In this document: piece by piece, positions 1 through 64,000 of the stretch
Numbering within the stretch: position 1 is the first letter of the stretch
Layout: the number at the start of each line of letters is the position of its first letter
From: a virus
IMG/VR virus record: IMGVR_UViG_3300009509_000004
Span: 32,001 to 96,000 of that record
Strand: one strand, 5' to 3'
Length of the DNA: 64,000 nt
Program-made: the position numbers and the translations under genes
Notes under the pieces: generated by a model
Database searches by the model: none
Seen by the model: the letters and a program-made list of their open reading frames with translations, nothing else
Told to the model about the DNA's origin: nothing

Positions 1-2017
1 GGCCTGTTGACCACGCGCCCGTTGGCGTGGCAGCGACAGTCGTGATGTCGTGCTCGATGTATGCGCTGTGAAGCCTGTCTGACGCATCCAGCGTCCTGTC
101 CTTCCAATTGTCCACCATCAACGTTGAGTCAGTCCCATAGGTTGAGTGGAACGTGCCATCAGACCCAAAACGCGCCAATTGCGATACATGAAGCTCTGCC
201 CACCTTTGGGTTGGGCTTCCAAGATCCTGCACGTTGTCAAATTGCGGCAGGAAGTCGCCTGTGAAGTTGAGGTTGTACACATAGACGTTTGCCCAACGTC
301 TGCTGTTTGACCCGATGTCATATGTGTTGTCTGCCGTAGGCACGATGTCACTGCTGACACCATATCCGGCAACGTTGGACAACTCCAGCGTCCTTGTGAA
401 CACCTTGTTGATGCGATATGCTGCGCTGCCGATGTTCCTGGTGACATCGCTGTCTGGGATCATGTTCGACCCCAGCCCCTCGCCTGGGGAAACACCCAAG
501 CTGATTTCATCAATGTAGGCTGTGCGATTGACCCAAAGATCGCGCCACTCAAACCCACTTGCGCCCAAATCCCAAGTGTTGTTGGCCCTGGGTGTGAGGT
601 GGGAATTTGTGGTCATGCGCGTGTTGGTTCTGTCTGACGCAAGCCAATATCGGTTTGTGCTGAAATCCCCTGCTGCCGCAAGGTTTTCTTCCAAGCGCCA
701 ATCGCCCGTGTCATTGATGGTGCGCCAGCGCCCGCCCGCCGTGTAGGCAACGCCTGTCTCGGTCATGCGTATTTCAGGCGCACCCCATTCCAGATCAACT
801 CTGTTCTCAAACAGCGACTCGCCGTTGACAGCAAGCCTATGGCTGCCTGAATGTGTTCTGTTGATGCCAATGCGCCCTGTGACGCCATCGATGTACAGGA
901 AGTTGGCCGTGCCAGCGTTGTCGGTTTGCCGCCACGTCCCTTTGATCAGGTGGCTGTCCGTGCCTACATCATCGCCAGCCGTCAGGTTGTCCGTGATGGT
1001 CTCACTCGCGTTGACCTGGACATAATCCTGTTGCGTTGTGGTGCCCAGAACTTCCAGGTCACCGCCAATGTATGTGTCGCCATCCTCATCGATCCAGAAT
1101 TTGATGTTGCCGCCCGTATCACGGACAATGATCTGCTTCTCTTCATCCTCGCCGATGATGGGCTTGACATCGATCTTCAACCTGCCGTTGCTGGCCACTC
1201 TCGTGATGTGGTTGAGCTTGGACAATGATGCGGTGACGATCTCTTGGTCATAGTGATCGAAGCTCGATGGCGGGTTGCCCGCGCCTGCTCCGGTGATGAT
1301 GCCCAGGAAACAATGCTCAGGTGACAGGCGCAAGTCGGTGTTGCGCTTGACCGATGGGCCAAGCAACATGACTGTGTAGTCACTCGCTGTGGTGGACACG
1401 GTTTCTTGCCCAAATTGGGCTGCAGTCTCAATTCGGTTTTGGCCTCCAGACCAGACCACTGTGCAGACTTCAATGGCAACGCCCTCGGTGGTTGCATTCT
1501 TGCCTGCTGTGTTCTTGTACACCAAGACCTTGCGCCCTGCATTGCTGACGCCTGCCTCGGTGACGCTGTCAACGACAAATCTCAGCGTGGCACCAAGATC
1601 GGTGACGCTGTCTGGCTCGCCCTTTTCGCCAATTTCCTCTTGCCACGTCTTGTATTCTGGCCATCCGGTGCGCGGGTTGATGGCGATGCCAACAGGCCTC
1701 ACATTGTGCTTGAGCGCAACGTAATATGGGACGCTGACCACGTTCTCAAATTGCAACCCACTGTTTTCAGCCGCGTTGTCGATGTCCATGATGTGGCCAT
1801 CGCCGTCTGATGACAACGATGTGCCTGTGATCTGGAACTTGTCAGCCCCGTCAGCCGCCAATGTCAGCTGGGTGCCGTGGACGCATCCCACATCCCACAC
1901 ACGCTCAGACTGCTCGCGCACGGATTCACGGATGTAATCCAAGAGCGTGTCTTTGAAATCTTGATACCCAAGCAGCTTCTTGGGTGTGATGCTGGTGTAT
2001 TCAGCGCCTGTTGACAT
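1..2017 (-). CDS. Tail fibre / receptor-binding protein, 3' end cut by the window edge
   Basis: Absent from the ORF track. Translated by hand from the ATG at 2017 (MSTGAEYTSITPKK...) and open to the window start. Follows the baseplate genes and has four P-x-x-[DN]-x-x-x-[DN]-[LI]-G-type repeats typical of fibres. Confidence 0.8.
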   Translation of the reverse strand, partial: MSTGAEYTSITPKKLLGYQDFKDTLLDYIRESVREQSERVWDVGCVHGTQLTLAADGADKFQITGTSLSSDGDGHIMDIDNAAENSGLQFENVVSVPYYVALKHNVRPVGIAINPRTGWPEYKTWQEEIGEKGEPDSVTDLGATLRFVVDSVTEAGVSNAGRKVLVYKNTAGKNATTEGVAIEVCTVVWSGGQNRIETAAQFGQETVSTTASDYTVMLLGPSVKRNTDLRLSPEHCFLGIITGAGAGNPPSSFDHYDQEIVTASLSKLNHITRVASNGRLKIDVKPIIGEDEEKQIIVRDTGGNIKFWIDEDGDTYIGGDLEVLGTTTQQDYVQVNASETITDNLTAGDDVGTDSHLIKGTWRQTDNAGTANFLYIDGVTGRIGINRTHSGSHRLAVNGESLFENRVDLEWGAPEIRMTETGVAYTAGGRWRTINDTGDWRLEENLAAAGDFSTNRYWLASDRTNTRMTTNSHLTPRANNTWDLGASGFEWRDLWVNRTAYIDEISLGVSPGEGLGSNMIPDSDVTRNIGSAAYRINKVFTRTLELSNVAGYGVSSDIVPTADNTYDIGSNSRRWANVYVYNLNFTGDFLPQFDNVQDLGSPTQRWAELHVSQLARFGSDGTFHSTYGTDSTLMVDNWKDRTLDASDRLHSAYIEHDITTVAATPTGAWSTG

Positions 2018-2032
2018 GGTTCACTCTCCCAT

Positions 2033-3283
2033 CTACGAATTGATGTCCACCAGCTCCGTGTCCAAAGGTAGCTGAAACATCTCAATTTCGTCTAGTTTTG
2101 CTGTGCTCCCAGCGGCATGGTACAAACCGATATTGCCTTGGCTGAGGTCAGGATCTGTTGTATTTATGATCTCATCGCCATCGAAAAACACCTTGATTCT
2201 GTTGGTCGCCCCTTCTGTGACGATCTCGACCCTGATGCCGTACCAAATCTCATCAAGGATTGGCCCTGCCGGTGACGGTGGCGTCCAACTTGCAATCGTG
2301 GATGTCGTGCCCCCGACCTTTTTGCCCAACTCGATGGCATTGATGTCAGGCCTGATGCTGGCAAAATAGTAGTTGCTGGCATCCTGCACATAGAACAAGC
2401 ACCCGCAATCAGTGCCGCTCAATTTGATGCGCCAGTAGGTGACGCAATCATGCCACTGGAATGCGTCTGTTCTTGACGTGATGACCGACTCGATCTGTGA
2501 TGTGTCCAGGAGTTGCCCCTGGCCCTCTGCCACTGTCAGATATTCTGACCCCTGAAGCGTTTGCCACTGGGACAAGTCATCATCGACCAAGAACTGATCC
2601 AAAAAGTCGATGTATGCGACCTCGACACGCTCACCGACTGGTCTCATGAATTGGACCAAATTGGCCACAAGCTCTCTGTTCAGCGAGCCATCATCCACAA
2701 TCCTCAGCGTGCTGTAATACTCCGTGAGCGTGGGTGGGCCAGGCAGCTCGATGATCCACGGATCTCTCCCCTCGTGCTGCTCTCCCAGATTGGTCTCATC
2801 AAGCACCCACCTGTAGTCAAACCAATTCCAGATGCGGCATCGTGTGCCGGTGGCGAGTCTCAGAACGTCCAAAAGCGCCTGTTCACGCCCTCGTTTCTTC
2901 CACAGCGGTATTGACGCCGCAATCAACCGCCTGAGCGCATCATTGCTGAGCGCCTCTGTGATGTAGTTGAGGTCATTGGTCCAACCAACGATGTTCTTGA
3001 GGTATTTCAAGAACTCATCAGGGCACTCTGTGATTGACCACAACTTCTTGATGTTGAAGATTGACTCCTGCGTCTGTAGCCAGATCGCCTGTGGCCCTTG
3101 CAGATAGCGCTTGACAAAGAACGCCCCTTCACGCTTGGCATCTTCTTGGCGTATCGGCTCCAGCAGGAATCTGTACATGTCCAGCGGCAACACCTCTTCA
3201 GGTGCCGGTGGCTCGATGTACCCGATCATCTGGCCTGCTGCGCCAGTTGCTATCGGGTTGCCTGCAAGATCCTGTATCGCCAT
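2033..3283 (-). CDS. Baseplate wedge / tail protein I-like (P2 gpI-like N-terminus) with a C-terminal beta-sandwich (lectin-like) domain
   Basis: CPDEFLKYL...VGW...RRLI...WKKRGRE pattern of gpI-like proteins; lies after baseplate J; beta-rich C-terminus ending GNIGLY...LDEIE. Confidence 0.7.
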   Translation of the reverse strand: MAIQDLAGNPIATGAAGQMIGYIEPPAPEEVLPLDMYRFLLEPIRQEDAKREGAFFVKRYLQGPQAIWLQTQESIFNIKKLWSITECPDEFLKYLKNIVGWTNDLNYITEALSNDALRRLIAASIPLWKKRGREQALLDVLRLATGTRCRIWNWFDYRWVLDETNLGEQHEGRDPWIIELPGPPTLTEYYSTLRIVDDGSLNRELVANLVQFMRPVGERVEVAYIDFLDQFLVDDDLSQWQTLQGSEYLTVAEGQGQLLDTSQIESVITSRTDAFQWHDCVTYWRIKLSGTDCGCLFYVQDASNYYFASIRPDINAIELGKKVGGTTSTIASWTPPSPAGPILDEIWYGIRVEIVTEGATNRIKVFFDGDEIINTTDPDLSQGNIGLYHAAGSTAKLDEIEMFQLPLDTELVDINS

Positions 3284-3291
3284 GTCTCCAC

Positions 3292-4026
3292 CTATGGATT
3301 GAGCGTGAGCGTGTACAGCGTCCCTGGAACCTGATTTGATGTCACCAACTTGACCGTTTGCCCATCAAACTCCAACACGTCAATCACGCTCAGACCGTTG
3401 TCAAAGCTGTATTTGCTTGGATTGCGGATGTCTGCGTTGTCCTTCATGGTCTCGCTGTACACCACGTCAATCCTGTTTTCACTCACCGCAACGACCTGAC
3501 TGACTGTCGGGGCAATCCCGATGCCTGTGTAGTCGTCATAGTTGTAGCCTGGGTCCATTGGCACACCCTCTGGATCAACAGGCCCATCTGGGTTCACCTC
3601 GCCCCTGTAAGTGGCCGCGTCAGTCATCTCTGAGATGATGAGGTCCACAAACTCTGGGTGAAGCCTGTTTTCTGGCTCCACTGAATCAACAAAGATTGTG
3701 GCAGCCCCTGGCGTTTGTGGCGTCACCTGGTAGTTGTACCTGCTCAATAGCGCCGCATCCTTTTTCATCGGTCGGTCAAATGTGATGCGGATGCGCGTTG
3801 CCGTGATCGCCTCGACCAATGCGATCTTCACCAGCTGTACAACTTGCCCCAGCCCTGTCATCAATGAAGAGCATAGGCCAGGGGTGCCAAACAGGTTGTT
3901 GCCACGGGCCAGCGCTGTCAGCTCTGCCGCTGAACGTGCGCCTGGGCTGATGATGAGCGCCCCTTTGCCTTGAGGCGTGAGTTGCCCAGACGATATGCCG
4001 CCTACACTGATGAGCGCCATGATCAA
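3292..4026 (-). CDS. Virion protein with tandem Ig-like domains
   Basis: Two repeats of (I/V)xA(I/V)xxxRIx(I/V)x(F/Y)xxxMKxxA...(N/K)Y; lies in the baseplate module. Confidence 0.55.
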   Translation of the reverse strand: MIMALISVGGISSGQLTPQGKGALIISPGARSAAELTALARGNNLFGTPGLCSSLMTGLGQVVQLVKIALVEAITATRIRITFDRPMKKDAALLSRYNYQVTPQTPGAATIFVDSVEPENRLHPEFVDLIISEMTDAATYRGEVNPDGPVDPEGVPMDPGYNYDDYTGIGIAPTVSQVVAVSENRIDVVYSETMKDNADIRNPSKYSFDNGLSVIDVLEFDGQTVKLVTSNQVPGTLYTLTLNP

Positions 4027-4436
4027 TCCAGACTGATTCTCAGCTTTCCAGCCAAGAACCTGAATGTGTCTCCATCATTCACTTGTCGCGGGGTTGGCGT
4101 GCCCGCCCCGTCATCGATCTCGCCATACAACTTCATCACACCTGAATCGTACATGGCCCAGTGGCTGATCAGCCCCCAGTTGCCGCCAGACGCCTGCGGA
4201 AATGTGATGTTGTTGAGGTTGGACTTCACGCCCCCAGATGCCGCGCCCCACTCGCCCCCGTCGTTGTTGACGGTGACTCGTGCATAGCCTGCGCCAGATG
4301 GTTCTGTGATGCCCGTCCCATCCTCGCCTGGGTTGGTCGTGGACAAAGCGATGTCCACAGACGCCCCCAGCATGGTTGCGCTGACACCCAACAGGGCATC
4401 AAGTATTGCGTTCTCAAGATTGTTTGCAAATGACAT
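4023..4436 (-). CDS. Tail/baseplate-associated structural protein
   Basis: MSFANNLENAILD...EPSGAGYARV...NITFPQASGGNWGLISHWA resembles a widespread phage tail protein family. Start moved to MSFAN, which has a GGAGG RBS. Confidence 0.65.
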   Translation of the reverse strand: MSFANNLENAILDALLGVSATMLGASVDIALSTTNPGEDGTGITEPSGAGYARVTVNNDGGEWGAASGGVKSNLNNITFPQASGGNWGLISHWAMYDSGVMKLYGEIDDGAGTPTPRQVNDGDTFRFLAGKLRISLD

Positions 4437-4446
4437 GACCGACCTC

Positions 4447-6606
4447 CTATGGCTCAATAACTGTGATGCTGACCGTCCCCAACATGGGCAACTCCCTCGG
4501 CAACAAAGGCACATCTGCTGCTGGGCTGTTCAGCACAACTTTTGTGATTGTTTCTGATGTCTCAAATATCTCGTGCATGATGCGTGAGCGCGGCACCTCG
4601 CCGCCAAATTCCCATTCCCACGTCACGCCATCTTCCTTCAGCGCCTCTGGTTGGACCACCCTCTGAAGCCTGTTGATGACCGCCTCGACCTCGACAATGC
4701 CTGTCACAACAGCGTCGATGTCGATGATCTTGGGCGTGTAGTTGAGCGCTGTGACTTCCTGATTGGCAATCAGGTGCTTGTCAATCGGTGGGTGGGCATA
4801 CGGGTTGCCATTGAAGTATTCTTCAAGGGCAGCAATCTGCTCTGCGCTTGCGATGCCCGCGCCTTTGGCAACCACAACCAACTCGATGGTCTTTGGCCCA
4901 AACCCCTCTTCAAACGCCCTCGCCCTGCTGTATGGGATCGCCCCGTCCTCATCAACAAATGCGACAGCCAAATTTTCAACGTCATTTGGGCTGACTGCAA
5001 CGTCCTTGATTCTGAGGCTTGCTGGCCCCTCGATCTTGGCCTTCTCCAAGCTCTCTTCAGACGCACCCTGGGCCTCTGCCCAGCCTGTCGCCTGTCTTGG
5101 ATTCCAAACCTTGTTGATGAACGTCAGCCCAGTCTTGTCGATGGTGATCGTGTTTGCGCCCACATTGCCATCGTTGGCCGCCCCGTGGCGATAGCTGATG
5201 GCGACATTGCCCACGCCCAATGGCGGGATGCGCCCTGTCACGCCGTCGCCAAACACGACTGTAGCCCTGTCGTTTGCCCCCAGCTCGATTGTGTAGTGCT
5301 TGTCTCCAGGCAAGCTGGACAGGAAGTTGTCAACCCGCGTCCATGGTTCGCCGTCAACTGTGACCTCATCTGTGTCGTTGATGAAGTAGTCTTGTGTGGT
5401 CTGGAAGCGTTGGTTGGCCAGCCCAGTCGATGAACCCAGCGGATCGTCCGTGCGACTCCTGCCTTGCGTCGCAAGCCTGATGACATACTGCTTGCCCTCA
5501 TCCATCCTGCAATTGATGAACGTGGGAGCTGTGGGCGTGGACACAGACACAATCCTGTATCTGAGCCAAAAAGCCTCATACCCGTTGACAGCGTTTTGCT
5601 TCCAATATTGCGTCTGCGTCTGTGGAAGTGGGTATGCCACCTTGCCGTTTTGTGTGAAGTTGGTAGGCTCATCCTCTGCATCTTCCAGGATGGACCAGTT
5701 GGATCCGATGCTGTAGTCAGCCTGATCCACAGATGGCGCAGTCTGACCAAGCAGCCCCGTCGTTGCGATGTTCTTTGAACCATCCCAGACGCTGAGCACG
5801 TTCTGATATGCGGTTGTCTCGTTGAGTTGGACACGCACCTCAGTGCCTTGCCTGTTCTGCGCTCCCAAAAGGCTGGTCAGGTCAAACTCCAGCTGGCCCC
5901 CGCCGATGTCTGTGACGGTGCTTGGTGCCGTCTTGCGCCACTCGCCGTCATAGAACTCAAACACCCCAACGATGTTTGACGCTGGGGATGACAGCGCCGC
6001 TGACAGTTTGTTCCACATGACCTGTTTGTGGCCCCAGTAGATGCAGTCACCAACGGCAGGGGTTGCCCATGGCGTCCAATCATCTGCTGGCGTGGTTGGG
6101 CTGTTTGCCTTTGTTGTGAAGTCGGTGAAAGCGCCATCCTCGCAGCCATACACATAACTGAATTGGTCAGTCCTGTCGATGGTCAGCGCCTCAAGCGCCT
6201 CAAAGTACACAATGGGGTTGCTGCCTTCTTTCTTGATCGCCGATTGCGCCGCCGCGCTGATGATCGTGTATGGTGCGACAAAGACCTTGCTCAGCTCATA
6301 TACCAGATCTGCCTGTGCCGGTGACGCTGGTCTCATCTCATAGTCGATGAGCCGCAGCATGTTTCTTACAGTCTCTGCGAGTTTGGCGGTGGGCAAGGTA
6401 GACTCGTTGGCAACCAAGTCGATGAGCGTGTTGTTGACGTGTCCAACCAAAGCAAACGCCCTGAGCAGCTGGATGAATGGCTCATATGGCAGCTCTTCAG
6501 TCAACTCCGGCACATTGCGCCGCTTGTATTGGATCAGCGCCTCCAGCAACTCTGGATAGTAGAATGCGCTGAAGTCAAAATCAGGTATGGTCACCCTGGT
6601 TGCCAT
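4447..6606 (-). CDS. Baseplate J-like wedge protein
   Basis: LGSSTGLANQRF, VFGDGVTGRIPP and ESLEKAKIEGP...AVSPND motifs typical of long gpJ/gp47-like proteins; follows a gp25-like gene. Confidence 0.85.
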   Translation of the reverse strand: MATRVTIPDFDFSAFYYPELLEALIQYKRRNVPELTEELPYEPFIQLLRAFALVGHVNNTLIDLVANESTLPTAKLAETVRNMLRLIDYEMRPASPAQADLVYELSKVFVAPYTIISAAAQSAIKKEGSNPIVYFEALEALTIDRTDQFSYVYGCEDGAFTDFTTKANSPTTPADDWTPWATPAVGDCIYWGHKQVMWNKLSAALSSPASNIVGVFEFYDGEWRKTAPSTVTDIGGGQLEFDLTSLLGAQNRQGTEVRVQLNETTAYQNVLSVWDGSKNIATTGLLGQTAPSVDQADYSIGSNWSILEDAEDEPTNFTQNGKVAYPLPQTQTQYWKQNAVNGYEAFWLRYRIVSVSTPTAPTFINCRMDEGKQYVIRLATQGRSRTDDPLGSSTGLANQRFQTTQDYFINDTDEVTVDGEPWTRVDNFLSSLPGDKHYTIELGANDRATVVFGDGVTGRIPPLGVGNVAISYRHGAANDGNVGANTITIDKTGLTFINKVWNPRQATGWAEAQGASEESLEKAKIEGPASLRIKDVAVSPNDVENLAVAFVDEDGAIPYSRARAFEEGFGPKTIELVVVAKGAGIASAEQIAALEEYFNGNPYAHPPIDKHLIANQEVTALNYTPKIIDIDAVVTGIVEVEAVINRLQRVVQPEALKEDGVTWEWEFGGEVPRSRIMHEIFETSETITKVVLNSPAADVPLLPRELPMLGTVSITVIEP

Positions 6607-6616
6607 GTATCACCTC

Positions 6617-6997
6617 TCAATCGCTGCTCGTGAATGCTCGCCTGAACAGCACGTCTTCATCACTCTCCAAGTTGACATATTTGAATTCAAGCGTCAGCTC
6701 CTGCTTGTCTGCATCTTCTGTCCACTTGAGCGTTTCCTTCTTCAACTTGAAGCGCTTTTGAACTCTGAATTCATCAAAAATCCTGTACACACGTCGCAGT
6801 ATTCTAGCCCTGAGCGTGGGATCGTTCAAATCGAACACCATACCAACGTCCAAACTGATGTCCTGCTGAAATGCATTTTCGCTGTCGTCGCTGCCAAGTG
6901 ACACCTTGATGATCTTGGCGTCGTTGTCGTCGCCTTCAACAAGTGCAGCCCCGCCGTTTGGCCCCACTCCAACTGGTATTTTGAGCCCTTTTGGCAT
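6617..6997 (-). CDS. gp25/GpW-like baseplate wedge (sheath initiator)
   Basis: 126 aa, between the spike and gpJ; GLKIPV start and C-terminal beta strands. Confidence 0.7.
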   Translation of the reverse strand: MPKGLKIPVGVGPNGGAALVEGDDNDAKIIKVSLGSDDSENAFQQDISLDVGMVFDLNDPTLRARILRRVYRIFDEFRVQKRFKLKKETLKWTEDADKQELTLEFKYVNLESDEDVLFRRAFTSSD

Positions 6998-7005
6998 GTG
7001 TCACC

Positions 7006-7494
7006 TCACAATATCGGCTGTGGCCCGATGCCAGCCGGTGGCGGTGGGAAGTTGGCGATGCCTCCCAAATGCGTCGTGTGTATCGCCGCTGCTACAGCTT
7101 GTGCTGATGCAGCAAGATCCAATTGCCCCGCCGTGTTTGCTGCGAATACAGGTGCCAGCGCCGCCGCAATACCTCCAATGCCTGGAGGTGGTACAGCCGC
7201 CACTGCCGGTGGCCAAATTGAAGCAGCCGCGCCTGCCACGACTCCCCAAGCAGCTCCGATGCCGCCTGAGATCGCCCCTGCCGCCGCTCCATCTGCTGAC
7301 ATCCCTGTCATCGCTCCTTTCATGCTGCTGACTGCTCCAGCAAACGACCCTGGCGTGGCTGGTACTGGGCCTGCAACCGACCCTTCCATGTACTTTTCCC
7401 ACGCAGCTGCAAATGCGTTGATGGCATCGATCTCCTTGTCTGTCGGTTCCATCTTCTCAAGCTCTGCAGCGAGCGTTGCTGGTAACAATGGCAT
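7006..7494 (-). CDS. Ala/Gly/Pro-rich baseplate or spike-associated protein
   Basis: Lies between the spike and the gp25-like gene; has an RBS. Confidence 0.5.
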   Translation of the reverse strand: MPLLPATLAAELEKMEPTDKEIDAINAFAAAWEKYMEGSVAGPVPATPGSFAGAVSSMKGAMTGMSADGAAAGAISGGIGAAWGVVAGAAASIWPPAVAAVPPPGIGGIAAALAPVFAANTAGQLDLAASAQAVAAAIHTTHLGGIANFPPPPAGIGPQPIL

Positions 7495-7505
7495 CCTTGT
7501 ATCTC

Positions 7506-8510
7506 CTATCCGTCAGGGAACACCAACTTGCTTGAAGTGATGTTGCTTTCGTATGGGTCCAACGGTTTTGTCGGTGGCCCGCTTGGCCCCATGCCTGTCG
7601 GGTGTATGTGCGTATCAAACGCGATCTTCACCTTGTTGTCAATGTACTCTTGGAGGTGTTCTGCGATTGCTGCGCTGACTGCGCCATCTCCAAGGGTTGT
7701 TGTTGCGTCTGCGTCTTTGCCGGCAACGTCCACACCAGCCCCGCCGCCTGTGTTCGCGGTAAATTGCCCATCATTGAGCTTGACGTTGTGGTCTCCATTC
7801 GCAAGGTTCACCTCCAGGCTTGGTGCCGACCCATCCATCACAACGGTGTGCTCGCCTTCTGCCAGGCTGACCTCGATCTTGGGTGTTTCAGCGTCCAACT
7901 CGATCTTGTGCTTCTGCTCATCCACCTCGATGAGCAACTTGTTGCCCTCGGTTTGAAAGTGGATTGTGTGCTTGTTGAGCAATGTGATCTTGAGACTGCC
8001 GTCAGGCTCGATCTCAAGTCTGCTGTACTTTTCTGGCTCTGGTGTCGCCCCGACCTCCAGCTGCTCTTTCATCCACGTGAGCCACATCGTGGGAGCATCT
8101 GGGGTGTCATCCATCATGAAGATGTGACCAAATGGCGTGGCAAATCCTCGCCGTTTGCCATACACCTCCAGGAAGTCTGGGTGGATTGGCCTCGCCTCTG
8201 TGTTCTCGCCCTCTGGTTCATCCACCGTGTAGTAGCGCTTGCCCCTCCAGTGGATGTCCATGTTGTCAATCGACATCTGGCCCTGCACTTCATCCTCGTC
8301 AGAGCCAACTATGACTTCCACCTCGACAGTCTCACCGACATCAGGCACATAGAACCAGCCCCAATCATGCAGCGGTTCAACCCACATCGGCAGCTCTGTC
8401 TCTTCATCGCCCAACAGCTGTGCGCATGCTACCTTGATGCGCCCTCTGTTCTCATCATCCTCGTTTGAGGTGACGGTTGCTGAATATCTTTCAGTGATCA
8501 CGCCCATCAC
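7506..8510 (-). CDS. Baseplate central spike (gpV/gp5 OB-fold)
   Basis: N-terminal ATVTSNEDDENRGRIKV...GWFYVPDVGETV OB-fold signature; C-terminal HxH metal-binding tip (THIHPTGMGPSGPP). Confidence 0.85.
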   Translation of the reverse strand: MMGVITERYSATVTSNEDDENRGRIKVACAQLLGDEETELPMWVEPLHDWGWFYVPDVGETVEVEVIVGSDEDEVQGQMSIDNMDIHWRGKRYYTVDEPEGENTEARPIHPDFLEVYGKRRGFATPFGHIFMMDDTPDAPTMWLTWMKEQLEVGATPEPEKYSRLEIEPDGSLKITLLNKHTIHFQTEGNKLLIEVDEQKHKIELDAETPKIEVSLAEGEHTVVMDGSAPSLEVNLANGDHNVKLNDGQFTANTGGGAGVDVAGKDADATTTLGDGAVSAAIAEHLQEYIDNKVKIAFDTHIHPTGMGPSGPPTKPLDPYESNITSSKLVFPDG

Positions 8511-9667
8511 GGCACCACCTTTCTGGCGGCAAAGTCAATCACATAGCCCTCTGTCTTGGAGCACATGTGCTTGACTTTTGTGAAGTAGTAATCACCATTG
8601 TATGTGTTGCCCACGCCATCCAGCGAGTGCGTCTGCCTCGCTCTCAGGTTTCCGACACCGATCAAGCGCCCCCTGCTGAGGATGAAATTCTCACGCATGC
8701 GCCTGAACCACTGCTTGGCCCACTCTTCAACTTCCTTCTGTGTCTTGAATCGCCTGTTGGTGTTCACATTGAAGCTGAAGTCGTTGAAGAACAATTTGAC
8801 ATCGCTGGCAGTGGTCAACTCATCGGTGACCTCGCCAGTTGGGTTTCCTGCCGCCTGGATGTCTGGTGACTTGTTGCTTTCCTCCTTGACTTCTGCCTTG
8901 AGCACCTTGCCTGTGCGGTTGTCCTTGACCACAACCTCCATGTCGGTGATTGCGCCTTTGATCAAGAACTCAGGCTGGAAAGACAGCAACGTGCTGTTAT
9001 CTCCCTCGTTGTATTTGAATGTGTATTTCTTGTCTTGGAGCGATGCCAATGACTCAGGCTTCTTGAAGTACAGCACCCACGTGCCATCCTCAAGCCCCTC
9101 GACCCAGAACACATATCCATTCAGGTTGGCCAACCCCTGCACAAACTCATAGTCAGACACGCCTGGCCGTTGGATGAAATTGTGCGGCTGATCTGCTGTG
9201 TCGTCAATCTCAGGCCCCAGGTCATAGTCATTCGCCCTGTCGGCAACCGCCTCAGCAAATGTGGCATCCTTGAACACGCGCCCGCCCTTGCCGCCTTCCT
9301 TCTTGGGCTTCTTGGGTTCATTGTCCATCATCTTGCTGTCCTTGGTGTAGCCAACGACCTGTATGGTGGGCATCCCGCTTTGCGGGAAGTTGGGCACCTG
9401 CTTTGCGATGATGACTCGCCCAACATATTCAAGCTCTGACCCGTATCCCATCCAGATCGCCATCTCGTTTCCTGGCTGAAACACCTTGGCATTGCTGAGC
9501 AGGAAGTCTGGGTTGACAGCCCTGATTCTGGCAACATCTGCCATCCCATCAGCGCTCTCATACTCCACAGATTCACAGAACTGCATGACACCATATTCCA
9601 ATTCCTTGCCCTCGACCTCGACAGCAAAGGTGGGTGCCAAATAGTCTGTGCCTCCAAACAATCCCAT
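8507..9667 (-). CDS. Baseplate hub (late control D / GPD-like)
   Basis: Q..VSDYEFVQGLA...GYVFWV and C-terminal GVGNTYNGDYYFTKVKH motifs; gene order fits. Confidence 0.85.
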   Translation of the reverse strand: MGLFGGTDYLAPTFAVEVEGKELEYGVMQFCESVEYESADGMADVARIRAVNPDFLLSNAKVFQPGNEMAIWMGYGSELEYVGRVIIAKQVPNFPQSGMPTIQVVGYTKDSKMMDNEPKKPKKEGGKGGRVFKDATFAEAVADRANDYDLGPEIDDTADQPHNFIQRPGVSDYEFVQGLANLNGYVFWVEGLEDGTWVLYFKKPESLASLQDKKYTFKYNEGDNSTLLSFQPEFLIKGAITDMEVVVKDNRTGKVLKAEVKEESNKSPDIQAAGNPTGEVTDELTTASDVKLFFNDFSFNVNTNRRFKTQKEVEEWAKQWFRRMRENFILSRGRLIGVGNLRARQTHSLDGVGNTYNGDYYFTKVKHMCSKTEGYVIDFAARKVVP

Positions 9668-9674
9668 GTTCCCC

Positions 9675-10442
9675 TCAATCAGCGATGATCACATGGCTGA
9701 CATACGTCCTGTTGCGTCGCTCAAACATCTCCCTGCGCAAATCTCTCTGCGGGGTTTGCTTCTTGCCATATGCCGTCTGCAATGCAACGCTCTTGGTTTC
9801 AACTTTGTCCTTGCGGATCGCCTCGATGCTGGGCAGCTTGATGACGTCACCCGTCTGAACGTTGGGCTTTGTCGGGTGCCGCTTTCTGATGACATCCCCC
9901 AGCATGGGGTTGCCATATTCCTTCTGCGTCAACATCTCATAGTAGTCACGCACCGCTGCCCTGTGGTAGCGTGTCTCACCCGCCGCCTTTGACTCCAAAT
10001 CAAATGCTGTGTACTTCCTGAGCGTGATGGATGCTTGAACGCTGCGGATGTTGCCAAACCACGTGGGCCTGCCAAACTTCGGTGACAGCGACTCGATGAC
10101 ACAGTCCATCATCTCCCACCCAGTGCCGACCCAGAAGGTCAGAACGGGTGGACGGTTGCCATATATCTCATCTGGTTTTGCCCACGATTCCAGCAAATAG
10201 TAATCCTCTTCAGCGTTGCTGAACACTGAATCCCTGTCATACAGCACGATGTCGAATGACACCGTGTCAGCACTCTGATTCAAGAACTGCAGGATCTCAT
10301 TGGCCCTGTTCAGCGCTGTGTGTCCAACCCAATTGGGCTTCACATTCTTGGACATATTCACAGGCTCAAATTGGCCCTGCATGATCTGGAATGTGGTCTG
10401 ATTCTGCAGGAACCATGACCTGAAGTTGGGGAACAAACCCAT
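9675..10442 (-). CDS. Tail tube initiator (gpU-like) with a C-terminal LysM-like domain
   Basis: PPVLTFWVG...CVIESLS...ASITLRKY followed by a LysM-like segment ending GDVIKLP; directly after the tape measure. Confidence 0.75.
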   Translation of the reverse strand: MGLFPNFRSWFLQNQTTFQIMQGQFEPVNMSKNVKPNWVGHTALNRANEILQFLNQSADTVSFDIVLYDRDSVFSNAEEDYYLLESWAKPDEIYGNRPPVLTFWVGTGWEMMDCVIESLSPKFGRPTWFGNIRSVQASITLRKYTAFDLESKAAGETRYHRAAVRDYYEMLTQKEYGNPMLGDVIRKRHPTKPNVQTGDVIKLPSIEAIRKDKVETKSVALQTAYGKKQTPQRDLRREMFERRNRTYVSHVIIAD

Positions 10443-13400
10443 TATGCCACCCCCTTCATCGGAGCAGCGCCGTGCTCAAGCATCGCCCTGCGTTGCCACG
10501 GGGTGGACTTGAACCCTGACCTGTCCTGAATCTCCTGCTTGTGTCTTGCGCTCGCAACGTTGATCGACTCGCCGTCAACGCACATCTTGTTGTTGATGTC
10601 GATGGTGCGCTTGTCCTCAAGCTGAATCTCTGCTTTGACCTCTGGCTTTTGCGCCTGCCGTTGTTTCTCCATCGCCTTGAGATCGCCGATTGCCGCAACT
10701 TGATCCTTGAGCAGCGCGATCTGTTCAGCCGTCCCTGCCTGTGCTTGGGTCTGGGCTGCCTGAACCTGCGGTTGTGCTGCCGCCGCTGCCGCTTTTGCCG
10801 GCTCTGCGCCTTTTAGAGTTGCTGCAACAGTAGGTACAGCCTTGTCCAGTTGCGCAGCAATTTCGTCACTCTGAATGCCTCCCTCCATCCATTTCTGAAG
10901 GGAACCAAGATCAACTCCCAGCTTCCCTGCGAGCGTATCAGCACCAGGGATCTTGCGGATGAGTTTGATCACCACGCCCATGACTGCCCTCAGCGGCATG
11001 GTCAGCGCGTTGAAGATGCCGATGCCGACCCGTTTGAGGCCACCCAGGAAGTCGCCTTGGAACATCTGGATGATGCCGCCAAACACGTCCTGAAACACCC
11101 TCTTGATTGTGATGATGGGCGTCTTGAACAGCGGGATCAAGAATGACACGATCTTGCCGATTGTGTTGACCACAAAGCCAACGACCTCGATGAGAGCAAT
11201 CAACATTGCTGAAATGAAGTTGCCGATGGTCGTGCCGACCTCGACCCAATTGACCTCGACCGTGCTGCCACCAGACGTGAACTCTGCCACGACATCGTTG
11301 ATCTCTGCCTTGATTTCTGCCACCACCCCGCTGAACGTCTCAACGATGGTGTTCCAGACGTTCATGAAGGTGTTTTTGATCTCTGTCCAATTTGCCATCA
11401 GGGCATCGCCCGCCGCCTTCAGCGCGGTGAGTGGCCCCTCGATGAATCCCCATACTGTGTCCATCAACCAGACAAACACATCAATGACCATGCCAAAGGC
11501 ATCAGCAGCGACACTGGCAACCCAGAGAACGCCGTTGGCGATTGCTCCGCCAACTTCATCCCACTTGATCTCCATGTCGTCCAAGCCCTGGAACCATGAC
11601 CCAAAGATGGCGTTGAACCTCTCTTTGATTTTGGCAACTGTGGTCTCGATTTTCTGAACTGCTTGGTCCCAAACCGCCTTCCACTTGTCAATGACCGCCC
11701 CGATGCCTTCATCCCACTTCTGCTTGAACCCGTCAATGAACGGTGTCCAAACGTTGTTGTAGAAGTCCATCACGGCCTGCTTGATGTTGCCCCACACCCT
11801 GACCAGGGTGTCGCCAATTGACTCGCCTTCCTTCCTGATGAACAAGAATGCAAGGGCAACCGCCCCCGCAACGATGACGATGGGCCAGAACGCCCCTGCG
11901 AGCAACGCCAGCCCGCCCTTGATGACCGCAAACGCCCCAAGCGCGATGGTCTTGAATGCCGCAAACGCCTGAATCAACCCGCTGACCATGAAACCAAAGG
12001 TCACAAGGCCAAGAATGATGGGCACCATCGCGCCTGCCACAATCGCAAAGATGGTGGCATATTTGGCAATCTTGCGCACGCCGTCCTTGCCAAACTTGTC
12101 CTCAAGCGTCTTGCCCAGCTCCTTGACTTTGGCCACAACGCTGTCCCACGCATCCCTGAGCGTGTCGATGGCATCTTGCAGCCCCAGCGCGATCTGCAGG
12201 GCTGTGCTCCCGTGTTCCTCTTCAATCTTCTGCAGTGTCTCCATCTCAAAGATTTGAGAACGGATCTTGTCAGCATCCCTGGCTCTGGCCGCCTCGACCT
12301 CTGACATTGCAGCGATCTCTTGCTCAATCTGCCTGCGCTGCGCCTGGCTCAATTTCTTGTTGCTGTCCAGCGCCTCTTGCAATACCTGGGTGCGCAACTG
12401 CCTCTGAGCGTCAGCCGCCCCCGCCGCGCCGCTGAATGCAAGGTCAATCTGCTGCTTGGAAGCATCCCGCCTCGCCTTGACCATCTCGTTGATCTGCTGA
12501 AGCATCATGTTCTTGCGCTTCTCAGACAGATCGCTGATGGATTTGACTCCAGCCGCTTCCAAGTGCCGTGTCTTGAGCGCTTCTGCTCGCCTCTTGGTCT
12601 CAGCCTCGATGGCAGACTCAACCGCCCTCTTGCGCGCCTCGACCTGCGCTGATGACAACTGCTCTTCACCTATCTGCATGCGGGAAATCACCTGAAGTGC
12701 TCCCAGCATTGAACTCCTGTATTTGTCCGTGACGCCAGCCGCCTCAAGCCGCTTGCTCGACTCACGTGCAATGGCCTGAGCGCTCTTGGCGTTCTCCATG
12801 TTCTCCTTTTGTCTGATCTCGTTGAGCCCTTCCAGGCTGAACAGCACGCCGTTCAAGCTGTTGGTCATCTGCTCGATGACTGGCGTGAAGCTCTTGAGCA
12901 GCGGTCCAAAAATGCCGATGCTCACCGACTCGACTGATGCCCCAAACAGTGTTAGTCTGCCCAGGAAGTTGTCAAGCCGCTTGTTGGCCATCTCTGTGGC
13001 CGCCCCAACGCCAGCACTGGATGCGACAAGCTCATCTTGCAACTTGTCCATCGACTCCTTGCCAGCAACTGCCAGAGCGTTGTATGCACGCGCACCCCTG
13101 ATGCCAAACAGCTCAGTGGCGATGCGCGCCCGCTCCGTGGCGCTTGGGATCTTGGCCATCCTCCTGCTGACCTGGTCAACGATGTCGCTCACCTTCCTGA
13201 GCGTTCCATCTGCGTTGGTCAGTGACAGCCCCCAATCGTTGATGATCTTCTTGCCCTCTCGCCCTGGCTTGGATAGCTTCACCATCATGTTGGTGAATGC
13301 CGTTCCAGCCAGCGATCCCTTCAGGCCTGCATCCGCCAGCTTGCCAAAGATGGCAGTTGTTTCCTCAAGGGACATCCCAAGTGATTTGGCCTGGGACACG

Positions 13401-14068
13401 CCATATTTGAATGATTCTCCAAGCCCTGTGATATTGGTGTTTGACCTCGCTGAAGCAAGGGCCAGCACGTCTGCGACGTGTGAAGCCTCGCCCCATTCCA
13501 TGGCCATGCCCTTGACGACCTGGGCAACGATGTCGGATGCTGTCGCCAAGTCGATGGCGTCAGCCGCCGCTGCATTCATCGTGCCTTGGAGTGCTGCGAT
13601 GATCTGGTCTGAGTTTGCGCCCGCCCGCCCCAAATACTCCATCGCCTCGCCTGCCTGAGTAGCACTGAACACGGACACGATGCCCATGCGCTTTGCTTCC
13701 TTGGTCAGCTTGGCCATGTCCTCTTCATTGGCTCGCGTGATCGCGCCAACGCCAGACATCTGCTGCTCAAACTTGGCTGCCTTTGCTACGCCAGCCCCTA
13801 CTGCAGCTGTGAGTGGGAGTGCTCCCAGCGCTGCGTTGCGCAGCCCCGCTCCCATCTGTTTGACGCCAGCTCCAATCTGCTTGAAGCCAGACATCATCTG
13901 GTTTGTGGCTTGTTGTACCGATCTCGCCATGCGCTGCATGGCAGGTGGGGTGCGGTCAGCAGTCTGGATGAACTGTCCCAAGGCATTGCGCGCACGATTG
14001 CTTGCTTGGACAAATTGTTTGTCGTCTGCTGTGAGCGTAGCTCCCAAACCGTATCGCTCAAGTGCCAT
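10442..14068 (-). CDS. Tape measure protein (TP901-type core)
   Basis: 1208 aa and helical; FSATQAGEAMEYLGRAG and LADAGLKGSLAGT core motifs; hydrophobic segments and Trp-periodic repeats. Confidence 0.95.
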   Translation of the reverse strand: MALERYGLGATLTADDKQFVQASNRARNALGQFIQTADRTPPAMQRMARSVQQATNQMMSGFKQIGAGVKQMGAGLRNAALGALPLTAAVGAGVAKAAKFEQQMSGVGAITRANEEDMAKLTKEAKRMGIVSVFSATQAGEAMEYLGRAGANSDQIIAALQGTMNAAAADAIDLATASDIVAQVVKGMAMEWGEASHVADVLALASARSNTNITGLGESFKYGVSQAKSLGMSLEETTAIFGKLADAGLKGSLAGTAFTNMMVKLSKPGREGKKIINDWGLSLTNADGTLRKVSDIVDQVSRRMAKIPSATERARIATELFGIRGARAYNALAVAGKESMDKLQDELVASSAGVGAATEMANKRLDNFLGRLTLFGASVESVSIGIFGPLLKSFTPVIEQMTNSLNGVLFSLEGLNEIRQKENMENAKSAQAIARESSKRLEAAGVTDKYRSSMLGALQVISRMQIGEEQLSSAQVEARKRAVESAIEAETKRRAEALKTRHLEAAGVKSISDLSEKRKNMMLQQINEMVKARRDASKQQIDLAFSGAAGAADAQRQLRTQVLQEALDSNKKLSQAQRRQIEQEIAAMSEVEAARARDADKIRSQIFEMETLQKIEEEHGSTALQIALGLQDAIDTLRDAWDSVVAKVKELGKTLEDKFGKDGVRKIAKYATIFAIVAGAMVPIILGLVTFGFMVSGLIQAFAAFKTIALGAFAVIKGGLALLAGAFWPIVIVAGAVALAFLFIRKEGESIGDTLVRVWGNIKQAVMDFYNNVWTPFIDGFKQKWDEGIGAVIDKWKAVWDQAVQKIETTVAKIKERFNAIFGSWFQGLDDMEIKWDEVGGAIANGVLWVASVAADAFGMVIDVFVWLMDTVWGFIEGPLTALKAAGDALMANWTEIKNTFMNVWNTIVETFSGVVAEIKAEINDVVAEFTSGGSTVEVNWVEVGTTIGNFISAMLIALIEVVGFVVNTIGKIVSFLIPLFKTPIITIKRVFQDVFGGIIQMFQGDFLGGLKRVGIGIFNALTMPLRAVMGVVIKLIRKIPGADTLAGKLGVDLGSLQKWMEGGIQSDEIAAQLDKAVPTVAATLKGAEPAKAAAAAAQPQVQAAQTQAQAGTAEQIALLKDQVAAIGDLKAMEKQRQAQKPEVKAEIQLEDKRTIDINNKMCVDGESINVASARHKQEIQDRSGFKSTPWQRRAMLEHGAAPMKGVA

Positions 14069-14071
14069 GAG

Positions 14072-14282
14072 CTAATGCCTCCTGGGCTTTTTCACCCTTG
14101 AGCCTCGCTTCATTTGCTCGGCTTCCTTCTTGAGCTGCTTGTGTAACCGTCTCAAATACCACTCACGGTCAACACTCAGCATACGCTCAACGTCACCGTA
14201 TGTCATCCCCTCCATGCAATAGGTTAGCGCAAACACCTCTTCCCGCAAATCATCCGTTGACCTTAGCGGGAAGAATCGCCGA
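14072..14282 (-). CDS. -1 frameshift extension of the tail assembly chaperone
   Basis: Open -1 frame after the slippery T TTT TTC (14287-14281): FRRFFPLRSTDDLREEVFALTYCMEGMTYGDVERMLSVDREWYLRRLHKQLKKE...; stops 3 nt before the TMP start. Confidence 0.7.
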
Positions 14283-15165
14283 AAAAATTGTCATATCCCC
14301 AGTCAATTGCCAGCTTGTACTGGTATCGACAGCGTTGACAATTCCCTTCGACAGACATGTTGGGGCCAATCGCGTGTTCATCAACCCGATTGGTGATCGC
14401 CTCGATGTCTCGTTTGCCCATCTCATCCAACTCAGACTCGGCAAGGGCAACCTGCTGTGGTTTCCCTTCCTTGTCCTTCCAGTTGGCGATCCCGTGAATG
14501 GAACCAAGGATGACGCTTGCCTTTGCTGCTCCTGTGTTCAGACCTCCAACGCCCTGCATGTTTTCCAATGAAGTCCAACGTGCTGGGCCCATGAGCAGGT
14601 CTGTCACCTCTTTTCCCCTGATGCTGAATGGCTCCCTGAGCTTATACTCCCACAGGGAATCGCCCAACTTCTCACAGACGTCAACCTCAACGGTTTCCAA
14701 GTCTGCTGTGAACGGGAATTTGAAGCCACAGTTTGGGCACCTCAAGTTGAGGTGCAGCTCGTTGCCCAAGGCCTGCATGCGCAACCAGACATAGGCATAG
14801 AACACATCACCCATGAACATCTGTGAGATGTGGATGCGCCTTTCCTCTGGCTTCATGCCCTCAAATTTGTGTTGCCCGACCTGGGTGCACATCGTGGCCA
14901 GAACCATGCCAACAAACTGCGCAACGTTGGCATCTCGGTTCTTGTCCCTCAGATCGCCCAACTCGCGTTCTTCAGCCATGCGCCATCGCCTCACAGCGAT
15001 GTCCTTGGCATAGCTGCCGTCAGTTGTGACAAGACCAAGGGGCAGCCTTGGCCCCTGCTCTTTGAGCACAACTCGCTTCAGATGGGCAACGCCCTTGTCG
15101 GAAACAGAATTGGCCGTTTCATCGGCCTGTGGATCCACACCTTGCGGTGTTTCTGGCTGGATCAC
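14263..15165 (-). CDS. Tail assembly chaperone with two CxxC motifs
   Basis: Between the tube and TMP genes; CPNC and CQRC motifs; ends ...DNFF on a slippery site. Confidence 0.75.
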   Translation of the reverse strand: MIQPETPQGVDPQADETANSVSDKGVAHLKRVVLKEQGPRLPLGLVTTDGSYAKDIAVRRWRMAEERELGDLRDKNRDANVAQFVGMVLATMCTQVGQHKFEGMKPEERRIHISQMFMGDVFYAYVWLRMQALGNELHLNLRCPNCGFKFPFTADLETVEVDVCEKLGDSLWEYKLREPFSIRGKEVTDLLMGPARWTSLENMQGVGGLNTGAAKASVILGSIHGIANWKDKEGKPQQVALAESELDEMGKRDIEAITNRVDEHAIGPNMSVEGNCQRCRYQYKLAIDWGYDNFFGDSSR

Positions 15166-15235
15166 GGTTCACCTCCAATCAGCAGTGCCCTTGTTAGGCC
15201 CAACCGTGGTATGTGTTATGAATCTTGTCGTCTGT

Positions 15236-15673
15236 TTAGATCGGCAAGATGTCGTCCACGCTCAAAGTCCATTCAACCAGCGCCAGCTCGCCCTCGTTTT
15301 CCATCTCACGGTCAGGCATGACCCGCTTGGTGGGGAACACGCCAACCAGTGACTTGGTCACGGTGGTGTTGCCGCTGATCGATTGGCTGATCATGCTGCC
15401 GACCTTCTTGTAGGTGGGCAAAACAGGGTCTTGTGACTCCCTGTACCACGCCTCCATTGCGGCCTGCTCCACAAGGTGGTGCTCTGGGAGCATGATCGTG
15501 AATTCACTTGGCCCTCGATTGCCGCCAGAGACACGAGTGCGGTCAGGCATCTCTGCCGTCTGCAACTCATCCTCAAGCCCGCTCACCTCGGTTGGGGTGA
15601 GTGGGGGCAATCCAAGGATCAACAGTTGGTACTTGTTGACCGGAATGTGGTCAGCCTGGATGGCACCTTTCAT
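15236..15673 (-). CDS. Tail tube protein (T4 gp19-like)
   Basis: EVSGLE...AW...K.GS...GVFPTK...VEWTLSVD pattern; follows the sheath. Confidence 0.85.
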   Translation of the reverse strand: MKGAIQADHIPVNKYQLLILGLPPLTPTEVSGLEDELQTAEMPDRTRVSGGNRGPSEFTIMLPEHHLVEQAAMEAWYRESQDPVLPTYKKVGSMISQSISGNTTVTKSLVGVFPTKRVMPDREMENEGELALVEWTLSVDDILPI

Positions 15674-15725
15674 GTCATCAACCTCCTTGGGTCAAAGAAT
15701 CCGCTTGTTGCGGCCTTCCCAGTTG

Positions 15726-15935
15726 CTATTCGACCTCAACCCCAGCGACCACATCCGTGGCCGCAGTCGGTGTCGTGGCCGCGTCATAATCCGCCTTGAG
15801 TTGATTGAACTGCGCCACCAGATCGCCCTGCGTTTCGACAAGCCCCTTCAGGACATCGTACAGGACGTCAAACCCATGGGATTCATCGAGGCCAGCGCCA
15901 GCCTCGCCCATCAATCTCTTCAACTTGACTGCCAT
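15726..15935 (-). CDS. Small coiled-coil virion protein
   Basis: GGAGG RBS; LVAQFNQLKADYD heptad segment. Confidence 0.55.
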   Translation of the reverse strand: MAVKLKRLMGEAGAGLDESHGFDVLYDVLKGLVETQGDLVAQFNQLKADYDAATTPTAATDVVAGVEVE

Positions 15936-15999
15936 AATTGCCTCCGTTTATGGTGAGTAGGGCCAGGCCCAAACTTGCTCACACGTTCTTTGGCACCCC

Positions 16000-18279
16000 T
16001 TAGCCTACAGACTCAAAGATGCCCTGCTTGCCGATGCGGATGATGAACCGCTCAACCGTGTCTGCGAGTCTGAGCTTGATCTCTGAGATCATGTCGCCGT
16101 TGGCCCGCGTTGCGTCGGTGTTCAATTCCTCATCCAACTTGATGATGCACGCTTCCTCAAACTTGGCACCTCTCAGCGCCCGCTTGGTGAACTCCGGCAA
16201 GAAGAATGACTTGAGAGCTGACAGCGCCAGCTTCTCAGTGACTGGATCGTTGATTGCGAACACAATCCAGTCAAAGCTCTCTTGGAGCACGTGCTCATAG
16301 TAGGACATCTGCTCACGCTGATGCTTCCACTTCCATGTGGGGTCTGTGTTGACCGTGCGGTCACCCCAGATGATGAAGTTGCCCTTGAGCTTCTTGATCA
16401 CAGCGATGCCCGCTGGATTGAGCACTTCCTCGTTGAGCAAGGCATCCTTTGTCGGGATGTCGAGCAACTTGGGCAACTTGGCATCTAGGCCAGCTTCAGC
16501 CTTGTGATAGCCATCATAGTCAGCTGCGATGCGCGCCTCTCGCCCATGGATCATGCCGGTGACCGGCACCAGCTTGGTCTTGCCCTCGCTGCTGAACGGA
16601 TCGGGCACCTCACCGTAGCTGGGGAATGCCACGACAGCATAGTCAGACCGACCCAGCGTGTCATTGACCTGCGTCAATGCGCCATCCTCGGTGACCACGT
16701 TGTCAGGGATCTCGTATCTGAACTGGTGATTCTTGGCATCCGCAAATGCCACACCAGCTTTCTGGACTGCGGTGGAAGTGATGCCTGGGCACGCATACTT
16801 GATCAGGCCCATGTTCTTGCCGATGACTCGGTTGAATGGGCTGAGACCAACATCCCACGCTTGCTGGATGTAGTCTGCATCGACCAAATCTGAAATGCCG
16901 TCCCTGCCGCCTTCCATCTCCAGCGGTGCCTCGACCATGAACTCATCTGCCGGTGCGCCGTCCACGGTGAGGTCAGAACCGTCTGCGACCGTGATGCTGT
17001 CATGGTCGTTGTCAACGATTCTGAATTTGGTGTTCTTGGCGTTGGGCTTGTCGGGGTACAGATAACCGCCAATGAGCGCGTCAGGGGTGAATGGCTTGTA
17101 GTTGATGACCAGAGTGTCGCCCGCCGCAACCGCTGTGATGCCTGCGGTCACTGTGAACTCAGGAGTCCACTTGTTGTTGGGGACAAATGCTACACCCAAA
17201 GTCACCGTGCCCAAAGCCCCAAACTTGTCACTCACAGCCGCGCCGCTCGTGGCATCGGCCATGGTGATGGTGATCTTCTGGGCCACCATATCATCGTCTG
17301 TGACGTCCAGCGCAAACGTGGGATCGCCCCCGCCAGCGCTGTTGACGGTGAAGTCATGGATGACTGCTGTGAGCACCGTTGCCGTCACGGTGTCGATGAG
17401 GCCCCAATGGTTGGCTGGCCGCACTGCTGCGGTGTGAGCGCCCGTCCAAAGATCGGTTGCCCAAATCTCATCGTTGCCGCCGTCCTTGTTGATGACATCC
17501 ACCCAATAGCGTGGGTCATTCGGATCGGTGGCCAGATTGGCATACTTCTTGACAAAGTCGCCATCCACGTACACGCTGATGCTGAACTCGCTGTCAGCCT
17601 TTTCCTCGCCGTCACCGATGAGGATGCTCAGCGCCTTGCCCTCGTTTTCCAGCACGAGGTAATAGCGCAAGCTGCTGCCAGACAGCGCGTTGTAGTCATC
17701 GAGCATCGTTTGATCAGCTGCAACCGTGACGATGCCAGCATCGTCGTTGCCAACGATGGGATAGCGCTTGTTGGGTACATCTTCAAGCTCAACCCAACCG
17801 CCCTTCCACTCATCTGTCTTCATAGCCAGACCAGTGTCCAGGGTGATGTTGGTGAGATCGCCGATTGCACTCATGTCATCTGTGAGCCGATTGAGCTTGC
17901 CGCCCCAGCGCCCGCCATTCTTGGCTTTCAACGTGCCCATCGGCGTGAGCAGCGAGCCATAGCGCGCATACAGAGTCATCCCAGCGGCAAGCTCGTTGCC
18001 GTCTGTGACCCTGATGAGCATGAGACCACCAGCCCCGTTTGCCAGGTCATAGTAGTCAAAAGCGCAGTCAGGAAGCAAGGAATCAGGGATGATTCCACCA
18101 CACTTCTTCTGGAACTGCTTTTTGTTTTGTGCGAAAATGAGCTCACCGACTGGGCCCTTTTCCATGACCCCAGCATAAGCCGCCCAACCAAGGGCACCTG
18201 GCTCAATGCCTTTTTCGCCTTCAAGCTCGATGATGGTGACGCCCGCGCCTCTTGTCGGGCCAAACCGCCGTTGTGCCAT
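16000..18279 (-). CDS. Contractile tail sheath protein
   Basis: GVTIIE...GVMEKGPVG N-terminus; LNPAGIAVI...IWGDRT...WIVFAIND...VERFIIRI C-terminus. Confidence 0.95.
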   Translation of the reverse strand: MAQRRFGPTRGAGVTIIELEGEKGIEPGALGWAAYAGVMEKGPVGELIFAQNKKQFQKKCGGIIPDSLLPDCAFDYYDLANGAGGLMLIRVTDGNELAAGMTLYARYGSLLTPMGTLKAKNGGRWGGKLNRLTDDMSAIGDLTNITLDTGLAMKTDEWKGGWVELEDVPNKRYPIVGNDDAGIVTVAADQTMLDDYNALSGSSLRYYLVLENEGKALSILIGDGEEKADSEFSISVYVDGDFVKKYANLATDPNDPRYWVDVINKDGGNDEIWATDLWTGAHTAAVRPANHWGLIDTVTATVLTAVIHDFTVNSAGGGDPTFALDVTDDDMVAQKITITMADATSGAAVSDKFGALGTVTLGVAFVPNNKWTPEFTVTAGITAVAAGDTLVINYKPFTPDALIGGYLYPDKPNAKNTKFRIVDNDHDSITVADGSDLTVDGAPADEFMVEAPLEMEGGRDGISDLVDADYIQQAWDVGLSPFNRVIGKNMGLIKYACPGITSTAVQKAGVAFADAKNHQFRYEIPDNVVTEDGALTQVNDTLGRSDYAVVAFPSYGEVPDPFSSEGKTKLVPVTGMIHGREARIAADYDGYHKAEAGLDAKLPKLLDIPTKDALLNEEVLNPAGIAVIKKLKGNFIIWGDRTVNTDPTWKWKHQREQMSYYEHVLQESFDWIVFAINDPVTEKLALSALKSFFLPEFTKRALRGAKFEEACIIKLDEELNTDATRANGDMISEIKLRLADTVERFIIRIGKQGIFESVG

Positions 18280-18289
18280 GAGTGTCCTC

Positions 18290-19534
18290 CTAACTAATAA
18301 CAGCGTTCATGTCGCCCGTCAAGTTCATTCTCTCAACGGCAAACACGTCTTCAGCTTCACGTTCAAAGAATAACGCCTTGACGAGCAAAAAGCGAAGTCT
18401 CCCAGCATGTACTTCAGCGATATTGGCTTCAGTTTGGCCGTTGTATTCCTCAATCAGCCAAAGTCTGAACATTTCGTCAAGACCTTTTGATGTTATTGTT
18501 GGGTTATTTCTGAAAAACCGTTTCAGCTCGTCAGCCAATCTTACTTGGTCCCTTGCGCTGTCAGTTAGGCCATTGAGCACGACCTCGATGTCAGCTTGAA
18601 GTGGGCCTGGAACTTTGACTGCGCTCCTGTTAGACTTGTTGATCACCCAGTCATCTTGCCCACTTTCTGCAGAGTTGATTAGGTTGACATCTGTGAGAAT
18701 CAAAGCTGGCACTTTGGCCACCTCGTGATACTCCTGGCCGGTGGTAACTGCCACCTCTGGTTCCCATATGAAGCGCACCCAAAGCAACTTCCCAGCAGCA
18801 ATTGATGTGCTTAGTGTGATGATTTGGGTGTTTTGGTCATATGATTGATACAAGTCTGTGAAATGGTCAGGATCGTCCGTGTGATTGAAGCATGCATCAA
18901 TCCCAACAACGTTGTATGGCGTTTCCAGCTTGTAATCATTCTTCAAGTCAATCGTAGCTGATGCGACATTGATCTTGATCGGGAAGTCTGAGATGGGTCT
19001 GACCTGCTCTCTCAGCTGCCTGACGATGGTCCTGTACACATAATCCTCTTGGTGTTCAACGCTGGATGAATACAACACCTTGACAGCGCTGATCTCTGGC
19101 GTGACACCTCCGTCAGTCGTGTACGGGTTGAGGATCACCTGCAGCTTCTTGCTGGTGGCTGGGAAGTCTGCGATGTGATTGGCAACATCCGCCTCGCTGT
19201 TCCAATCCGACACATTGACCACCCAATCCGCGCCATCCCACCAATATTCATTTGTGCCGTCTGACAGCCTGAACTTGACTCCAGTCAGGTCTTGCCCAAG
19301 ATCGTCCTTTGCGTTGACGACCTCGCACTCAAACCCAAGCCATTGTCGCACGCTGTCTGGGATGGTCACCCACGTCTTTGCATACAGGTCTGTGTCAAGT
19401 GGGTATCCGCCGCCGCCCTCTTTCAACTGAATCTTGTGCGTCTCTGGATTCAACCGCACATCTGCGCCCAGCTCGATCCTGTAACGGTTGTCGTTGCTGA
19501 AGTTGAATCGCTTGATTAGCCTCTTGAGTCTCAT
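18290..19534 (-). CDS. Tail terminator / neck protein with an N-terminal extra domain
   Basis: Directly upstream of the sheath; PALILTD...ADIEVVLNGLTDSARDQVRL segment resembles tail terminators. Confidence 0.55.
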   Translation of the reverse strand: MRLKRLIKRFNFSNDNRYRIELGADVRLNPETHKIQLKEGGGGYPLDTDLYAKTWVTIPDSVRQWLGFECEVVNAKDDLGQDLTGVKFRLSDGTNEYWWDGADWVVNVSDWNSEADVANHIADFPATSKKLQVILNPYTTDGGVTPEISAVKVLYSSSVEHQEDYVYRTIVRQLREQVRPISDFPIKINVASATIDLKNDYKLETPYNVVGIDACFNHTDDPDHFTDLYQSYDQNTQIITLSTSIAAGKLLWVRFIWEPEVAVTTGQEYHEVAKVPALILTDVNLINSAESGQDDWVINKSNRSAVKVPGPLQADIEVVLNGLTDSARDQVRLADELKRFFRNNPTITSKGLDEMFRLWLIEEYNGQTEANIAEVHAGRLRFLLVKALFFEREAEDVFAVERMNLTGDMNAVIS

Positions 19535-20160
19535 TGCGATGACAACTCCTTCATGGCCGCAGCCATCGCTTGGTCCCAGAACTTCCTTGCCATGGACTGC
19601 ATCTCGCCTTTATTCCATGCTTGCCTGATGAATGGCCTGCCTGGGATGATGATTGCCTTTGTGCTTTCTTTCAGTGGACGCCAACCGCCTGGCATTTTGT
19701 CCCACAGCTCTTGCGCACGCTCGCTGAGGGCAATGGTTGGGTCCATCTCTTTGCGCCATAGCACATAGAACATGCCACGCATCTTTGCCGTGACCCCGAT
19801 GACTGTGCCCTCGTGGAGCATGACTGCCAAGTCATATTCCTTGTGCTTCTGCAGGATGCCCACAAACACTGTGATGTCGTCAATGACCTTGGATGTGATC
19901 GCCTTGAACAGAGGTGAGCCTGGCCTGTCGCCGATCAATGGTTCATTCTTGCCGCCCTTCAGGGCAACAGTGAGGGGTGCGTTTGGCTCAAAACTGCCTG
20001 ACGCGATCTCCTGCCTGATCAGTGCCTCGCCCTTTTTGCCAATGAACTGGGACGCCCGCCTCAGATGCTTGCGCAACGTTGGTCGTACAACACCTGGCCC
20101 AAGCTGCTTCTCAAGCCGCTTCCAGCGCTTGTCCAGCTTGAATTTGGCTGCCCCTGGCAT
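19531..20160 (-). CDS. Neck / virion morphogenesis protein (Mu gpG- or HK97 gp10-like)
   Basis: PNAPLTVALKG...PLI...AVMLHEGT...IPGRPFI motifs. Confidence 0.75.
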   Translation of the reverse strand: MPGAAKFKLDKRWKRLEKQLGPGVVRPTLRKHLRRASQFIGKKGEALIRQEIASGSFEPNAPLTVALKGGKNEPLIGDRPGSPLFKAITSKVIDDITVFVGILQKHKEYDLAVMLHEGTVIGVTAKMRGMFYVLWRKEMDPTIALSERAQELWDKMPGGWRPLKESTKAIIIPGRPFIRQAWNKGEMQSMARKFWDQAMAAAMKELSSQ

Positions 20161-20561
20161 CAGTCTTCAACCCCTCTCGATGGCGCTCTGTCTGTGAAAT
20201 ATGCCTTGACCAATGATGCGCCGTTTTGGTCAGGGTAGTGCCCAATTGGTTTCAAGGCAATGATGTAGACATCCGTGTCAAGGTGCCCCATCTTGATGAA
20301 CCTGTCCTGCCTCTTGAGCGTGATCCCTTGGGCATTCAAGTCGATGTATCTGAACAACACATATCCAGACGCATCCTGCTCGACACCGCCCTTGGTGCTT
20401 GATGCTTCTTGCAAATCCCAATTGGGCTGCCCCTTCACCACCTTGGTCTCGACTCTGGCAGCCTGTTGGACAGGCTCCCTGAAGTCGTCATCATAGATGG
20501 TCTCACCCTCGCTCCATTGCTCGATTGTGATGTTGATCGGGTGGATGAGATTGGGCAACAT
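20160..20561 (-). CDS. Head closure (stopper) protein
   Basis: 133 aa, beta-rich, IYDDDFREP motif; between the adaptor and neck genes. Confidence 0.65.
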   Translation of the reverse strand: MLPNLIHPINITIEQWSEGETIYDDDFREPVQQAARVETKVVKGQPNWDLQEASSTKGGVEQDASGYVLFRYIDLNAQGITLKRQDRFIKMGHLDTDVYIIALKPIGHYPDQNGASLVKAYFTDRAPSRGVED

Positions 20562-20570
20562 GCGCGCCTC

Positions 20571-21680
20571 CTACCTGAATGAAGGATGCGCTGGGGTTGC
20601 GCAACCGATTGGTGCCCTGTACATCTTGATGATCTCGATGATCTCTTGATCGTCAGTGATGCCAGCCATGTACGGTGAGCGCTCGCTTACCTCTGCCCCT
20701 GTTTTGCCATACTTGATCTTGTGCCCATCAGTCCACTCTTCAAGCACATCTCCGATCACTGGTGGAGGTGGCGTTGGCGGATCTGATGGATCAGCCAAGT
20801 AGATGGGTGACTTGGTCAGCTTTTCGATGACCAACTTGAGCAGCGCCCGCTGGATGAGCTTGGGCACACTCATGTCCTCTTCAACAAATCCAAACGTGCC
20901 CTTGACCTCTTGGTTTTGCCTCCCTTTGTCAAACCACAGCCTGCCAATCCTGATTGGCGCTGTGTAGATGTCCCTGTACTCTGTTGGCCCAACCAACTTG
21001 ATGCGCGGGTTGCGCCTGTCGTCAGGGTATCTGATGCCGTTGTAGACCTTGTACAGCTCTGCGTCAAGCTCAGATGGGTCTCTGTTCAGCTTCACATAGT
21101 CGATGCTGATGATCGGCACGCCAAAGTGAAGCGCATCTGAGTCAGTCCCATCAATGGACAAGATCATTGACTTTGGGATGAACCACTGACGGCACGCCCT
21201 TTCCAAGAACGCCTGCCATGTCTCGATGTAGGACAAGACAAGCGTGTCTGGGAATTTGGTTGTGTCTGTGAGGCCTGCGTCACGCACATCCTGGATGTTG
21301 ATGTATGTGTCAACGGTTGAACCCGCTGACTGGACCAACACCTCAAAGTCCTCTTGCCCAGCTTGGTATGGCGCACCAGCGCTGATCTTCCAGCGCCATT
21401 CAATGCGGTGTGTGCCTATGGGCTCTGTAAGCTCTGGTGTCCAGCCCTTTGCTGCCGCATTGTCATATGCGAAATATGACCCAACACCAAAGTGCCCAGC
21501 GCCGCTGCCAACAGGCTCATAGCCACCACCAGATGGGAACACTTGAACGCCAGGCAGACCTCCTGTGATGTCAAAAATCCTGAATCCAACTTCATAGGCA
21601 TCAGTCAGGACGCCATTGACGGTGATGAACCAATTCAGGATCGCCTGTGTGTTCTCCTGTCCTCTGGAGAGTGCTGGCAT
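20571..21680 (-). CDS. Head-tail adaptor with an N-terminal extension
   Basis: YINIQDVR...FLERACRQWF...GRQNQEVKGTFGF...VPKLIQRA pattern of adaptors. Confidence 0.7.
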   Translation of the reverse strand: MPALSRGQENTQAILNWFITVNGVLTDAYEVGFRIFDITGGLPGVQVFPSGGGYEPVGSGAGHFGVGSYFAYDNAAAKGWTPELTEPIGTHRIEWRWKISAGAPYQAGQEDFEVLVQSAGSTVDTYINIQDVRDAGLTDTTKFPDTLVLSYIETWQAFLERACRQWFIPKSMILSIDGTDSDALHFGVPIISIDYVKLNRDPSELDAELYKVYNGIRYPDDRRNPRIKLVGPTEYRDIYTAPIRIGRLWFDKGRQNQEVKGTFGFVEEDMSVPKLIQRALLKLVIEKLTKSPIYLADPSDPPTPPPPVIGDVLEEWTDGHKIKYGKTGAEVSERSPYMAGITDDQEIIEIIKMYRAPIGCATPAHPSFR

Positions 21681-21692
21681 GTTGGCCTCCTG

Positions 21693-22472
21693 TTACAGCA
21701 CGCCCATCCAGAAGCTCTTTGTGGTCTGTTTCCAGCCTTCAAACTCTTCAGGCGCACTCTTGTTGACTTCAAATTCCTCAATCCCCTTCTTGACCTTGTC
21801 ACCGCAAGCCTTCTCAGCAGCCTTCTTGGGCTTCTGAGCAGCCGCGCTGCTGGGCAAGTTGGTCTTGGCAGCCGCCTCCAGCTTGCGTTTGGCCTCAGCC
21901 ATTGCGCTTGCAGGGAGATCTGACTGTGACAACCTCGCCAGCGCGTTGCGCAGATGCGGCAGGTCAACCTTGCCATTGGCATCCTTGAACGGCAGCTTGC
22001 GCAACGACCTCGGCACCGTCTTGCCATCCTTGTCTTTCTTGCCGCCAGGCAAGATGACCGCGAATGACGAGTCAGGCAGGTCATTGATCGCTGCAGCGGT
22101 CCAAACCGCCTTCTCAACATCGACGCCCTTGGTCACGCTCATGTCACTCTTGGGCTTGAAGCTCGTGACTCGCTCCACCTCGATGACTCCGCCAAATTCA
22201 AAATCACCACTCTTGTTGCGAGTGTATTTGAATGCGAAGTGCTTGGTTGGCTCCTGCCCCTTGTAGGTGGAGAACACCGCACGATCCTGGAACGCCTCGA
22301 CCAGCCATGCTCCACCATCCTTCTCTGTGATGTTGAGCTTGCGCAGGACGTGAGCACGCCCCGCTTGACTCAACTTGTTGGTGAACATGTTGATCGACTC
22401 GCCCTTCATCATGGGCACGTTTTGCTTATGGACGATGACCTCCATGGTCGTTGTCTCTTGCGCGTCAGCCAT
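21693..22472 (-). CDS. Putative internal head protein
   Basis: AVWTAAAINDLPDSSFA...RKLPFKDANGKVDLPHLRNALARL resembles a domain seen on prohead-protease/scaffold proteins. C-terminus KSFWMGVL matches the scaffold. Start moved to MADAQ, which has a GGAGG RBS. Confidence 0.6.
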   Translation of the reverse strand: MADAQETTTMEVIVHKQNVPMMKGESINMFTNKLSQAGRAHVLRKLNITEKDGGAWLVEAFQDRAVFSTYKGQEPTKHFAFKYTRNKSGDFEFGGVIEVERVTSFKPKSDMSVTKGVDVEKAVWTAAAINDLPDSSFAVILPGGKKDKDGKTVPRSLRKLPFKDANGKVDLPHLRNALARLSQSDLPASAMAEAKRKLEAAAKTNLPSSAAAQKPKKAAEKACGDKVKKGIEEFEVNKSAPEEFEGWKQTTKSFWMGVL

Positions 22473-22482
22473 TTTGGGCCTC

Positions 22483-22791
22483 CTATGGATACAAATCAGT
22501 TGGGTGAAATGGAGAACCAACAACAATGTCCTCCCCACCAGTCGTTGTGTCCTTCTCTTTGTAGTACGCCTGCAGGACATCGCCCGTCCTTGGCGCTCTT
22601 TTCAACTCAATTGTTGAGTCGCTGGTCTCTGTCCAGCCCCATTTGTCATCATCCGGTTCATACACCTGGCCATTCCAGATGAGCCTCAGCGTTGTCTCAA
22701 CGTACCTGGATGGCGTAGTGAACTGCTTGTTCACGCCATTCACGACGCCTGTCAACGCCAAGATGGATGATTCATGAAACTGACCAGCCAC
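22483..22791 (-). CDS. Small virion beta-sandwich protein
   Basis: LTGVVNGVNKQFTT...LIWNGQ...APRTGDVLQAYY. Confidence 0.55.
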   Translation of the reverse strand: MAGQFHESSILALTGVVNGVNKQFTTPSRYVETTLRLIWNGQVYEPDDDKWGWTETSDSTIELKRAPRTGDVLQAYYKEKDTTTGGEDIVVGSPFHPTDLYP

Positions 22792-22794
22792 TCT

Positions 22795-23211
22795 TCATCT
22801 CCACTTTGCTCTGATCTGTGGCCAGCCCCAATGGCCTGCCACAACCCCTCCAGCCAACATAGCTGCAGGATGTGCTGTTAGCTTACCTGCCATGTCCAAA
22901 ACTAGCAAAAGAACGGCAGCAGCCAGCAATATCACAAGCGCCACGATCTGGTAGGTTTTCCAATGTACGGACACAGCAACGAATGGAATTGGAAACACGT
23001 TTTTGTCGCACAACTGCATCGGCCAAAATAGGTGACCGCAAAGAATGCCTGCGGCAAATGACGCAAAGGGGTGCCTCATCGCAAAGCTCAACACGATCAC
23101 GCTGATGGTGTCGCTTGGCGTAGGCTCGATGGCGACCCAGATGTCATACGCAATCAACCCTGCAATTGTTGCGATGACGATGATGGTGGTGAGCAATTTT
23201 GTGTTCATCAC
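22795..23211 (-). CDS. Multi-pass membrane protein, holin candidate
   Basis: About four hydrophobic helices; internally duplicated GH-x-x-WP motif; basic C-terminus. Confidence 0.5.
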   Translation of the reverse strand: MMNTKLLTTIIVIATIAGLIAYDIWVAIEPTPSDTISVIVLSFAMRHPFASFAAGILCGHLFWPMQLCDKNVFPIPFVAVSVHWKTYQIVALVILLAAAVLLLVLDMAGKLTAHPAAMLAGGVVAGHWGWPQIRAKWR

Positions 23212-24011
23212 TCGCCCTCTGACACGCCATACAAAGTTGCAATTGCAACCGTCCCTGTGAACTTTGTGTCATTTTCCAACTTGATTGCCAGCTCCATCCC
23301 CTTTGATGCGTACAGGTCAAGCGTGCCACGCTCGTTGTACGGCCATCTGAAAATGTGGATCGGCTGCGTCATGCCTCTCCACCCGCTGCCTCCCAGGGCT
23401 GGCATGACTGGGTATGATGCTGATGCTTGGTTGATGAAGTCCATGATTGTCTGATAGACGTTCTGGGCAACTGCTTGCCCTCCTACCAGGATCTGGAATA
23501 ACACTGTGTCCGTCAGCTCGATGTCGCCGCTGAATTGGACCTCGACCGATGACAACCTGATGACCTTCCCTGCTGCTGGCGTGACCTTCCACTGCGAACC
23601 ATTTGACTTGTGGTAGGTTGCTGTTGCCGCGCCCGTCTGCGAGCTGTTGAATGTCACCGTGCCATTCTGGTAGTTGATGGTGTAATCCCCATCGCTCTGC
23701 CCTGGGCTGTTCTCTGCCTTCTCAACGCCTGCGACCTTGATCACAGGCTTGTACACGGCACGCAACGTTCTTTCGCCTGTGAGCTTGCCGTGCGTCACGT
23801 CAATCCACTTCTGATTTGCGGAATTGAACGTTGTTTGATCGCCGCTGTCGGTCAGTGTTTCATCCGATACCTGCTCAGCGCTTCCATACCACGTTGTCTC
23901 ATCGCACCAATTGGGCGATATGACATCAAGCCTGCTCCCTTCTGGGAGCGCCATGACACGGTGGCCTTCAGCGATGGCCTTCTGTGCTCTTGTGAGAACT
24001 ATCTCACCCAT
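23208..24011 (-). CDS. Putative virion structural protein
   Basis: Beta-rich, DYTINYQNGTVTF module; lies in the late operon. Confidence 0.55.
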   Translation of the reverse strand: MGEIVLTRAQKAIAEGHRVMALPEGSRLDVISPNWCDETTWYGSAEQVSDETLTDSGDQTTFNSANQKWIDVTHGKLTGERTLRAVYKPVIKVAGVEKAENSPGQSDGDYTINYQNGTVTFNSSQTGAATATYHKSNGSQWKVTPAAGKVIRLSSVEVQFSGDIELTDTVLFQILVGGQAVAQNVYQTIMDFINQASASYPVMPALGGSGWRGMTQPIHIFRWPYNERGTLDLYASKGMELAIKLENDTKFTGTVAIATLYGVSEGE

Positions 24012-24207
24012 TGTTCTCTCCTGGATCGCCCTTGACCTTGTAGTTCAAGATCGTGTTTGTGCCATATGTCTCCAGTGGGCATATCCACAGGGCAATCCCG
24101 TGTACCTCGCTCTTTTCATGCCCAGCAAGCGCCTTCTCACCGACCAAGACCATGTCCGTGGTCGGATGGTTTGGGCACTTGGGCGGAATTGGTCTTGCCA
24201 ACGCCAT
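24004..24207 (-). CDS. Small Cys/His protein
   Basis: CPNH...CP motif; translationally coupled on both sides. Confidence 0.5.
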   Translation of the reverse strand: MALARPIPPKCPNHPTTDMVLVGEKALAGHEKSEVHGIALWICPLETYGTNTILNYKVKGDPGENNG

Positions 24208-25400
24208 TATGGCCCCTGCTGTATGATGCCACGCTTCAGCTCATAGAAACCATTTGCGTTGACACCGACAACCGCCGCATTGGCGGATTTGTTTGAAACT
24301 GTCGCAACCAGGAAGTGGCCTGCGTCCCTCTCCAACTTGATTGGAGCGCCAAACTGCATCGCTTGTGATGCGCTGGCCTGGACAAATGCAATGAGCACAC
24401 GCAGCATGGCATCGTATGTGACCACGATTGCCGCCCCGTTTGCTGGTGCGGCCTTGAACTCAAGGATGTGCTTGTCAGGGCTGTCTCCATCCTCGATGGT
24501 GTAATCAGGCCCCAAACTCTTGGGCACCCCTCCAACCGTTACAGAGACATATGACGCAATCTCGACACAGTTGTGGGCAAGCTCATATTGCTCTGTCGCC
24601 CCGTCGCCTGTGAAATTCTCAACGCGATCTCGTTCCAACCCCTTGTACAGCCGCAACTCGCCACCAACGTCATCGGCAACGAGCACATCTGTGATGAAGG
24701 CCAAGTCGATGTTGGGGTCAGTTGCCAGGTCTGTGACATCCCTGTCAAAGAACAATGTTTCAGCACCAGTGGCCAACGTCTTGCGCACACTCAAGAAGAT
24801 CGGGTTGTCAGCCCGCGTGCGCGTGCCGACCTCGCCAAACACTCCGATCCGACCCACGCGCCAATCCTCTTCATCGACCTCGACCAAGATGCGCTTGAAC
24901 ATCTTTTGCAAAGTGCTGGGTGGGTCTGTGTCACTTGTGACCGCCGACATGTCCAGCCCCGCCGCCGTCCCTTGCTCGACCAACACAGTCAGAGCATCAT
25001 TTGCGTGCTCATCTCCCTGCTCCAGAGATCTGACAAATGTCAAATTCTGGTATGCCCTGGCAAGATAATCAGCCTTGAAGGTGGAATCTGCCTCAAATAG
25101 CGTGGCCACCTCTGATGCGATATCATACAGCGTGTCGCCCGCTTGAACTGTGTACACCTTTTGGACGGTGCCCACCGTCACGGTGACGGTGTTTCCCTCT
25201 GCAGGTGTCCCGCTGTAGATGACCCATCCAGACGGGTTGTTGTCAAAACCAAAGATGTTGCCGACTCCTGAGATGTCGGCAATCAAGTTGATCATCGTCT
25301 GCAGCTCGCCCCCTGGCCCCGTTGCAAGCGGGTTGCCATCTGGGCCCAGCAGCTGAACGCCCATCTCACCATTCGCGCCTAACTTTGGCAAGAACGTCAT
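24207..25400 (-). CDS. Putative virion structural protein
   Basis: Beta-rich; FTGDGATEQYEL...DYTI...APANGAAIVVTY module. Confidence 0.6.
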   Translation of the reverse strand: MTFLPKLGANGEMGVQLLGPDGNPLATGPGGELQTMINLIADISGVGNIFGFDNNPSGWVIYSGTPAEGNTVTVTVGTVQKVYTVQAGDTLYDIASEVATLFEADSTFKADYLARAYQNLTFVRSLEQGDEHANDALTVLVEQGTAAGLDMSAVTSDTDPPSTLQKMFKRILVEVDEEDWRVGRIGVFGEVGTRTRADNPIFLSVRKTLATGAETLFFDRDVTDLATDPNIDLAFITDVLVADDVGGELRLYKGLERDRVENFTGDGATEQYELAHNCVEIASYVSVTVGGVPKSLGPDYTIEDGDSPDKHILEFKAAPANGAAIVVTYDAMLRVLIAFVQASASQAMQFGAPIKLERDAGHFLVATVSNKSANAAVVGVNANGFYELKRGIIQQGP

Positions 25401-26089
25401 GGCTGAATCTCCTTTGCGAACATCAGGATGGATGCATGTTCCAACTTGGACAAATCATCCCTGACTGTCGCCTTCACATAGTCATCCGTCGCAAATGTGC
25501 CTTGCTTCCTGAGAATCAGCCCACCAACTCCAAAGTAGCCTTTGACCACATTGGGGCTTGCCACGATCACTTCAAAGCCGCCTGGTGCCGCGTCCTGCAA
25601 TACCTCCCTCGTGCGTCTCAAATTGGTGATTTGGTACACAACGTCACCGGCCTTGATCTCGATGAGCATCCCATTGGGCAACGTCGTCTCACCCATGAAA
25701 TTCTCGCCAAACTTGATGCTGCCGTCCTCAAGGATCAGACTGAGCGCCGATGTCTCAACATCGTAGGTCGCCCCTGGTGACCACGAATACACAACTGGAG
25801 TTGTGCTACCGTCAACCGCCATCTCGTTTGTCGGGGTTGTGTCTTCCAGGTATGCGATGATCGCCCCAGCGCCCGCTGTTGAGATCTGTGCATCGACCAA
25901 CAACCTGTTTGCGTTGTTGACACCTGCCAACCTGACCCCAGCGCCGTCCCTGATTTTGACCTCAGTGGCGGCACCTCCTGCTGGGGTGGACACCGCCACT
26001 GCCAACTTGTAAACACCGCCATCCAGGATGACGTTGACAGGGTTTCCCGCCGCATCATACAGTATGGCAGCTGGTGATTCGCCCGCCAT
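25397..26089 (-). CDS. Putative virion structural protein
   Basis: Beta-rich (MAVDGSTTPVVY); coupled to its neighbours. Confidence 0.55.
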   Translation of the reverse strand: MAGESPAAILYDAAGNPVNVILDGGVYKLAVAVSTPAGGAATEVKIRDGAGVRLAGVNNANRLLVDAQISTAGAGAIIAYLEDTTPTNEMAVDGSTTPVVYSWSPGATYDVETSALSLILEDGSIKFGENFMGETTLPNGMLIEIKAGDVVYQITNLRRTREVLQDAAPGGFEVIVASPNVVKGYFGVGGLILRKQGTFATDDYVKATVRDDLSKLEHASILMFAKEIQP

Positions 26090-26577
26090 CAGCTGATCGT
26101 CCTTGTGCGCGCTGTCTCAAACACGCCACTGTAAGTGATGGCATCGCTGACCGTAGCCAAAACTGTTGTGCCATCTGTGTCGTACACCTGCCACACAATC
26201 GGCGTTGGCGTGACATTTGTCGCCCCGCCCCCTGTGCGCGTGATTGTCTTTTCAACTATTTTCTTGAGCTTGGCCGCTGACTCCCACCAAATCACACTGG
26301 TTGGGAATGGGCTGGCTGCCGGCAGCACCTCTTTGTAGGCACCGCTCAAGAAGCCATCGCCTGGCCCCTCGTCAATGAAGTGAATGAGTTGCCTGACAAC
26401 GCCATGGCGGGTGTTTTCCCTCCCCAATGGCGTGTGCACGCCGTCGTTGTCCCTGAGTCGGAAGTATCCACTGACGTTTCGCATCGCCCCGACAGTGGTT
26501 GGATCGGTGCTCTCAGGATCTAGCTTGAGCTCATCTTCCTCCCGTGTGCCAGGGAATCTGTCTGGTGTCCGTGGCAT
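26089..26577 (-). CDS. Putative virion structural protein
   Basis: Coupled ORF in the late operon with a beta-rich C-terminus. Confidence 0.5.
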   Translation of the reverse strand: MPRTPDRFPGTREEDELKLDPESTDPTTVGAMRNVSGYFRLRDNDGVHTPLGRENTRHGVVRQLIHFIDEGPGDGFLSGAYKEVLPAASPFPTSVIWWESAAKLKKIVEKTITRTGGGATNVTPTPIVWQVYDTDGTTVLATVSDAITYSGVFETARTRTIS

Positions 26578-26578
26578 A

Positions 26579-27163
26579 TCATCCCTTTTTGTGAGCTTTG
26601 ACTCTCGTCACTTTCTTGGTGTGTTTTTGGTCTTGCGCAGGCATAGACACAGGGGTGTCCTCTTTTTTGCCGTCCTGCTCACCCTCGGCAGCCTCGCGCC
26701 CCAATTCATCTGCCTCTTCATCCTGAACTCGCTGCCACCTCTCAAATTTGGCAGCAGTCTCTGCAAATTTGGAGCTGATTGATTTGACCGCTCGCTCCAG
26801 CCCCTGAATCTGCCCTCTCAGTGCCATCACATTGTCAGCCGCTTCCTTGGCGATGGTGTTGCACAGCTCTGACATCTTCATGATGGTGTCGATGCGGATC
26901 TTGGCCTCAGCAGGCTCCATCTGCTCATCATCGACCAGCTTGTTGATTGGGTTGCACTCCTGGACCATTCTACCTGCCATCAGCTTGGCCGCTTCTGCGA
27001 CCCCTCGCCTGTGGTCCAGCTCTTTGTGCGCCTTCAGGATCTCATTGTCTGCGGCAAACACAGCCTCTTGTAGCCCCTCCAACCTGGAACGGCTGACTGG
27101 ATCTTTGATCTCCGACAGGGTATCATTGTTGACCATCATTTCCTCCAGCGTTATGTGCCCCAT
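26579..27163 (-). CDS. Coiled-coil hypothetical protein
   Basis: Heptad-rich, charged, 194 aa. Confidence 0.55.
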   Translation of the reverse strand: MGHITLEEMMVNNDTLSEIKDPVSRSRLEGLQEAVFAADNEILKAHKELDHRRGVAEAAKLMAGRMVQECNPINKLVDDEQMEPAEAKIRIDTIMKMSELCNTIAKEAADNVMALRGQIQGLERAVKSISSKFAETAAKFERWQRVQDEEADELGREAAEGEQDGKKEDTPVSMPAQDQKHTKKVTRVKAHKKG

Positions 27164-27194
27164 TGCGGGCCATTTACGCTATGACGCGCAGCAA

Positions 27195-28760
27195 TTATTG
27201 CTGCAAGCCCAGTGTGATGATGACGTCCCCAGACTTGACGCCCTTGGGGAAGTCCACCATGATGTCACCTGATGCTGGGGTTGTCCCAACATAGACATCA
27301 TTTTTGGTTGTGACGTTGCCACCGTACAGCAACCGACCGTTCAAGAAGATGAAGGCATCCACCGTCCCTGGCGTGTTCATATCGATGCTGAACGCCGTCA
27401 AGTCCAACGTGGCCGCTGGGATGTTGACCCCTTGGCCATAGTTGGTGGCTGCCACAAATATCTTGAGGCTCAAATCGACACCACCCATTTGGATGGCATA
27501 CTTGATCGCATCAGAAATTGATACAAACGTCCCTGAGCCTTCAAACACAGTCTTGAGTGCGCTGATCGAACCATTCGTTGCGTCGTCCAACGGCAATGGC
27601 GTTGTCTCACGCACCGTCTGAAACTTCACATCAGCAGAAGCTCTGACCGTATTGTCGCCAGCAGTCGCCCTGGTCTCGATGCTCGATGAGTCGATGACCC
27701 CAAGCGCCGTTTTGCCAACATTGATCGACTGCCCAGAGGTGTCAACTGAAATCCCCTCGGCAAAGTCGCTGTCTGCGGCATCGTTGTTGAACACATCGAC
27801 TGCCGACCCGACCTGAACTTGGGTCGTGCCCCCGTCGTTGCGCACAACTTGCCACAAGACGCTGCCGCCGCTTCCTGCTCTGAAAACCCACGCTTTGGTG
27901 TCAGCGAGTCTGATGTCAACGTCACCTGCGTCAACTTCCATGTACTCGCCGCCATCATACGCCCGATCCAACCCGCCAAATCCTGGGCTGATTGGGTCTG
28001 CCTCGCTCAAGTCGCCCCGATAGGCATCCTCACTCAAGCTGGCAAGGTCGTTCCTGTCCGTGTAGCTGAACACGATTTTCTTGCCCTGGATGTCTGCCGC
28101 TGGCACAGCTTCCAGATCGTCATACGTGGCATTGGGCCGCACAAAACTGATCTGCGCTTGATCGTTGCCGGTGAGCGTGAAGCTGTTTCCATCCGTTGCT
28201 GCGCTGCCGACCTGGAGCAATCCCCAGATACGTCTGTCAGAAGACAACAGCGGATCTCCTGAATCGCCATCAAAGACAGCAACCAGGTTCTTGGGCTTCA
28301 GGGCATTCTCGCCTGAATTTTCTGTGAGCGAATGAGTTGGAGGGCTGGTGAGCGGTGCCGCCAGCTGGGCAACTACTGCGCCCTTGCTGGTATTTGCGAT
28401 GGCAATGGGCCTGCTCGGTGGCTGGCCTGCGGATGCAAGCAGGACAGCGTTGTGCGTGGCCCCGACAGTGACGTCAGTGAGGTTCAACGTCCACTTGAGT
28501 GCATTCTTTTCCTCACATGAAGTCTGGCTGAACAGACCATACAATGACGCATCACCGCCAAAGACTGATGCCGGATCGTCGTGCCAATTCCCAGCCTGGT
28601 TGCCATGAATGACCCGCTTCATCTGCGAGATCAAAAATTCATGGTAATCAGCCATGTCAACGCTGGTTGTTTCAGCTGTTGCGATGGCTGCTGCTGACTT
28701 TGTATCGTCAAAGGTATCTGGCTTGTGGATCTGGTCAAGCCGCTGAAGTGAAACTGTCAT
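27195..28760 (-). CDS. Large putative virion (head fibre/decoration) protein
   Basis: Gly/Thr/Asp-rich and beta-rich; AAGGAGG RBS before MTVSL. Confidence 0.6.
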   Translation of the reverse strand: MTVSLQRLDQIHKPDTFDDTKSAAAIATAETTSVDMADYHEFLISQMKRVIHGNQAGNWHDDPASVFGGDASLYGLFSQTSCEEKNALKWTLNLTDVTVGATHNAVLLASAGQPPSRPIAIANTSKGAVVAQLAAPLTSPPTHSLTENSGENALKPKNLVAVFDGDSGDPLLSSDRRIWGLLQVGSAATDGNSFTLTGNDQAQISFVRPNATYDDLEAVPAADIQGKKIVFSYTDRNDLASLSEDAYRGDLSEADPISPGFGGLDRAYDGGEYMEVDAGDVDIRLADTKAWVFRAGSGGSVLWQVVRNDGGTTQVQVGSAVDVFNNDAADSDFAEGISVDTSGQSINVGKTALGVIDSSSIETRATAGDNTVRASADVKFQTVRETTPLPLDDATNGSISALKTVFEGSGTFVSISDAIKYAIQMGGVDLSLKIFVAATNYGQGVNIPAATLDLTAFSIDMNTPGTVDAFIFLNGRLLYGGNVTTKNDVYVGTTPASGDIMVDFPKGVKSGDVIITLGLQQ

Positions 28761-28799
28761 GCGCGCATCCTCCTTGTCGCCTTTGTCGCTCGCTGGCAA

Positions 28800-29264
28800 C
28801 TACTCAACAAGTGGATTATAGCGCTGCTTGCCTATCCTTCGCAAAGTTACCCTGGCTGCTGGCTGTTGAGCATGTGCCATTATTGTGAGCTGGACATCCC
28901 CTGCAAAACACACAAGTCTTTCACCGCCTTTCATGTTGACGGCATCATCTCGCTCCAGCCCCTCAGCTGAGAAGCTCACTTTGTCAAAAGTGTCAGGACG
29001 CGCCAATGTATATTGCACGCCCATGTAGCTGAACACGCCGCCGTCATCAATCTCGCCGCACTTGGGGCACACCAATTTTGCAGGACGTTTGCACTCAGGG
29101 TTGGGACAGCGGTGCCGCCTCGTGTAACGACGCAGCACCGTGATCCCTGATATGTCTTGTTGGAATTTGTGACTTTTCAGCAGCGTCAATAGCCTTTTGG
29201 CTTGCTCTTCATCATTGACATCTAGCTTGAAAGTGTCACCATTCGCTGTGTTGATCCGAAACAC
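28800..29264 (-). CDS. Hypothetical protein with a Zn-ribbon insert
   Basis: CPNPEC...CPKC. Confidence 0.55.
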   Translation of the reverse strand: MFRINTANGDTFKLDVNDEEQAKRLLTLLKSHKFQQDISGITVLRRYTRRHRCPNPECKRPAKLVCPKCGEIDDGGVFSYMGVQYTLARPDTFDKVSFSAEGLERDDAVNMKGGERLVCFAGDVQLTIMAHAQQPAARVTLRRIGKQRYNPLVE

Positions 29265-29340
29265 AACATGGCCCCCTTATTGGCTTACAGCCAAGCAAAG
29301 GAATTTGGCCCCAGGTCAGGTTGTCATCCGATTGCTCGGA

Positions 29341-29787
29341 TCAACCTCCCCACTTCTTTTTCTTGCCCTTCTTGTCCTCAGCGTCTGAGTCAGGCTCCGG
29401 TTCAGGCTCTGGGGTTGGCTCTGGTGCCGGTTCTGCCTTCGCCTTGGGCTTGGCAGGTGCCGGTGCCTTCTTGGCCTCTCCCTTCAGAAGCGCCGCCGCC
29501 CTCTGCTTTGCCTTGGACACATTGTCCTTGGGCCGCTTTGGTTGTTCAGCGGGTGCCTCTGCAGCCTTCTGCTTGGCCAGACGCCCCTTTGACTCGTCAA
29601 AGGGCAAGATGACCAACGCAGCTGCAAGCTGCTTGTGATGCTTCTTGATCCACTCCAGCTCTCCCTCAGTGATCTTCTTGGTTGAGCCAGGAGTGAAGTA
29701 CAACGCCCCTGGTTTGGAGCGTTCAACGCCCTCTCCAAATTCAATCTGGCAAGGGCGCACGCTTTGCGGTATCTGAATCAACGGCAT
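29341..29787 (-). CDS. Hypothetical head-region protein with a Lys/Pro/Glu-rich tail
   Basis: GGAGG RBS; PEPEPE low-complexity tail. Confidence 0.6.
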   Translation of the reverse strand: MPLIQIPQSVRPCQIEFGEGVERSKPGALYFTPGSTKKITEGELEWIKKHHKQLAAALVILPFDESKGRLAKQKAAEAPAEQPKRPKDNVSKAKQRAAALLKGEAKKAPAPAKPKAKAEPAPEPTPEPEPEPDSDAEDKKGKKKKWGG

Positions 29788-29826
29788 GTCAACCTCCTGT
29801 CAACAGTTTGAGGTGCCCTTGCGCCC

Positions 29827-30180
29827 CTATTGGGTCTCCAAAATTCTGTCGATCAGCTCGTTGACGGTGCCTTCGGTGTCCAGCTCCAGCTCTTCAGCGA
29901 TCTCGACCAGCTCTGCCTTCTTCATCTTTCGCAGATCAGCTTCGCTGTACTCTACAAGATCATCTCCGTCCTCATCCACATCGGTTGCGGCTGGGGTTGC
30001 GGCTGCTTTGGCTTTTGCTTTGTCACCTTCCAGCACAGTCACGGCAAACCCTGCTTGACCTTGATAATACTTGATCTCTGCAGGGTTGGTCAGAATCTGT
30101 GGCGACCCTTTCTTGAAAACGCGCCCGCCATGATCATGGGTCAGGCTGCCCCTCAGTTCAACTCGTGCTCTCAGTGCCAT
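29827..30180 (-). CDS. Post-capsid protein with a Rho-N/HeH-like helical domain
   Basis: DLRKMKKAELVEIAEELEL...GTVNELIDRIL; a common position just after the MCP. Confidence 0.7.
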   Translation of the reverse strand: MALRARVELRGSLTHDHGGRVFKKGSPQILTNPAEIKYYQGQAGFAVTVLEGDKAKAKAAATPAATDVDEDGDDLVEYSEADLRKMKKAELVEIAEELELDTEGTVNELIDRILETQ

Positions 30181-30225
30181 TTTTGTGTCCTCCAATCAAT
30201 GGCTAGTGGTTCACCTAGTGGATGA

Positions 30226-30246
30226 CGGGGCACATTCAGTGCCCCG
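30226..30246 (-). terminator. Hairpin after the major capsid gene
   Basis: CGGGGCAC-attca-GTGCCCCG 8-bp stem; no clear U tract, so it may be a stabiliser or a partial terminator. Confidence 0.45.
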
Positions 30247-30262
30247 CTTCACCACAGATGTG

Positions 30263-31459
30263 TTAGACTCCCTGGCCGATGTTTCGCACCTTGACCAGCG
30301 CGTCCAGCTCTTCAAACTCCACCGCAACCTTGGCCGTGATGGCGTACTGGTTGACACCCTTGAAGATGTCACGATCTTTCTCGATCCTGACATCCCGCCC
30401 GATGCCGACCACAAAGTTGTTCTGGTGGGTGAGAATGAGCTGAGGATTGGACTTGTACGTCACCTTGACGGTGTCGCCGTCGCCAATCGCACCAAGTGCA
30501 ACACGTGCGATGGTACCAGCCGCCGCGTCCAGCACATAGTCGGTGGTCTCCACATATGGAGTCTGCGGAGCACCAGCAAGATCGCTCTTGCTGACCACGA
30601 CGTTCTGGACAGGGCCGTTCTTGAGAGCAACGGCAGTGGTGCCGTTGAGCTGAACGTGCTCAACCACCATCGGCAAGAAGTCCCACAGCGGCACTGGCAC
30701 TGCAGGGATGCCGAATGGCCCATGGCTCGCTCCACCTGCAGCCTGATCACCCAACGCTGTGGCGCGGGTGGACAGCTTCTCCAGGTAGATCTGCCACAGA
30801 TCGGGGGACATGAACCAACGCAACATGGACTTGTTGCGTCGGAATTTGGTGGGCATTGCACGGATGGCCTTGCTGAACAGGCTCAACCCGATGTTGGCCC
30901 CAGCCGCGTCCACAATGTGGCCGCCGTCTGCCAGCTTCTGCCAGCCGTCTTGGAGCGCCAGATACGTGTCCTTGACGTATCCGGTGGAGCTGCCACCGTC
31001 CAAGATGTCCGACTCCAGCTGGGCAGGGCCCAACTTGTCGCCGTTGACATACAGCTCTTCCATGTCGTTGGCGGTCTGCGTGGCCATCATCTGAATGATG
31101 TGTTCCTCCACGCTGTCGCCCTCGATGTTGAGCTCACGGAAGTTGTCGCCGATCTCGAACGGCACCATGAGCTCAGACGGCTTGAGGGTGACCTTGGACG
31201 TGGTGACTCCACGTCGCACGCCAGGATCACGTGCCTCTGCCTTGGGCACCGCCATGCGTTTGCCGATGCCGATCTTGTCGATTTCCAACGTCTCATTGCG
31301 GAAACGCACCACACGAGCGTTGTTGCGCAGCACCGTCTCATCGATCACGAAGTCGATGAAGCGATCACTCTGCGCGGGATTCAACTTGCCTGCACTGGCC
31401 AGCGCGTCAGCTGTGATGACTGCTTTCTGGACCAGCTCTTCATTGGAGATACCAGCCAT
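30263..31459 (-). CDS. Major capsid protein (HK97 fold) with an inserted beta-sandwich domain
   Basis: GKLNPAQSDRFID...EIDKIGIG...NIEGDSVE...DMEELYVNGD...DGWQK; follows the scaffold. Confidence 0.92.
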   Translation of the reverse strand: MAGISNEELVQKAVITADALASAGKLNPAQSDRFIDFVIDETVLRNNARVVRFRNETLEIDKIGIGKRMAVPKAEARDPGVRRGVTTSKVTLKPSELMVPFEIGDNFRELNIEGDSVEEHIIQMMATQTANDMEELYVNGDKLGPAQLESDILDGGSSTGYVKDTYLALQDGWQKLADGGHIVDAAGANIGLSLFSKAIRAMPTKFRRNKSMLRWFMSPDLWQIYLEKLSTRATALGDQAAGGASHGPFGIPAVPVPLWDFLPMVVEHVQLNGTTAVALKNGPVQNVVVSKSDLAGAPQTPYVETTDYVLDAAAGTIARVALGAIGDGDTVKVTYKSNPQLILTHQNNFVVGIGRDVRIEKDRDIFKGVNQYAITAKVAVEFEELDALVKVRNIGQGV

Positions 31460-31519
31460 GTTCTTTCCTCCTGAATCGCAACCTTCTGGTTACTTGTTTG
31501 CTGTCACCCCTGAGCAGTC

Positions 31520-32506
31520 CTACAGGACGCCTGCCCAAAAGCTCTTTTTCGTTTCCTGAGTGTCGGTTCCACCCTCGCCCTCCAAACTCGTGGACGGGTT
31601 GCGGGTTTTCTCGATACTCTCCAGCCGCTCGCCCAAGCCCTTGGTGACCTCTTGGACTTCATCCAGCTTTGCCTTCAGGATGTCCTTGAGCTCAGTCAAG
31701 CTCTTGGTCAACTCGACCACCCCACTGCCTCCAAACTTGGTGCCTGCGGGCACACTGGACTTGGGATTGCCGCCAACAGGGATCTCCTGCATGGACAGCT
31801 CCTTCATGAGCCCAGACAGTGTCTCGATGGCCTGCTTGAGAGCAGCCTCACGCTTGGGCGTGAATGCCTTGGCCTTCTGGACGCCCACGGCCAGCACCTC
31901 CAGCATCTTCTGCACGGTGGCCTCGCCGTCATCGCCCTCGTCACCACCCTCGCCCTCACCGCCATCGGCGTTCTTTTGGGTTTTCTTGAGGGGTGGTTGC
32001 GCGGATGCGCCTGGCTTGAACTGACCTGGCATCTTCTTGTCGAAGTCTGCCAGCGCCTTCTCAAGCGCCTCGCCTTTGATCCCAGCCGATTCCAGCTGAG
32101 ACTTGAACATGCCACGCATGTCAGGCATCTTGCCCTTCTCCACATTGGTTTGGGTTTCGCCATCGCTGGCATCCCCATCGCCGTCGCCAGAGGCATTTGC
32201 CCCTGTCGCCTTTGCGATGTTTTCAACCAGCTCTGTGACTTGCGCCATGGCCTTTTCGACAGCTTCAGTGGTAGCCTTGGCCACCTCAACCTGAACTTTC
32301 TCAGGTGCAGTGCCGCTGTCTTTGGCCACTGGCTCTGTCACACCTTCCTGATCCTTCTTCACTTCGGTGTTCACATCGGCCATGTCGCCTTCCTCCTGGT
32401 TCAACCGTTTGACTACAACAAACTCCTGTTCATTCGCAGGACTGTCCACCAAGGATACTTCCCCAACGGACAAATCAACAAATCTTTGCTTGGGCTGGTT
32501 CGCCAT
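31520..32506 (-). CDS. Capsid scaffold protein; the N-terminus carries the EVSLVDSPAN protease-like segment
   Basis: Charged and helical, with many V/I-x-K motifs; directly upstream of the MCP. Confidence 0.75.
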   Translation of the reverse strand: MANQPKQRFVDLSVGEVSLVDSPANEQEFVVVKRLNQEEGDMADVNTEVKKDQEGVTEPVAKDSGTAPEKVQVEVAKATTEAVEKAMAQVTELVENIAKATGANASGDGDGDASDGETQTNVEKGKMPDMRGMFKSQLESAGIKGEALEKALADFDKKMPGQFKPGASAQPPLKKTQKNADGGEGEGGDEGDDGEATVQKMLEVLAVGVQKAKAFTPKREAALKQAIETLSGLMKELSMQEIPVGGNPKSSVPAGTKFGGSGVVELTKSLTELKDILKAKLDEVQEVTKGLGERLESIEKTRNPSTSLEGEGGTDTQETKKSFWAGVL

Positions 32507-32522
32507 TTATCGCTCCGTTTCT

Positions 32523-33122
32523 TCAAGCAGCCAGCTTCTGAACTTTGGCCTTGCCGCCAATAGAAAAGCCCTTGAGCTTGGCCTCTTTGACCAATTTCCA
32601 GACCTTGGCGTCAGTCACCTTGACTGTCATGATCCATGCGCCCTCTTTGACTGTGGTGCCATTGATCACAACGTCATGTGGAGCGATCCAAGACTCAAGA
32701 AGCTCAAATTGTTGCTTTCCAAAATACTTGTGCATTAGGCCAAGTTTGGTGGCCTTGTTGTACCTTGCTACGAATTGGTGCGCCGCCTTCCTGATCACCT
32801 CCTTGCTCATGATGTCGCCTTGGGCGTCCACCACTTCTGGCTGGAGCACGACGCCTGTGACAGTCTGCTCATCAGCATTGGCTTTGATCAGGGGCACATA
32901 GATGTTCTTTTGGACTTCAGTTGTCTCCATGTCCTCTGCCTTCTCTTGAGGCTCCAGCTTGACCTTGGGCTGCTTTGGCTTGACGCCGCTGCCGCCTGGT
33001 AGCCCCCTTGCTGGGTGCAATTTGCCGCTGTCGCTCAAGTCTCCAGCATCGATGGTCTTGGCGACAACTTTGTGTTGCCCCTTCTCATCGGCTGGAAAAG
33101 CTCTGCGTGGTAGCCTTGGCAC
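32523..33122 (-). CDS. XkdF-like putative prohead protease
   Basis: EQTVTGVVLQPEVVDAQGD...IRKAAHQF...MH...LESWIAP...GAWIM...KGFSIGG. Confidence 0.85.
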   Translation of the reverse strand: MPRLPRRAFPADEKGQHKVVAKTIDAGDLSDSGKLHPARGLPGGSGVKPKQPKVKLEPQEKAEDMETTEVQKNIYVPLIKANADEQTVTGVVLQPEVVDAQGDIMSKEVIRKAAHQFVARYNKATKLGLMHKYFGKQQFELLESWIAPHDVVINGTTVKEGAWIMTVKVTDAKVWKLVKEAKLKGFSIGGKAKVQKLAA

Positions 33123-33258
33123 ATCTCACCTCGTTTGCGCAATTCAACACAACAAGGTAAGAGTAGATTGGAAGCGCCAAAAAGGAAAGCATCACACAGG
33201 CATGAAACCCGTTATGCTTTCTTGATTTTGTGCAAATGATGTGGGAGAACGGCTGAAA

Positions 33259-33507
33259 CTATACTTCTTCAACCATGATTTTGCTGGAATTTGAAAATGC
33301 GATGGGCAGATTGTCCAAGAACTTTTGGCCGTCCTTGGGGGTGAAAAGACCTTTTGCTGTCACGATCCCGTTGCGCTCCAAGTCATCCTTGAACCACTCG
33401 GTGTCCTTCTGCCAGTCAGCGACCAACTTGCCCCCAGACATATTGAATGTGACTAGGTGCTTGTATTTGCCTGTATCTGGCTTGTATATGGTGACCTTGA
33501 GTGCCAT
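33259..33507 (-). CDS. Small protein downstream of the MuF-kinase; candidate immunity protein or regulator
   Basis: 82 aa, AGGAG RBS, 38 nt after the MuF-kinase stop. Confidence 0.6.
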   Translation of the reverse strand: MALKVTIYKPDTGKYKHLVTFNMSGGKLVADWQKDTEWFKDDLERNGIVTAKGLFTPKDGQKFLDNLPIAFSNSSKIMVEEV

Positions 33508-33545
33508 CTATTATCTCCTATGCGGTTCTGCCCACTTTCGCTGAA

Positions 33546-35648
33546 TCACCCGCCAGTCTTGGCCCCTGGCGTGGAACTGATGAATTGCCCTGCTGATGTG
33601 ATATTCTGCGGAGCAGCCCCTGCATCTTTGTATGCCTCTCCAACGATCTTGATGATTTTCTCTCTGTCTCCTGGCTTGACCAACGTCAACGGTTTGTTGG
33701 TGGCCCTGCTGAAAAACTCCATGACCTTGGATGTGGAGTTGTACTCAGGCATCTTGTCTATGATTTGTGGGTTGATTTGCAGCGCCCTGATTCTGATCAA
33801 CGTTTCCATCGTGGCCTGGCTGGGCACACCCGCTTCCCTGAGCACCTGGGCAACTCTCTCCAACTTCAACTTCCTGATTGCCAACACGCTCGCCCGATCC
33901 AATTTGACCAACGAGTCTGCCAACGTGGATGGCGCATCAGTTGGGAAAATGTACCTTGCAGGCATCCCCTTTGGGAATGTCAGCCCGTTGTCGATTGCGA
34001 TGGCGTTGTATGCCGTCTTGCCGCCCCTCTTCACGGCCTTGAACATGATATTCTGCGTGTGTCTGTCGTCATTGGCCCCGATGACGTCAAGCAAAAACAT
34101 CCTGCGGATGCGCGGATCGTTGTTCAGTTGGCCCGCATAGGCCATGCTCCTGACTGCAGACCCTACATCATCCATGTCCTTTGCCCCTGGAACATAGTGT
34201 TGCAGGCTGCCAATCTTACCAACGCCTGGATCACGAGACACAGTTGGTGGCACAACCATTGTGCCGCCCATCTCCCTGTCGATCTTGTACATGGCAGCTT
34301 CCCTGGCGTGGTATGTCCCAGGCTCGATGCCCCTGCGCAAGCTCATCTCGCTCTCAGCTGTCTTCCAGACAGCCTTCACTTTGGTTTGGTCTGGCGTCTG
34401 TAGGGTTGCCATCTGCGCCCCGTTGACGCCCTTCCCGATCTGCTTTGCGCTGATCATCCTGCTCGTCAGCAAGTTGCGGATGATTTTGTCTTCAGCACTC
34501 TCCTTTTTGACACCAGGCGGCATGATCTCCTTGGGCCTCACTGGCCTGGTGCTCGTTGGGAAGTCCATTGGTTGCAGATCTGAATATGACCCAACCTCAT
34601 CGGACACATCAACTGTACACCTGCACCTGAAGTGATATGGCGGCAAGGAGAATCCAGCAGCGGCAAGCGCCGCTTCATCCTTCCCCTCGACAGCCTTGGC
34701 ACTCCTGGGCCATGGGTGTATTGCCTTGATGTCCTCTGGGCTCTTGGCCATGAACTCCTGCTCAATCTGATTCAACCCCTGCTGCAAGCTGAACGTCTTG
34801 CCTTGCAGCGAGTCACAGACTGCGCAGATCCTTGTGCCACCTGGATTGGTGATGGTGTAGCGCGTGATGCCGACCTCGGCAAAACTCCGCATCTGCCCAT
34901 ACACCCGTCCAACCGTCATCGCATTGGCGACAAGCCCTTCAAAATACTGCTTCTCAGTGCCTATGAATCCTTTGGGCGTGACAACCTTCCCCAACATCGC
35001 CTTGACGCGGTCAGCCATCAGCTGGCCCGCAACGGCTGGACTTTGCCCCGCCTCGATCATCGCCTCGCGTGTTGTGTCGCTGATCGAGTTTGACAGGTTG
35101 GTGTCGTAATGTTCACCAATCCAAAATGTGTTCTTGTCCTTCAGCGCCTGGACAGCCTCTTCATCGACAAGATCAAACGATGGAAGCGCTTGAACCTTTG
35201 CCTTTTTGACAGTTGACGTTGTGCCCTCTGTCTTGGGCACGTTGAACTGGAGCGATGCCATAGACTGCTTGGTGGCCTTCTTGTAGCCTGCCAGCCTGGC
35301 CAGCCTGTACACAGCGACTATTTCTGTGTTGAATGTGGCTGTTACGTCCTTGGCCCACTTGTTCATGACGTTGGCGATTGCGGCTGCAATCTTGTCGGCA
35401 GGCTTCAAGTCCTTTGCCATCTTGACAGCGACCTTGACCGCCTCTGCTTTGCGTGCGTTCCACTTCCCTTCCAGGAAGCTCCGCAAGCGCAACTCAGCCC
35501 GCGCAATCTGCGCAACCTCGCTCAACTTGAGCACTTTCGCAATCGTCAAATCGGATGATGCGCTGTTGATGTATGCCTTGGTCACGCCAATGGATACATA
35601 CTTGCGCTCATGCAGCTTTATGACATTGCTGTGGCAATCATCGCACAT
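33546..35648 (-). CDS. MuF/SPP1 gp7-like minor head protein fused to a C-terminal PI3/PI4-kinase-like domain
   Basis: MuF motifs CAVC...GKTF and PPYHFRCRC. Kinase motifs GKGVNG, AVWK, REAAMYKID, VPPT, GSLQHYV, NDDRHTQN, AIDNGLTFP. Confidence 0.85.
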   Translation of the reverse strand: MCDDCHSNVIKLHERKYVSIGVTKAYINSASSDLTIAKVLKLSEVAQIARAELRLRSFLEGKWNARKAEAVKVAVKMAKDLKPADKIAAAIANVMNKWAKDVTATFNTEIVAVYRLARLAGYKKATKQSMASLQFNVPKTEGTTSTVKKAKVQALPSFDLVDEEAVQALKDKNTFWIGEHYDTNLSNSISDTTREAMIEAGQSPAVAGQLMADRVKAMLGKVVTPKGFIGTEKQYFEGLVANAMTVGRVYGQMRSFAEVGITRYTITNPGGTRICAVCDSLQGKTFSLQQGLNQIEQEFMAKSPEDIKAIHPWPRSAKAVEGKDEAALAAAGFSLPPYHFRCRCTVDVSDEVGSYSDLQPMDFPTSTRPVRPKEIMPPGVKKESAEDKIIRNLLTSRMISAKQIGKGVNGAQMATLQTPDQTKVKAVWKTAESEMSLRRGIEPGTYHAREAAMYKIDREMGGTMVVPPTVSRDPGVGKIGSLQHYVPGAKDMDDVGSAVRSMAYAGQLNNDPRIRRMFLLDVIGANDDRHTQNIMFKAVKRGGKTAYNAIAIDNGLTFPKGMPARYIFPTDAPSTLADSLVKLDRASVLAIRKLKLERVAQVLREAGVPSQATMETLIRIRALQINPQIIDKMPEYNSTSKVMEFFSRATNKPLTLVKPGDREKIIKIVGEAYKDAGAAPQNITSAGQFISSTPGAKTGG

Positions 35649-35657
35649 GTTGCCACC

Positions 35658-37529
35658 TTACATGTCAAGGTCAAAGTCTGTGGTGTCCTCGACCGATCTG
35701 GACTTTTCGACCTCTGTTTGCAGACGCCTCTCCAGCTTCTTGTTGATGCTGAGCAGGTGGTCAACCATGGGATCGCTGCCCAGCCCGCTGACCATCTCGC
35801 TGTTGCCGCACTTGGTGCATTCAGCCTCGATGAGCGTTGGCTCTTCAATATCTGCATCGACATCCCAAAGCCTCTTGAGCGCCGTGAGTTGTTGCCCTGG
35901 CTCAGTCGGTTCTGCTTTGTTCTTGACCGCCTCTGCCATGGTGAGGCTGAACGGCACATCAGATGGGAAGTCTGCTGGGAAGTCTGGAAGCTCTGCTGAC
36001 AAGATGTCTTCAAGCATCACGCGTGCGATGCGTGGCGTCATCCCGCCTGTCTTCTCAGCGCCCGCCAGGATCTTGACCAGCTGCTGATTGTCTGTCGTGT
36101 TGGGGCTGTTGCTCTTGTATTTGTGGTACACAATCCCCATCTCAGGGAACAAGATGCGGTTGATCAGCTCATCAAACTCCTGCCGCTCTGGAGCAAAGAT
36201 CTGCTCATCTGCAAGCACCCGACTGGCCTCAGCCGTTGCCCTGGTGTATTCATCCGTGCGACCGACAAAGATCGGTGGAAGTCTCCAAACCCGCCTCACC
36301 TTGTCCTGGTTGTTCTCGCTGTAATTCTGGAACAACGCATCCTTGTGTTGCTCCTTGACCAATGGTTTGACCTCGACCTTGGCGTGGCTGCCGCTTTCCT
36401 CGCCCTCCATCAAGCCTTCAGCTTCCAGCAACAAAAACTTGCTGTAATTGTCGCTGCCCTGAATCTGGCTCTCCACAAAGCTCTCGATGCGTTGAATTGA
36501 GCCCTCGGTGAGCTGCCCATTGCTGACCAACACGACCATCGATGGAATATTGTTGTTCCTGAAGGTCACATAGTTGATCTCTTCAGCAGCCCTGTCTCCA
36601 AAGATGCTGAGCATGTTGCCGATATATCGGGGCAACCCGTATGGCGTGCGAGCTGAGTACAGCTTCATGTGCACGACCTCGTTTGCCCTGTCTTCTATGG
36701 GCAGCTTGGCGTCTGCGATCTGCCCTGTGCGATTGTCATATATGCGTGTGTCACCAAACTCCTTGAACCACCTGATTTTGTGCCCTCCAACCGTGGATAG
36801 GTTGCGCAGGTACACCGCCTTGCTCTGAACAAACTTCCTGAAGCGCCGCCACTCCTTGATTGTGGCGACCTTGACGCTGCCATCCAGCTGCAACTCCAGG
36901 ATCTTGCGATCTGTGAGAACCTGCGCCTCATCCAGTCGCCCCAACCGCATCTGGTAACTGGGCAAGTGCACAAACGATTGTATTGCCCCAAGGTCATTTC
37001 TGATGACCTCAAAGTAGGCATTGCCTGTGCCTTCCAAGTCCTTGCGCAATTTGCGTCTGAATGCCACAAAGCTCTCTGCTGTGCAGTATTGGAAAAAGTT
37101 GACAAGGCGCACCCGCTCCTTGTTCAGCTTCTTTTCCAATTCAGGCGGCAATTTCTCGCCATCAACCTCTTTTTTCATGCGTGGCACAAAGCGATGGCCA
37201 AACCCCTCGATGTTTGTTTCCATTGCCTCGATGCACTGCTCCATCTCGCTGGAATGCTCTGGGAGCATCGCCAATGTGAGCAGGTCAAATGGTGGCTCGA
37301 TGACCGTGCCCTTCACCGATAGTGAATGGAACGGATCTTGCGGCACAGCCTGAGACTTCCCAGGGGCAGCTCTGGGCAGCTGCTTGGTGATTGGGATGTC
37401 CATTTGTCCGATGACACGCGCCCTGATTGTGTTCATCGCCTTTTGATTGGCATCTGCACCAGCAACATTGGCCGCCTTCTCAATGGAAACGACCTGTGCC
37501 GCTTGTGCCTTCCTGTTATGATTGGCCAT
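35658..37529 (-). CDS. Portal protein (PBSX-like)
   Basis: IEPPFDL...DLEGTGNAYFEVIRN...PYGLPRY...FRNNNIP...WRLPPIFVG; follows the terminase. Confidence 0.92.
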   Translation of the reverse strand: MANHNRKAQAAQVVSIEKAANVAGADANQKAMNTIRARVIGQMDIPITKQLPRAAPGKSQAVPQDPFHSLSVKGTVIEPPFDLLTLAMLPEHSSEMEQCIEAMETNIEGFGHRFVPRMKKEVDGEKLPPELEKKLNKERVRLVNFFQYCTAESFVAFRRKLRKDLEGTGNAYFEVIRNDLGAIQSFVHLPSYQMRLGRLDEAQVLTDRKILELQLDGSVKVATIKEWRRFRKFVQSKAVYLRNLSTVGGHKIRWFKEFGDTRIYDNRTGQIADAKLPIEDRANEVVHMKLYSARTPYGLPRYIGNMLSIFGDRAAEEINYVTFRNNNIPSMVVLVSNGQLTEGSIQRIESFVESQIQGSDNYSKFLLLEAEGLMEGEESGSHAKVEVKPLVKEQHKDALFQNYSENNQDKVRRVWRLPPIFVGRTDEYTRATAEASRVLADEQIFAPERQEFDELINRILFPEMGIVYHKYKSNSPNTTDNQQLVKILAGAEKTGGMTPRIARVMLEDILSAELPDFPADFPSDVPFSLTMAEAVKNKAEPTEPGQQLTALKRLWDVDADIEEPTLIEAECTKCGNSEMVSGLGSDPMVDHLLSINKKLERRLQTEVEKSRSVEDTTDFDLDM

Positions 37530-37543
37530 GCCAGCCTCCTACC

Positions 37544-39016
37544 TCAGATGACGCCTGGCTCACGCCGTCTGCCTCTGCGTTTTTTGAGTTTACTCGCTCT
37601 GTTGGCTAGGTCCAAAGCGTCAAACAAATCCTTGTATCTGAAATTTGGGAACAGCACCAGCTGTTCGACCAATAGATGCATGTTGCCGCCCTTCTTGAAA
37701 AACATCCTCATGTCCTCAAACTGCGGCTCCAGCTTCCATGCCCTTGCGATTTTGTCCTTGTCCTGATTGACAGGCTTCAACCTGATGTCTTTGTCGTATT
37801 CATCTTTCAGGTTCTGATACTGCGCCAGCTGATATGCATTGGTCTCGATGCAGCACCTGATTGGATCCCACTTCTGGTAATACTCAATGATCTTCCTTGT
37901 CTGAGCGCCAAAGCGTAGGTGCCCAGCAAAGAAGTCCAACACATACCTGTTCTTGTCTGTGTCCATCCCAAGGACAACAATGGCCATCTGGTCATTGGTT
38001 TCCTTTTCTGTGATGGCCAAGTCAACGCCCATGAAGATGCGCAGCGCCTTGGGGATGTCCCCAGCCTCGATCATCTGGCATTGATCATATTGGAAAATTT
38101 CACCCTTCATCGCCTCTGTATCACATTGATACTGTGCGTTGAAGATGATGATGCCTGACTTGCGCTTTTTCTCCATGAACCATTTGGGTGGATACTTCTC
38201 TGGCCATGGGCTGCGCCCGTCTGCGTCCAACGCTGCGATGATATTGTGGTGGTGCTTCAGCTCGTTGTCGATGAGGTGCCCATACAGGTCATCATAGTGA
38301 TACCTTGTGCCCAGCCTGTGGTGCTCCCCTCTGTGCTCAACGCTTGGGTCTGGCGGTTCCAAAGTTGGGTCAAGTGATTGGTAGTACCATGTCCTGGTCT
38401 TGTCGCGCATGTACTTTGTGCGCGTGTTCTCTTCATCGCACAGGTCATCGCTGATGATGACGTCATAGTGCTTGCCAACGACCTGCGCCCCAACACCCAG
38501 CGTTGTGACAGACGCCTCCTTGGCCCTTGTCGTGCGGGGCAGCACCTCGATCTCGCTGTTGTCCCACTTCCTGACTGCTCTTGGGTCATAATATGGCCCA
38601 AATATCTCAATGAGCTTGTCGTTGCTCTCGAAATGCGCCTTGATTTCTTTCAAGAATGCCTCTGCCTGCCCTGACGTCTTTGAGGTGATCAGGATGCGCA
38701 GGTTGGGATTCTTGAGCAATAGGTGGATGACTTTGGCAACTGTGCAAACCGTGGACTTTCCAGCCCCTCGGAATGCCAATTGCAGGTTGTCTGGGTGCCT
38801 GAATTGATATGCCATCATCGCCAGATGGAATGGCTCCACCTGGTATCCCAGCACGTAGGTGGCCAAGATGTCTATGCGATTGTTGACAATGATTTGGCGC
38901 TTCAACCACTCATTGCCCATGGCCTTGTAGTGGTCAAGCGTTTGGACAAGCTCGCTGCGCTCTGAGTCCTCAATCCTTCTTGTTATCGGTATGACCGCAG
39001 CACCTGGCATGCTCAA
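37544..39016 (-). CDS. terL: Terminase large subunit
   Basis: Walker A FRGAGKST, GKHYDVIISDD Walker B, GTRYHYDDLY, nuclease GVDLA and KDLFDAL. Confidence 0.95.
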   Translation of the reverse strand: MSMPGAAVIPITRRIEDSERSELVQTLDHYKAMGNEWLKRQIIVNNRIDILATYVLGYQVEPFHLAMMAYQFRHPDNLQLAFRGAGKSTVCTVAKVIHLLLKNPNLRILITSKTSGQAEAFLKEIKAHFESNDKLIEIFGPYYDPRAVRKWDNSEIEVLPRTTRAKEASVTTLGVGAQVVGKHYDVIISDDLCDEENTRTKYMRDKTRTWYYQSLDPTLEPPDPSVEHRGEHHRLGTRYHYDDLYGHLIDNELKHHHNIIAALDADGRSPWPEKYPPKWFMEKKRKSGIIIFNAQYQCDTEAMKGEIFQYDQCQMIEAGDIPKALRIFMGVDLAITEKETNDQMAIVVLGMDTDKNRYVLDFFAGHLRFGAQTRKIIEYYQKWDPIRCCIETNAYQLAQYQNLKDEYDKDIRLKPVNQDKDKIARAWKLEPQFEDMRMFFKKGGNMHLLVEQLVLFPNFRYKDLFDALDLANRASKLKKRRGRRREPGVI

Positions 39017-39318
39017 CCCCGCTTGGGATCGTACACCAGGAATGTCGCCTCATCTTCAGGCACAAGGACAGTCTGTGGACGTGTCCATGTTTTCTCGACC
39101 CCGCTTGCCCCTTGTGCGGGTGGTGTACAATAAGGGCATGAAATGTGTCCCATGTCACTCTCGACATAGAACGGCTTGTGGCAGTCCTGGCAAAAACACG
39201 CCAAGAGACCAGTTGAGATGTAGTGGGCTTGCCCTCCATCTCCATCCCCTACAACAATTTTGTCTGGCAGACGTTTCAGCCTGCTGACCCTGATTTTCGA
39301 CATGCGCAAGCACCCCAA
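39013..39318 (-). CDS. Zn-ribbon hypothetical protein
   Basis: CQDC...CPYC; overlaps the terL start. Confidence 0.5.
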   Translation of the reverse strand: MGCLRMSKIRVSRLKRLPDKIVVGDGDGGQAHYISTGLLACFCQDCHKPFYVESDMGHISCPYCTPPAQGASGVEKTWTRPQTVLVPEDEATFLVYDPKRG

Positions 39319-39323
39319 TGTCT

Positions 39324-39692
39324 CTATGAGAATTGCTTGTGCTCAAACCCAGCGACAAGGATGTCCACAACGCCCGTCGTGACCGCCACCTGCACAAAGA
39401 AGATCCTGCCCATTGGCTCGATGGTGAACTCATACGGCACGCCAGCACCGACTCCTGCCTTGGTGATCGGGGTGTGCTCTTGAACAAACTTGTCGGCTTT
39501 GTCGCTCCACCACCAAATCGCAACATTGGGGTTGACGCCTGCCGCTGGAACAACCTGGACATGGGCATACTTGTACATGGCCCCGTTGCAGCCGTGCTGC
39601 TTCTTGACATTGGCCATGACATCTGCTGCTGAAACGCCTTCCCTGTACAGCCCATATTCAGGTGCAAGCGTCATTGAAAATTTTGTTGTCAT
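39324..39692 (-). CDS. Putative virion beta-sandwich protein
   Basis: AAGGAG RBS; beta-rich, 122 aa. Confidence 0.55.
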   Translation of the reverse strand: MTTKFSMTLAPEYGLYREGVSAADVMANVKKQHGCNGAMYKYAHVQVVPAAGVNPNVAIWWWSDKADKFVQEHTPITKAGVGAGVPYEFTIEPMGRIFFVQVAVTTGVVDILVAGFEHKQFS

Positions 39693-39836
39693 GTCGATCT
39701 CCTTGGAGGGGTGGACGGCACCAGGGTGCAGGAGATCAGACCAAGAAGAAAACCCAAGAAGCCTGAGCCCTATCTGGCGGTTGGCATGGCCATAGCACCC
39801 TGGTGCCTCACCCGTTTTTCAGGGTTGCTTGCGATC

Positions 39837-40136
39837 TTACTCGTAAGCAATCCAGTGGACAAGCTCGTCAGCCACGTTGAGGTCTGCATCAACCCCAAGT
39901 CGGAAGCCATCCGACAACGGGGTGATACCCAATGTGGTGATGAAGCTGGAAGCGCCCGCCGCCAGCTGCTTGTGCCCTGCGCCGTCTGCCATCTTGTCGG
40001 TCCAAGTCAGCTTGTCGCTGCTTGCCTCGTTGATGAGCTGAACAACGCTGGGCCTGAAACCGACCGTGCGAACATCCAGGTCAGCGCCAGTGCCCAAAAC
40101 CGATCCCGTCATCACTCTTGAAACGCCAGAAGCCAT
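39837..40136 (-). CDS. Putative capsid decoration / virion protein
   Basis: GSVLGTGA...VGFRPSVV...DGFRLG...LN...WIAY pattern seen in virion proteins; GGAGG RBS. Confidence 0.6.
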   Translation of the reverse strand: MASGVSRVMTGSVLGTGADLDVRTVGFRPSVVQLINEASSDKLTWTDKMADGAGHKQLAAGASSFITTLGITPLSDGFRLGVDADLNVADELVHWIAYE

Positions 40137-40267
40137 CTTGTCACCTCCTGTGTGATTGGCCCTTGACGGTTTGCGCCCATGGCTGTGACGCATTCCTGTG
40201 CTTGCGCACTTGGGCCTGGTTCAAAAACATGTCAGATGAGAAGATAACGCCATCACCCGCCTTTTGT

Positions 40268-40618
40268 CTAGCCTTTCAGCTTCTTGTTCCAGGTCATCGC
40301 ATCCAACTCTACATTGGCGTTGAATTTCTGGTAATTGCCAAGATGACCCACCAAAAGATGGCAATTTATGCCGTATGTTTTGCGCTCACACAACACAAGC
40401 AGGTTCTCTTTGGACAGCTCCTGGTCTGGTGCGATATGGAACGGCACGATGTGGTGGACCTCCAACTTTTTGGTGCCTTCACATATCGCACAGCGCTTTG
40501 TGTCCTTGATCACCTGCTTGCGCAGCTTGGACCACTCTGACGACCTGCGAGCACCCTTTGGCGCTTTCCCCTGTATGCGGTCTTTGAGCAACTTCATGAC
40601 ATCCATGGCAACCTCCAT
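40268..40618 (-). CDS. HNH endonuclease (packaging-associated type)
   Basis: CAIC...LEVHHIVP...NLLVLC...CHLLVGH; upstream of terL. Confidence 0.85.
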   Translation of the reverse strand: MEVAMDVMKLLKDRIQGKAPKGARRSSEWSKLRKQVIKDTKRCAICEGTKKLEVHHIVPFHIAPDQELSKENLLVLCERKTYGINCHLLVGHLGNYQKFNANVELDAMTWNKKLKG

Positions 40619-40742
40619 TCTGGTAGAAAAAGGCAGCCAGTGCCAAGAGCAGAGCTGCAGCGACCATCAGCCAATCCCGATCCTTGGGAAATGGGTCTTG
40701 TTTGCGATGCCTCATGGTGCACCTCCTTTGGTGGTGCGCCCC

Positions 40743-40973
40743 TCAGCAGCAATCAGCGATGATCACATGGCATTTGGGGCACACGAGTCTCGCCCCGATA
40801 GGATAACCTGTTGTGCCACAGATTTGGCAAGTGGAAGCAGCTTCTGGTGGGATGTAAGCGTGTGCGTGTTGCAAGTGTGGAATGAATGTATCTTCAGCGC
40901 CGCCTGTGCTTTCGTCATCCATGAAGGCGAATGACAGCTGTGGGCTTTGTGCTTTCTTTTTCGATGGGGACAT
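40743..40973 (-). CDS. Small Zn-ribbon protein
   Basis: CQIC...CPKC...CC C-terminus; start uncertain. Confidence 0.45.
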   Translation of the reverse strand: MSPSKKKAQSPQLSFAFMDDESTGGAEDTFIPHLQHAHAYIPPEAASTCQICGTTGYPIGARLVCPKCHVIIADCC

Positions 40974-41217
40974 CCAGGATCACCTTGCCAAACTGGTCAT
41001 ACCTGAATGTTTTTTGGTCTGCCCTGACTCCAAATGCGTCCAGTTCATCAAGCGCCCTCTCCATCCTCATCTCATATCTGTCATATGAAGCCTGTGCCTT
41101 TTCAAGCTCCCTGTTTGCGGCACTGAGCCGCTTCTTGGCCTTCCTGAGCGCTTCCTTGTTGTTGTGGTACCGTCGCTGTACAGCGACGATCTCCTGAAGC
41201 GCCACAGTGTAGGTCAT
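40915..41217 (-). CDS. Coiled-coil hypothetical protein
   Basis: Coupled ORF with a heptad pattern. Confidence 0.55.
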   Translation of the reverse strand: MTYTVALQEIVAVQRRYHNNKEALRKAKKRLSAANRELEKAQASYDRYEMRMERALDELDAFGVRADQKTFRYDQFGKVILDVPIEKESTKPTAVIRLHG

Positions 41218-41426
41218 TTTGGTTCAGGCGTGATCGAGGCAGCCCGCATGAACGCATCGGCAACAGCCTGAGCGCTCATCTCGTTTGCCGCTAGAACCTG
41301 TTTGAACACATCTGCAAGTATAGACACAAGCTGGCCTCTCGCCGCTTCATAGACGGCAATTTTGCGCTCCAATTCTTGCACCCTATCTCGCAGGTGACGT
41401 ATCTCTGCGATCTGGCTCTCATCCAT
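41214..41426 (-). CDS. Small coiled-coil hypothetical protein
   Basis: GAGGTG RBS; overlaps the next start. Confidence 0.55.
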   Translation of the reverse strand: MDESQIAEIRHLRDRVQELERKIAVYEAARGQLVSILADVFKQVLAANEMSAQAVADAFMRAASITPEPK

Positions 41427-41435
41427 CCATTCACC

Positions 41436-41792
41436 TCAATTCAAATGGCTCTTGTCAGGCTGAGGTGGTTGCTGGGTGTGAACCACTTGCACAACTTCCT
41501 CGATGCGGATCGGCGGCATCGGGATGACGTCTGTGAAGTCATCTCCCAATTGCTCGCAAAGCGCCTCTCCAGCGACAGACAAGACTTTCATCACATTCAA
41601 AAACTGCATGACGCTGGTCTCCATGTCGCTGCTGATGCGCTCGATCTCGTTGACCGAATAGGCCAGATATGTGACGTTGGCACATGATTCGCCCTTTTCG
41701 TGGGCTATGTCATGCACCTTCCCGATGTTCTTCTTGACCACCTCGCACCATTTGCGCATGGCAAGAACTGCAGCAATCATGCCGTTGTCCAT
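41436..41792 (-). CDS. Hypothetical protein
   Basis: GGAGG RBS; 118 aa. Confidence 0.55.
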   Translation of the reverse strand: MDNGMIAAVLAMRKWCEVVKKNIGKVHDIAHEKGESCANVTYLAYSVNEIERISSDMETSVMQFLNVMKVLSVAGEALCEQLGDDFTDVIPMPPIRIEEVVQVVHTQQPPQPDKSHLN

Positions 41793-41839
41793 TTTCGCCT
41801 CCTGCCCTACTCTACCGTGGGCCGTGTTGTTCCGATGAA

Positions 41840-42331
41840 TTAGTGTGGCAGCTGTTCACGTGTCATTTCCATCTTGAACGTCCACAACTCGCCTGGCACA
41901 CTCACAGTGATCATGGGGCTATCCGGTGACTTGTCCACGCCCCAACCGCCCGCATCAAACTGCGTTTGGAAGTAGCGCAGCAGCGTCTGATAGAACAGCT
42001 CATGGATGATAACTGGGTTGATGGTGGCCACCCGCCCTGCATTGTCCTGCGACGTTCCTGTCCAATCAATGTACGTCTTGGGATTCTTGTCCAACTTCTC
42101 AGGGGCAATCCCTTCAGGAGCATACAGCCGCCCCTCGCAATTCATATCCATTGTTGCTTTGAGCACAGCATCCATGACATTGTGAAGCATTCCTGGGCCT
42201 GCGACAGCAAGCCTGAATGGCAACAACGCCTCCTGCACCTTGTCTTTGTACGCCTCCAGATCATCAGCCGTGTTGAATTGCACGCCCAAATCCTTCAGGA
42301 ATTTGATCAAGTCAAATTTCATGCTCATCAT
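41840..42331 (-). CDS. Hypothetical protein
   Basis: Coupled ORF, 163 aa. Confidence 0.6.
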   Translation of the reverse strand: MMSMKFDLIKFLKDLGVQFNTADDLEAYKDKVQEALLPFRLAVAGPGMLHNVMDAVLKATMDMNCEGRLYAPEGIAPEKLDKNPKTYIDWTGTSQDNAGRVATINPVIIHELFYQTLLRYFQTQFDAGGWGVDKSPDSPMITVSVPGELWTFKMEMTREQLPH

Positions 42332-42732
42332 TGCTCTGGTCCTCCAATCGGCGGCACAGGGTCATCAACCCCGCCAATTGCGCCGTCCTTTTCCAAGTAG
42401 CCTTCAGCGATCTCCTTTGCGCCCATCACCTGCCTTGCCTTGCTGACAGGGTATCCGCCCGTTGCTCGCTTCCACAACGCCGTCGTCACCAAAGGCATCA
42501 TCTCGTTGTCGAGACCAAGACGTTGAAGCACCTCGATGAACTGCCCCTCGCAGATCGCGTTGACTCGCTGAATGCCGTCACACCACGTGATTGTCACCGC
42601 GTCCAGCCGCTTCAAAAGCGTGTTCTGCTCTCTGAGATTCTTGTTGATCCACAACGTGTGCGCCCATAACATCGCAAAGATCAAGGCCAATACAGGCCAG
42701 CCATATCGTTTGATGCGCTGTCTCACCTTCAC
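42328..42732 (-). CDS. Membrane-anchored protein
   Basis: N-terminal TM helix followed by a helical segment. Confidence 0.55.
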   Translation of the reverse strand: MKVRQRIKRYGWPVLALIFAMLWAHTLWINKNLREQNTLLKRLDAVTITWCDGIQRVNAICEGQFIEVLQRLGLDNEMMPLVTTALWKRATGGYPVSKARQVMGAKEIAEGYLEKDGAIGGVDDPVPPIGGPEQ

Positions 42733-42866
42733 CTCTTGAAGATGCGGCGCACGACCCTACAGCCCGCTGACCACACCTGGTACGCAAGGATGCCGATGAA
42801 TACACCTGCTGCGGTGTCGATGATCATCCGCGCATCCTCCATTTCAAACCACCAAAACCAGCTCAT
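42729..42866 (-). CDS. 45-aa single-TM peptide
   Basis: Translated by hand as MSWFWWFEMEDARMIIDTAAGVFIGILAYQVWSAGCRVVRRIFKR; 4-nt start/stop overlaps on both sides. Confidence 0.45.
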   Translation of the reverse strand: MSWFWWFEMEDARMIIDTAAGVFIGILAYQVWSAGCRVVRRIFKR

Positions 42867-43243
42867 TGCTCCCTCAGCAAGCTGATGCACTCCAACAGCT
42901 GCGTACACGAGTGCTGTGGATATGGGACGTTGGTGAAAAACTTGTCTTCACCAATTTCGTCAATGAAGCTGTTCAACATCATGCACAGGACGTTGATGCC
43001 TTCTGCGATGTCGCCAACCAACTCGACATCTGATATGACATCATCCCCAAGCTCGTTGAACATCCTGCCAAGCGCCGTCCACACCCAAGCAATGATCGGC
43101 CCAACAGTCTCACCGATGGCATTTTGCCCCGCGCCAAGCTGATGGACGCATATCCATGGCTGTTTCGACTCCTTGTGCCAGTCGCGCAATTCAACAACCA
43201 TCTTTCTCAAGTCGCCTTCTTTCCCTGAATCTACATCAAGCAC
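42863..43243 (-). CDS. Hypothetical protein
   Basis: GTG start with a GGAGG RBS. Confidence 0.5.
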   Translation of the reverse strand: MLDVDSGKEGDLRKMVVELRDWHKESKQPWICVHQLGAGQNAIGETVGPIIAWVWTALGRMFNELGDDVISDVELVGDIAEGINVLCMMLNSFIDEIGEDKFFTNVPYPQHSCTQLLECISLLREQ

Positions 43244-43895
43244 GTGCTGCCTCCAATCTGTATTTGTGCGCCAACATCTCGATGAGCTTGTCAGCTGGTT
43301 GATTGTCAACATTCCATGCCAGGCGCATCACCTCCATGCCCTTTGACCAAGCATGTTGCCCCGCCTCGATCTGGACCATCAAATCCAGATAGCCTTTGCG
43401 CAGATCCTTCAGGTATTGCAGTGGCAGCCCTTCCTCTGCCGATCTGTTGCGCTTTTGAACCCGCTCGTGCGCAACCTCTGGCTCGACATCAAGGAAGATC
43501 AGCAGGCTGGGTGGGATGAGTGAGCAGACCATGATGTCATAGCACCGCTCATAGGTTTGCCACTCGACCTCTGCCATGTTCCCTGCGAGCATGTGGAGGT
43601 GGGCAAACACCCGATCACCTGGCATGCCTCTGTCAAGGATGGCCCCAGCAAAGCCGCCCGCCGCCGTTGCTTCAAATGCCGCCAACTTCTGCATGGCGTA
43701 TCGCCTATGGAGCAATTCAATCTGCATTGGGAATGCCCAGCGCTTGGGCTCCTGATAGAACATCCCCAAATATGGGTTGTCCTCAACAGGCTCCTTGATC
43801 GCCCTCAGCGCCAGCCTCGATGCCAGTTGGTCTGTTATTGTTGATTTGCCGGCACCGATGATGCCCTCAATCCAGATGATTGGCCCATAAGTCAT
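43236..43895 (-). CDS. Deoxynucleoside kinase
   Basis: IEGIIGAGKST P-loop, EPVEDNPYL..FY..PKRWAF..Q, LDR, R.RNRSAE, YLKDL. Confidence 0.9.
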   Translation of the reverse strand: MTYGPIIWIEGIIGAGKSTITDQLASRLALRAIKEPVEDNPYLGMFYQEPKRWAFPMQIELLHRRYAMQKLAAFEATAAGGFAGAILDRGMPGDRVFAHLHMLAGNMAEVEWQTYERCYDIMVCSLIPPSLLIFLDVEPEVAHERVQKRNRSAEEGLPLQYLKDLRKGYLDLMVQIEAGQHAWSKGMEVMRLAWNVDNQPADKLIEMLAHKYRLEAARA

Positions 43896-43927
43896 ACACG
43901 CCTCCCTGCACACAATTATTGTGTTAG

Positions 43928-44845
43928 TTACATGTCATCCATATCTCTGAAGCCCAACCAAATAGGGATGCGTGGAAGATCCTTGACCCCTTGCGGTTGG
44001 TACTTGTACTTCACAATCTTGCCAAGGTATTTGCTCTGGTTCTCCCAAATCTCCTTGCGCATTTCCTTGGTCATCCCCTTGGCGCTGCCGATCCTGAACT
44101 CCCTGCCTTCAAAAAGGCCATGGATGTCCTTGACGATGAATTTGCCCAGATGCCCGTTTGGAACCTTGCCCGCCTTTGCTGACGACCTCTTGGCATGACC
44201 AAGCTCGTCAACCCCAAGCTCGTTGTTGTTGGTCATCTGCTCTTCAAATCCGATGACCTCTGCCTCTGAATCCAAGAATATCTTGAGCTTGAGCATGAAT
44301 CGCTCATTCCACGTGGAACGCCCGCACTTGTATGGGCTGTCTGGGGTGCGCATGATCAGCCCCTCAAACCCCTCATCCAAGCACTGTTTCTCATATGCCC
44401 TCAGCTCTTCAACCGACTCGATGACCTTGAACGGCAGCATCTTGATGTACTGCTTTGCCTCATCGGTGACGTGGTGCTTCATGAGCTGGACAAGCGCCTT
44501 CAGCCTGTCTGTGTACGGCACACTGGTGTCGCCTCCAGGCACGTAATCAAACAGCCGCAATGTGAATTCTGGCTCGCCGTCCTGAGACATGATGGCTGAT
44601 GTGCACTTCTGAAAGCTGTCGCCCGCAAACAATTCACCATCCATGAACTGAATCATGTGCCGTTCCAGCGTCGTGCGGATGTGGTCATTTTTGATTGGCT
44701 TGAACGACCTGCTGAGCACTCGACCGTCTGGGTTGATGCACCTGATGCCATCGACCTTGGGCGAAGCAATCATTGGAAATTCCAGCGCGTTGACGTCATC
44801 GTCTTCAAGGAATCTGTCACACGCCAGCATTGGCTTCTTGATCAT
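43928..44845 (-). CDS. ATP-dependent DNA ligase
   Basis: KPMLA, KVDGIR (motif I), DGEL, FD, EGLIMR, YKCGRS...LKLK and PRIPIWLGFR. Confidence 0.95.
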   Translation of the reverse strand: MIKKPMLACDRFLEDDDVNALEFPMIASPKVDGIRCINPDGRVLSRSFKPIKNDHIRTTLERHMIQFMDGELFAGDSFQKCTSAIMSQDGEPEFTLRLFDYVPGGDTSVPYTDRLKALVQLMKHHVTDEAKQYIKMLPFKVIESVEELRAYEKQCLDEGFEGLIMRTPDSPYKCGRSTWNERFMLKLKIFLDSEAEVIGFEEQMTNNNELGVDELGHAKRSSAKAGKVPNGHLGKFIVKDIHGLFEGREFRIGSAKGMTKEMRKEIWENQSKYLGKIVKYKYQPQGVKDLPRIPIWLGFRDMDDM

Positions 44846-44967
44846 CCGCTGATTCTCCCGATGTAAACGCACAGCACGGTGTATGCGATGAAAGCGCAAG
44901 GGATGATGAGCGCCATGAGCGCCTGCCTGAGCGCATACTTCAGAAACGTCTTTGGATCAATCCACAT
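44842..44967 (-). CDS. Small membrane peptide
   Basis: MWIDPKTFLKYALRQALMALIIPCAFIAYTVLCVYIGRISG; overlaps the ligase start. Confidence 0.4.
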   Translation of the reverse strand: MWIDPKTFLKYALRQALMALIIPCAFIAYTVLCVYIGRISG

Positions 44968-45244
44968 GCTCTCTCCTGTCTTGCTCGGCACACCTTGCCG
45001 AGCAATAGCCATGCCCGCCAGGTGAGACTTTACGCCCACAACATGGGCATTTCAAATCTAATGGCTGGGCTGCCCATGGCGCGCATTTGAGGCACTTAGG
45101 CAACCAACCCACAATCTCGCCAGAGATCTGCACCACACAACGACCTCTCAACGCTGGGCATTCTGTCCATGCGTGGGCAGCCGTCCCCAGGTTGATTCGC
45201 CCATCCTTTTGGATGTGGCACGTCACATACCAACTGTGCTTCAT
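44957..45244 (-). CDS. Cys-rich Zn-binding hypothetical protein
   Basis: H...CPAL...CLKC...CPCC...YCSARC. Confidence 0.5.
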   Translation of the reverse strand: MKHSWYVTCHIQKDGRINLGTAAHAWTECPALRGRCVVQISGEIVGWLPKCLKCAPWAAQPLDLKCPCCGRKVSPGGHGYCSARCAEQDRREHVD

Positions 45245-45561
45245 GACATGTATCTCTTGCGTGCGCGTTCCATCACCTTGCCAGCCGTCTTGACCCCCTC
45301 GTCATATCCATCAAGGAAGTCTTGCGGTGCGACATATGTGGGCGCTGAATCCTGAGCGATCTTGGGCAACGTCCCACCGACTCCGCATCTGAATCCTGTG
45401 CGCCAGCATTCAAGTCTTGTGGCGTTCCAAACCTGCTCACGCGTCACCTCGCCCTTCCTTGCGTTGTGGAAGGTGGTGCGATTGCCACCCGTCGTGCGGC
45501 ATGGCTCACCTGGCTGCGCTCCACACTTGGCGCAATAGCAAAGCTCTGGTGGGTTTCTCAT
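45241..45561 (-). CDS. Phage Zn-finger protein
   Basis: CAKCGAQPGEPCRT...H..R motif; start moved to MRNPP. Confidence 0.6.
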   Translation of the reverse strand: MRNPPELCYCAKCGAQPGEPCRTTGGNRTTFHNARKGEVTREQVWNATRLECWRTGFRCGVGGTLPKIAQDSAPTYVAPQDFLDGYDEGVKTAGKVMERARKRYMS

Positions 45562-45562
45562 A

Positions 45563-46324
45563 TCAATGCCCCTTCTTGCCCGCCTCGATGGCCTTGACCC
45601 GCTCTGACAACCCGTCGCTGACCGCCTTGGCCTTGCCACGCAACGCCTCGATGCCCGCCGCCTGAACAACGCCCGTCACCAGTGCATCGATCTCTGCCTT
45701 GGCCTGAACGGTGGTTTTCTCAACCGCCTCATTGAACGATTGGACCTGGAACGGGAAGTTGGCGTGCACCTCTCGCTGTACATACTCCAACAGCTGCTTG
45801 ATTTCAGCTCTGTCGCCCTTGTTGATTGATGGTTTCTCTTCCAGCATCTTGGTCAACACGGCAATCTTCTCATCCATGACCGATGCAATCTCATCGACCT
45901 TTGCCTTGAAGTCGTCAACGACCCGTTGTGGCTCTGACTTCTCATCTTCAGGGATCTCTGGCATCCTGTTGGCGACACCAAGGTGCTTGATGGTGCAAGG
46001 CACCCCAGAGCCAACGTTCATTGTCGTCAGAAGCTCTGCGAATTGGGCAGGGCTGAACCAGACCTCGACAAGCTCCTTGCCGCCGTGGATCCAATCCCGC
46101 CCCAAGTCGTGCATGCGCTCGCCCTGACAGATCGTCAGACCGATGAAGCTGTGGTGTTCCTCGATGTTGGAGCCAAACAACTTCCCTGGGTGGCCGGTCA
46201 TCCGGTGGAAGACAGCTGTGCCATAGGCTGGGTGGGTTTCGTATGTGCGATGTGGACCTTTGCCGGTGTACCGTCTGTATGTCCTGCCGTTTTCTTCCCA
46301 TTCTTCCCAATCTTTTTTGCTCAT
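45563..46324 (-). CDS. Conserved phage-type hypothetical protein
   Basis: HPAYG...LFGS...EVWFSPAQFAELLTTMNVGSGVPCTI; start at MSKKD. Confidence 0.7.
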   Translation of the reverse strand: MSKKDWEEWEENGRTYRRYTGKGPHRTYETHPAYGTAVFHRMTGHPGKLFGSNIEEHHSFIGLTICQGERMHDLGRDWIHGGKELVEVWFSPAQFAELLTTMNVGSGVPCTIKHLGVANRMPEIPEDEKSEPQRVVDDFKAKVDEIASVMDEKIAVLTKMLEEKPSINKGDRAEIKQLLEYVQREVHANFPFQVQSFNEAVEKTTVQAKAEIDALVTGVVQAAGIEALRGKAKAVSDGLSERVKAIEAGKKGH

Positions 46325-48018
46325 GGCGTCACCTGAATCACCTTCCTGCTCGCCGGTATGTATGGCTTGTCTTCTGGTCCCTTTATGTGGGCTGACTGTC
46401 GCCACCTGAGAATCGCAACCCACTCTCCAACTTCCTTGGGCCGCATTCCTCTCTTGGCAAGCACGACCGTGGCCCAATACGGCATCCCACCTGTTGTCCA
46501 AACCTGCCACTGCGCTCCTGTGCTGGTAGGCTTGCTGAATTTGACCCGCATCTCATCTGGCACTGGAAGTGGACCGCGCATGACCCTGTGCTTGTAATGC
46601 CCCTCGACATCCCAACGGTGTGACCACTCGATCTCCTTGGGTGGCAACAACCGCTCCTTGCGCTCTGTGACCTTGGGGACAACTGGCACAATGTAATATG
46701 GTGGAGGCGTGGGCCGCTTGATCTTCCAGCCCTGAGCCTTGACTGCCTTCTCATATGCACGCCTGTGTCCAAGCCCTCGTTTCTCGATGATGATGTGCTG
46801 GTTCTGATTGATCTCTGTGATCAACTCCATGAGCAATTGCGGAGTTGGAGCCAATACGTTGGCCCACGCCCCGTCCCTGGTGCGCACCTCGTTGTATGAC
46901 ATCCCCTTCACTTCAAATGTGCGTTCATCGATGATCTTGGCAAACTCATACACACGACCGTCATGAAGCACTAGGTGGGCAATGATGTCGATCTCAGTCT
47001 GCTCGGCAAGCTCCATCTTGTCGCCATACCCATATGCCTCCCAGACATCCCTCGGCACGCTGATCCCTGGGCCATATCCGATGTAGCAAGCGTCAAATGG
47101 AAGCTCTGGCCATTCCCAAGTCTTGTGCCACTTCTTGAGTCTGTGTTCGACCACAGACACATTCTTGCCCTCGCCTTTGAAATGGATGACCATCTGCCGC
47201 GTGATGACCTTTGACCCGTCATCGTTCATGGCCAACTTTTCTTCCAACAATTCATTGGCGATGTTGAACACGTGATGTGGTTGAAACTCATACACACGTG
47301 CCATCCTGAGCAACGGCCACACTTTTCTGGCTTGCTCCACATGGAAATTGACCTGGTCATCTGATGCAAGCTGCCTCTTGACGTCCTTTTGGGCCAACTT
47401 CTGCAACGTCATTTGGCAATTGACAAACCCGTCGATGGTCATTTGGTGAACTTCCTGCGGGGTTGTCGTGCGGATCGCCTCTGGGCCTGTGAACATCTGT
47501 GTGGTGATGAATCGTTCCTTGATTGCCGGTGGATCATCCCGCAAGATGCTTTTGACCAATGAATCACGCTCAATGGTCCCTCTTTCAATGAGTGCATGAG
47601 CGATGCCCTGAAACTTTCTCCACAGCTCGTTGTATTCTTGCTGCCTCGACTCGTCATTGCTCGACTCGATGCCGTGCAATCTCTCTGCCAAGACCTTGAG
47701 CTCACCTCCCCTGGCGATGGTAGGTGGTGGCTTTGCGTATCTGGTCAGCGGGTTGCCTTCATTGAGGTATGTGAAGAACTTGGCCTCAAGCGCATCACGC
47801 CAACCATAATCAGGGATCTTGTGGCCTTGCCGCCGATATTCAGCCATGACGTCTTGAAACAGGCTTGCATATCGTTCCAACAACCCCTCATCCGTCCTGC
47901 CCTCAACATACAGCTCTTCAATTCTGATGGCCGCCTTCATCGTTTCGTTGAAACGCTGGACAGCCTCATCTGTGGCGTCATGTTTTTGTTTGCGTCTGCG
48001 TTTGCTGCGCTTGGACAT
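46321..48018 (-). CDS. Large hypothetical protein with a C-terminal HRWDVEGHY...HIKGP motif
   Basis: 565 aa, GGAGG RBS; the C-terminal motif resembles a recurrent phage hypothetical family. Confidence 0.7.
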   Translation of the reverse strand: MSKRSKRRRKQKHDATDEAVQRFNETMKAAIRIEELYVEGRTDEGLLERYASLFQDVMAEYRRQGHKIPDYGWRDALEAKFFTYLNEGNPLTRYAKPPPTIARGGELKVLAERLHGIESSNDESRQQEYNELWRKFQGIAHALIERGTIERDSLVKSILRDDPPAIKERFITTQMFTGPEAIRTTTPQEVHQMTIDGFVNCQMTLQKLAQKDVKRQLASDDQVNFHVEQARKVWPLLRMARVYEFQPHHVFNIANELLEEKLAMNDDGSKVITRQMVIHFKGEGKNVSVVEHRLKKWHKTWEWPELPFDACYIGYGPGISVPRDVWEAYGYGDKMELAEQTEIDIIAHLVLHDGRVYEFAKIIDERTFEVKGMSYNEVRTRDGAWANVLAPTPQLLMELITEINQNQHIIIEKRGLGHRRAYEKAVKAQGWKIKRPTPPPYYIVPVVPKVTERKERLLPPKEIEWSHRWDVEGHYKHRVMRGPLPVPDEMRVKFSKPTSTGAQWQVWTTGGMPYWATVVLAKRGMRPKEVGEWVAILRWRQSAHIKGPEDKPYIPASRKVIQVTP

Positions 48019-48071
48019 GTTCGCCTCCTACATACTACTATGCAGAAGCCACATGGACAGATGAATCGCGG

Positions 48072-48293
48072 TCAACTTTTTTTGGCTGTGGCTTTCCAAA
48101 GTTGGAAATTGTGAAGACACTCGCTGCAATAGGTGTATCCCTTCCTGTGCAGCAATTCCTTGTTCTCATCGGTGCCGGCATCGTGGAAGCTCACCCACAA
48201 GTCTCCACCGCCTCGCTTCTGGATCTCTGGCCAGAACACCCGACAGAACGTGAACCCGTGGATGAGTATGTGCGCGATATGGGCCATCATCAA
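48072..48293 (-). CDS. Small Cys/His protein
   Basis: H...C...CSEC; coupled to the upstream gene. Confidence 0.45.
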   Translation of the reverse strand: MMMAHIAHILIHGFTFCRVFWPEIQKRGGGDLWVSFHDAGTDENKELLHRKGYTYCSECLHNFQLWKATAKKS

Positions 48294-48826
48294 TCCTCAA
48301 GATGTTTTGGGTCAAACCTAGTTTTGCGCACTTGGTGGACATTGACTTCATCGCCCAAGAATCCCAAATTGCGCCCTCCAAAATCCAAGAATCTCGCCCT
48401 GATTTTGTACCTGCCTGCGATGAAGTCATACGCCAATGGTGTTGGCCTCCACTTGCCCTGAGACAGATGCCCTGATGGCCTTGGTTTGGCTTCGATGAAC
48501 CCCCAATGACGCATCTTCACATACTCAGGGATGTGCTTGACAAGATTTGGGTTGGCCTGAGGCATGACTATCCACCTGCCTCCATTTTTCCTGTATCTGT
48601 CGCACATCCACTTCAACGCATACAGCATCCGATCTGTGAAATATGGCTTGTACACCTTTGCCTTCCTGTCGCACATCGGGCACCAACATCCAGCATCCAC
48701 ATAATCTTTGAACTTGTCCAGCACAGCCTCAACCGACTCGCTTGGGTGGAATGGGATGCGCACATATCGGATCTTTGCTTTGAGTGGTTTCTTCTTGCGT
48801 TTGTGTTTCTTTTTAGCCATCACCAA
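48290..48826 (-). CDS. Basic putative DNA-binding protein (CxxC plus winged-helix-like)
   Basis: CPMC; KMRHWGFIE...GKWRPTPLA resembles a wHTH wing. Confidence 0.6.
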   Translation of the reverse strand: MVMAKKKHKRKKKPLKAKIRYVRIPFHPSESVEAVLDKFKDYVDAGCWCPMCDRKAKVYKPYFTDRMLYALKWMCDRYRKNGGRWIVMPQANPNLVKHIPEYVKMRHWGFIEAKPRPSGHLSQGKWRPTPLAYDFIAGRYKIRARFLDFGGRNLGFLGDEVNVHQVRKTRFDPKHLED

Positions 48827-49254
48827 TTCCCATCCACGGTTTCAGCCTCGCCAAATGTGCAAGGCCCGCACATTCCTGTGACTCGATGCGTGGGCCTCGC
48901 CCCGCAAACCATGCATTCAACCGTCCAATCTGGGGTGCTGCACATGTCGCAGATGGTGTCCATGTCACCAAGCTCTGCGGCCCACTCTTCATCCAGCACC
49001 ACGTCCTTGCCGCAATGGGCGCATTTCTTCACAGTTTTCTTGTATTCGCTAACTGTGCCCGATGCCACTTTTTGGCTCTTGACCCCAACCTTTTCGGTGG
49101 GAATCGTGTCAAAAAGTGGTGTATTTTCGGATGATTTTGGGGATTTTTTGGTGCGGCGTGGTCTGATTTTGAGATTTTTTGCGGTATTTCCTGGAATTTT
49201 CGTGGAATTTTTGCTGCTTTTCGACATCTTGGCCTCCAGGTGGGGCCAAGACAC
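48820..49254 (-). CDS. Cys-rich hypothetical protein; start uncertain
   Basis: Four CxxC motifs in the C-terminal half; the N-terminal half overlaps phased A/T tracts and may be non-coding. Confidence 0.4.
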   Translation of the reverse strand: MSWPHLEAKMSKSSKNSTKIPGNTAKNLKIRPRRTKKSPKSSENTPLFDTIPTEKVGVKSQKVASGTVSEYKKTVKKCAHCGKDVVLDEEWAAELGDMDTICDMCSTPDWTVECMVCGARPTHRVTGMCGPCTFGEAETVDGNW

Positions 49255-49255
49255 A

Positions 49256-49930
49256 TCACTTTTTGGGCTTGGCCTTCACCACTTTGCGTCCAGCAGACCT
49301 CTTGGCTGTGTTTGCCTTCACCGTCTTGCTGGTTGCTTTCTTTCCTACTGTGCCCGATGGTGTGGGCGCTGAATCTTTGAGTACAGCAGCAGGCAACGCC
49401 TCGCCCCGATGCAACGCCCCTGGCTCAATGTCCAGGATGCTCTTGTCGCCATAGCGCCGCATCATGGAGTTGAGGTTGGTCAACTCCTTTGTGATCATGG
49501 TCTTCAGCTCTTTGTTGGTCAGGTCAGCAATGAGGACACCCGCCACGATCTCCTTTTTGTCAGGCATCTTGTGGATGAGGCCAAACTCCTGGCCCTTTGC
49601 GATGAGCTTGTCCAGGATCTCACTGCGCGCCCGCACCGCCCCGACCATCGCATTGTACTGCTTGGTGGTCTTGAACGTCCCAACCATGTCATCAAGGTCA
49701 CGTAGGTTGCGCAGTTGGTCAATCATGTACTGGACATAGGTGTGCTCAGTGGGCCTCGCCCGCACCTCATCAGCCTTGGCATCGAACATGGCCGCCTTGA
49801 GTTTCTCAAACTCTTCAACGCCAATGCCCATCTCATCCAGGATCTCTGAATCTTCCTTCCCAGAGCACAGCAGCCCATAGATGGTCGCCACCGCCTCCTT
49901 GACCTGTTCTTTCGTCAATTTCATGCTCAT
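49256..49930 (-). CDS. Candidate terminase small subunit
   Basis: N-terminal HTH-like segment (GKEDSEILDEMGIG), central helical hairpin, GLIHKMPDKKE, basic tail; strong AGGAGG RBS. Inference only. Confidence 0.5.
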   Translation of the reverse strand: MSMKLTKEQVKEAVATIYGLLCSGKEDSEILDEMGIGVEEFEKLKAAMFDAKADEVRARPTEHTYVQYMIDQLRNLRDLDDMVGTFKTTKQYNAMVGAVRARSEILDKLIAKGQEFGLIHKMPDKKEIVAGVLIADLTNKELKTMITKELTNLNSMMRRYGDKSILDIEPGALHRGEALPAAVLKDSAPTPSGTVGKKATSKTVKANTAKRSAGRKVVKAKPKK

Positions 49931-50120
49931 ATGCCAACCTCCTGTCGCTCAACAGTATAACCTGGAGGCCCAATTTCAAGCTAGTTTGGTGGCAACACCC
50001 TGTGTATGGACTGGAACCAAGTCCAACGTTAGTTGGCGTTGGTCGTCAAGGGGTGGGAATCTCCCTCTGACGGGCACAATTTGCTTCATGGTTTTCCCAA
50101 GATTTTTGTCCTACCTCCCC

Positions 50121-50384
50121 CTACCTTGACCAATTCTTGGAATTGACGAGTGCCCAAGCCATCGCGCTGTCAATCGCAGCCTCGACAGGGCACTGCCCAC
50201 GCTCCGACAACGCCCCGTCGCACTGTCGGCAAAGCGTCCACACCGACTGTAGCACATGCCGGTGTTGGTTCGCTTTGTGTATTGTGGCCCCAGTAGCTAT
50301 GCGTTGCAAGTGCTCCGCAAAGCGTGTCGCTGCGTCTGCATGGCTACTGAATCTGCTGCACCGCTTCTTGATGTCCTCGCCCAT
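50121..50384 (-). CDS. Hypothetical protein
   Basis: GGAGG RBS before MGEDI. Confidence 0.45.
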   Translation of the reverse strand: MGEDIKKRCSRFSSHADAATRFAEHLQRIATGATIHKANQHRHVLQSVWTLCRQCDGALSERGQCPVEAAIDSAMAWALVNSKNWSR

Positions 50385-50452
50385 GACGCGCCCTCCCTGA
50401 GCTAAACATAAGCCTGGAAGTGCCGCTGGCCAAGGGTGGGCTGGGTGGATTG

Positions 50453-50680
50453 TCAGTCCCAGATGTCGATGTTGACGTCTGAACATTCCTCGTGCAATCG
50501 GTCGCGCACGATGCCGTATGCCGCCAGCATGTCCGTGCTCACGTCATCGCCAGCATACTTGATTTTTTCACGTAGGAAGTTGTCCATGGCCTGTAGGACG
50601 CAATGTGCGTCCATGCCTTTCACCGCCTTGTCAAACTCGTGTTGCTCGTGTGGCAATTTGAACTCAAGTGTTGCCAGCAT
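50453..50680 (-). CDS. Small phage protein (MLATLEFKLP family)
   Basis: AAGGAGG RBS; appears paralogous to the upstream gene. Confidence 0.65.
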   Translation of the reverse strand: MLATLEFKLPHEQHEFDKAVKGMDAHCVLQAMDNFLREKIKYAGDDVSTDMLAAYGIVRDRLHEECSDVNIDIWD

Positions 50681-51023
50681 CAGCTCCCTCCTTGTCGTCA
50701 TCGCCCCCGTTGTCGTCATCCCCTTCCAAATCACCTTCACGATCCTCGTCACTTTCGCCCTCATCATCCTCTTCATCGCCAACATCATCATCATCTTCCC
50801 CCTCTTCATCGGGCAGTTCAATCTTGTACTTCTTCATGACCTCTTGAAATTGGACCATCAGCGCCTCGGTTGCGATCTGGGCCTCGCCTGGCAGTGGGCT
50901 GTCCAGCTGGGCCTGTATCGTGTCCCGCACTTCCCATAGCGCGTTGAACCAATCCGCCCCATGAATGACTGTGTCCAGTGCCTCTGCGTCATCCGGCATG
51001 TGAAACTTGATGATGACTTCCAT
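50664..51023 (-). CDS. Small phage protein with an acidic C-terminal tail
   Basis: MEVIIKFHMPDD...GADWFNALW followed by a ~40-aa D/E/G tract. Confidence 0.65.
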   Translation of the reverse strand: MEVIIKFHMPDDAEALDTVIHGADWFNALWEVRDTIQAQLDSPLPGEAQIATEALMVQFQEVMKKYKIELPDEEGEDDDDVGDEEDDEGESDEDREGDLEGDDDNGGDDDKEGADAGNT

Positions 51024-51029
51024 TATGTG

Positions 51030-52040
51030 CTCCCTTTCTGTGGGCTGGGTGTGAATGTGCCTGTTTGGTCCTACGTGGTTTGCTGCAGTGGGTCAAGCTG
51101 AAACGACCTCGTGCGCGTCGTGTGTCGATGGGGACAGCAACCCCACACTTGATGGCCGTGTGGACGCATGGCCGCTTGGCCGGTGCATGTGATGAGTGAG
51201 TGTGGCCGTGTGGCCGGTTGGTGGGTGGCGTGGGCGCATGAGCGCTTGACGTTGTGGCCTGTGTGCAAAATTTTTGTTGTGCAGTAGGCGCGGTGCAGGC
51301 ATGCAGCACTCAGCGCACCGCGCACTCGGTTTCATGCACAGTGGGGGCCACAGGCGAGCGCACGATGTACCAAACCTCCAAGAATCCTTGGACTTCATGG
51401 CCGCATGGCTGACATGGTTGGCATAGTTGACAGCGCTGTAGACTCTGTAGCCCCAGGGCCACATTGCCTCATGGCCCCCAGCGCAATGCTCTGCAGGCGG
51501 CATGGCTGCAGGGTGTGCGTGTGACTGTGCAGCTGTGCTGCACTGCATGTGGCAGGGCCACCCCACCATTTCCACGTTTCCACAATTCCACGACACCCAC
51601 CTTGCTTGCCTGCTCTCTCTCTGCTGCTTTCTGTACCGTCTGACTCTACATCTATGCCTATGCTACCTACAATGCTATATGTTGTTTGTCCTCTTGCCTA
51701 CCCTACGGTGATCGAGGTATCTGCTGGGGTGCTATCTTCTCTGCCTGATACACTCCACTGTTCCCCTTCATTTCACACGGTTCTCAGATTGGCTATATGG
51801 TTTGTCTCATGCGGGGATTTTTGGGATTGGCAAGATCCTATCATTGGTGGTATGTATTCTTGTTTTCTATGGCTGATGTCGGTCTGTGGAATCTCTCAAA
51901 ATCCTATTGGATATGGGTGTATTGTTGTCTTCAGGGCATATTCATAGGGGCATGCATATATAGGGGCAATTTGCCCCATATCTGATGGGGTTTCACAAAA
52001 CAGGCTATCAACGCCTGGAAATCAGGCGTGTAAATGGGGG
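51030..52040. other. ~1-kb non-coding region with nested inverted repeats and an AT-richer half
   Basis: No credible ORF; nested stems at 51242-51361; TTCCAC x3 near 51570-51591. Confidence 0.6.
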
Positions 52041-52382
52041 TCAATCTAGGTCGCTGGGGTAGGTGCGTCTGTACCATTCCAGGTACATGGCCCATTGGCG
52101 GGTTGCTGTGCGGTATTGGTCCTGGTAGCCCTTCTGCCTCTTGATCTCTGATACCCACTTTTCCACAAGCTCCAGAGATAGCGATCCTGGGTGCTCCCTG
52201 ATATGGCGTTCCACCTCTGTTCGCAATCCTACCATCCCTGATAGGGCACCCTCCCACCTGAGCATCATTTTCCTGCGCTCTTGTTCCTCCTTGCCCTCCC
52301 TCTCTTGCTGTTTTTTCACACGTGCAAAATCGTGGTCTGTGATCAGGCCTGCTTTCTGGAGTGCGGCTGCCATGAGTGTCAT
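52041..52382 (-). CDS. Hypothetical protein
   Basis: Start at MTLMAAALQKAGL; 4-nt overlap with the upstream gene. Confidence 0.6.
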   Translation of the reverse strand: MTLMAAALQKAGLITDHDFARVKKQQEREGKEEQERRKMMLRWEGALSGMVGLRTEVERHIREHPGSLSLELVEKWVSEIKRQKGYQDQYRTATRQWAMYLEWYRRTYPSDLD

Positions 52383-52609
52383 TGCGGTGGCCCTTTTTGT
52401 GTTGATTCCACTTTCAATGTGACTTTTGCGCCACAGGCGAGACAGCCCTTGGGCCCAACTGGTGATTCGTTGGATGCATATTCTGACATCTCGATGAAAT
52501 GGCCCCAATATTGCTCCAAATTCACATCTTTCATGTCATCTTCCTGTGTGATCGTGAACCTCTGCTCGTGTCCATTTTCACACGTGGCCAAAATTGTGGT
52601 GATTCTCAT
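52379..52609 (-). CDS. Zn-ribbon protein
   Basis: CENGH...CLAC; coupled. Confidence 0.55.
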   Translation of the reverse strand: MRITTILATCENGHEQRFTITQEDDMKDVNLEQYWGHFIEMSEYASNESPVGPKGCLACGAKVTLKVESTQKGPPQ

Positions 52610-52962
52610 CGCTCCTTGTCCTTTTTGTGTGGTATATCCATCTCAATATCGTGGCCTGGCATTTTGTCCACCACGCCGTCCAACAGATCCAGCGCCTCGC
52701 TCTTGTCCAGCCCTGGTTTCAGCTCGCCCTCAAGTCTGGGATCGCCGTCAGGCAATTCCTCAAACACACTTTCTGGCTCTTTTGGTGCGCTCTCACCTGG
52801 ATCACCGCATCTCACGCATGGTCCTGGCCGCGCCCATCCTACATCGACCTTGTCAACCCTGTAAATCACCATCAGCTCTTTGAGCTTGTGCAAAAAGTCA
52901 GCTTGATCTTCTTTCAACCCTGTCATTCTGATGTCGCCCACCAGATCGCCTGTTATTTCCAT
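52606..52962 (-). CDS. Acidic hypothetical protein
   Basis: GGAG RBS before MEITG. Confidence 0.5.
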   Translation of the reverse strand: MEITGDLVGDIRMTGLKEDQADFLHKLKELMVIYRVDKVDVGWARPGPCVRCGDPGESAPKEPESVFEELPDGDPRLEGELKPGLDKSEALDLLDGVVDKMPGHDIEMDIPHKKDKER

Positions 52963-53119
52963 GTGCGTTCTCCCTGTTCCTGCTCCTGATGTCCTCAACT
53001 TTGAGCCGCGTCTGTTCCTTGACTGCCATCGTCAACACTCTGACCGCCTCGTTGAGCCATCCCACATTTTCCTTCAGCTCCTGAATTGCTTCTGCCAGCT
53101 CTCTTGTCTGGTTTTCCAT
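52898..53119 (-). CDS. Small coiled-coil protein
   Basis: GGAGG RBS before MENQT; overlaps its neighbours. Confidence 0.4.
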   Translation of the reverse strand: MENQTRELAEAIQELKENVGWLNEAVRVLTMAVKEQTRLKVEDIRSRNRENAHGNNRRSGGRHQNDRVERRSS

Positions 53120-53432
53120 TTGTGCGCCCCTCCCCCAGTGCGTTTTCCGCAAGCTCGATGATGACGTCCAATAGGTCGCCCACCTTTGCCAGCGGGATGT
53201 GCTCTGCGCGCAATTCTGCTGGAATAAGCAACACCGTCGCATTGACCTCCATCCCCTTGATCTGCTGCGACAGGTTCTCAACCACGCCAGGTGGTGGTTC
53301 ATGACCCTCATTGTATTGGATGAGCAACACCTCGCCGTCCCTGAGTGTGAATTTGCTCACGATCTTGTCCCAGCCATCCCCTGGAACAATCGGATCTTTC
53401 AATTTGTCTGTCCATCGCCTATTTCTCTTCAT
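52995..53432 (-). CDS. Hypothetical protein
   Basis: Globular-looking N-terminal ~100 aa. Confidence 0.5.
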   Translation of the reverse strand: MKRNRRWTDKLKDPIVPGDGWDKIVSKFTLRDGEVLLIQYNEGHEPPPGVVENLSQQIKGMEVNATVLLIPAELRAEHIPLAKVGDLLDVIIELAENALGEGRTNGKPDKRAGRSNSGAEGKCGMAQRGGQSVDDGSQGTDAAQS

Positions 53433-54018
53433 TTGTTGGGCACCCCCTGCGCATCCACTCTCGCCGTTCTTCAAGCGTCATTGGTTTGAGGTGGTCTGTC
53501 ACCACTTCCTCGCTGTGCTCCAACACCTCGCCGATGAAGCGCCCCTGTGCATCAATCGTGCCCACTTTGTACTCAAACCCTTGCTGTGAATACACATGCA
53601 ATATTGCACAGGTTACACCCTCGCTGGGCCTGACCAACTCCAACCTGCCAACCCAATCTCCCCTCCACAGCTCTTCAGTGATACACCTGTGCTGTTCTGA
53701 ACAACCAACCGTCCACCCGTCATCACGGATGAACACATATTTCAACGTCTTGAACACCTCTTTGGGTGTTCTTGTAGGTGATGCTGCCTCGCCTTTGTTG
53801 TTGACCACGACTCTCTGTGGCCCTTGGTGCATTACTGTGCGCGCCGCCCTGACCGCCGCCCTCTCTTCAGGCAGGATCTCTCGCCTGACATGAGCGTCAT
53901 ATCCAATCGGATCATCGATGATGATGACGCACCTACATTGCGGGTGCTGGATTGGCTCTGTATTGTCAGAACGTGTCCGCAAGCACTCCCTCCAGCCTCC
54001 ACCATTCTGGATCTTCAT
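53419..54018 (-). CDS. Hypothetical protein
   Basis: 199-aa ORF in a run of coupled genes. Confidence 0.5.
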   Translation of the reverse strand: MKIQNGGGWRECLRTRSDNTEPIQHPQCRCVIIIDDPIGYDAHVRREILPEERAAVRAARTVMHQGPQRVVVNNKGEAASPTRTPKEVFKTLKYVFIRDDGWTVGCSEQHRCITEELWRGDWVGRLELVRPSEGVTCAILHVYSQQGFEYKVGTIDAQGRFIGEVLEHSEEVVTDHLKPMTLEERREWMRRGCPTNEEK

Positions 54019-54625
54019 GCCTCACGTCCTTGAGTCTGAAGTCCATCTGTTTCTCTGGTGGAATTTTTGGCAGCCGTATGCACTCATTGACCTCGTGCAG
54101 CAGCTCGTGATACAGCGCTGACTCGGCAATGGTACCCTTCCACTGTACCAACAACCTGTATCCCCACTGGATGCCTGCCTTGTTCTTGAGCTCATATCGT
54201 CCCACCCAAATGCTGACCTTGCCGACCTCCCACTCAACTCCTGTGCGGCACAGCATCGCCTCGATTTCATCCCTGGTGGCCTCTTTTTGCTCGACCTCCA
54301 TCACGTCCAAGAATCTGTCCAATGCCTTTTCCATCAGGCCTGGCGTGAGTCTTGCGATGTTGTCTGCCCAAACTGCTGTGCCGTGTTTTGTGATGTAGTC
54401 AGGCCTCGCCATCCACTTTTTGAAGAAGTACAGCAACGTGAGCCCAACAAAAGATCCCCACGACAGCGCAAGCACAACAATTTTTGGCGCAGTCCACTCC
54501 TGCTTGGTCAAGATCGCCCCGACCCCAGCAGCCGTGTACAGCAGGCAAAGCCCCCCAAACACAATCAAGTCCAGCGTCTTGACTCCACGTCTGCGCTGGG
54601 CTAGGTCTGCCTTGACTTCAACCAT
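53966..54625 (-). CDS. Membrane protein with an HExxH zincin-like motif
   Basis: Two N-terminal TM helices; SALYHELLHE...RH. Confidence 0.6.
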   Translation of the reverse strand: MVEVKADLAQRRRGVKTLDLIVFGGLCLLYTAAGVGAILTKQEWTAPKIVVLALSWGSFVGLTLLYFFKKWMARPDYITKHGTAVWADNIARLTPGLMEKALDRFLDVMEVEQKEATRDEIEAMLCRTGVEWEVGKVSIWVGRYELKNKAGIQWGYRLLVQWKGTIAESALYHELLHEVNECIRLPKIPPEKQMDFRLKDVRHEDPEWWRLEGVLADTF

Positions 54626-54966
54626 TCTCGCATTTCCTCCACTGTATCAAATGGTGGCCCTTTTCTCTCTGCCTTCATGGGCTTTGCCTGGCAGTAATAT
54701 GTGAAGCCGCCAAATGTGTCACGCTCTTTTTCGATGGGGAGATTCAGGTCAAACCCGTGATCGCGCAACCACTCGGTTGTCGTGAACTCCACCTCTTTCA
54801 ACCCGCCATTCCAGTCTAGCACCTCCTGATCTGGCAATTGTGCCTCGATGAGGTGGAAGTGTTGACCATCAATGGATATGACCTTGACGTCATTGCCATC
54901 ATCGTCGATGTCTTCATCCTCGATGGTGGCGCGTGCGATCATTTCCATTGTAATCAACTGGCTCAA
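54601..54966 (-). CDS. Acidic hypothetical protein
   Basis: Coupled ORF, 121 aa. Confidence 0.55.
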   Translation of the reverse strand: MSQLITMEMIARATIEDEDIDDDGNDVKVISIDGQHFHLIEAQLPDQEVLDWNGGLKEVEFTTTEWLRDHGFDLNLPIEKERDTFGGFTYYCQAKPMKAERKGPPFDTVEEMREWLKSRQT

Positions 54967-55478
54967 TCTGCTCTCCCTTTCATCTGCATCACTTTTTGGT
55001 CCACAACATCAGGAGCGATCTTGGGAAGCTCCAGCTGCACCTGCACCTGTTCTTGGACAGGCTCCATAGGGGCAGCCTCATCAGCCTCCACATCACTTGG
55101 CGTTGAAGAACTTGTTGCGCTTGCTGGCCTGCGCCCAGCTCTGTGCCTGGGTGCGACTCTGTCAAGCGCTTCTGCATCCTTCAACGTCCTTTCAGCACGC
55201 CTGTTCAATAGAGCAAGCGCACCTCTGATCTCCCCTATGGCCTCTCTCATGTCACCGATGAGCTGATCGCGTTGCGATGCTTGATCTGATAGCCTGTTCA
55301 CCGCCGTGACCAAGAGCTGATACGCTTGTTCAAGCTGCGCCTCTTGCTTGGCAACCTGTCTCGTTGTTGCATCTTCAGCGGTCAACGCCTGGATGTATGT
55401 CAGCCCAACTCCTGCGAGTGCAGCGATGCCAGCGAGCAAGCCGCCCCAATCCTTCACCTTCTGTCTTGCTCCAGCCAT
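54963..55478 (-). CDS. Membrane-anchored coiled-coil protein
   Basis: N-terminal TM (GGLLAGIAALAGVGLTYIQAL) followed by heptads. Confidence 0.6.
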   Translation of the reverse strand: MAGARQKVKDWGGLLAGIAALAGVGLTYIQALTAEDATTRQVAKQEAQLEQAYQLLVTAVNRLSDQASQRDQLIGDMREAIGEIRGALALLNRRAERTLKDAEALDRVAPRHRAGRRPASATSSSTPSDVEADEAAPMEPVQEQVQVQLELPKIAPDVVDQKVMQMKGRAD

Positions 55479-55486
55479 CACACACC

Positions 55487-55696
55487 TCAAAATCTTGGAT
55501 GTGGCCCAGATGTCATGTGCCGGTTGAATTCTGTGAAATCGCCTGGTGTTGGCGGTGGCAGCCCAGCTTCCACATATTCACGGACTGCCAAGGTGAGTGC
55601 TTTTGCTCGTGCAGCAGGTATGGTTGGCCCGCTGCCTTCATACGCCTTGTTGTCGGTGTTGACGAGTGTGACTGTGTAATAGTTTGGACGCGCCAT
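55487..55696 (-). CDS. Small hypothetical protein
   Basis: AGGAGG RBS before MARPN. Confidence 0.55.
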   Translation of the reverse strand: MARPNYYTVTLVNTDNKAYEGSGPTIPAARAKALTLAVREYVEAGLPPPTPGDFTEFNRHMTSGPHPRF

Positions 55697-55893
55697 GATC
55701 GCCTCCTGTAAGTGGTGTCCATCGTTGATTCTATTTCCCCTTACAGGATCAGCCAAGGTTTAGCTGAAATATGGTGCGTTTTTGGCTTGTCCAAAAATGC
55801 GTTTTCTGGTGTGTTTTGTGGTGTGCGTGTGACTTTGTATGGAGGTGGAATTGGGGGTGCCGTCTTGGTGTGTTTCCGGCACCCTCGATGTGG

Positions 55894-56400
55894 CTATTGG
55901 ATGACGAATGGCCCCTTTGGACCTGTGGCGATGGCCCCGCTGTAGAATTGCTTGAGCAATCCCCAAAGCGCCTGTCTTTGTGCATGTGGAACCACGTTGA
56001 CCTCGTTTTCGCCGTCCCAATGCCGCCCTGGGATGCGCCGCCAAGCGTGAAGTGAATCCTCGTTGTATGGCGTTTTGACGATGTAGGTGCCTGCGTGGTC
56101 AACAATCTTGACCGCAACGCACCTTTTCTCGATGCGATCTGCCAAGTTGTGGAATCCCAGATCCCTGAGTCTCGCAAGCGGCTCAACCGCGTCCATCCCG
56201 TTCTGAACGATGGCGATCTTGTAGACCAGCTGGTTGGCCTCTTTGCGGTCTGCCTCGCTGACCTCGACCTTGTTGAGAAGTCTTGCCCGACAATCTGGGC
56301 CCATTCCCGCCTCGACTGATGCCGCGTCAACCAACGGTTTGCCGCAGGCTGCGCAGTGGGTTGCGAGAATCTTGGTGGTTGGTGCTGTTTCGTATGACAT
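55894..56400 (-). CDS. DUF6011-like Zn-binding protein
   Basis: CAACGKPLVDAASVEAGMGPDC matches the DUF6011-type signature; preceded by the repeat promoter and AGGAGAACGG. Confidence 0.7.
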   Translation of the reverse strand: MSYETAPTTKILATHCAACGKPLVDAASVEAGMGPDCRARLLNKVEVSEADRKEANQLVYKIAIVQNGMDAVEPLARLRDLGFHNLADRIEKRCVAVKIVDHAGTYIVKTPYNEDSLHAWRRIPGRHWDGENEVNVVPHAQRQALWGLLKQFYSGAIATGPKGPFVIQ

Positions 56401-56440
56401 GCCCGTTCTCCTTTCAGGTGGTTTGCCTTCCACCTTTTCT

Positions 56441-56503
56441 TCAAGTATAGTTGGCTTGCTTCCATAAGTCAAGAAAAAACGACCTCAGAGACAACTTTTT
56501 TTG
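56441..56503 (-). promoter_or_regulatory. Repeat promoter copy 1 (TTGACT-17-TATACT)
   Basis: Same upstream A7GTTG...GGTCGT6C box as the other copies. Confidence 0.85.
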
Positions 56504-56856
56504 TATGCCTGATACAGCGCAACGTTCAACGTTGCCGTCCTGGCCGGTTTCTGGACAAGCCTTGTGCCGTTTGTGTGTTGCGCAAGCGCATCGAGCCATC
56601 CCCCTGTGTAAATGACCACTGGAAGTGGGCACCTTTCAATCATCACCCTTCCCCCGCCCAACGGCACATCCCAATCACTAAGCACCACGTCATACTTCCC
56701 TGTTGCCGCCTCGACCAGCCCCTGTTGTACTGTGTAAACTGCCTTGACTTGCTTCCAGTGGTCCTTGAGTTGCCTCTCAATCGCCCTCGCCAATGTTTCA
56801 TCATCTTCAACCACAAGCAAACTGAGCCGCCTGATGGTGCCCTCCATTCCAATCAT
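56485..56856 (-). CDS. Single-domain CheY-like response regulator
   Basis: LLVVEDD, YDVVLSD (phosphoacceptor), PVVIYTG and QKP are all present. Confidence 0.85.
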   Translation of the reverse strand: MIGMEGTIRRLSLLVVEDDETLARAIERQLKDHWKQVKAVYTVQQGLVEAATGKYDVVLSDWDVPLGGGRVMIERCPLPVVIYTGGWLDALAQHTNGTRLVQKPARTATLNVALYQAYKKSCL

Positions 56857-56877
56857 TTTTTCTCCTTGGTGGAAGTG

Positions 56878-56901
56878 AAAAGGGCACCCAACGGGTGCCC
56901 C
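56878..56901 (-). terminator. Intrinsic terminator
   Basis: AGGGCACCC-3nt-GGGTGCCCT stem running into a T tract on the minus strand. Confidence 0.75.
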
Positions 56902-56925
56902 TCTCGCTCCTATGTTGTCGCCCTG

Positions 56926-57939
56926 TCAGGCGATGGCTTCCAAAATCATCTCAGCCTCATCCTCTGCCCTCGGATCCAACGACCAACGCTTGATTCCCCT
57001 GAAGCGCTTGACGTCAACGTCAATCGGATTCAGGAAGCGAACAAAGCTGCCGTTGATCTCGACACCTTCTGGGCTGATGATACCGTCTGTGACCAGCTGC
57101 TCAACGATCTCCTTGGCGCTCTTGCTCTCGCCCTCTTTGGTGTCTGTCACAACGTAAACACCGCCCGCGTGGCGCTTGCCGCACTTGCGCTTGGCCTCGA
57201 CCTTGACCAACCGCTCTTCAACCGTCCTGAAGCCTCGCTCTTTTTCCATCTGGTCCTTGACCACCTCGGTGTCCTCTGCCTTCAGAATATACTCAACCGC
57301 GTCAGGGAGAAACAAACCAAACACCTTGGCGTCTGGAAGTCTGCCCGTGCCGCCGCACGTTTCGCACATTTCCTTGTCCAAAACGTTGGCGATGTTGAAT
57401 TTTTGCGGCTGATGAAGCCAGTAGTTGTATTTGCGATAGTCCCAACGCTCTGACTTGAGCCCCTCGCCGTTTGCGACTGTAGCGTGGCCGCCTGTGCCGC
57501 CCTCGACATGATCTGACATGCCGCTGATCTCGCCTTGGAGTTTGAGCGCCTTCTGCGCCCTGCGCTCGATGAGCTTGTTGATGCGGTCGATGTCGGCCTG
57601 GCCGCCTTCTGCGTCGCAAACGCCCTTGTCGATGCTCTCTTGGACGCCCTTGGCGTTGTCTTCCAGATCCTGGATCTCCTTTTGGAGATTTTGGAGCGCT
57701 TGCTTGGCCTTGCGCTTTTCTGGATTTTCGATGGTGCCGAGACAATCCGCGCACTCGTGGAAGCTGCCCTCATCGTGCGCGACGAAAATGACGGTGCCCT
57801 CTTGCGTGAGCGCCTGCCCTACGTCTGCGTTGGGTAGCCTCTTGGAAATGCCCTGCGTGACCGCCTCGCCCGTCCAATCCTCGATGGACTTGTAGTGCTC
57901 TGACCCGACCCACATGAGATAGCTTTGCTTGATTTCCAT
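56926..57939 (-). CDS. Early protein with a split CxxCxGT Zn finger and a coiled-coil insert
   Basis: CADCLGT ... CETCGGTG flank a coiled coil; KCGKRHAGGVY; start moved to MEIKQ, after AGGAGAACGG. Confidence 0.75.
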   Translation of the reverse strand: MEIKQSYLMWVGSEHYKSIEDWTGEAVTQGISKRLPNADVGQALTQEGTVIFVAHDEGSFHECADCLGTIENPEKRKAKQALQNLQKEIQDLEDNAKGVQESIDKGVCDAEGGQADIDRINKLIERRAQKALKLQGEISGMSDHVEGGTGGHATVANGEGLKSERWDYRKYNYWLHQPQKFNIANVLDKEMCETCGGTGRLPDAKVFGLFLPDAVEYILKAEDTEVVKDQMEKERGFRTVEERLVKVEAKRKCGKRHAGGVYVVTDTKEGESKSAKEIVEQLVTDGIISPEGVEINGSFVRFLNPIDVDVKRFRGIKRWSLDPRAEDEAEMILEAIA

Positions 57940-57980
57940 GTCCGTTCTCCTTTGTTTGGTGTTTGCCCTCACCATCTAAT

Positions 57981-58055
57981 ACAATTATAGTTGGCTTGCT
58001 TCCAGAAGTCAAGAAAAAAACGACCTTGGAGGCAACTTTTTTTGTCTCCACGTCC
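57981..58055 (-). promoter_or_regulatory. Repeat terminator-promoter copy 2
   Basis: TTGACT-tctggaagcaagccaac-TATAAT. Confidence 0.9.
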
Positions 58056-58453
58056 TACAACTTGGTGTAGCCCTTTTTCTGCTTGGCCTTCACCAGATCG
58101 GCAAACACGTGTTCTGCCTTGCCTTGGGATGGATACTTGCCCTTGATCTGCCTCTGGAGAGAATGCGTGCGCCGCCCCCACTCGATTGTCACCTGGAAGT
58201 CGCCATCTGCAAGCCTGTCCAAGTGGACGTTGTACACCTTGTCCGATGTCCCTTGGCGATAGGCCAAGTTGGTCGTCACGATCCTGGCTGCCTCTGTCGC
58301 CCCGTGTGCGTTCTTTGTGTCCAGCGCGTCTGCTATGACGTCTGGTATGGCCTTGGCCTCTGCCGCTTCCCTCCGCACATCCTCGACACTTTTCAGCACG
58401 CCCTGCCCAAAAGTGCCCTCCCTCATCGCCTTTCTGATTTGTTCGAGATCCAT
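58055..58453 (-). CDS. WGR-domain protein
   Basis: GTSDKVYNVHL...VTIEWGRR...F..LVKAKQKKGY; the true start is MDLEQ inside the 404-aa ORF. Confidence 0.85.
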   Translation of the reverse strand: MDLEQIRKAMREGTFGQGVLKSVEDVRREAAEAKAIPDVIADALDTKNAHGATEAARIVTTNLAYRQGTSDKVYNVHLDRLADGDFQVTIEWGRRTHSLQRQIKGKYPSQGKAEHVFADLVKAKQKKGYTKL

Positions 58454-58463
58454 GATCCACCTC

Positions 58464-59297
58464 TCAATCGAAGCAACCCGTGTTTCGCCAGTACACCTTG
58501 AGGTCTGGGTCGAAATACACGGTGTTGTCCGGTGACTCGTATGTTTGCCCCTTCTTGGCCCCTTCCCGCTCAAACGCCACCACGTAGGAATTGACGATGA
58601 ACTCGCCGTTGCTGAATCGCAGCTGCGTCCAGCCCTTGTCGCAGAGCGCTTCCAGCGCGTTGTCGCTGATGGAGCACGGCAATTTGCGCTCTGGCTGCCT
58701 GACCTTGAGGATGTGATCGGGGTGGATCCAACGGACATCGCTTGGGCCTCTGAACCGTTTGCCCATCGCTGCCCCCATCGCCTTGAGCATCGCCAGATCC
58801 GACTCGATGCCCCTGAGATTGCGCTCGATGCCGACCTTGCCCGACTGGAAGTTGACTTTTGCCACCCGCTCCCACTTGCTGCCGTCCCTGTAATTGACCA
58901 ACACCTCGTCACCGATGCTGATTTTTGTGCCGCTGGGTGCGTTGCGCCAAAATTGTGACCCGTTGTAATCCAGATCGCCGATTGCCGCCCTGCCTCGCTC
59001 TGCCCGCGCCTGCTTCCGTTCTTGGACTTCCTGCTGCGTGCCTTCCATCTGTCCCAACGCCTCGTTGAGCTGCTCCTGGGTGTATGTGCCCTTGGGCAGC
59101 CCCAAAAGCGCCTCGCCCTTGACCGTCCAAGCGTAGGTTTTGCCTGTGCGCTCGATGGGCGCAAGCGTGTACTCTCGCTTGCCTGCGTATTTGCCCCGCC
59201 TGATGTACCTGGCGCTTTGGATGACGCAATCGATCCTTTTGCCTTTCGACATGATGCTGACCGCGTCACCTACCTTGAGTGCTTTGAGATCTGTCAT
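58464..59297 (-). CDS. Early protein with tandem SH3/KOW-like beta barrels
   Basis: LKVGDAVSI and ISIGDEVLVNY segments; AGGAGAACGG RBS. Confidence 0.65.
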   Translation of the reverse strand: MTDLKALKVGDAVSIMSKGKRIDCVIQSARYIRRGKYAGKREYTLAPIERTGKTYAWTVKGEALLGLPKGTYTQEQLNEALGQMEGTQQEVQERKQARAERGRAAIGDLDYNGSQFWRNAPSGTKISIGDEVLVNYRDGSKWERVAKVNFQSGKVGIERNLRGIESDLAMLKAMGAAMGKRFRGPSDVRWIHPDHILKVRQPERKLPCSISDNALEALCDKGWTQLRFSNGEFIVNSYVVAFEREGAKKGQTYESPDNTVYFDPDLKVYWRNTGCFD

Positions 59298-59351
59298 GCC
59301 CGTTCTCCTTGTTGGGTTGCCAACCCTCTTTGTTTTCTACTGAGCTGCCAC

Positions 59352-59639
59352 TTACAGCGCTGAAATTGCCGCCTCGATGTCTTCTGCCGATGCTCCGTTG
59401 AATTTCCCAAACTCCCTGACGCCTTTTTCGGTGATTTCTGCGAAGTAGTGCTTGACCTTGCGGGTGCGCTGCTCGCTGAAAACCTTGATGAGCCCTTCCT
59501 CGGTGAGCTGCTTGACCGCCTCGCCATATCCTGCCTGGAACCAATCTGGGCTGCGAAAGTTGGTGCCCAACTCGATGATGCCGCCGTTGGTGTTGAGGAT
59601 GTTGATGAGAATGTCTTTTTGCGCCTCGTTGAAATTCAT
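59352..59639 (-). CDS. Small winged-helix-like protein
   Basis: AVKQLTEEGLIKV...EITEKG. Confidence 0.65.
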   Translation of the reverse strand: MNFNEAQKDILINILNTNGGIIELGTNFRSPDWFQAGYGEAVKQLTEEGLIKVFSEQRTRKVKHYFAEITEKGVREFGKFNGASAEDIEAAISAL

Positions 59640-59650
59640 CGTGACCTCCT

Positions 59651-59731
59651 ATTCTTCAATTATAGTTGGCTTGCTTCCAGAAGTCAAGAAAAAAACGACC
59701 TTGGAGGCAACTTTTTTTGGCTCCATCGTTC
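59651..59731 (-). promoter_or_regulatory. Repeat terminator-promoter copy 3
   Basis: Core identical to copies 2 and 5. Confidence 0.9.
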
Positions 59732-59826
59732 TCCACCTCCTTGACGATGTGTGTTTTTTATACACACACCTGCCCGTGGCCGCCTGGCTGGGCAGCCGCC
59801 TGCGCGCCCCGCTGCCGCCGCCGTGC

Positions 59827-60003
59827 CTACTGGCGGTGTGGCGGCTTGACCCGCTTGACCTTGCCCGCCTTGGTGTTGCGGGAGTGGTTGGCCTTTGAGC
59901 GGGAAAAAAGGGTGCGGCAGAATCCGTCGTTGCGGTCGTTGTAGCTGCCGACCTCGATGAAAAGCGCCTTGCGGATGGAGATCTGATTTGCGTTGTTGGT
60001 CAT
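59827..60003 (-). CDS. 58-aa basic protein
   Basis: Translated by hand as MTNNANQISIRKALFIEVGSYNDRNDGFCRTLFSRSKANHSRNTKAGKVKRVKPPHRQ; directly behind the repeat promoter and leader. Confidence 0.65.
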   Translation of the reverse strand: MTNNANQISIRKALFIEVGSYNDRNDGFCRTLFSRSKANHSRNTKAGKVKRVKPPHRQ

Positions 60004-60020
60004 GTCCGTTCTCCTTTGCC

Positions 60021-60101
60021 CTATTCTTCAATTATAGTTGGCTTGCTTCCAGAAGTCAAGAAAAAAGTTGCCTTGGGGCCAATTTTTTTTGACCCCAAGG
60101 C
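60021..60101 (-). promoter_or_regulatory. Repeat terminator-promoter copy 4
   Basis: 13-bp stem (60070-60082/60089-60101), then a T tract, then TTGACT-17-TATAAT. Confidence 0.9.
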
Positions 60102-60113
60102 GTGACACCTCCC

Positions 60114-60341
60114 TCAATAGACGATCCAACCCCGCCCCATGTTGTCCCTGCGTCGTGGGATGTCCTCTGCCGGCACGTCCAACTTCCCTGCGTACACCCC
60201 GACCATCAGCGGATCGTCGCAGACGATCCCAACACAAGTGGAACCGTACATACAACGCCCCGAATATGTTGGGCGCACGCTCGCCTCGTATCCGTCTGAC
60301 TCCAACGCCTCCACGATTTTCTCTGCTTGCTCCAACGTCAT
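60114..60341 (-). CDS. Small conserved phage protein
   Basis: YSGRCMYGSTCVGI...DNMGRGWIVY pattern; AGGAGAACGG RBS. Confidence 0.7.
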   Translation of the reverse strand: MTLEQAEKIVEALESDGYEASVRPTYSGRCMYGSTCVGIVCDDPLMVGVYAGKLDVPAEDIPRRRDNMGRGWIVY

Positions 60342-60354
60342 GTCCGTTCTCCTT

Positions 60355-60660
60355 TCAATCCAAAGTGAAGCGCACGACCCAGCCTGAACCGTGCGCGGCG
60401 TGAGTGTATTGAACGGGTGCGCTCGCCTGCCGTAGCTGACCGCCGTGGAGGTGGTGGAAGTAGGGTTGCCGGATGAGCGCCCTCAAAACCACCTCCTGGA
60501 CCTTCCTGATGTCCTGGAAGTCTGCTGGCGAGTCTGCGAGCACGGTGACCTCTGCTCCGATGACCTGATATGGGTCGTGCTGGCGACCTCTCGCTGCCGC
60601 TTTGACCATTAGACTGGGCCTGAACCCAGCCTTGATCGGATTTTGGTGGATGACCTTCAT
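60355..60660 (-). CDS. Hypothetical protein
   Basis: 4-nt start/stop overlap with the upstream gene. Confidence 0.55.
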   Translation of the reverse strand: MKVIHQNPIKAGFRPSLMVKAAARGRQHDPYQVIGAEVTVLADSPADFQDIRKVQEVVLRALIRQPYFHHLHGGQLRQASAPVQYTHAAHGSGWVVRFTLD

Positions 60661-60842
60661 TCTCGCTTCCCCTCGACCTCGACTGAGAATTTCAACTCAA
60701 TGTCGTATCCGTTCTCAGGATTTTCGTGAACAAAATCGACCATTTCCTTGAGCGCTTCCATTGCCTCCTGCCAGGAAAGATCCCGATCTGTACACCGACC
60801 GTCCACCCAAAATTCCACTTTTTTCAGTAGTTTTGTCTTCAT
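60657..60842 (-). CDS. Small hypothetical protein
   Basis: MKTKLLKKVEFWVDG start after GGAGAACGG. Confidence 0.6.
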   Translation of the reverse strand: MKTKLLKKVEFWVDGRCTDRDLSWQEAMEALKEMVDFVHENPENGYDIELKFSVEVEGKRE

Positions 60843-60855
60843 TGCCCGTTCTCCC

Positions 60856-61335
60856 TTAGCTGCTTGCCAAGCCAAAAAATACAAAAACTTTGCCGTGTCG
60901 CCCCGCCATCCCGTAGCGCTTTTTGTACTCGACCGTTGCGCTGTAGCCCAACTCGATGGCGAGCGCTGGCCCCCACTTGTCGTTGTAGCGCCTGGCGTGA
61001 CTGAGCGCCCAGGTGCGATACTGCTTGGGAACCTGACGGATGAAATTGCGCTTGGCCTCTTTGTCGTCTGAATCCGACTCCTGGAAGAATGCCGCCGCCT
61101 CGATCCAACCGATGGCCTTGCCGACCTTGACCTGCTTGTTGGGAAGCTGGATGAGGGTGTAACCGTGCTTGGAAGCGATGTCGCCGCTGTAGCTGTAGAG
61201 ATCCTCATCGCAAGCGTCGTATCCGTCGCAAGCCATATCCGCCCGCCTCTCGCTGGCCGCCTGGTCTTGCGCGTTGCGGAAAGCCGCCCCGATGTCTTTG
61301 CCAAATGCCGTCGTTGAGAATTCACATGCGCCCAT
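60856..61335 (-). CDS. Conserved phage early protein
   Basis: MGACEF...YSGDIASK...DKWGPALAI...FVFFGLASS pattern. Confidence 0.7.
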   Translation of the reverse strand: MGACEFSTTAFGKDIGAAFRNAQDQAASERRADMACDGYDACDEDLYSYSGDIASKHGYTLIQLPNKQVKVGKAIGWIEAAAFFQESDSDDKEAKRNFIRQVPKQYRTWALSHARRYNDKWGPALAIELGYSATVEYKKRYGMAGRHGKVFVFFGLASS

Positions 61336-61356
61336 TTCCGTTCTCCTTTTGTTTGC

Positions 61357-61440
61357 CCTATTCTTCAATTATAGTTGGCTTGCTTCCAGAAGTCAAGAAA
61401 AAAACGACCTTGGAGGCAACTTTTTTTGTCTCCAAGGTCG
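61357..61440 (-). promoter_or_regulatory. Repeat terminator-promoter copy 5
   Basis: Perfect 11-bp stem (61405-61415/61430-61440), T7, then TTGACT-17-TATAAT. Confidence 0.9.
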
Positions 61441-61450
61441 CCATCTCCCC

Positions 61451-61786
61451 TCACTCTCCTTTCACAAACCAATCGACAGGGGCAAGCCCCAAGTATCCGT
61501 TCAGCCGCTCAAATACCTCGTTGGCGTCCAAGCAACCCTCGATCCGACTCCGCACCGCCTCCACGAAACACCGCGCCCCGATTGTCGAGACAACGCCGTT
61601 GAGAATCAGCCAACGGCCATCAGCGATCTCGATCTCCACCATCTTCCCATCTTCCTCAAATAGAATCTGGGCAGCTGTCTCGCCCTCGCCCACCTCCCAC
61701 GTATAGTGGGCACCCTCGCCATCGCCGTCCACGAAAAACCCAGCAACGATGGCTCTCTTGGTCTCTTTGATTTTCTTCTTCATCAT
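61451..61786 (-). CDS. Hypothetical protein
   Basis: AGGAGAACGG RBS before MMKKK. Confidence 0.6.
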   Translation of the reverse strand: MMKKKIKETKRAIVAGFFVDGDGEGAHYTWEVGEGETAAQILFEEDGKMVEIEIADGRWLILNGVVSTIGARCFVEAVRSRIEGCLDANEVFERLNGYLGLAPVDWFVKGE

Positions 61787-61822
61787 CCGTTCTCCTTTCA
61801 AGTTGGTATGCCGTCCAACCAT

Positions 61823-61897
61823 ACTTCAATTATAGTTGACACCCCCGACTATTTTTGGTCCATTTTGCAGGTTGGAGGCAATTTTTTTTGTCTCCAC
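61823..61897 (-). promoter_or_regulatory. Variant repeat promoter (TATAAT kept, -35 altered)
   Basis: caacTATAATtgaag and the upstream A-tract/TTGCCTCCAA box are retained; no TTGACT at 17 bp. Confidence 0.55.
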
Positions 61898-62131
61898 GTA
61901 CTTTTTTTGAGAGCCAATTTTTTTTTGCCTCCACGTTCTTTTTCTCTTGACTTCTGCTCCCCAATTTTCTCAATTTCCAAAGTCTATTGAATAGATTGCG
62001 GAGAACCCACGCCCGCTTGGCTCGTTTGCGTCGTGCCTCTCGCTCAAGCCCCGCTTGGATATGCTCCACCCATGCCGCTCGATGTGGGTTTTCTTGGCTC
62101 TGCCGATCTTGCAATTGCGGAAAGCCACGTC

Positions 62132-62191
62132 AAAAAAAGTTGGCTCTGAAGTCTCTTTTTTCTTGACTACAACTTCTTTTGGCGTTATACT
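62132..62191 (+). promoter_or_regulatory. Opposite-strand copy of the repeat promoter
   Basis: A7GTTGGCTCTGAAGTCTCT6C, TTGACT (62163-68), 17 bp, TATACT (62186-91). Confidence 0.8.
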
Positions 62192-62196
62192 ATACT

Positions 62197-62337
62197 TGCG
62201 GGGTGTATGCTGCATTCGCGTGCTACCGTTTGCCTGAACCTTCTAACGCGCCGCGTTAGAGCAAGGCAGATCTCCCCCTTCCTCCCCAGCGGTGCTGGTA
62301 GGTACCAGTACTGTCCTGGATGTGCTTCCACCTGCTC
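62197..62337 (+). ncRNA. Candidate small RNA
   Basis: Downstream of the plus-strand promoter; two hairpins flank a C-rich tract; no convincing ORF. Confidence 0.45.
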
Positions 62338-62550
62338 CTACGGCAGAACGTGGACCACGGTGAAGCCTCTCGACTGCGCCGTGGCCTTGGCCTGCTGGCG
62401 TGCCTCGGTGAAGGTGCCGGTGAAGCTGACCCAATTATCCATGTTGTCTGGATCGTCGCCCAGAGCGAACATCCACGCCCCAAAACCCTTGGGTTGCTTC
62501 ATGTGACTGCGGAAGAATGCTGCGGTTTCAACTGATACTCTCTTTGCCAT
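62338..62550 (-). CDS. Small conserved phage early protein
   Basis: SHMKQPKGFGAWMF...GTFTEARQQA...VHVLP; behind the repeat promoter. Confidence 0.7.
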   Translation of the reverse strand: MAKRVSVETAAFFRSHMKQPKGFGAWMFALGDDPDNMDNWVSFTGTFTEARQQAKATAQSRGFTVVHVLP

Positions 62551-62565
62551 GTCCGTTCTCCTTTG

Positions 62566-62642
62566 CCCTATTCTTCAATTATAGTTGGCTTGCTTCCAGA
62601 AGTCAAGAAAAAAACGACCTTGGAGCCAACTTTTTTTGACCC
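62566..62642 (-). promoter_or_regulatory. Repeat promoter copy 6
   Basis: TTGACT-17-TATAAT with the conserved leader. Confidence 0.9.
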
Positions 62643-62671
62643 ACCACTTCCACTGAGCAATGCCCTGAACA

Positions 62672-62705
62672 GAAAAGTAGGAGTGCCCCACAACGGGGCA
62701 CTCCT
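62672..62705 (-). terminator. Intrinsic terminator
   Basis: AGGAGTGCCCC-5nt-GGGGCACTCCT followed by ACTTTT on the minus strand. Confidence 0.8.
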
Positions 62706-62735
62706 TGGGCAAATGGAGAACGGATGACGATCTGG

Positions 62736-63344
62736 TCAGCGCTGATCTGTCTTCAAGATCCCAAAGCGCTGCGTGAGCTTGTATTCATCGATGAGCTGAT
62801 CTGCGATGTCCTTGTTGCCCAGCTCTTGGGCAAGCATCGTCAGCACCAACCCGATGATGTTGTGCGTGTAGTTGCCATTCTGTTGGAGTGCTCGCCTGAT
62901 GCGCGATCTCGCCTTGGTGACTGCTTCTGGCTCGTTGTCCGGCACCTTGTCGCAGATGCACTCGACCCTGCCGCAGATCTCACAAAGTGGGCGTGGGGCT
63001 GGCTTTTCCGATTTGCTGGGTGCCTTCTTGGCCTCCCTCGCTGCCTCCCCTGCCGCCTCTCGTGTTTTCGATTTGATCTTGACCTTCCCCTTGGGCTTGG
63101 TCTGCTTTTTGCCTCCTTGCTGTGTTTCTGCGTGCTGGCCCTCGCTGGGTGCCTCTGGTGCCGTGTAGCCTTTCTCTCTGATGTCGCCGTGAGCTTCGCA
63201 ATCTGGATTGCGACAGAATGCGTATGGGTCAGACTTCTTGACTGACCTGTACTTGCCTGCCGCCTGAAGCTCTGGGTCTGGCATGTGCTTGAAGAGAATC
63301 TTGCCGCACGCGGGACAAGGTGGCTGTTTTGGTCTGCCTGCCAT
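62736..63344 (-). CDS. Zn-finger-containing protein with a basic linker
   Basis: CPAC...CRNPDC and CEIC...CIC; AGGAGG RBS. Confidence 0.7.
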   Translation of the reverse strand: MAGRPKQPPCPACGKILFKHMPDPELQAAGKYRSVKKSDPYAFCRNPDCEAHGDIREKGYTAPEAPSEGQHAETQQGGKKQTKPKGKVKIKSKTREAAGEAAREAKKAPSKSEKPAPRPLCEICGRVECICDKVPDNEPEAVTKARSRIRRALQQNGNYTHNIIGLVLTMLAQELGNKDIADQLIDEYKLTQRFGILKTDQR

Positions 63345-63356
63345 GGTAGCCTCCTG

Positions 63357-63941
63357 TTATGCCCGCTCGATGACGGTTGCTAGGTTGAAAAGTGCCTCGC
63401 TGATTTCGCTGCGCCCCTTGACCTCTGCGACCTCTGCGAGACTGAGGGTGCGCTCGATGGCGCTGTCCCTGTCGTAACTGAACTGCTGCGTTTGCGCGAC
63501 TTGAAGCGCCTTGTCGGTGTACTCTTTGGCCGTCGTGAACTCGTGACCGTTGAGCGCCCGCTCGATGACCTGAAGCGCCTCTTGAACGATGTGGACGGTG
63601 ACCTTGCCGTAGCTGGTGCTGCGACGGTTGCCTGCGTAGGTGGTGCGCGTCCAAACCTGGTAGCCCTTTGCGCGCTTGATTTGCTGGGCCTGCTCCCAAA
63701 GCTCCTTTGCGATGGCCCAAGTGAAAGTGACCTCGGTGATCTCGACTGCCGACTTGACAAACGCCTTGCTTTCGCCGTGTCGGGTGCTGGCCCCGCCGTT
63801 GCGCGCTTCCTTGGCGCTGCTTACCTCGCCCCAACACCGCACGATGGCTTCTGGCTTGGCGCGAAAGTCGATGGCCTGAACGATGTACTTGCGACCCGTT
63901 GCTTTGACTTCTGCGATGCGTTCTTTTCTGATTGGCTTCAT
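63357..63941 (-). CDS. Hypothetical early protein
   Basis: Behind the repeat promoter and AGGAGAACGG RBS. Confidence 0.7.
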   Translation of the reverse strand: MKPIRKERIAEVKATGRKYIVQAIDFRAKPEAIVRCWGEVSSAKEARNGGASTRHGESKAFVKSAVEITEVTFTWAIAKELWEQAQQIKRAKGYQVWTRTTYAGNRRSTSYGKVTVHIVQEALQVIERALNGHEFTTAKEYTDKALQVAQTQQFSYDRDSAIERTLSLAEVAEVKGRSEISEALFNLATVIERA

Positions 63942-63956
63942 TCCCGTTCTCCTTTG

Positions 63957-64000
63957 CCCTATTCTTCAATTATAGTTGAAGCCAATCCAGAAGTCAAGAA
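63957..64000 (-). promoter_or_regulatory. Repeat promoter copy 7, cut by the window edge
   Basis: TTGACT-tctggattggcttcaac-TATAAT. Confidence 0.85.

Follow-up and report, generated by a model that had tools for sequence, protein, structure and literature searches.

A MuF-type head protein fused to a type II PI4K-like kinase domain, and its small co-occurring partner, in an uncultured phage

Introduction

Minor head proteins of the MuF type fused to effector domains have been described as MuF polymorphic toxins (Zhang et al., 2012, PMC3482391; Jamet et al., 2017, PMC5576092), with their association with temperate phages and prophages stressed by Jamet et al. (2017). Characterized examples are limited to the Apk2 alarmone synthetases and the Bxa ADP-ribosyltransferase (PMC11699363); each is neutralized by a small protein that is encoded next to it and occludes its active site (PMC12226406, PMC11699363). 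Injection into the host has also been proposed, both for polyvalent proteins and for MuF fusions (Iyer et al., 2017, PMC5512222). Among the MuF-delivered domains located in the paper of Zhang et al. (2012, PMC3482391) there is no kinase of the kind described below, Jamet et al. (2017, PMC5576092) never use the word “kinase” in their main text (0 occurrences), and no account of a MuF-kinase fusion of this type came up in the literature searched for MuF together with kinase, HipA, PI4K-like or SCO1664. An earlier note on this DNA knew of no characterized MuF-kinase pair, and this still holds: the literature gave only a zeta-toxin-like P-loop kinase fused to MuF (Iyer et al., 2017, PMC5512222) and the Apk2 pyrophosphokinase (PMC12226406), both of other folds than the kinase here.

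The second point of comparison is the HipBST toxin-antitoxin system, in which the kinase HipT is paired with the antitoxin HipS (PMC10627512, PMC9325769, PMC6581861). HipS neutralizes HipT via a residue inserted at the Gly-rich loop, while in HipA the equivalent N-subdomain belongs to the active enzyme and is no inhibitor (PMC10627512).

Results

Gene, domains and neighborhood

The locus belongs to an uncultured phage with a complete genome of 106,758 bp and direct terminal repeats; the window is the whole 64,000-nt stretch of it that was analyzed. The features are as follows.

33546..35648, minus strand: MuF-kinase fusion gene, 700 aa, stop TGA at 33546-33548 (from the open reading frame list)
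34605..35648, minus strand: N-terminal domain of MuF / SPP1 gp7 type (minor head, head morphogenesis), aa 1-348, with the cysteine motifs CAVC ... PPYHFRCRC at its end
34497..34604, minus strand: Pro-rich linker, poorly conserved, aa 349-384
33624..34496, minus strand: type II PI4K-like protein-kinase-like domain (modelled), aa 385-675
33549..33623, minus strand: C-terminal tail, aa 676-700, pLDDT 63-46 over the last three blocks
33259..33507, minus strand: HipS-like partner gene, candidate inhibitor or immunity gene, 82 aa, AGGAG ribosome-binding site at 33515-33519
35658-37529: portal (PF04860, E 4.9e-15), directly preceding the MuF-kinase gene
37544-39016: large terminase (TerL), preceding the portal
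32523-33122: XkdF-type prohead protease (PF14550, E 7e-32)

The gene order is terminase, portal, MuF-kinase, partner, protease, scaffold-like gene and putative major capsid gene, so that the fusion lies among head-morphogenesis genes next to portal and terminase, as expected of MuF-fused effectors. It is present as a single copy in the genome. Searched whole against PDB sequences with phmmer, the 700-aa protein gave nothing relevant; full-length homologues (P0002-P0016 and P0025) were found among related sequences.

The nine motifs from which the earlier note had read a MuF domain joined to a kinase are all present in the protein: CAVC (aa 275-278) and PPYHFRCRC (336-344) in the MuF half, and GKGVNG (405-410), AVWK (426-429), REAAMYKID (449-457), VPPT (466-469), KIGSLQHYV (478-486), NDDRHTQN (526-533) and AIDNGLTFP (551-559) in the kinase. 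The kinase extent proposed there (~34470-33760) encloses the span of the kinase motifs (nt 33972-34436).

Assignment of the N-terminal half rests on several lines of evidence. It matches TIGR01641 (E 2.8e-7, 30.9 bits, under the cut-off of 39.65) and five PHROG families annotated as minor head or head morphogenesis proteins (595/2841/4728/115/9907, 1e-5 to 1e-6). Pfam support is weaker (PF04233, E 0.036), with homologues at 40-55% identity passing that model. Together with the position after the portal, the TIGR01641 and PHROG matches and the PF04233-bearing homologues identify this half, by sequence, as a MuF-type domain. In the alignment the linker region varies in length among relatives, some of which have whole extra domains inserted, and the C-terminal tail (aa 676-700) is common only to the closest relative.

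The kinase domain

Key residues of a protein kinase-like active site can be placed throughout the domain: the Gly-rich loop at 405-410, the ATP lysine K429, the alphaC glutamate E450, a catalytic loop of the form D528-R-H-x-x-N533, and a DFG equivalent, I-D553-N-G. PF00454 is matched at E 2.5e-6, its 28.0 bits barely over the cut-off of 27.1, and TIGR03843 (SCO1664 family) at E 2.4e-12 and 46.8 bits. Membership in the SCO1664 equivalog was rejected, as these 46.8 bits compare with a cut-off of 172.4; only a related family is indicated.

The AlphaFold2 (AF2) model of the domain (pLDDT 91.8) recovered a kinase fold in Foldseek, with 4hne_B at E 3.7e-8. By VIA it matched PI4KII beta (9hhm_B) with Z 20.8, rmsd 3.6 A over 248 residues and 21% identity, and nine PI4KII entries (beta and alpha) scored between 20.8 and 19.4, followed by Fam20 at 14.8, CtkA at 14.1, HipT at 12 and HipA at 11 (HipT/HipA together, 10.5-12). 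The model thus has a protein-kinase-like fold with type II PI4K as the nearest solved structure. HipA_C membership was rejected: PF07804 gave no match to the protein at E<=0.1, and HipT/HipA structural matches rank well under PI4KII. The domain had previously been placed in a PI4-kinase/HipA-like superfamily; the fold proves closest to the first of these, with HipA and HipT more distant.

The catalytic residues are conserved across the family. In alignments of 29 and of 84 relatives, K429, D528, R529, N533, D553 and G555 vary little or not at all, and at E<=1e-3 the family comprises 695 metagenomic cluster representatives. Both DRHxxN and xDNG are kept in 141 of 154 kinase-family representatives, and in 140 of the 154 the domain ends no more than 60 residues from the C-terminus of the protein. 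PI4KII alpha has a palmitoylated CCPCC membrane anchor; residues 385-700 of the phage protein hold no cysteine at all, so this anchor is absent.

The partner and its predicted complex with the kinase

The spacing of 38 nt between the MuF-kinase gene and the 82-aa gene, noted earlier, was confirmed, and the AGGAG (33519-33515) lies 8 nt ahead of the ATG. The hairpin after the partner gene was not flagged by a simple terminator scan, and its fold z-score was only -1.85. The protein has no Pfam, PHROG or NCBIfam match, its database relatives are annotated “hypothetical protein” throughout, a profile search of PDB sequences returned nanobody noise only, and Foldseek of its model against the PDB gave nothing at E<=0.001. 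The family alignment has a conserved P-x-D-G and a Ser/Thr-rich C-terminal tail.

With the AF2 model (pLDDT 92.9), the best two neighbors among 48,161 chains are HipS, although weakly so (7ab3_B, Z 4.5, rmsd 3.2, 66 aligned; 7vkb_B, Z 4.0), and the HipA N-subdomain stands at ranks 4-5. Neighbors in the ESM Atlas are clusters of Couple_hipA (PF13657) at TM ~0.5. The modelled fold therefore looks nearest to the antitoxin HipS and HipA N-subdomain 1, a weak likeness by which the pair resembles the split HipT/HipS kinase-antitoxin.

A modelled complex of kinase and partner, a structure-prediction check that the earlier note had proposed, placed the partner over the active site with ipSAE of 0.92, 0.91 and 0.92 in three runs (best of 3 controls, 0.00); the mark for this score is one that 58 of 80 solved complexes reach, as against 2 of 110 mismatched pairs. 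Solved HipS-HipT complexes exist (~12% identity), and likeness to them may account for part of the pass. The three runs share at least 95% of their contacts, with partner pLDDT at or above 92. The modelled interface joins kinase-model residues 20-27, 45, 143-149 and 168-172 to partner residues 68-81, the partner tail abutting the ATP-phosphate-binding residues (Gly-rich loop, K429, N533, D553) and its conserved S74/S75 lying next to K429 and D553. The partner is thus predicted to bind across the kinase active site.

Co-occurrence of partner and kinase

Related loci were searched for the partner by tblastn with the 82-aa protein and with an HMM of 10 close members (one partner, that of L097, was picked out by eye and then added to the profile). 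Homologues were found beside kinase genes only, and in 0 of ~55 kinase-less MuF loci; the co-occurrence of small gene and kinase, which the earlier note had proposed as a check, is strict among related phages. It most often lies immediately 3' of the kinase (L002, L003, L005, L008/9, L021, L022, L033, L049, L083, L092-96, L099), frequently with a 4-nt ATGA overlap. In L004/28 it is found ~220 nt downstream as the C-terminal part of an adjoining 160-aa ORF, and in L098 and L103 the gene is convergent to that of the kinase. L116, in a gammaproteobacterial MAG, has a stand-alone 256-aa kinase followed 6 nt later by an 83-aa partner homologue.

Some loci depart from this pattern. The lineage of L018/19 and P0014-16 retains the domain in degenerate form, with DDRH and IDNG destroyed, and has no partner gene, only ~155 bp separating the kinase from the protease; this loss of the partner with a dead kinase counts as one evolutionary event. 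L106 has an intact MuF-kinase with an unrecognized 79-aa ORF in the partner's place, and L100 a weak partner match only (E 0.019).

Variation on the MuF backbone and distribution

The closest MuF backbones are bare, ~355 aa long, with the protease directly after. On others the extension is an ADP-ribosyltransferase (ART), an ATLF-like or an unknown domain, and after each of these comes a separate small ORF of 41-98 aa; relatives that combine kinase and ART do so in both orders. On the MuF-domain tree the kinase label requires at least 4 changes. Among 84 kinase-family representatives, 31 pass PF04233, with one carrying PT-HINT and one Portal_Mu. These variable extensions, each with a small gene, point to a polymorphic effector cassette; the bare, ART, ATLF-like and kinase relatives agree with the earlier note's statement that some MuF proteins carry variable C-terminal toxin domains followed by an immunity gene.

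Cultured relatives bearing the kinase were not found among 50,697 phage records, against which tblastn gave only weak matches to the MuF part, in four Vibrio/Aeromonas phages. The genomes of 185,579 species yielded no close relative or prophage copy, only distant stand-alone kinases in MAGs. The complete genome itself has no match to tyrosine integrases (PF00589) or to serine recombinases/resolvases (PF00239), and the phage appears from its gene content to be non-temperate, or virulent. With neither integrase nor resolvase, the temperate setting of described MuF toxins does not fit.

Discussion

The best explanation, and a moderately probable one, is that the gene encodes a MuF minor head protein with an active kinase as cargo, which its cognate HipS-like partner keeps off. 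Computation yielded a kinase fold, intact motifs, a co-occurring partner, cassette-like behavior and a predicted interface; packaging, ejection, activity, inhibition and target are inferred. Each of the computational checks suggested in the earlier note favored its reading. By analogy to SPP1 gp7, phage Mu F and MuF-fused toxins, a small number of copies would be fixed at the portal, within the procapsid, by the MuF half. On ejection the kinase would pass out together with the DNA and, once in the new host cell, would phosphorylate a target there. Phosphatidylinositol is absent from most bacteria, so the substrate probably differs from that of PI4KII, and a protein would be the more likely target. 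In the cell where the phage is built, the partner would hold the kinase off by binding over the catalytic cleft, where its conserved C-terminal tail, rich in Ser/Thr, would fit in between Gly-rich loop, ATP lysine, catalytic loop and IDNG aspartate. Kinase and partner behave as a mobile cassette of two genes that related MuF backbones acquire, lose and exchange, as happens with the toxin/immunity pairs of polymorphic toxins. Why an apparently virulent phage would silence an effector made late is not obvious.

Could the partner instead be part of the enzyme? In a two-part enzyme the partner would be a HipA-N-subdomain-like subunit, an activator or the substrate, and MuF would serve only for localization; the pair would then act while particles are being made, in the producing cell or inside the procapsid, where phage or host proteins might for instance be phosphorylated. 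The partner's structural neighbors do include the N-subdomain 1 found in full-length HipA, a component there of the active kinase (PMC10627512); S74/S75 are modelled near K429 and D553, where a substrate or pseudosubstrate would be; and the strict co-occurrence, with co-loss alongside the catalytic residues, would suit a cofactor equally. However, a tail modelled against the ATP-phosphate-binding residues would be a competitor of the nucleotide and not a missing piece of the site, none of the loci examined has partner and kinase fused while two have the partner inverted, and the layout is that of other MuF domains with small genes, whose tested partners are inhibitors (PMC11699363, PMC12226406). 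An enzyme in two parts is accordingly judged unlikely.

Another possibility, and a rather improbable one, is a classical MuF toxin of a temperate phage, which would benefit the lysogen by killing or inhibiting competitors that lack the immunity gene rather than act in takeover at infection. The architecture and toxin/immunity layout are those of prophage MuF toxins (PMC5576092, PMC11699363), and the one family member with a pretoxin-HINT domain recalls secreted polymorphic toxins, of which that domain is typical. Against this, neither a tyrosine integrase nor a serine recombinase is encoded in the complete genome (106.8 kb, direct terminal repeats), the relatives sit on viral contigs of ~45-110 kb, and the 185,579 species' genomes hold no close relative, only the distant stand-alone kinases. 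A last reading, very improbable, takes the domain for a pseudokinase, inert or structural inside the capsid, and the small gene for an unrelated head-assembly accessory: P0014-16 keep the domain with destroyed motifs, so a non-catalytic role is tolerated there, but the catalytic residues are invariant in the window's lineage and kept in 141 of the 154 representatives, and the small gene tracks the kinase rather than the head module and stands beside a stand-alone kinase outside any phage head operon (L116).

If the reading of an active, partner-inhibited cargo is correct, what might it mean more widely? MuF-fused toxins are a known but barely studied route by which phages carry enzymes; to these the locus adds a protein-kinase-like MuF cargo that is common in metagenomes and has a dedicated partner. 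The partner's traveling with the kinase, and its predicted plug, suggest an enzyme cargo, so far unstudied, that is carried into hosts. The predicted binding mode is a directly testable mechanism of inhibition, and the pair could serve as a kinase/inhibitor tool. Assuming the kinase is delivered at infection, it would represent a new class of pre-made host-takeover or anti-defense enzyme. Hip kinases phosphorylate aminoacyl-tRNA synthetases. A broader picture, possible but on the whole doubtful, is of a large undescribed family of virion-delivered kinases in large, apparently virulent phages: a HipS-like plug would hold the capsid-loaded kinase off until it is fired into the next host with the DNA, the kinase would hit a central host protein and shut down translation or defense, and the kinase and HipS-like pair would link HipT/HipS modules with the ancestry of eukaryotic type II PI 4-kinases. 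The pair could also give a prokaryotic relative for both the type II PI4K fold and the HipT/HipS split.

Comparison with known systems

The locus shares with MuF toxins an N-terminal MuF domain, a gene beside the portal and, among relatives, variable enzymatic C-terminal domains, as well as a small downstream gene that co-varies with the C-terminal domain and is predicted to sit over its active site. It differs in that this domain is a type II PI4K-like kinase and, unlike the prophage-borne toxins, it belongs to a 107-kb, apparently non-temperate, uncultured virus known from sequence alone.

With HipBST it has in common the broad class of kinase fold (Z 11-12) and a separate partner of ~80-100 aa, whose modelled fold looks nearest, though weakly alike, to HipS and HipA N-subdomain 1 and which is predicted to sit on the Gly-rich loop and active site. 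The kinase core, however, is far closer to PI4KII (Z 20.8) and has no PF07804 match; it is fused to a virion-type protein; the partner follows it, in reversed order; and portal and protease are the neighbors, with no HipB-like HTH gene. The predicted inhibitory element is a Ser-rich C-terminal tail here, and a Trp in HipS.

T7 gp0.7 is made after entry and is not packaged. Like it, and like the truncated kinases of polyvalent proteins (PMC5512222), the kinase here is phage-encoded; for those enzymes, action on host proteins early in infection has been either suggested or demonstrated. Their kinase families, however, are not that of the present domain.

Compared with eukaryotic PI4K2A/2B, the phage domain is shorter at ~290 aa, without the eukaryotic inserts and without cysteine. 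These enzymes (4hne, 4pla, 9hhm, 4wtv) nevertheless provide its best whole-domain match, over 248-254 residues at 21-22% identity, with the catalytic-loop and xIDNGxxFP motifs in common.

Gene order and the MuF half

On the minus strand the gene order begins with the large terminase, and the MuF-kinase gene lies directly after the portal:

37544-39016, minus: large terminase
35658-37529, minus: portal (PF04860, E 4.9e-15)
33546-35648, minus: MuF-kinase gene, 700 aa
33259-33507, minus: partner gene, 82 aa
32523-33122, minus: XkdF-type prohead protease (PF14550, E 7e-32)
Next in order, minus: scaffold-like gene, then putative major capsid gene

The earlier note had proposed a MuF head protein fused to a kinase, with an adjacent immunity-like gene. 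All nine motifs it quoted are present (aa 275-559), confirming the observation, and computation, as far as it goes, bears out its interpretation. The gap between the MuF-kinase and partner genes is 38 nt, with AGGAG 8 nt upstream of the partner ATG. Within the 136-nt gap between the partner and protease genes is a bulged hairpin (33178-33221, minus strand; dG -21.9, z -1.85) followed by CCUUUUUGG; not flagged by a simple terminator scan, it is possibly a weak terminator dividing terminase-portal-MuF-partner from protease-scaffold-capsid.

Pfam Phage_Mu_F (PF04233) matches the 700-aa protein weakly (E 0.036). TIGR01641 (SPP1 gp7) matches at E 2.8e-7, residues 185-348 match several PHROG minor-head and head-morphogenesis families, and PF04233 is present in homologues of 40-55% identity; added to the gene's place behind the portal, these matches make the MuF assignment of the N-terminal half a sound one. 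In a related MuF protein (P0026, 906 aa, from loci L050/L051) a Hint/homing-endonuclease-type element (precomputed PF05203) is inserted, and the MuF cysteine motif appears only at residue ~892, so the MuF domain probably contains an intein.

The kinase domain

PF00454 (PI3_PI4_kinase) passes narrowly on the C-terminal domain (28.0 bits against a cut-off of 27.1, E 2.5e-6). Membership of TIGR03843 (actinobacterial SCO1664 family) was rejected, the score being far under that family's own cut-off despite an E of 2.4e-12. Searched with aa 385-700, a set of 1.84 billion cluster representatives yielded 695 relatives at E<=1e-3, of which 148 reach E<=1e-10. Both DRHxxN and xDNG are kept in 141 of the 154 kinase-family representatives examined, and the domain ends at most 60 residues from the protein C-terminus in 140 of them. 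Scanning of 84 representatives found PF00454 at E<=1e-3 in 64 and a passing Phage_Mu_F in 31, with a pretoxin-HINT domain and a Mu-type portal domain in one each.

An AlphaFold2 model of the domain, built from a 29-row alignment (pLDDT 91.8, pTM 0.89), has PI4KII alpha as its best Foldseek matches (4hne_B, E 3.7e-8). By VIA-align, nine PI4KII alpha/beta entries score Z 20.8-19.4 (~248 residues, rmsd 3.5-3.9, 21-22% identity), followed after a clear gap by Fam20 (14.8), CtkA (14.1), HipT (12.0) and HipA (about 11). Alignments of the relatives show little or no variation at K429, E450, D528, R529, N533, D553 and G555. PI4KII alpha carries a palmitoylation motif; the phage domain, having no cysteine at all, lacks it.

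Pairing of kinase and partner

When 80 related MuF loci from IMG/VR were searched by tblastn, the 82-aa partner matched only in kinase-bearing loci, always just downstream of the kinase. An HMM built from the ten close members found in this way recognised more divergent copies directly 3' of MuF-kinase genes that are more distantly related (L083, L092-96, L099), in most cases overlapping the kinase gene by 4 nt, and convergent copies in two loci, where the inverted partner gene overlaps the 3' end of the kinase gene (L098, 4843-5097, minus; L103, 4986-5246, minus). Neither search found a partner in a kinase-less locus among the related loci covered. L103 and L104 are on contigs of 230 kb and 619 kb, with non-MuF kinases of 468-595 aa. 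The L097 partner entered the profile only after it had been identified from its position and motif, the L100 match is weak (E 0.019), and L106 carries at this place a 79-aa ORF that was not recognised as a partner.

A Gammaproteobacteria MAG (CAZRGC010000001.1; L116, 4803-5831) has a stand-alone 256-aa kinase of the family and, 6 nt downstream, an 83-aa partner homologue, both outside any phage head module; this pair resembles a two-gene toxin-antitoxin-like cassette. The converse, a dead kinase that lacks a partner, also occurs naturally: in the lineage of P0014-P0016 and L018/L019 (4944-6857) the MuF-kinase fusion is kept, DDRH has become SSR-type and IDNG is degraded, and the partner gene is absent, leaving no more than about 155 bp between the fusion gene and the protease. 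This joint decay and loss counts as one evolutionary event, not several. Phages of this lineage are roughly 45-104 kb.

Exchange of MuF extensions

The MuF backbones closest to that of the window (54-61% identity) are bare, about 355 aa, with the protease directly next; others carry extensions of 212-623 aa (ADP-ribosyltransferase in 4/10, ATLF-like in 1/10), each with an unrelated 41-98-aa ORF of its own downstream. Both orders of fusion occur on one protein: MuF-kinase-ART (L004/L028, 4953-7769, 938 aa) and MuF-ART-kinase (L033, 5034-7709, 891 aa). The 160-aa ORF after the L004 gene ends in the kinase-partner domain; the about 74 extra residues ahead of that domain could be a second partner. 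In the MuF-domain tree ten bare MuFs form the sister group of the window plus L002 (99*), and L021, which carries the kinase, pairs with L043, which carries another domain; on well-supported branches alone the kinase label must change at least 4 times, and parsimony needs 7 changes. Polymorphic toxin/immunity loci show this pattern.

The predicted complex and a probably HipS-like partner

Complex prediction for the kinase domain and partner gave ipSAE values of 0.92, 0.91 and 0.92 (best of three controls, 0.00), with at least 95% of contacts agreeing between runs and partner pLDDT at least 92. The ipSAE mark was reached by 58/80 solved complexes and 2/110 mismatched pairs, a calibration that holds only roughly because the report's own alignments were used as input. 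On the kinase side the predicted interface comprises the Gly-rich loop (domain residues 20-27), K429 as the ATP lysine (domain residue 45), D527-N533 of the catalytic loop (143-149) and D553, the aspartate of IDNG (169); on the partner side it is mainly the conserved C-terminal tail (residues 68-81), N73, S74, S75 and K76 lying against K429, D553 and N533. The predicted pose has the look of a tail that would plug the ATP site, or of a pseudosubstrate plug.

The partner alone is confidently folded in prediction (pLDDT 92.9). A structure search without Foldseek, over 48,161 PDB representatives, placed HipS of E. coli and Legionella as the top two chains (7ab3_B, Z 4.5, rmsd 3.2, 66 aligned; 7vkb_B, Z 4.0) and the N-subdomain of HipA at ranks 4 and 5; Couple_hipA (PF13657) clusters are among the nearest structural neighbours of the ESM Atlas's own partner model (TM about 0.5). 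The partner is thus probably HipS-like, which falls short of established because of the low scores and because neither Foldseek nor sequence methods detect the likeness. The HipT kinase has HipS as its antitoxin, which blocks it at the Gly-rich loop (PMC10627512). Another possibility is that the partner is a required subunit of the kinase rather than an inhibitor: this less likely reading stays alive, since in HipA the same HipS-like subdomain is an integral part of the protein.

The phage and known MuF systems

The window covers bases 32001-96000 of the source IMG/VR record, which is complete (106,758 bp, direct terminal repeats); no tyrosine integrase or serine recombinase was found in it, and it encodes a 1208-aa tape-measure-type protein. 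Most other large ORFs tested had no Pfam match; two further genes are:

43928-44899, minus: ATP-dependent DNA ligase, 323 aa
58055-59269, minus: 404-aa protein with a C-terminal WGR domain (PF05406, E 7.7e-6)

No close copy was found in 185,579 prokaryotic species (one genome each) or 50,697 deposited phage genomes. The source appears to be a virulent phage, uncultured and long-tailed.

The finding itself is real. MuF is listed as a delivery module by Zhang et al. (2012; PMC3482391), whose mention of a kinase toxin, of the lantibiotic-synthetase type, is confined to PVC systems; the word "kinase" is absent from the main text of Jamet et al. (2017); and Iyer et al. (2017; PMC5512222) mention a MuF fusion to a zeta-toxin-like kinase, and also a truncated protein kinase of polyvalent proteins. 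Apk2 and Bxa are the only MuF toxins to have been characterised, and no publication on a MuF-borne PI4K-like kinase came up in the literature search. The MuF toxin/immunity theme would here have an added cargo, a kinase of type II PI4K-like fold whose HipS-like partner is predicted to cover its active site; packaging, delivery, activity, inhibition by the partner and action on a target are all putative. MuF toxins as defined are set in temperate phages (PMC5576092, PMC12226406), whereas here the theme sits in a phage that appears non-temperate.

Follow-up and report, generated by a model that had tools for sequence, protein, structure and literature searches.

A putative array of terminator-promoter gene cassettes in a non-T4 myovirus, analogous to the PeSLs of T4-like phages

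The 107-kb genome (106.8 kb) of an uncultured tailed phage contains about ten near-identical units, each upstream of a few orphan genes. This raises the question of what kind of element these units represent and what keeps them alike. Most of them fall in a window of 64,000 nt (IMGVR_UViG_3300009509_000004, positions 32,001 to 96,000), to which coordinates refer unless marked "genome". With a probability of about 0.68, we interpret the units as an array of terminator/early-promoter cassettes resembling the promoter-early stem-loop (PeSL) cassettes of the T4-like phages RB49/phi1, PST, and nt-1 (Arbiol et al. 2010, PMC2839356; Comeau et al. 2014, PMC4122927). The phage, a myovirus, is not T4-like: its terminase, portal, and capsid match non-T4 PHROGs, and the best GenBank matches of its terminase are SIO1-type podoviruses at ~30% identity. 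No DNA-level match was found in 50,697 GenBank phage records, a tRNA search found none, and Rfam at E<=1 returned just two sub-threshold chance matches. Strain variants 99% identical to this phage exist.

Anatomy of the Repeated Unit

Each unit fills an intergenic gap, running from the preceding stop codon (or the 5' arm of its hairpin) to the next ATG, and consists, in order, of an A-tract, a GTTGCCTCCAAGG box, a T-tract, the promoter TTGACT-17-TATAAT, a short leader, and AAGGAGAACGG (Table 1). The A7-8 and T6-7 tracts flanking the box lie immediately 5' of the -35, and AAGGAGAACGG(R)CATG, comprising the Shine-Dalgarno sequence (SD) and the start codon, forms the 3' end of every unit. The promoter is present in seven array units as well as in the units upstream of cobS and cobT. 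Its 29-nt core, TTGACTTCTGGAAGCAAGCCAACTATAAT, has six minus-strand matches (five exact, one with two mismatches) where 100 dinucleotide shuffles give an expectation of 0, and a repeat search recovered a 100-nt family of six copies with 67-100% identity. A consensus promoter scan of positions 52000-64000 detected eight sites at 10-11 of 12, and all of the strict sigma70-like promoters in the whole 106.8-kb genome (9/9) lie inside these units.

The initial annotation had placed seven minus-strand units in this region, and all seven were recovered, its coordinates marking the -10/leader end of each. The box that it gave as a consensus, A7GTTGCCTCCAAGGTCGT7C, is found unaltered in B, C, and E, but has one mismatch in G and four in A, and in D and H its GGTCG right arm is replaced by GGCAAC. 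A variant reported near 61823 retains TATAAT and the leader but has no -35. Copies beyond those reported are the degenerate box F', a plus-strand copy, and the two units outside the window. Boxes F' and F have no T-tract on the minus strand, and a TTGGCTC box variant common to the neighbours G, Ginv, and F' points to local duplication.

Table 1. Units, hairpins, and cargo genes of the array (window coordinates unless marked "genome")
Feature	Position	Strand	Details
Unit H box	genome 95999-96028		palindrome A8 TTGCCT-CCA-AGGCAA C T6, just beyond window; minus strand
Unit H (cut at window end)	63939..64000	-	-35 63997-63992, spacer TCTGGATTGGCTTCAAC, -10 63974-63969, leader, SD, ATG 63941
Cassette H cargo	62736..63941	-	H1 63941-63357, 194 aa; H2 63344-62736, 202 aa
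Inverted leader/SD fragment	62726-62707	-	5' of the 62705-62679 hairpin
Separate terminator	62705-62679 (feature 62679..62726)	-	12-bp GC-rich hairpin, T-rich tail
Unit G	62548..62652	-	box A7GTTGGCTCCAAGGTCGT7 62637-62608, -35 62606-62601, -10 62583-62578, ATG 62550
G1	62338..62550	-	70 aa, no family match
Ginv	62132-62191	+	inverted box and TTGACT-17-TATACT, facing ORF-poor DNA antisense to G1
Rearranged junction	61784..61940	-	two degenerate boxes, F' 61940-61889 and F 61904-61853
Unit F		-	-35-less TATAAT 61835-61830, hairpin leader, SD, ATG 61786
F1	61451..61786	-	111 aa, no family match
Unit E	61333..61442	-	-35 61396-61391, -10 61373-61368, ATG 61335
Cassette E cargo	60114..61335	-	E1 159 aa (phrog_37401), E2 61 aa, E3 101 aa, E4 75 aa (phrog_14658)
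Unit D	60001..60105	-	stem 60101-60070, -35 60059-60054, -10 60036-60031, ATG 60003
D1	59827..60003	-	58 aa
AT-loop hairpin 3' of D1	about 59769-59746	-
Unit C	59637..59733	-	consensus box, identical promoter 59687-59659, ATG 59639
Cassette C cargo	58055..59639	-	C1 95 aa, C2 277 aa, C3 132 aa
Unit B	57937..58058	-	consensus box, promoter 58012-57984, ATG 57939
Cassette B cargo	56485..57939	-	B1 337 aa, B2 123 aa
Terminator hairpin and T-run in cassette B	about 56900-56877	-	internal to the cassette
Unit A	56398..56518	-	diverged box A7GTTGTCTCTGAGGTCGT6, TTGACT-17-TATACT 56472-56444, ATG 56400
A1, first gene of cassette A	55894..56400	-	168 aa, zinc-ribbon-like PHROG matches
Units upstream of cobS and cobT	genome 16601-16660 and 15295-15355		outside window

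The units could be ordinary independent promoters and terminators whose likeness reflects only common descent by tandem duplication, together with selection for strong expression, and which have no role in gene gain or loss. Near-consensus -35, -10, and SD sequences are indeed what selection alone would favour. However, the identity covers positions under no known constraint as well, including the 17-nt spacer, which is the same in five copies (the spacer of copy H, at the window edge, differs from that of the 29-nt core copies), and the leaders, although the flanking genes are unrelated; units D and G, for example, are 92% identical over 100 nt. Six leaders have zero predicted structure, that of unit G among the unstructured ones; unit C has a shortened leader with its own SD, and leader hairpins are found in units B (GGTG-AGGGCAAA-CACC) and A (GGTGG-AAGGCAAA-CCACC). 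We consider this explanation unlikely, and the comparison with relatives below bears on it further.

A selfish, MITE-like promoter element spreading itself into intergenic sites would account for many near-identical copies, one of them inverted, for fragments such as F' and the inverted leader, and for copies at loci as distant as cobS/cobT. Against it, neither terminal inverted repeats nor target-site duplications could be seen, the units run right up to the start codons and are nearly always oriented with the gene, and the A and B copies occupy orthologous positions in a relative (L095). Moreover, searches of other viral and metagenome contigs yielded zero copies: the 62 matches of a promoter pattern in viral contigs were single-copy and judged to be chance, metagenome contigs had zero matches to a stricter promoter pattern, and viral contigs had zero to a pattern combining box and -35. 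Such an element is very improbable here.

Hairpins Formed by the Box

Two hairpin forms are built on the box. In units H, I, and J the box itself is palindromic, giving moderate A-tract/palindrome/T-tract hairpins with short 6-7-bp stems. In D and E the box pairs instead with an upstream arm, directly 5' of the T-tract, each 5' arm fitting its own, differing 3' arm. The D stem (GCCTTGGGGTCAA / TTGGCCCCAAGGC, then AAC T6) has 13 bp and -25 kcal/mol and was matched by 0/5000 random upstream segments, while that of E, in which GCGACCTTGGAG pairs with CTCCAAGGTCG(T) with the A-tract in the loop and T7 after, has 10+3 bp and -21 kcal/mol (chance 0.0006 against random upstream segments).

Pairing of the upstream sequence with the box, as originally proposed for several copies, therefore exceeds chance in D and E, but the upstream pairing of B (0.15) and C (0.17, bulged) is marginal and within chance by the same comparison. 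Units A and G have weak hairpins and no upstream pairing, and in A, B, C, and G a gap of 6-7 nt separates the best stem from the T-tract. A GC-rich stem immediately 5' of a T-tract is found in D, in E, and in the separate canonical terminators of two cassettes (Table 1). As convincing co-adapted stems are limited to D and E, insulation of the cassettes is uneven. Covariation across the copies, suggested by the initial annotation as a check, was significant for neither hairpin model.

The two forms could also be the states of an attenuator, with a GGAG..CAA arm/TTG..CTCC hairpin opposing a palindromic terminator, GTTGCCT-CCA-AGGCAAC, and tuning read-through between cassettes. The TTGCCTCC segment is used by both pairings, and most copies have an in-register GGAGNCA 5' of the A-tract. 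However, most copies have just one of the two options, covariation of either structure is not above shuffles, and a sensor or leader peptide is not evident, making such a switch extremely unlikely.

Alternatively, the box (A6-7 GTTGCC...) may be mainly a protein-binding site, such as an UP-like element, or an operator or activator site for a factor encoded by phage or host, with termination secondary; this would be compatible with a cassette array. Its left arm, A6-7GTTGCC, is kept in this phage, hereafter G000, as well as in L095 and G004, and in part also in G005 and L103, although identity of the flanking proteins among relatives is about 40-55%; the right arm and its pairing partner vary. 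This conservation counts against a plain terminator, which alone would not need it. The box also occurs in both orientations (Ginv and P4 of G004), its distance to the -35 in G000 differs from that in G004 by ~10 bp, so the same helical face is kept, and its motif is in excess in both genomes (17 observed vs 0.4 expected in G000, 4 vs 0.2 in G004). On the other hand, no candidate for the binding protein emerged, units D, E, H, I, and J have good, terminator-like hairpins ending at the T-tract, and a palindrome between A- and T-tracts is typical of bidirectional terminators. We regard a primary binding function as rather unlikely, though with an appreciable chance.

If the units are terminator/early-promoter cassettes, the hairpin and T-tract would stop or attenuate transcription arriving from upstream, the near-consensus host sigma70-type promoter TTGACT-17-TATAAT would restart it, and the short leader with its strong Shine-Dalgarno sequence would form the third part of the unit. 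The units would then partition the 7.6-kb stretch into eight cassettes, each with its own promoter, whose orphan genes host RNA polymerase would presumably transcribe early.

Variation among Relatives

In relatives with 42-75% protein identity, the anchor genes H2 and B1 are order-conserved, as are H2, C2, and B1 where shared, while the interval between H2 and B1 contains ~0 genes in L100, 2 in G005, 2 in L103, 5 in G004, and 13 in G000. Fixed gene content and order had been named at the outset as evidence against a plug-in array; the order of the anchors is kept, but the content between them ranges from 0 to 13 genes. G000 has six units within this interval, F counted, and G004 has four in the syntenic early region. 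A unit at the B position is also present in L095 and G004, and L095 has an orthologous copy of unit A. G004 carries an opposite-strand unit upstream of a DUF6011 gene that G000 lacks.

Orthologous units of G000 and L095 (75% identity) share their loop state, CCA in B and CTG in A, while paralogous units share their right arm, GGTCG within G000 and GGCATC within L095, and in G000 an identical spacer as well. This mosaic points to gene conversion among the units, and such concerted evolution makes the PeSL analogy apt. GGTCG was considered as a state derived in G000, which was dropped as the boxes of G004 carry it as well; both right-arm variants occur there, so the sharing pattern may partly reflect old polymorphism.

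These comparisons bear on independent promoters in both directions. The unchanged order of H2, C2, and B1 is what they would predict, and the gain or loss of H1, located between unit H and H2, involved no separate unit, so gains are not all unit-linked. Conversely, the size of the variable interval tracks the number of units, and spacer and right arm are closer between paralogues in one genome than between orthologues. Because the relatives are just 42-75% identical in protein, breakpoints are not placeable within units, and G003 and G004, being identical over the region, are uninformative on indels.

Under the cassette-array interpretation, recombination or gene conversion among copies would keep the units alike within a genome, the units would mark a hyperplastic interval in which gene content and promoter number vary between relatives, and genes would likely be gained and lost through homologous exchange from unit to unit, the route proposed for T4-like PeSLs. 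We infer in this sense that the units act as promoters and terminators, are used early, and serve as sites of exchange. The plug-in array first suggested for this locus thus stands as to the composite unit bounding the cassettes, the hyperplastic region, and concerted evolution, but not as to family-wide covariation or uniform insulation. With unit numbers of about 1, 4, and 10 and with 0 to 13 genes between the fixed anchors, the related genomes offer a natural series for array growth.

Comparison with Known Cassette Systems

PeSLs are likewise repeated composites, in which a sigma70-like -35/-10 is combined with an AT-rich tract, a 3' SD and start codon, and a stem-loop that serves as terminator or attenuator, a role that is putative for the present units (PMC2839356, PMC4122927), and they too cluster in ORFan-rich hyperplastic regions with gene content variable between relatives. 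SPO1-like phages are mentioned in one of these papers (PMC2839356). Because the present phage is not T4-like, having a 107-kb genome and a terminase closer to SIO1-type podoviruses, its units are better seen as analogues than as homologues of the described PeSLs. They also differ in that the stem-loop is always 5' of the -35, with two alternative forms on one conserved box, and in the much greater uniformity of the copies, whose spacer and leader are identical. Mini-circles and within-unit breakpoints, looked for as marks of PeSLs, are hypothetical for the present array.

The SPO1 host-takeover module and the early-promoter clusters of Herelleviridae consist of many small early genes grouped into short operons that terminators separate and that each begin with a strong host-type promoter and strong SD; the present array shares the short operons of small genes and the strong promoter and SD of each. 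To our knowledge, neither near-identical repeats of 100 nt nor a role as recombination substrates has been described for those clusters.

Integron arrays also separate unrelated small genes by a repeated structured element and share the concept of plug-in cargo, but here each cassette has its own promoter and any exchange would be by homologous recombination. No integrase was found among the proteins scanned in and beside the array, and no attC-type site was identified there. It is nevertheless conceivable, if improbable, that the conserved box goes beyond termination and is the recognition site, as DNA or RNA, of a dedicated factor driving cassette capture and homogenisation, making this an integron-like plug-in system of a non-T4 lineage based on a 30-nt element in two hairpin forms and either orientation. 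If true, such a factor could explain the rise from 1 to 4 to about 10 units among relatives.

PeSL-type mobile regulatory cassettes have so far mainly been documented in T4-like phages. A very uniform, clearly delimited analogue in an unrelated group of uncultured myoviruses suggests that holding and exchanging accessory early genes via repeated terminator-promoter units may be general among large phages. Its strong promoter, open leader, and insulating hairpins could also be of use as building blocks for expression.

Cargo of the Cassettes

The array carries 15 genes in eight cassettes, with 2, 1, 1, 4, 1, 3, 2, and at least 1 gene from H to A. The 1-4 genes behind each unit are unrelated, as initially noted: BLASTP detected no similarity among the 15 cargo proteins, 12 of which have no Pfam match. 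H1 was found in this phage only, while the zinc-ribbon-like H2 and B1 are the conserved anchors (an Atlas search with B1 returned nothing informative), and C2 is common to this phage, G004, and L095. C3 is a lone WGR domain and B2 a lone receiver domain, and both cassette E PHROGs, phrog_37401 and phrog_14658, are of unknown function.

A PADLOC search of the cargo gave hits only for the WGR-domain protein C3, weakly for B2 (SduA receiver-like), and weakly for C1 (CARF). Functional leads are limited to the WGR domain, the receiver domain, and the two PHROGs, and a role of the cargo in host takeover or anti-defence is conjecture; it is a pool of candidate host-interaction genes. A 173-aa plus-strand ORF antisense to H2, behind the inverted leader, is not supported as a further gene, as antisense frames of similar relative length occur in relatives.

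Phage background and variable interval

PHROG matches in this genome, a 106,758-bp IMG/VR virus record whose ends overlap by 144 bp and whose bases 32001-96000 make up the window, include tail sheath, baseplate wedge, tape measure, portal, and large terminase, and the phage is therefore a myovirus. It does not belong to the T4-like phages; its large terminase has its best GenBank matches in SIO1-type podoviruses at ~30% identity, and the array DNA has no match among GenBank phage records. GC skew is negative throughout the window, nearly all long ORFs are on the minus strand, and a 5'-3' exonuclease, a UDG-family protein, and a dCMP deaminase are encoded directly upstream of the array.

Searches with the terminase and with B1 (cargo genes are named by unit, A-H) recovered the related genomes G004 (105 kb, ~68% nucleotide identity and collinear; G003 is the same phage) and G005 (104 kb) as well as the metagenome fragments L095, L096/L101, L097/L103, L098, and L100. 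The order of the anchor genes H2 and B1 is kept in relatives, while the gene content between them is not fixed, as expected of the plug-in array proposed in the initial annotation: the interval holds no gene in L100 (~75 nt), two in G005 and in L103, five in G004, and 13 here. C2 sits between the anchors wherever it is present (here, in G004, and partially in L095). G004 lacks counterparts of H1, G1, F1, E1-E4, D1, C1, C3, B2, A1, and the dCMP deaminase. Public assemblies contain variants of H2, F1, E1, C2, B1, and B2 that are 99-100% identical. We propose that the units, each combining a terminator, an early promoter, and a leader, would divide a hyperplastic region into cassettes with promoters of their own, insulating some of them better than others, and that recombination would homogenise these units.

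Four units are present in the syntenic region of G004; they are of a type particular to that genome (TCGACT-17-TATGAT, with their own spacer and SD context) and are preceded by A6GTTGCC boxes. A fifth G004 unit, on the opposite strand, heads a 285-aa DUF6011 gene missing from our phage; this unit is within a ~4-kb missing segment, adjoined by a PKD/papain-like 603-aa ORF. The G005 interval contains one box-like promoter. In L103, an HNH-like nuclease gene in the variable interval follows an AT-rich stretch with TTGACT-17-TATGCT, the spacer of which matches that of unit H at 13 of 17 positions. G004 also has a cluster of G-rich 54-nt direct repeats (GGGTGTGGGG...) downstream of the early region.

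Unit structure and number

Each unit extends from just past the preceding stop codon to an ATG. In minus-strand 5'-to-3' order its parts are: a 5' arm, not obligatory, whose last letters are GGAGNCA; then A7-8; GTTGCCTCCAAGG; the right arm (GGTCG or GGCAAC); T6-7 C; TTGACT; a 17-nt spacer, the same in five copies; TATAAT; a leader; and AAGGAGAACGG(R)CATG. On the minus strand there are six matches to the 29-nt promoter core, of which five are exact and one has two mismatches, against none expected by chance; the six members of a 100-nt repeat family show 67-100% identity. Genome-wide, the strict promoter TTGAC[AT]-N16-18-TA[TC]A[AC]T has nine sites, every one of them in a unit: the array accounts for seven, a plus-strand copy (Ginv) for one, and the cobS unit for one. 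The unit heading cobT is the tenth and has TAGACT as its -10. The seven copies and one variant counted initially are present in the array, the variant F retaining only -10 and leader, but that count omitted the degenerate box F' adjoining F and the plus-strand, cobS, and cobT copies. Based on the shared unit with a perfect palindromic box, the cobS- and cobT-like genes are probably co-regulated with the array.

Unit H, at the window edge, has a spacer unlike that of other copies; its centre, TTGGCTT, is the reverse complement of AAGCCAA in the others, which may reflect a small inversion or an older type of spacer.

Coordinates of array units, cargo domains, and related features
Feature	Coordinates	Description
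B2	window 56485-56856	lone response-regulator receiver domain; 29.5 bits in Pfam, just under the 30.2-bit cut-off
C3	window 58055-58453	stand-alone WGR domain; Pfam 4e-07; PADLOC WGR_XIII (candidate-system model), E 7e-14
Hairpin leaders, array	window 56405-56435, 57950-57975, 61795-61822	
Hairpin leader, cobS unit	genome ~16565-16590 (L104)	
Hairpin leader, L095	L095 ~925-945	
cobT unit	genome 15295-15355 (L104)	perfect palindromic box
cobS unit	genome 16601-16660 (L104)	perfect palindromic box
Plus-strand copy with the DNA it faces	window 62132-62338 (+)	copy has box and TTGACT-17-TATACT
Plus-strand promoter	window 62163-62191 (+)	strict promoter site
Cassette H terminator	window 62705-62679	predicted, 12 bp
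Inverted leader/SD fragment	window 62707-62726	plus strand GGGCAAATGGAGAACGGATG
Unsupported ORF	window 62724-63245 (+)	behind inverted leader fragment
Unit H spacer	window 63975-63991	centre TTGGCTT
Compared spacer	window 62584-62600	AAGCCAA
G004 DUF6011 unit	L087:9248-10208 (+)	
G004 direct repeats	L088:1142-1493	54 nt, G-rich
L103 nuclease gene	L103:1435-1833	HNH-like

Hairpins and predicted insulation

The box of H and of the cobS and cobT units is a palindrome, GTTGCCT-CCA-AGGCAAC, between A- and T-tracts. In D and E the box instead pairs with an upstream arm; this puts the A-tract in the loop and brings the stem right up to the T-tract (D, 13 bp with a duplex energy of -24.8 kcal/mol; E, 10+3 bp with -20.8 kcal/mol). 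When the upstream 25 nt were swapped for random genome segments, these paired as well as the real arm in 0 of 5000 cases for D and at a frequency of 0.0006 for E; paired positions differ between D and E on both sides, each 5' arm suiting its own right-arm variant. Upstream stems had been described in several copies, and this holds for D and E, but pairing in B and C is within chance (0.15 and 0.17) and A and G have none. Nor did the expected covariation appear: in a 16-copy alignment, pairing and covariation of both hairpin structures were not above the shuffle control. Cassettes would therefore be insulated unevenly. A separate predicted terminator closes cassette H, and another separates B1 from B2.

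Leaders form two classes. Six, of 16-29 nt, have no predicted structure, while those of A, B, F, the cobS unit, and the B unit of L095 carry a hairpin at the 5' end. No two of these stems are the same (GGTGG, GGTG, GGTTGG, GTTGGA, GGCGG), but the loop retains GGCAAA-like letters. Hairpin leaders belong to units that we call older; young units retain the loop letters without a stem.

Concerted evolution of units

L095, in which B1 is 75% identical, is arranged C2-C3-[unit]-B1-terminator-B2-[unit], and its two units are thus orthologous to B and A. Loop letters track orthology, with CCA shared by the two B copies and CTG by the two A copies, and the right arm tracks the genome (GGTCG in A and B here, GGCATC in both L095 units). 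Spacers of A and B are identical to each other and unlike those of L095, which resemble the spacer of our cobS unit. Gene conversion in short tracts among units would leave such an ortholog/genome mosaic. Since G004 carries both versions of the right arm as well, these are old and can act as donors. The neighbours G, Ginv, and F' have in common a TTGGCTC box variant, a pattern that fits duplication and inversion on a local scale.

Comparison with PeSLs

PeSLs, described in T4-like phages, join a sigma70-like promoter and the AT-rich tract upstream of it to a stem-loop that serves as terminator or attenuator and to SD plus ATG, and are found in ORFan-rich hyperplastic regions with recombination between units (PMC2839356, PMC4122927). 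By sequence, the present units resemble them in promoter, AT-rich tract, SD plus ATG, and ORFan-rich hyperplastic setting; the predicted stem-loop is strong in D and E, moderate in H and the cobS and cobT units, and marginal or weak in the other copies, and recombination between units is probable. They differ in belonging to an unrelated lineage, in a fixed position of the stem-loop, and in an unusual uniformity among copies. The left arm, A6-7GTTGCC, is kept across relatives though flanking proteins are only ~40-55% identical, with 17 occurrences in this genome (0.4 expected) and four in G004 (0.2 expected). A plain terminator leaves this conservation unexplained, and a sequence-specific factor acting on the box is therefore possible.

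Cargo genes and plus-strand elements

As initially described, each unit heads unrelated small genes: the eight cassettes hold 15, and comparison with one another detected no similarity. Twelve of the 15 proteins lack a Pfam match, and the two PHROG matches are to families of unknown function. C3 and B2 could, from their domains, be decoys or signalling hijackers; the WGR domain of C3 is the only lead to the suggested host-takeover or anti-defence role.

The plus-strand copy, which has the sole strict plus-strand sigma70-like promoter of the genome, faces ~150 nt of DNA that is C-rich, structured, and poor in ORFs, and farther on is antisense to G1. This predicted promoter may yield antisense or non-coding RNA. 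The plus-strand ORF behind an inverted leader/SD fragment is not supported as a gene. The fragment itself is in the H2 3' UTR, immediately ahead of the H2 terminator, and two further antisense copies of GGAGAACGG occur at genome positions 11156 and 65244.

Follow-up and report, generated by a model that had tools for sequence, protein, structure and literature searches.

Short cis-antisense RNAs that are transcribed from host-type promoters facing the surrounding phage operon are known from lambda (OOP) and P22 (sar). OOP is complementary to the end of cII and sar to the ribosome site of ant, and both act through duplex formation together with convergent transcription; each RNA is 70–80 nt long and has its own terminator. 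To our knowledge, only a small number of regulatory RNAs encoded by phages have been described, and none from the uncultured lineage considered here. A lone antisense promoter, P001, is found in the near-one-strand genomes of Pseudomonas phage LUZ19 and other Phikmvvirus members; it is a phage-RNAP promoter, conserved across the genus and shown by ONT-cappable-seq, for which control of read-through has been proposed as the role (PMC10914365). In Firmicutes, the conserved sRNAs RsaE/RoxS are encoded on the chromosome and end in an intrinsic terminator; short C-rich motifs, several per RNA, lie unpaired in their loops and can pair with G-rich Shine–Dalgarno sequences (PMC2790875, PMC8216469).

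The locus described here lies in a window of 64,000 nt that comprises bases 32001–96000 of the 106,758-bp IMG/VR phage record IMGVR_UViG_3300009509_000004; positions below are those of the window unless the genome is named. The phage genome has short terminal repeats and a G+C content of 54 %. Its portal protein has distant cultured relatives, ~31–34 % identical, among siphoviruses of Aeromonas, Rhizobium and Pseudomonas, and uncultured relatives at up to ~58–65 % identity. Almost all credible genes are on the minus strand, and AAGGAG stands ahead of almost every gene in the genome. The locus is situated within an array of small early genes, in which a near-identical module precedes each gene or small gene group. 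In order, the module consists of a terminator-like box, a T-run, TTGACT, 17 nt, TATAAT and a shared leader with AAAGGAGAACGGACATG at its end. This 17-nt leader core is present with no more than two changes ahead of nine minus-strand genes (window 63955, 62564, 61349, 60355, 60017, 59311, 57953 and 56414; genome 16564) and has no such copy on the plus strand. Thus, an antisense RNA running across one leader would be complementary to all nine.

In all of the cassettes (window 56444–63997) the promoter spacer complements the upstream box; the cassettes are therefore quasi-palindromic, and a read-through RNA in either direction can form a hairpin with a U-run behind it. Of the hairpins formed in the sense direction, those of the copies at 60031 and 61368 are strong terminators (−25 and −24 kcal/mol, respectively) and the others are weak. 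Just upstream of the Shine–Dalgarno sequence, hairpins in several of the leaders (window 56400–61830, genome 16560–16600) have differing stems, including GGTGG..CCACC, GGTG..CACC, GGTTGG..CCAAC and GTTGGA..TCCAAC, with the constant loop (A/G)GGCA(A/T)A; this covariation of the stem around a fixed loop may mark a protein-binding site. DNA-metabolism genes adjoin the early array on the minus strand at genome 96476–98831 (L077:476-2831), namely those for a dCMP/cytidine deaminase (8e-25), a uracil-DNA glycosylase superfamily protein (1e-29) and a 5′–3′ exonuclease (8e-26). A stand-alone receiver-domain protein is encoded at window 56485–56856, its Response_reg match of 29.5 bits being just below the 30.2 cut-off.

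The pattern TTGACT-N17-TATAMT is expected 0.07 times in the window and is found eight times, of which seven matches (56444..63997) lie on the minus strand and one, at 62163–62191, on the plus strand. The initial annotation had singled out this plus-strand promoter, and it is indeed present, a sigma-70-type TTGACT-17-TATACT with the same upstream box as the minus-strand copies (AAAAAGTTGGCTC, exact at 62134–62146 on the plus strand). Its −35 is a consensus hexamer, the spacer measures 17 nt, and with a −10 in which A2 and T6 are retained the match is 10 of 12 positions. The promoter had also been called the sole plus-strand copy, which is correct for intact copies in the whole 106,758-bp genome but overlooks a degenerate plus-strand cassette 216 nt upstream (61908–62005). 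The latter retains the box, the T-run, TTGACT (61947–61952) and a leader-like stretch (ATTGAATAGATTGCGGAGAACC) that runs to ~62005, but it lacks a start codon, as well as a good −10 at the proper distance. In the intact copy, the upstream box, T-run and −35 (TTGACT, 62163–62168) occupy 62129–62168 of the plus strand. Together with 62601–62640 of the adjacent minus-strand cassette they make up an inverted repeat of 40 nt (88 % complementary). Beyond the −35 no homology to the other cassettes is left: the spacer is a different one, and neither the shared leader nor the shared ribosome-binding site (RBS) is present. Despite this, a good −10 is found at the right spacing, which by our own rough estimate has a chance of ~1 %. 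The −10 region (62186–62196, plus strand) is a tandem TATACTATACT, with TATACT (62186–62191) at 17 nt and a second copy at 22 nt from the −35. From this spacing we infer a transcription start at about G62198.

The stretch beyond this promoter was said to hold no credible gene. By a codon-usage log-odds score trained on the 49 long genes of the phage, for which real genes give 0.45 ± 0.20, that description fits the plus strand, where all frames from 61830 to 62337 are negative (the 99-aa plus-strand ORF scores −0.38 per codon), and a plus-strand RNA would thus be non-coding. It does not fully fit the minus strand, on which an 81-aa ORF (61970–62215) that spans the plus-strand promoter and has no Shine–Dalgarno sequence is weakly gene-like. 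This ORF scores +0.18 per codon overall and +0.34 over its last 53 codons, a level reached by only 3.5 % of stop-free off-frame windows. A 48-aa minus-strand ORF scores −0.18 per codon; no family match was found for it or for the 99-aa ORF. The 81-aa protein matches only itself among 5.8 billion proteins and, among 1.8 billion representatives, only itself and one low-complexity sequence. On the minus strand at 62224–62236, the 81-aa ORF has AGGCAAACGG 13 nt ahead of its ATG; this sequence resembles the shared leader minus its GGAGAA Shine–Dalgarno sequence and may be a relic of a former minus-strand cassette. The ORF itself could represent either a weak gene or a relic, and the reading of the plus strand is the same in either case.

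The 143 nt after the predicted start fold at −55.3 kcal/mol on the plus strand (z −3.27, with 0 of 200 shuffles as good), and the same 143 nt fold at −44.6 kcal/mol on the minus strand (z −0.14, with 87 of 200 shuffles folding as well). Values of z at or below −3.27 are seen in 2 % of 200 genome windows and in none of the 100 plus-strand windows among these, and the difference in folding between strands is equalled at none of 100 sampled genome positions. The structure signal of this stretch, in the top 1–2 % of the genome baseline, is real but modest. Both of the hairpins and the C-rich tract reported in the initial annotation sit where they had been placed. Ahead of them is a weak 5′ hairpin (62202–62227; −10.5 kcal/mol on the plus strand and −3.6 on the minus), which favours the plus strand because of its G-U pairs and is non-significant when taken alone (z −0.8). 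Hairpin 1 (62228–62271, plus strand) has an outer stem, UUGCC/GGCAA, around the perfect 8+8 palindrome TCTAACGC-GCC-GCGTTAGA, and folds on either strand (−19.3 kcal/mol, z −4.5 on the plus; −16.9, z −2.3 on the minus). The palindrome was also considered as a repeated operator; both it and its half-sites are unique in the genome, and the idea was rejected. Hairpin 2 (62289–62314, plus strand) has 11 bp and no U-run after it, and its three G-U pairs account for the strand specificity that had been claimed for it (−16.3 kcal/mol, z −3.5 on the plus strand versus −7.1, z −0.5 on the minus). Between the two hairpins is the C-rich pyrimidine tract TCTCCCCCTTCCTCCCC (62271–62287, plus strand), in which CCUCC and UCUCC occur; as proposed, the tract is predicted to be exposed, with an unpaired probability of 0.81–0.86. 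It is the only pyrimidine run of at least 17 nt in the genome, where ~0.4 would be expected by chance (own estimate). Such a tract could serve as a generic anti-Shine–Dalgarno sequence or as a loading site for Rho.

The proposal of a discrete sRNA of ~140 nt fares less well. No intrinsic terminator follows hairpin 2, and none is predicted on the plus strand between 62200 and 62580; the transcript would therefore enter the next gene antisense, and an RNA of ~140 nt would need processing or Rho. The gene so entered is a 70-aa early ORFan (62338–62550, minus strand), the product of which matches only itself among 5.8 billion proteins. It has a canonical RBS and a canonical early promoter (62578–62606, minus strand; 11 of 12 matches) that is convergent with the plus-strand promoter, and no minus-strand terminator is found after it. 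Read antisense, the cassette of this gene (62583–62637, plus strand) holds a 12-bp interrupted stem (62583–62631) and a run of seven T residues (62631–62637). In the predicted hairpin (−17.7 kcal/mol) the promoter spacer pairs with the box, leaving a 5-nt bulge and a large apical region; a simple terminator scan with a loop limit of 8 nt missed it. The hairpin and its U-run are the putative 3′ end of a plus-strand RNA of ~440 nt.

Such a read-through RNA would include an anti-leader stretch (62545–62580, plus strand). This stretch is exactly complementary to both the leader and the RBS of the 70-aa gene, and near-exactly to eight further early leaders. Its predicted pairing with the nine leaders, all on the minus strand and none on the plus, is −32 to −68 kcal/mol, and its predicted accessibility in the full-length fold is moderate (0.43). 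Pairing by the C tract, at −11 to −17 kcal/mol, is 3–5 times weaker. Against the initiation regions of 96 phage genes the C tract gives a median of −11.9 kcal/mol, compared with −9.4 for internal windows (p ~1e-6), a level about equal to that of a generic 16S-like tail, and its best partners genome-wide are scattered G-rich sites rather than early leaders. The specific anti-Shine–Dalgarno role first suggested for the tract is not borne out by these values, given that the pairing is generic and that initiation regions do only slightly better than gene-internal ones. If the transcript has any anti-RBS activity, the anti-leader stretch is the stronger candidate.

A plus-oriented copy of the early leader, GGGCAAATGGAGAACGGATG (62702–62726, within 62672–62735), is located right after a terminator hairpin at 62679–62705; on the mRNA of the 202-aa gene it reads as an anti-leader ahead of a terminator and U-run. 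This leader copy and its ATG were considered as the start of a gene reached by read-through and were rejected, since the 173-aa ORF scores −0.32, a value seen typically in ORFs that shadow a real gene on the other strand.

A 78-aa protein is encoded on the minus strand at G000:C1:96035-96271 (L077:35-271), 35 nt past the end of the window and 1.7 kb from the locus. No Pfam or PHROG match was found for it. The AF2 model of the protein has a pLDDT of 87, and the ~35 best structural matches consist entirely of Hfq, LSm and SmAP proteins (Z 6–7.7 over 57–64 residues, nearly the whole domain; Foldseek E-values 0.007–0.08). Five homologues, 54–77 % identical, have the invariant motif EIELNGDPxD. The protein appears to represent an undescribed phage Sm-like family. 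Its presence would make RNA-based control in the region more plausible, with nothing that is specific to this RNA. The 3′ end typical of Hfq-type sRNAs, a Rho-independent terminator with a U-tail behind a seed region, is absent from a ~140-nt form of the RNA; the predicted order in the ~440-nt form, anti-leader then hairpin then U6–7, would fit it.

Searches for relatives of the locus were negative within the collections covered. No blastn match was found in 50,697 phage records, and two portal relatives with complete genomes lack the cassettes altogether; portal relatives at 58–65 % identity have no DNA match to the region. Patterns describing the promoter cassette had no matches in viral contigs or in metagenome contigs, and the 70-aa and 202-aa proteins have no relatives in viral contigs. 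The C tract had 33 matches in viral contigs, all of them attributable to chance and without flanking similarity. Covariance models of Rfam gave no match in 61800–62700, whether the gathering score or a limit of E up to 10 was applied, and ARAGORN predicted no tRNA or tmRNA.

Through the Sm-like protein, a distant syntenic relative was found, IMGVR_UViG_3300049561_000013 (L080), which keeps the gene order Zn-ribbon, Sm-like protein and 202-aa homologue (E 3e-15) and has a recognisable cassette promoter and leader. L080 has a G+C content of 40 %, and its cassette (11754–11890) reads AGTCAA-TTTTTTTC-TTTACT, with two −35 hexamers back to back around the T-run as a divergent pair of promoters. The antisense member of this pair (TTGACT-16-TATAAT) gives the best sigma-70 match of the early region; it adjoins the sense cassette promoter in back-to-back orientation, with its transcription directed into the 3′ end of the preceding gene. 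The DNA is AT-rich, and promoter-like sites are no commoner in it than in shuffles (20 versus 16 ± 3.9), so the antisense match is at most a hint in support of antisense transcription. Neither the structured leader nor the C tract was found in L080. If anything is common to the two phages, it would be antisense transcription and not the body of an sRNA.

All sampled words of the phage stretch at window 61000–63500 were found in 20 DNA runs from six studies, which cover marine sediment, soil, mangrove and other sources from 2020 to 2025; no RNA run was among those listed. Four runs from four studies (X1, X9, X13 and X17) yielded one identical contig of 1173–1178 nt, spanning ~61405–62582, with zero differences and similar depths of 9–27×. 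The phage might be a clone of very wide distribution, or its identity across runs might reflect contamination from a shared laboratory source or reagent. Inversion between the arms of the 40-nt inverted repeat was considered and rejected, as no flipping of the segment is visible: the four runs have the given orientation, with no strand-change joint.

Taken together, the features are best explained, in our view, by a cis-antisense transcript convergent with the 70-aa early gene, with possible action in trans on the shared early leader, a tentative reading to which we give somewhat less than an even chance. Under this model, a host sigma-70 promoter built from the box and −35 module of an early cassette, in reversed orientation, would fire a non-coding plus-strand RNA from about position 62198. 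Its first ~120 nt would fold into the 5′ stem, hairpin 1, the open C-rich tract and hairpin 2 as a plus-specific structure, which probably stabilises the RNA; alternatively, the C tract might load Rho. As there is no intrinsic terminator, the RNA would continue antisense through the 70-aa gene, against the promoter of that gene, and could reach the palindromic cassette at 62583–62637 with its hairpin and U-run. This would yield a cis-antisense RNA up to ~440 nt long, expected to lower expression of the 70-aa gene and of its downstream read-through by polymerase collision and by formation of an RNA duplex. Since the 3′ part of the RNA complements the leader and RBS of nine early genes, it could also act on these in trans. 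A bolder version, in which one RNA is the master off-switch of the early regulon through its 3′ anti-leader, with the Sm/Hfq-fold protein helping it to bind and the 5′ part adding stability or a second anti-Shine–Dalgarno element, seems improbable to us.

The main rival to the antisense model is that the plus-strand box and −35 arrived by recombination or inversion among the repeated cassettes, and that the promoter may fire to give an RNA without selected function, the hairpins and C tract being incidental or the remains of a former cassette. We consider this possible, if rather unlikely. The 40-nt inverted repeat shared with the adjacent cassette and the decayed sister cassette upstream fit a decaying rearrangement product and to that extent count against the antisense model, as does the lack of a homologue of the locus in the searches made. 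Furthermore, every element is unique in the genome, the ORFan neighbours and the absence of the region from relatives point to fast turnover, and the significance of the fold is modest. An additional difficulty for the antisense model is that its RNA must cross ~370 nt against a stronger convergent promoter. What a relic explains poorly is the −10, which is good and stands at exactly 17 nt though homology ends at the −35, next to a TATAC duplication that looks like a repair of spacing; likewise, three helices all favour the plus strand. The four runs show no decay variants either, which says little because the population is apparently clonal.

The remaining readings differ in the strand or the part of the transcript to which they assign function. 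The discrete trans-acting sRNA of ~120–140 nt, the exposed C tract of which would block GGAGG-type ribosome sites of phage or host mRNAs, draws on the predicted exposure of CCUCC and UCUCC (81–86 % unpaired) between stable hairpins, on the standing of the tract as the sole pyrimidine run of its length in the genome, on somewhat better pairing with initiation regions than with internal windows and on the Sm/Hfq-fold protein encoded nearby. Targeting of Shine–Dalgarno sequences by C-rich motifs is, moreover, an established mechanism in RsaE/RoxS (PMC2790875, PMC8216469). We nevertheless hold this reading to be of low probability: hairpin 2 is followed by neither terminator nor U-tail, the pairing resembles that of a 16S-like tail, falls 3–5 times below that of the anti-leader stretch and has its top targets outside the early leaders, about 0.4 such tracts are expected by chance, and neither an Rfam match nor a homologue was found. 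Function might instead lie on the minus strand, where the stretch would be a spacer between cistrons of the 70-aa operon, with a weakly translated 81-aa gene behind it and with the purine-rich tract and hairpin 1 acting on the mRNA. The missing minus-strand terminator after the 70-aa gene, the +0.34 of the last 53 codons, the leader-like AGGCAAACGG without GGAGAA 13 nt before the ATG and the ability of hairpin 1 to fold on this strand would all suit such an arrangement. It is nonetheless doubtful, as the 81-aa ORF has no Shine–Dalgarno sequence although AAGGAG precedes almost every gene of this genome, lacks a homologue among 1.8 billion representative proteins and would have to encode a whole reversed promoter cassette, and as the whole minus strand folds no better than shuffles, with hairpin 2 failing there. 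The initial annotation further offered a sponge for a CsrA/RsmA-type protein, titrated by a minus-strand RNA. Its six GGA motifs within 143 nt of the minus strand were confirmed by eye, but three of the six fall in a single purine run, and the motifs lie outside stable hairpin loops on a strand whose fold (z −0.14) is equalled by 87 of 200 shuffles. With the dedicated promoter driving the opposite strand and no match to the Rfam models of CsrB, RsmY or RsmZ even at E up to 10, we regard the sponge as very improbable.

The locus is at present a well-formed prediction that comes from one sequence. Should the RNA be made, a lytic-type phage would be timing or damping a whole set of insulated early cassettes with one antisense transcript; a single transcript could damp all of the cassettes because they have one leader in common. 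A phage-borne Sm-like protein would then also have its likely RNA clients close by.

In comparison with the known systems, the likeness to CsrB/RsmY/RsmZ is confined to several GGA motifs in a short non-coding stretch of the minus strand; unlike in those RNAs, the motifs are not in loops, the strand has no dedicated promoter or significant structure, and there is no covariance-model match. With RsaE/RoxS the locus shares a C-rich sequence that is predicted to be unpaired between hairpins, but here it is one long tract, of phage origin, with no terminator and no homology or Rfam match. In kind, the locus resembles P001, OOP and sar. Like P001, it is a single promoter of a repeated type that is reversed near the early region of a near-one-strand genome; it differs from P001 in being of sigma-70 type, in having no conserved counterpart and in being predicted from sequence. 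Like OOP and sar, it would use a host-type promoter directed against the phage operon to produce a non-coding RNA complementary to a neighbouring early gene. There is no sequence similarity to either RNA, and the target here is a 70-aa ORFan; no terminator follows the structured part, the predicted RNA reaching up to ~440 nt. In further contrast to OOP and sar, the complement fits eight other leaders too, the leader being repeated.

Follow-up and report, generated by a model that had tools for sequence, protein, structure and literature searches.

The phage genome under study (IMG/VR record IMGVR_UViG_3300009509_000004) comprises 106,758 bp at 54% G+C and carries nearly all of its genes on the minus strand. 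We analysed a stretch of 64,000 nt, bases 32001-96000 of the record, hereafter called the window, to which all coordinates given without a label refer. The region of interest is an array of cassettes, each made up of a quasi-palindromic A-tract/T-tract box (itself resembling a terminator), a promoter of the form TTGACT-17-TATAAT, and a short leader. Seven such promoters occur at 56444-63997, and two further cassettes, at genome positions 16660 and 15350, stand ahead of cobS-like and cobT-like genes. The minus-strand leader GGGCAAAGGAGAACGGACATG is present in two exact copies and once more with 2 mismatches (Table 1). A single RBS, whose core GGAGAACGG is invariant and stands at SD distance from the start codon, is common to 12 genes, those internal to operons included, and the stereotyped initiation region as a whole consists of GGGCAAA plus GGAGAACGG. 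The cassette at 59659-59687 has the usual promoter and an RBS of another type (AGGAGGTCACGATG, near 59640), with neither GGGCAAA nor GGAGAACGG; its gene would escape a control aimed at the stereotyped core and would therefore provide a natural negative control.

The transcription unit that concerns us consists of such a promoter, a stereotyped leader, a 194-aa gene and a 202-aa gene. The 202-aa protein exhibits zinc-ribbon motifs, a Lys-rich linker, conserved Cys pairs, and a conserved C-terminal helical domain; its predicted structure is a poor one (pLDDT 59.8), and its six homologues, at 46-80% identity, look soluble and display a protein-like pattern of conservation. Its gene, with a codon score of 0.33 and a GC content by codon position of 0.58/0.45/0.68, matches the long genes of the genome. 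The sequence-only reading had considered the unit a possible toxic cassette, for which we found no mark of toxicity: neither the 194-aa nor the 202-aa product belongs to a Pfam or PHROG family, and no small hydrophobic ORF lies within the unit. A search of the 3'-terminal part of the 202-aa gene for a sigma-70-like promoter found none.

Downstream of the 202-aa gene, plus-strand positions 62707-62726 read GGGCAAATGGAGAACGGATG, which repeats the early leader almost exactly in the opposite orientation, as the sequence-only reading had described. Relative to the leader it has an additional T and lacks a C; only 0.01 matches to the leader at up to 3 mismatches are expected from shuffled sequences. 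On the mRNA this element, the anti-leader, begins 10 nt past the TGA of the 202-aa ORF and ends 1 nt before a 12-bp terminator hairpin, so that its reported placement between stop codon and terminator is likewise borne out.

Table 1. Positions of the anti-leader, of its presumed partners and of the related sites (window coordinates unless labelled otherwise)
Feature	Position	Strand	Remark
Anti-leader (site 1)	62707..62726	-	Complement of GGGCAAA + GGAGAACGG(A); mRNA reads CAUCCGUUCUCCAUUUGCCC
Intrinsic terminator hairpin	62679..62705	-	12 bp, 8 G-C pairs; directly 3' of the anti-leader
U-rich terminator tail	62670..62678	-	ACUUUUCUG
202-aa gene	62736..63344	-	Second gene of the unit; anti-leader in its 3' UTR
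194-aa gene	63357..63941	-	First in the unit, with translation from the stereotyped leader
Leader/RBS of the unit	63939..63959	-	GGGCAAAGGAGAACGGGAAUG; 2 mismatches to GGGCAAAGGAGAACGGACATG; predicted cis partner
Promoter of the 194-aa/202-aa unit	63969..63997	-	Sigma-70 type, TTGACT-17-TATAAT
Leader of the next cassette	62548..62568	-	Exact GGGCAAAGGAGAACGGACATG; about 140 nt downstream; thermodynamically the best partner of the anti-leader; pairs with it when a read-through RNA is modelled
Promoter of the next cassette	62578..62606	-	
Second exact leader copy	60001..60021	-	Exact GGGCAAAGGAGAACGGACATG; possible trans target
Promoter-like site	62163..62191	+	TTGACT-17-TATACT; the sole plus-strand site with the -35 hexamer and spacing of the repeat promoter
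Site 2	33244..33252	-	Second exact CCGUUCUCC; unpaired; AUUUGC 6 nt further on
Terminator hairpin and U-tract of site 2	33177..33221	-	Hairpin plus CUUUUUGG
Site 3	genome 11156-11167 = L016:2157-2168		Reads UGUCCGUUCUCC

Complements of the RBS core in three 3' UTRs

The 9-mer CCGUUCUCC is the complement of the core that is invariant in all 12 stereotyped RBSs. On gene-sense RNA this 9-mer is found in exactly 3 copies over the 106,758 nt of the genome, for an expectation of 0.03-0.18 under Markov models of order 0-3, the corresponding probability of three or more copies being 1e-4 to 7e-6. Each of the three falls in a non-coding 3' UTR next to a terminator hairpin, and with about 12% of the genome being non-coding the chance of three such placements in three is 0.002. 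A crude gene caller had scored site 3 as coding, having extended the next ORF to an upstream TTG; we read this site as intergenic because the Pfam matches of that next gene start at residues 4-6 of the protein initiated at the downstream ATG. Just two one-mismatch variants of the 9-mer were found, both inside coding sequence. The three elements have in common precisely the 9-nt core that is common to the 12 RBSs, and their recurrence is non-random.

Sites 2 and 3 stand 29 kb and 83 kb away from site 1. Site 2 starts 7 nt past the stop codon of an 82-aa gene (33259-33507) in the structural region, downstream of a 700-aa head-like protein, and matches only 9-10 nt. That 700-aa protein, encoded at 33546-35648 on the minus strand, has PHROG matches to head proteins (minor head protein, head morphogenesis) along with a PI3/PI4-kinase-like Pfam match at residues 516-605. 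Site 3 is contained within a 12-bp terminator-like stem that leaves UUCUCC exposed, and closes an operon made up of the cobT-like gene, one with a match to sigma-70 region 2, and one of 286 aa; the leader of this same operon contains an exact 12-nt complement of site 3. The genome thus holds two cassette-led operons carrying the RBS in the 5' leader and its complement at the 3' end, and the three elements are hosted by those two operons and by one late structural operon.

The sigma-like gene (L016:3097-4239, minus strand; genome 12096-13238) encodes a 380-aa protein whose match to sigma-70 region 2 makes it a candidate phage sigma factor, and shares its cassette-led operon with the gene of the cobT-like VWA protein; a cobS-like AAA ATPase gene (L016:6361-7551) occupies the preceding cassette. 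In a separate count, UUCUCC was present 9 times on the gene-sense strand of the 106.8 kb, versus about 26 expected from length alone, with three of the nine in non-coding RNA; strings resembling an anti-SD seem to be avoided inside genes.

Predicted pairing and a neighbouring protein of predicted Sm/Hfq-like fold

In the local fold site 1 is unpaired, directly 5' of the terminator hairpin. When we folded the complete 1293-nt transcript (63964 to 62672), leader nucleotides 6-21 were predicted to pair with the anti-leader at probabilities of 0.97-1.0 and nucleotide 22 at 0.59, though long-range folds of 1.3-kb RNAs such as this are equilibrium predictions that ignore ribosomes and kinetics. The predicted duplex consists of 7 bp, a bulged U, and 9 bp plus a G-U pair (leader nucleotides 6-22; 17 pairs, each at a probability of about 0.6-1.0), which agrees with the pairing of some 16-17 nt with one bulge that the sequence-only reading had anticipated. 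The mean probability that the RBS core is unpaired was 0.01 in this unit, versus 0.50-0.72 in four sibling units without such an element, and shuffling of the anti-leader raised it to 0.12-0.38 at a cost of 9-17 kcal/mol. Counting against a role as anti-RBS are the CAU of the anti-leader, which is out of line with the AUG of its own leader, and the departure of that leader from the consensus at two positions.

With respect to the sibling leaders, the net cofold gain of the 3' fragment, after subtraction of the unfolding cost, was -27.7 kcal/mol with its own leader and -32 kcal/mol with the leaders at 62548 and 60001, whereas the other stereotyped RBSs gave -18 to -27 kcal/mol and two control RBSs of the other type -10 and -14 kcal/mol. 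The proposed pairing with the leaders of the sibling cassettes is accordingly upheld by cofolding, the range over the twelve stereotyped leaders tested being -18 to -32 kcal/mol. In a modelled read-through RNA the anti-leader pairs with the leader of the next cassette. For duplexes of the leader with all gene-sense RNA, the two best partners were site 1 (-31.1 kcal/mol) and site 3 (-29.2 kcal/mol), the genome background having a mean of -8.0 kcal/mol with a standard deviation of 3.0. Site 3, being buried in stable structure, had a net gain of -1 to -11.5 kcal/mol, hardly above the controls. A whole-genome RNAduplex scan was too noisy to name any target of the elements at sites 2 and 3. Two further candidate anti-leader sites were rejected, namely window positions 22499-22528, which are coding sequence, and 39719-39748, which are a local anti-SD for the gene that follows.

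Just upstream of the unit, 35 nt past the right end of the window, lies a 78-aa gene (L017:136-372, minus strand; genome 96035-96271). Its product gives a confident model (pLDDT 87), and each of the 50 best structural matches is to an Hfq or Lsm protein, with Z values of 7.4-8.0 and an rmsd of about 2.2 A over about 60 residues; such Z values are near the level at which no more than a common arrangement may be shared. By sequence the protein could be assigned to the Hfq/LSM group neither through Pfam or PHROG nor through a PDB sequence match. A protein with a predicted Sm/Hfq-like fold fits RNA-based control without proving it, and would add a candidate chaperone to the locus.

Relatives and alternative explanations

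Searches for close relatives with the exact promoter in IMG/VR were negative, as were searches with the 202-aa protein in IMG/VR and among GenBank phages, and comparison of the DNA of the region with GenBank phages in both near and distant modes. A 16-mer of the RBS yielded single chance matches only in IMG/VR, with contig L026 proving unrelated, and a 19-mer of the box yielded chance matches only in genome contigs, that in L135 falling in a coding region. The search with alignment A1 found one relative, at 28%, in IMG/VR and 14 loci in JGI metagenomes at 28-43% over the full length (higher only over short segments), and no match in genome contigs.

We compared the relatives at the DNA level, their marker proteins being only 28-55% identical. 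A 105-kb contig (L001) encodes a homologue of the 202-aa protein at 43% identity and has the same box-promoter design with its own stereotyped RBS (GGGAGTCAGCC); over 12.5 kb it contains no complement of that RBS, and a box directly follows the 202-aa homologue. In another contig (L131), a Sm-like protein is 55% identical to the 78-aa protein of the phage, and its gene abuts that of the 202-aa homologue with no cassette between them; no 3' UTR follows the homologue, and the element is absent. Since the two genes directly abut in L131, the Sm-like gene and the 202-aa gene form a conserved pair, which in our phage is split by a cassette and the 194-aa gene. Judging from these sequences the cassette array together with the element is probably lineage-specific; and the element itself, because it is absent after the homologous gene in the distant relatives (L001 and L131 in detail), would be either lineage-specific or recent. 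In several relatives a GGGCAAA/GGACAAG motif occurs just upstream of the SD or near promoters (L001:6915-6945; L002, about 2760-2815; L011, about 190-240). The retention of a GGGCAAA-like motif where the SD regions of the relatives differ suggests a separately conserved leader element. The L131 contig also bears, at 13270-13542, tandem repeats of a unit of roughly 36 nt (GAGGTCGATACCGAGGTCGATACAGAGGGCAACGCC) that run to the contig end inside an ORF with a signal-peptide-like start.

The absence of the element from the relatives is also what would be expected if the anti-leader were a neutral by-product, i.e., an inverted partial copy of the leader that arose by template switching or gene conversion between the repeats and survived in non-coding DNA with no role. 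Many copies of the leader lie within 8 kb, site 1 contains two indels, and a promoter-like site in the opposite orientation, with the -35 hexamer and the spacing of the repeat promoter, is only 500 bp away, so that inverted material does exist here; a relic, moreover, would be tolerated only in non-coding DNA, which consideration weakens the statistic that all the copies are non-coding. Against this account stand three separate sites, each with the 9-nt core intact and with flanks unrelated to the cassette, all three located either 5' of a terminator hairpin or within one, sites 1 and 2 being unpaired and the UUCUCC of site 3 exposed. No remnant of a promoter or box is present at any of the three, and local alignment to inverted cassettes gave 17/18 positions at site 1, 13/13 at site 3, and 9/9 at site 2, with nothing beyond. 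Decayed whole inverted cassettes are therefore unlikely, since the likeness stops at the RBS complement, and we regard the neutral copy in general as the less probable account, to be taken seriously all the same at something like one chance in four.

Much less probable, in our estimation, is a site acting at the level of DNA, at which GGAGAACGG would be bound as double-stranded DNA in either orientation by a phage or host protein, for example a repressor just downstream of the early promoters, the reverse copies then being three additional sites where operons end. The motif does occur 15 times in the genome, far over expectation, and the GGGCAAA-like motif that is kept beside the SD in the leaders of distant relatives with a differing SD region hints at the binding of a factor. 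Each of the 12 forward copies, however, is at SD distance from a start codon, so that translation explains them, while the three reverse copies share a context that is specific to one RNA strand, exposed past a stop codon and beside a terminator; nor has a binding protein been identified.

Least probable of all, and only barely credible, is that the anti-leader merely supplies the RBS and the ATG of a genuine gene on the plus strand, which would begin at 62724 as a 173-aa ORF (62724-63245) and be expressed from the promoter at 62163-62191. Its 173 codons are open, GGAGAACGGATG is a valid RBS variant used by the gene at 61787, and the upstream plus-strand promoter is followed by no terminator-like site listed by the scan as far as 62724. 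The ORF, however, runs antisense to the 202-aa gene in the same codon register, and its codon score of 0.05 and GC content by position of 0.68/0.44/0.58 resemble those of the other plus-strand ORFs of at least 150 codons, whose scores are mostly near zero, in contrast to the figures and the six homologues of the overlapping minus-strand ORF; it belongs to no Pfam family, nearly all genes are on the other strand, and at sites 2 and 3 the plus-strand motif is followed by no start codon. The sequence-only reading had itself named such a gene as what would overturn it, and that objection falls away, the codon usage of the ORF being of the shadow type.

The promoter-like site at 62163-62191, one of three that the scan listed on the plus strand, is part of the neighbouring cassette. 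The DNA that it faces (plus strand, 62163-62337) is free of ORFs and contains a C-rich tract (UCUCCCCCUUCCUCCCC). An RNA started there would have to be more than 500 nt long to reach site 1; one of at least 350 nt would be fully antisense to the leader at 62548.

Proposed mechanism and comparison with known systems

We consider it probable, at roughly 0.55, that the anti-leader is a functional RNA anti-RBS, serving as a translational off-switch. From its sequence, position, accessibility, predicted pairing and recurrence we infer that pairing would take place in cells, that it would repress translation, and which mode would be the dominant one. The single-stranded stretch of the 3' UTR that lies against the terminator hairpin would base-pair with the initiation region GGGCAAA plus GGAGAACGG of the 12 genes. 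Acting in cis, the element would fold back on its own 5' leader once the 3' end had been made and the ribosomes had left the nearby stop codon, and would hide the SD of the 194-aa gene, whose translation would then be confined to a co-transcriptional burst; the 202-aa gene, having a different SD, would be unaffected. In trans, the whole mRNA or a 3' fragment protected by the terminator would pair with the leaders of the sibling cassettes.

Among these modes, we tentatively favour the fold-back in cis, which, though it may well not be the one that operates, would be the most economical because of its 1:1 stoichiometry and because two operons hold both partners. Action in trans we consider slightly less plausible still: it is the only mode open to site 2, and its drawback is that one element would face about 12 targets whose promoters are of comparable strength. 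The silencing of the next leader through read-through is thermodynamically possible in the modelled RNA and would have no obvious purpose, for which mode we hold out little expectation.

More speculatively, the 12 genes marked by the core, the three anti-RBS elements in 3' UTRs, and the Sm/Hfq-like protein might together constitute an RNA regulon that is shut off post-transcriptionally as infection proceeds, a proposal that we would back only at considerable odds against. An element of the 3' UTR able to close the mRNA that carries it, or to silence all the genes with one RBS, would be a compact timing device made of RNA only, and the regulon would be a clear natural case of one defined by RBS identity. 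Literature searches turned up no described equivalent of the phage element. Against Rfam, neither the window nor L016 nor L017 had a match at the gathering score, and in 62100-62800 even a threshold of E <= 1 brought up no relevant family. If the proposal is true, scanning 3' UTRs for complements of a phage's repeated RBS could reveal similar switches in uncultured phages.

The established fold-back mRNAs are the closest in architecture. In hok the fbi element pairs with tac, and hok/sok and aapA1/IsoA1 share with the predicted fold of the phage unit a 3'-terminal element that pairs with the initiation region at the 5' end of its own mRNA, the full-length RNA being predicted closed. The phage unit differs in having no small hydrophobic toxin ORF (less than about 60 aa), its products being the 194-aa and 202-aa proteins instead, and no overlapping mok-like frame; no Sok-like antisense gene is found, nor any plus-strand promoter-like site opposite 63939-63959. 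Furthermore, in the phage the SD itself would be paired, and the element also matches about a dozen other leaders.

In phages P1 and P7 the c4 antisense RNA, processed to about 77 nt, shares a transcription unit with its target, upstream of which it lies without overlapping it, and acts on one operon in the immunity control of a temperate phage. The anti-leader resembles c4 in complementing an RBS of its own transcription unit from a non-overlapping locus. It differs in being located in a 3' UTR, in having three copies, in being directed at a family of 12 RBSs, and in giving no match to the Rfam C4 family. A review (PMC12197685, citing Citron and Schuster, 1990) describes the antisense RNA of c4 as binding complements around the RBS and blocking translation, with the complementary stretches thought to lie in loops of the RNA; the complement at site 3 has a comparable loop-type exposure.

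With the 3' UTR-derived, Hfq-dependent sRNAs of enterobacteria (CpxQ, DapZ, SroC, and MicL) the anti-leader has in common that the intrinsic terminator of the parent mRNA is immediately preceded by an unpaired seed and, in the phage, a protein with a predicted Sm/Hfq-like fold encoded next door; in contrast to them, no internal promoter was found near the end of the 202-aa gene, the U-tails are short, and the putative targets are early leaders of the phage itself, among them the one on the parent mRNA. Lambda sib, in the retroregulation of int, forms an RNase III hairpin from which antiterminated transcripts decay at the 3' side; the phage element would likewise control from the 3' side a gene that lies upstream of it, but sib does so without pairing with an RBS.

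The shut-off of early genes in lytic phages is known mainly through proteins, namely nucleases, translational repressors, and changes to the RNA polymerase. In T4, RegB is a nuclease that cuts GGAG and RegA a translational repressor, both of them proteins. As in that system, the early genes of our phage have a recognisable SD region through which they could be jointly shut off by one factor; unlike in T4, the candidate factor is an RNA complementary to GGAGAACGG, and the proposed regulon, if true, would be an RNA counterpart of RegA and RegB.
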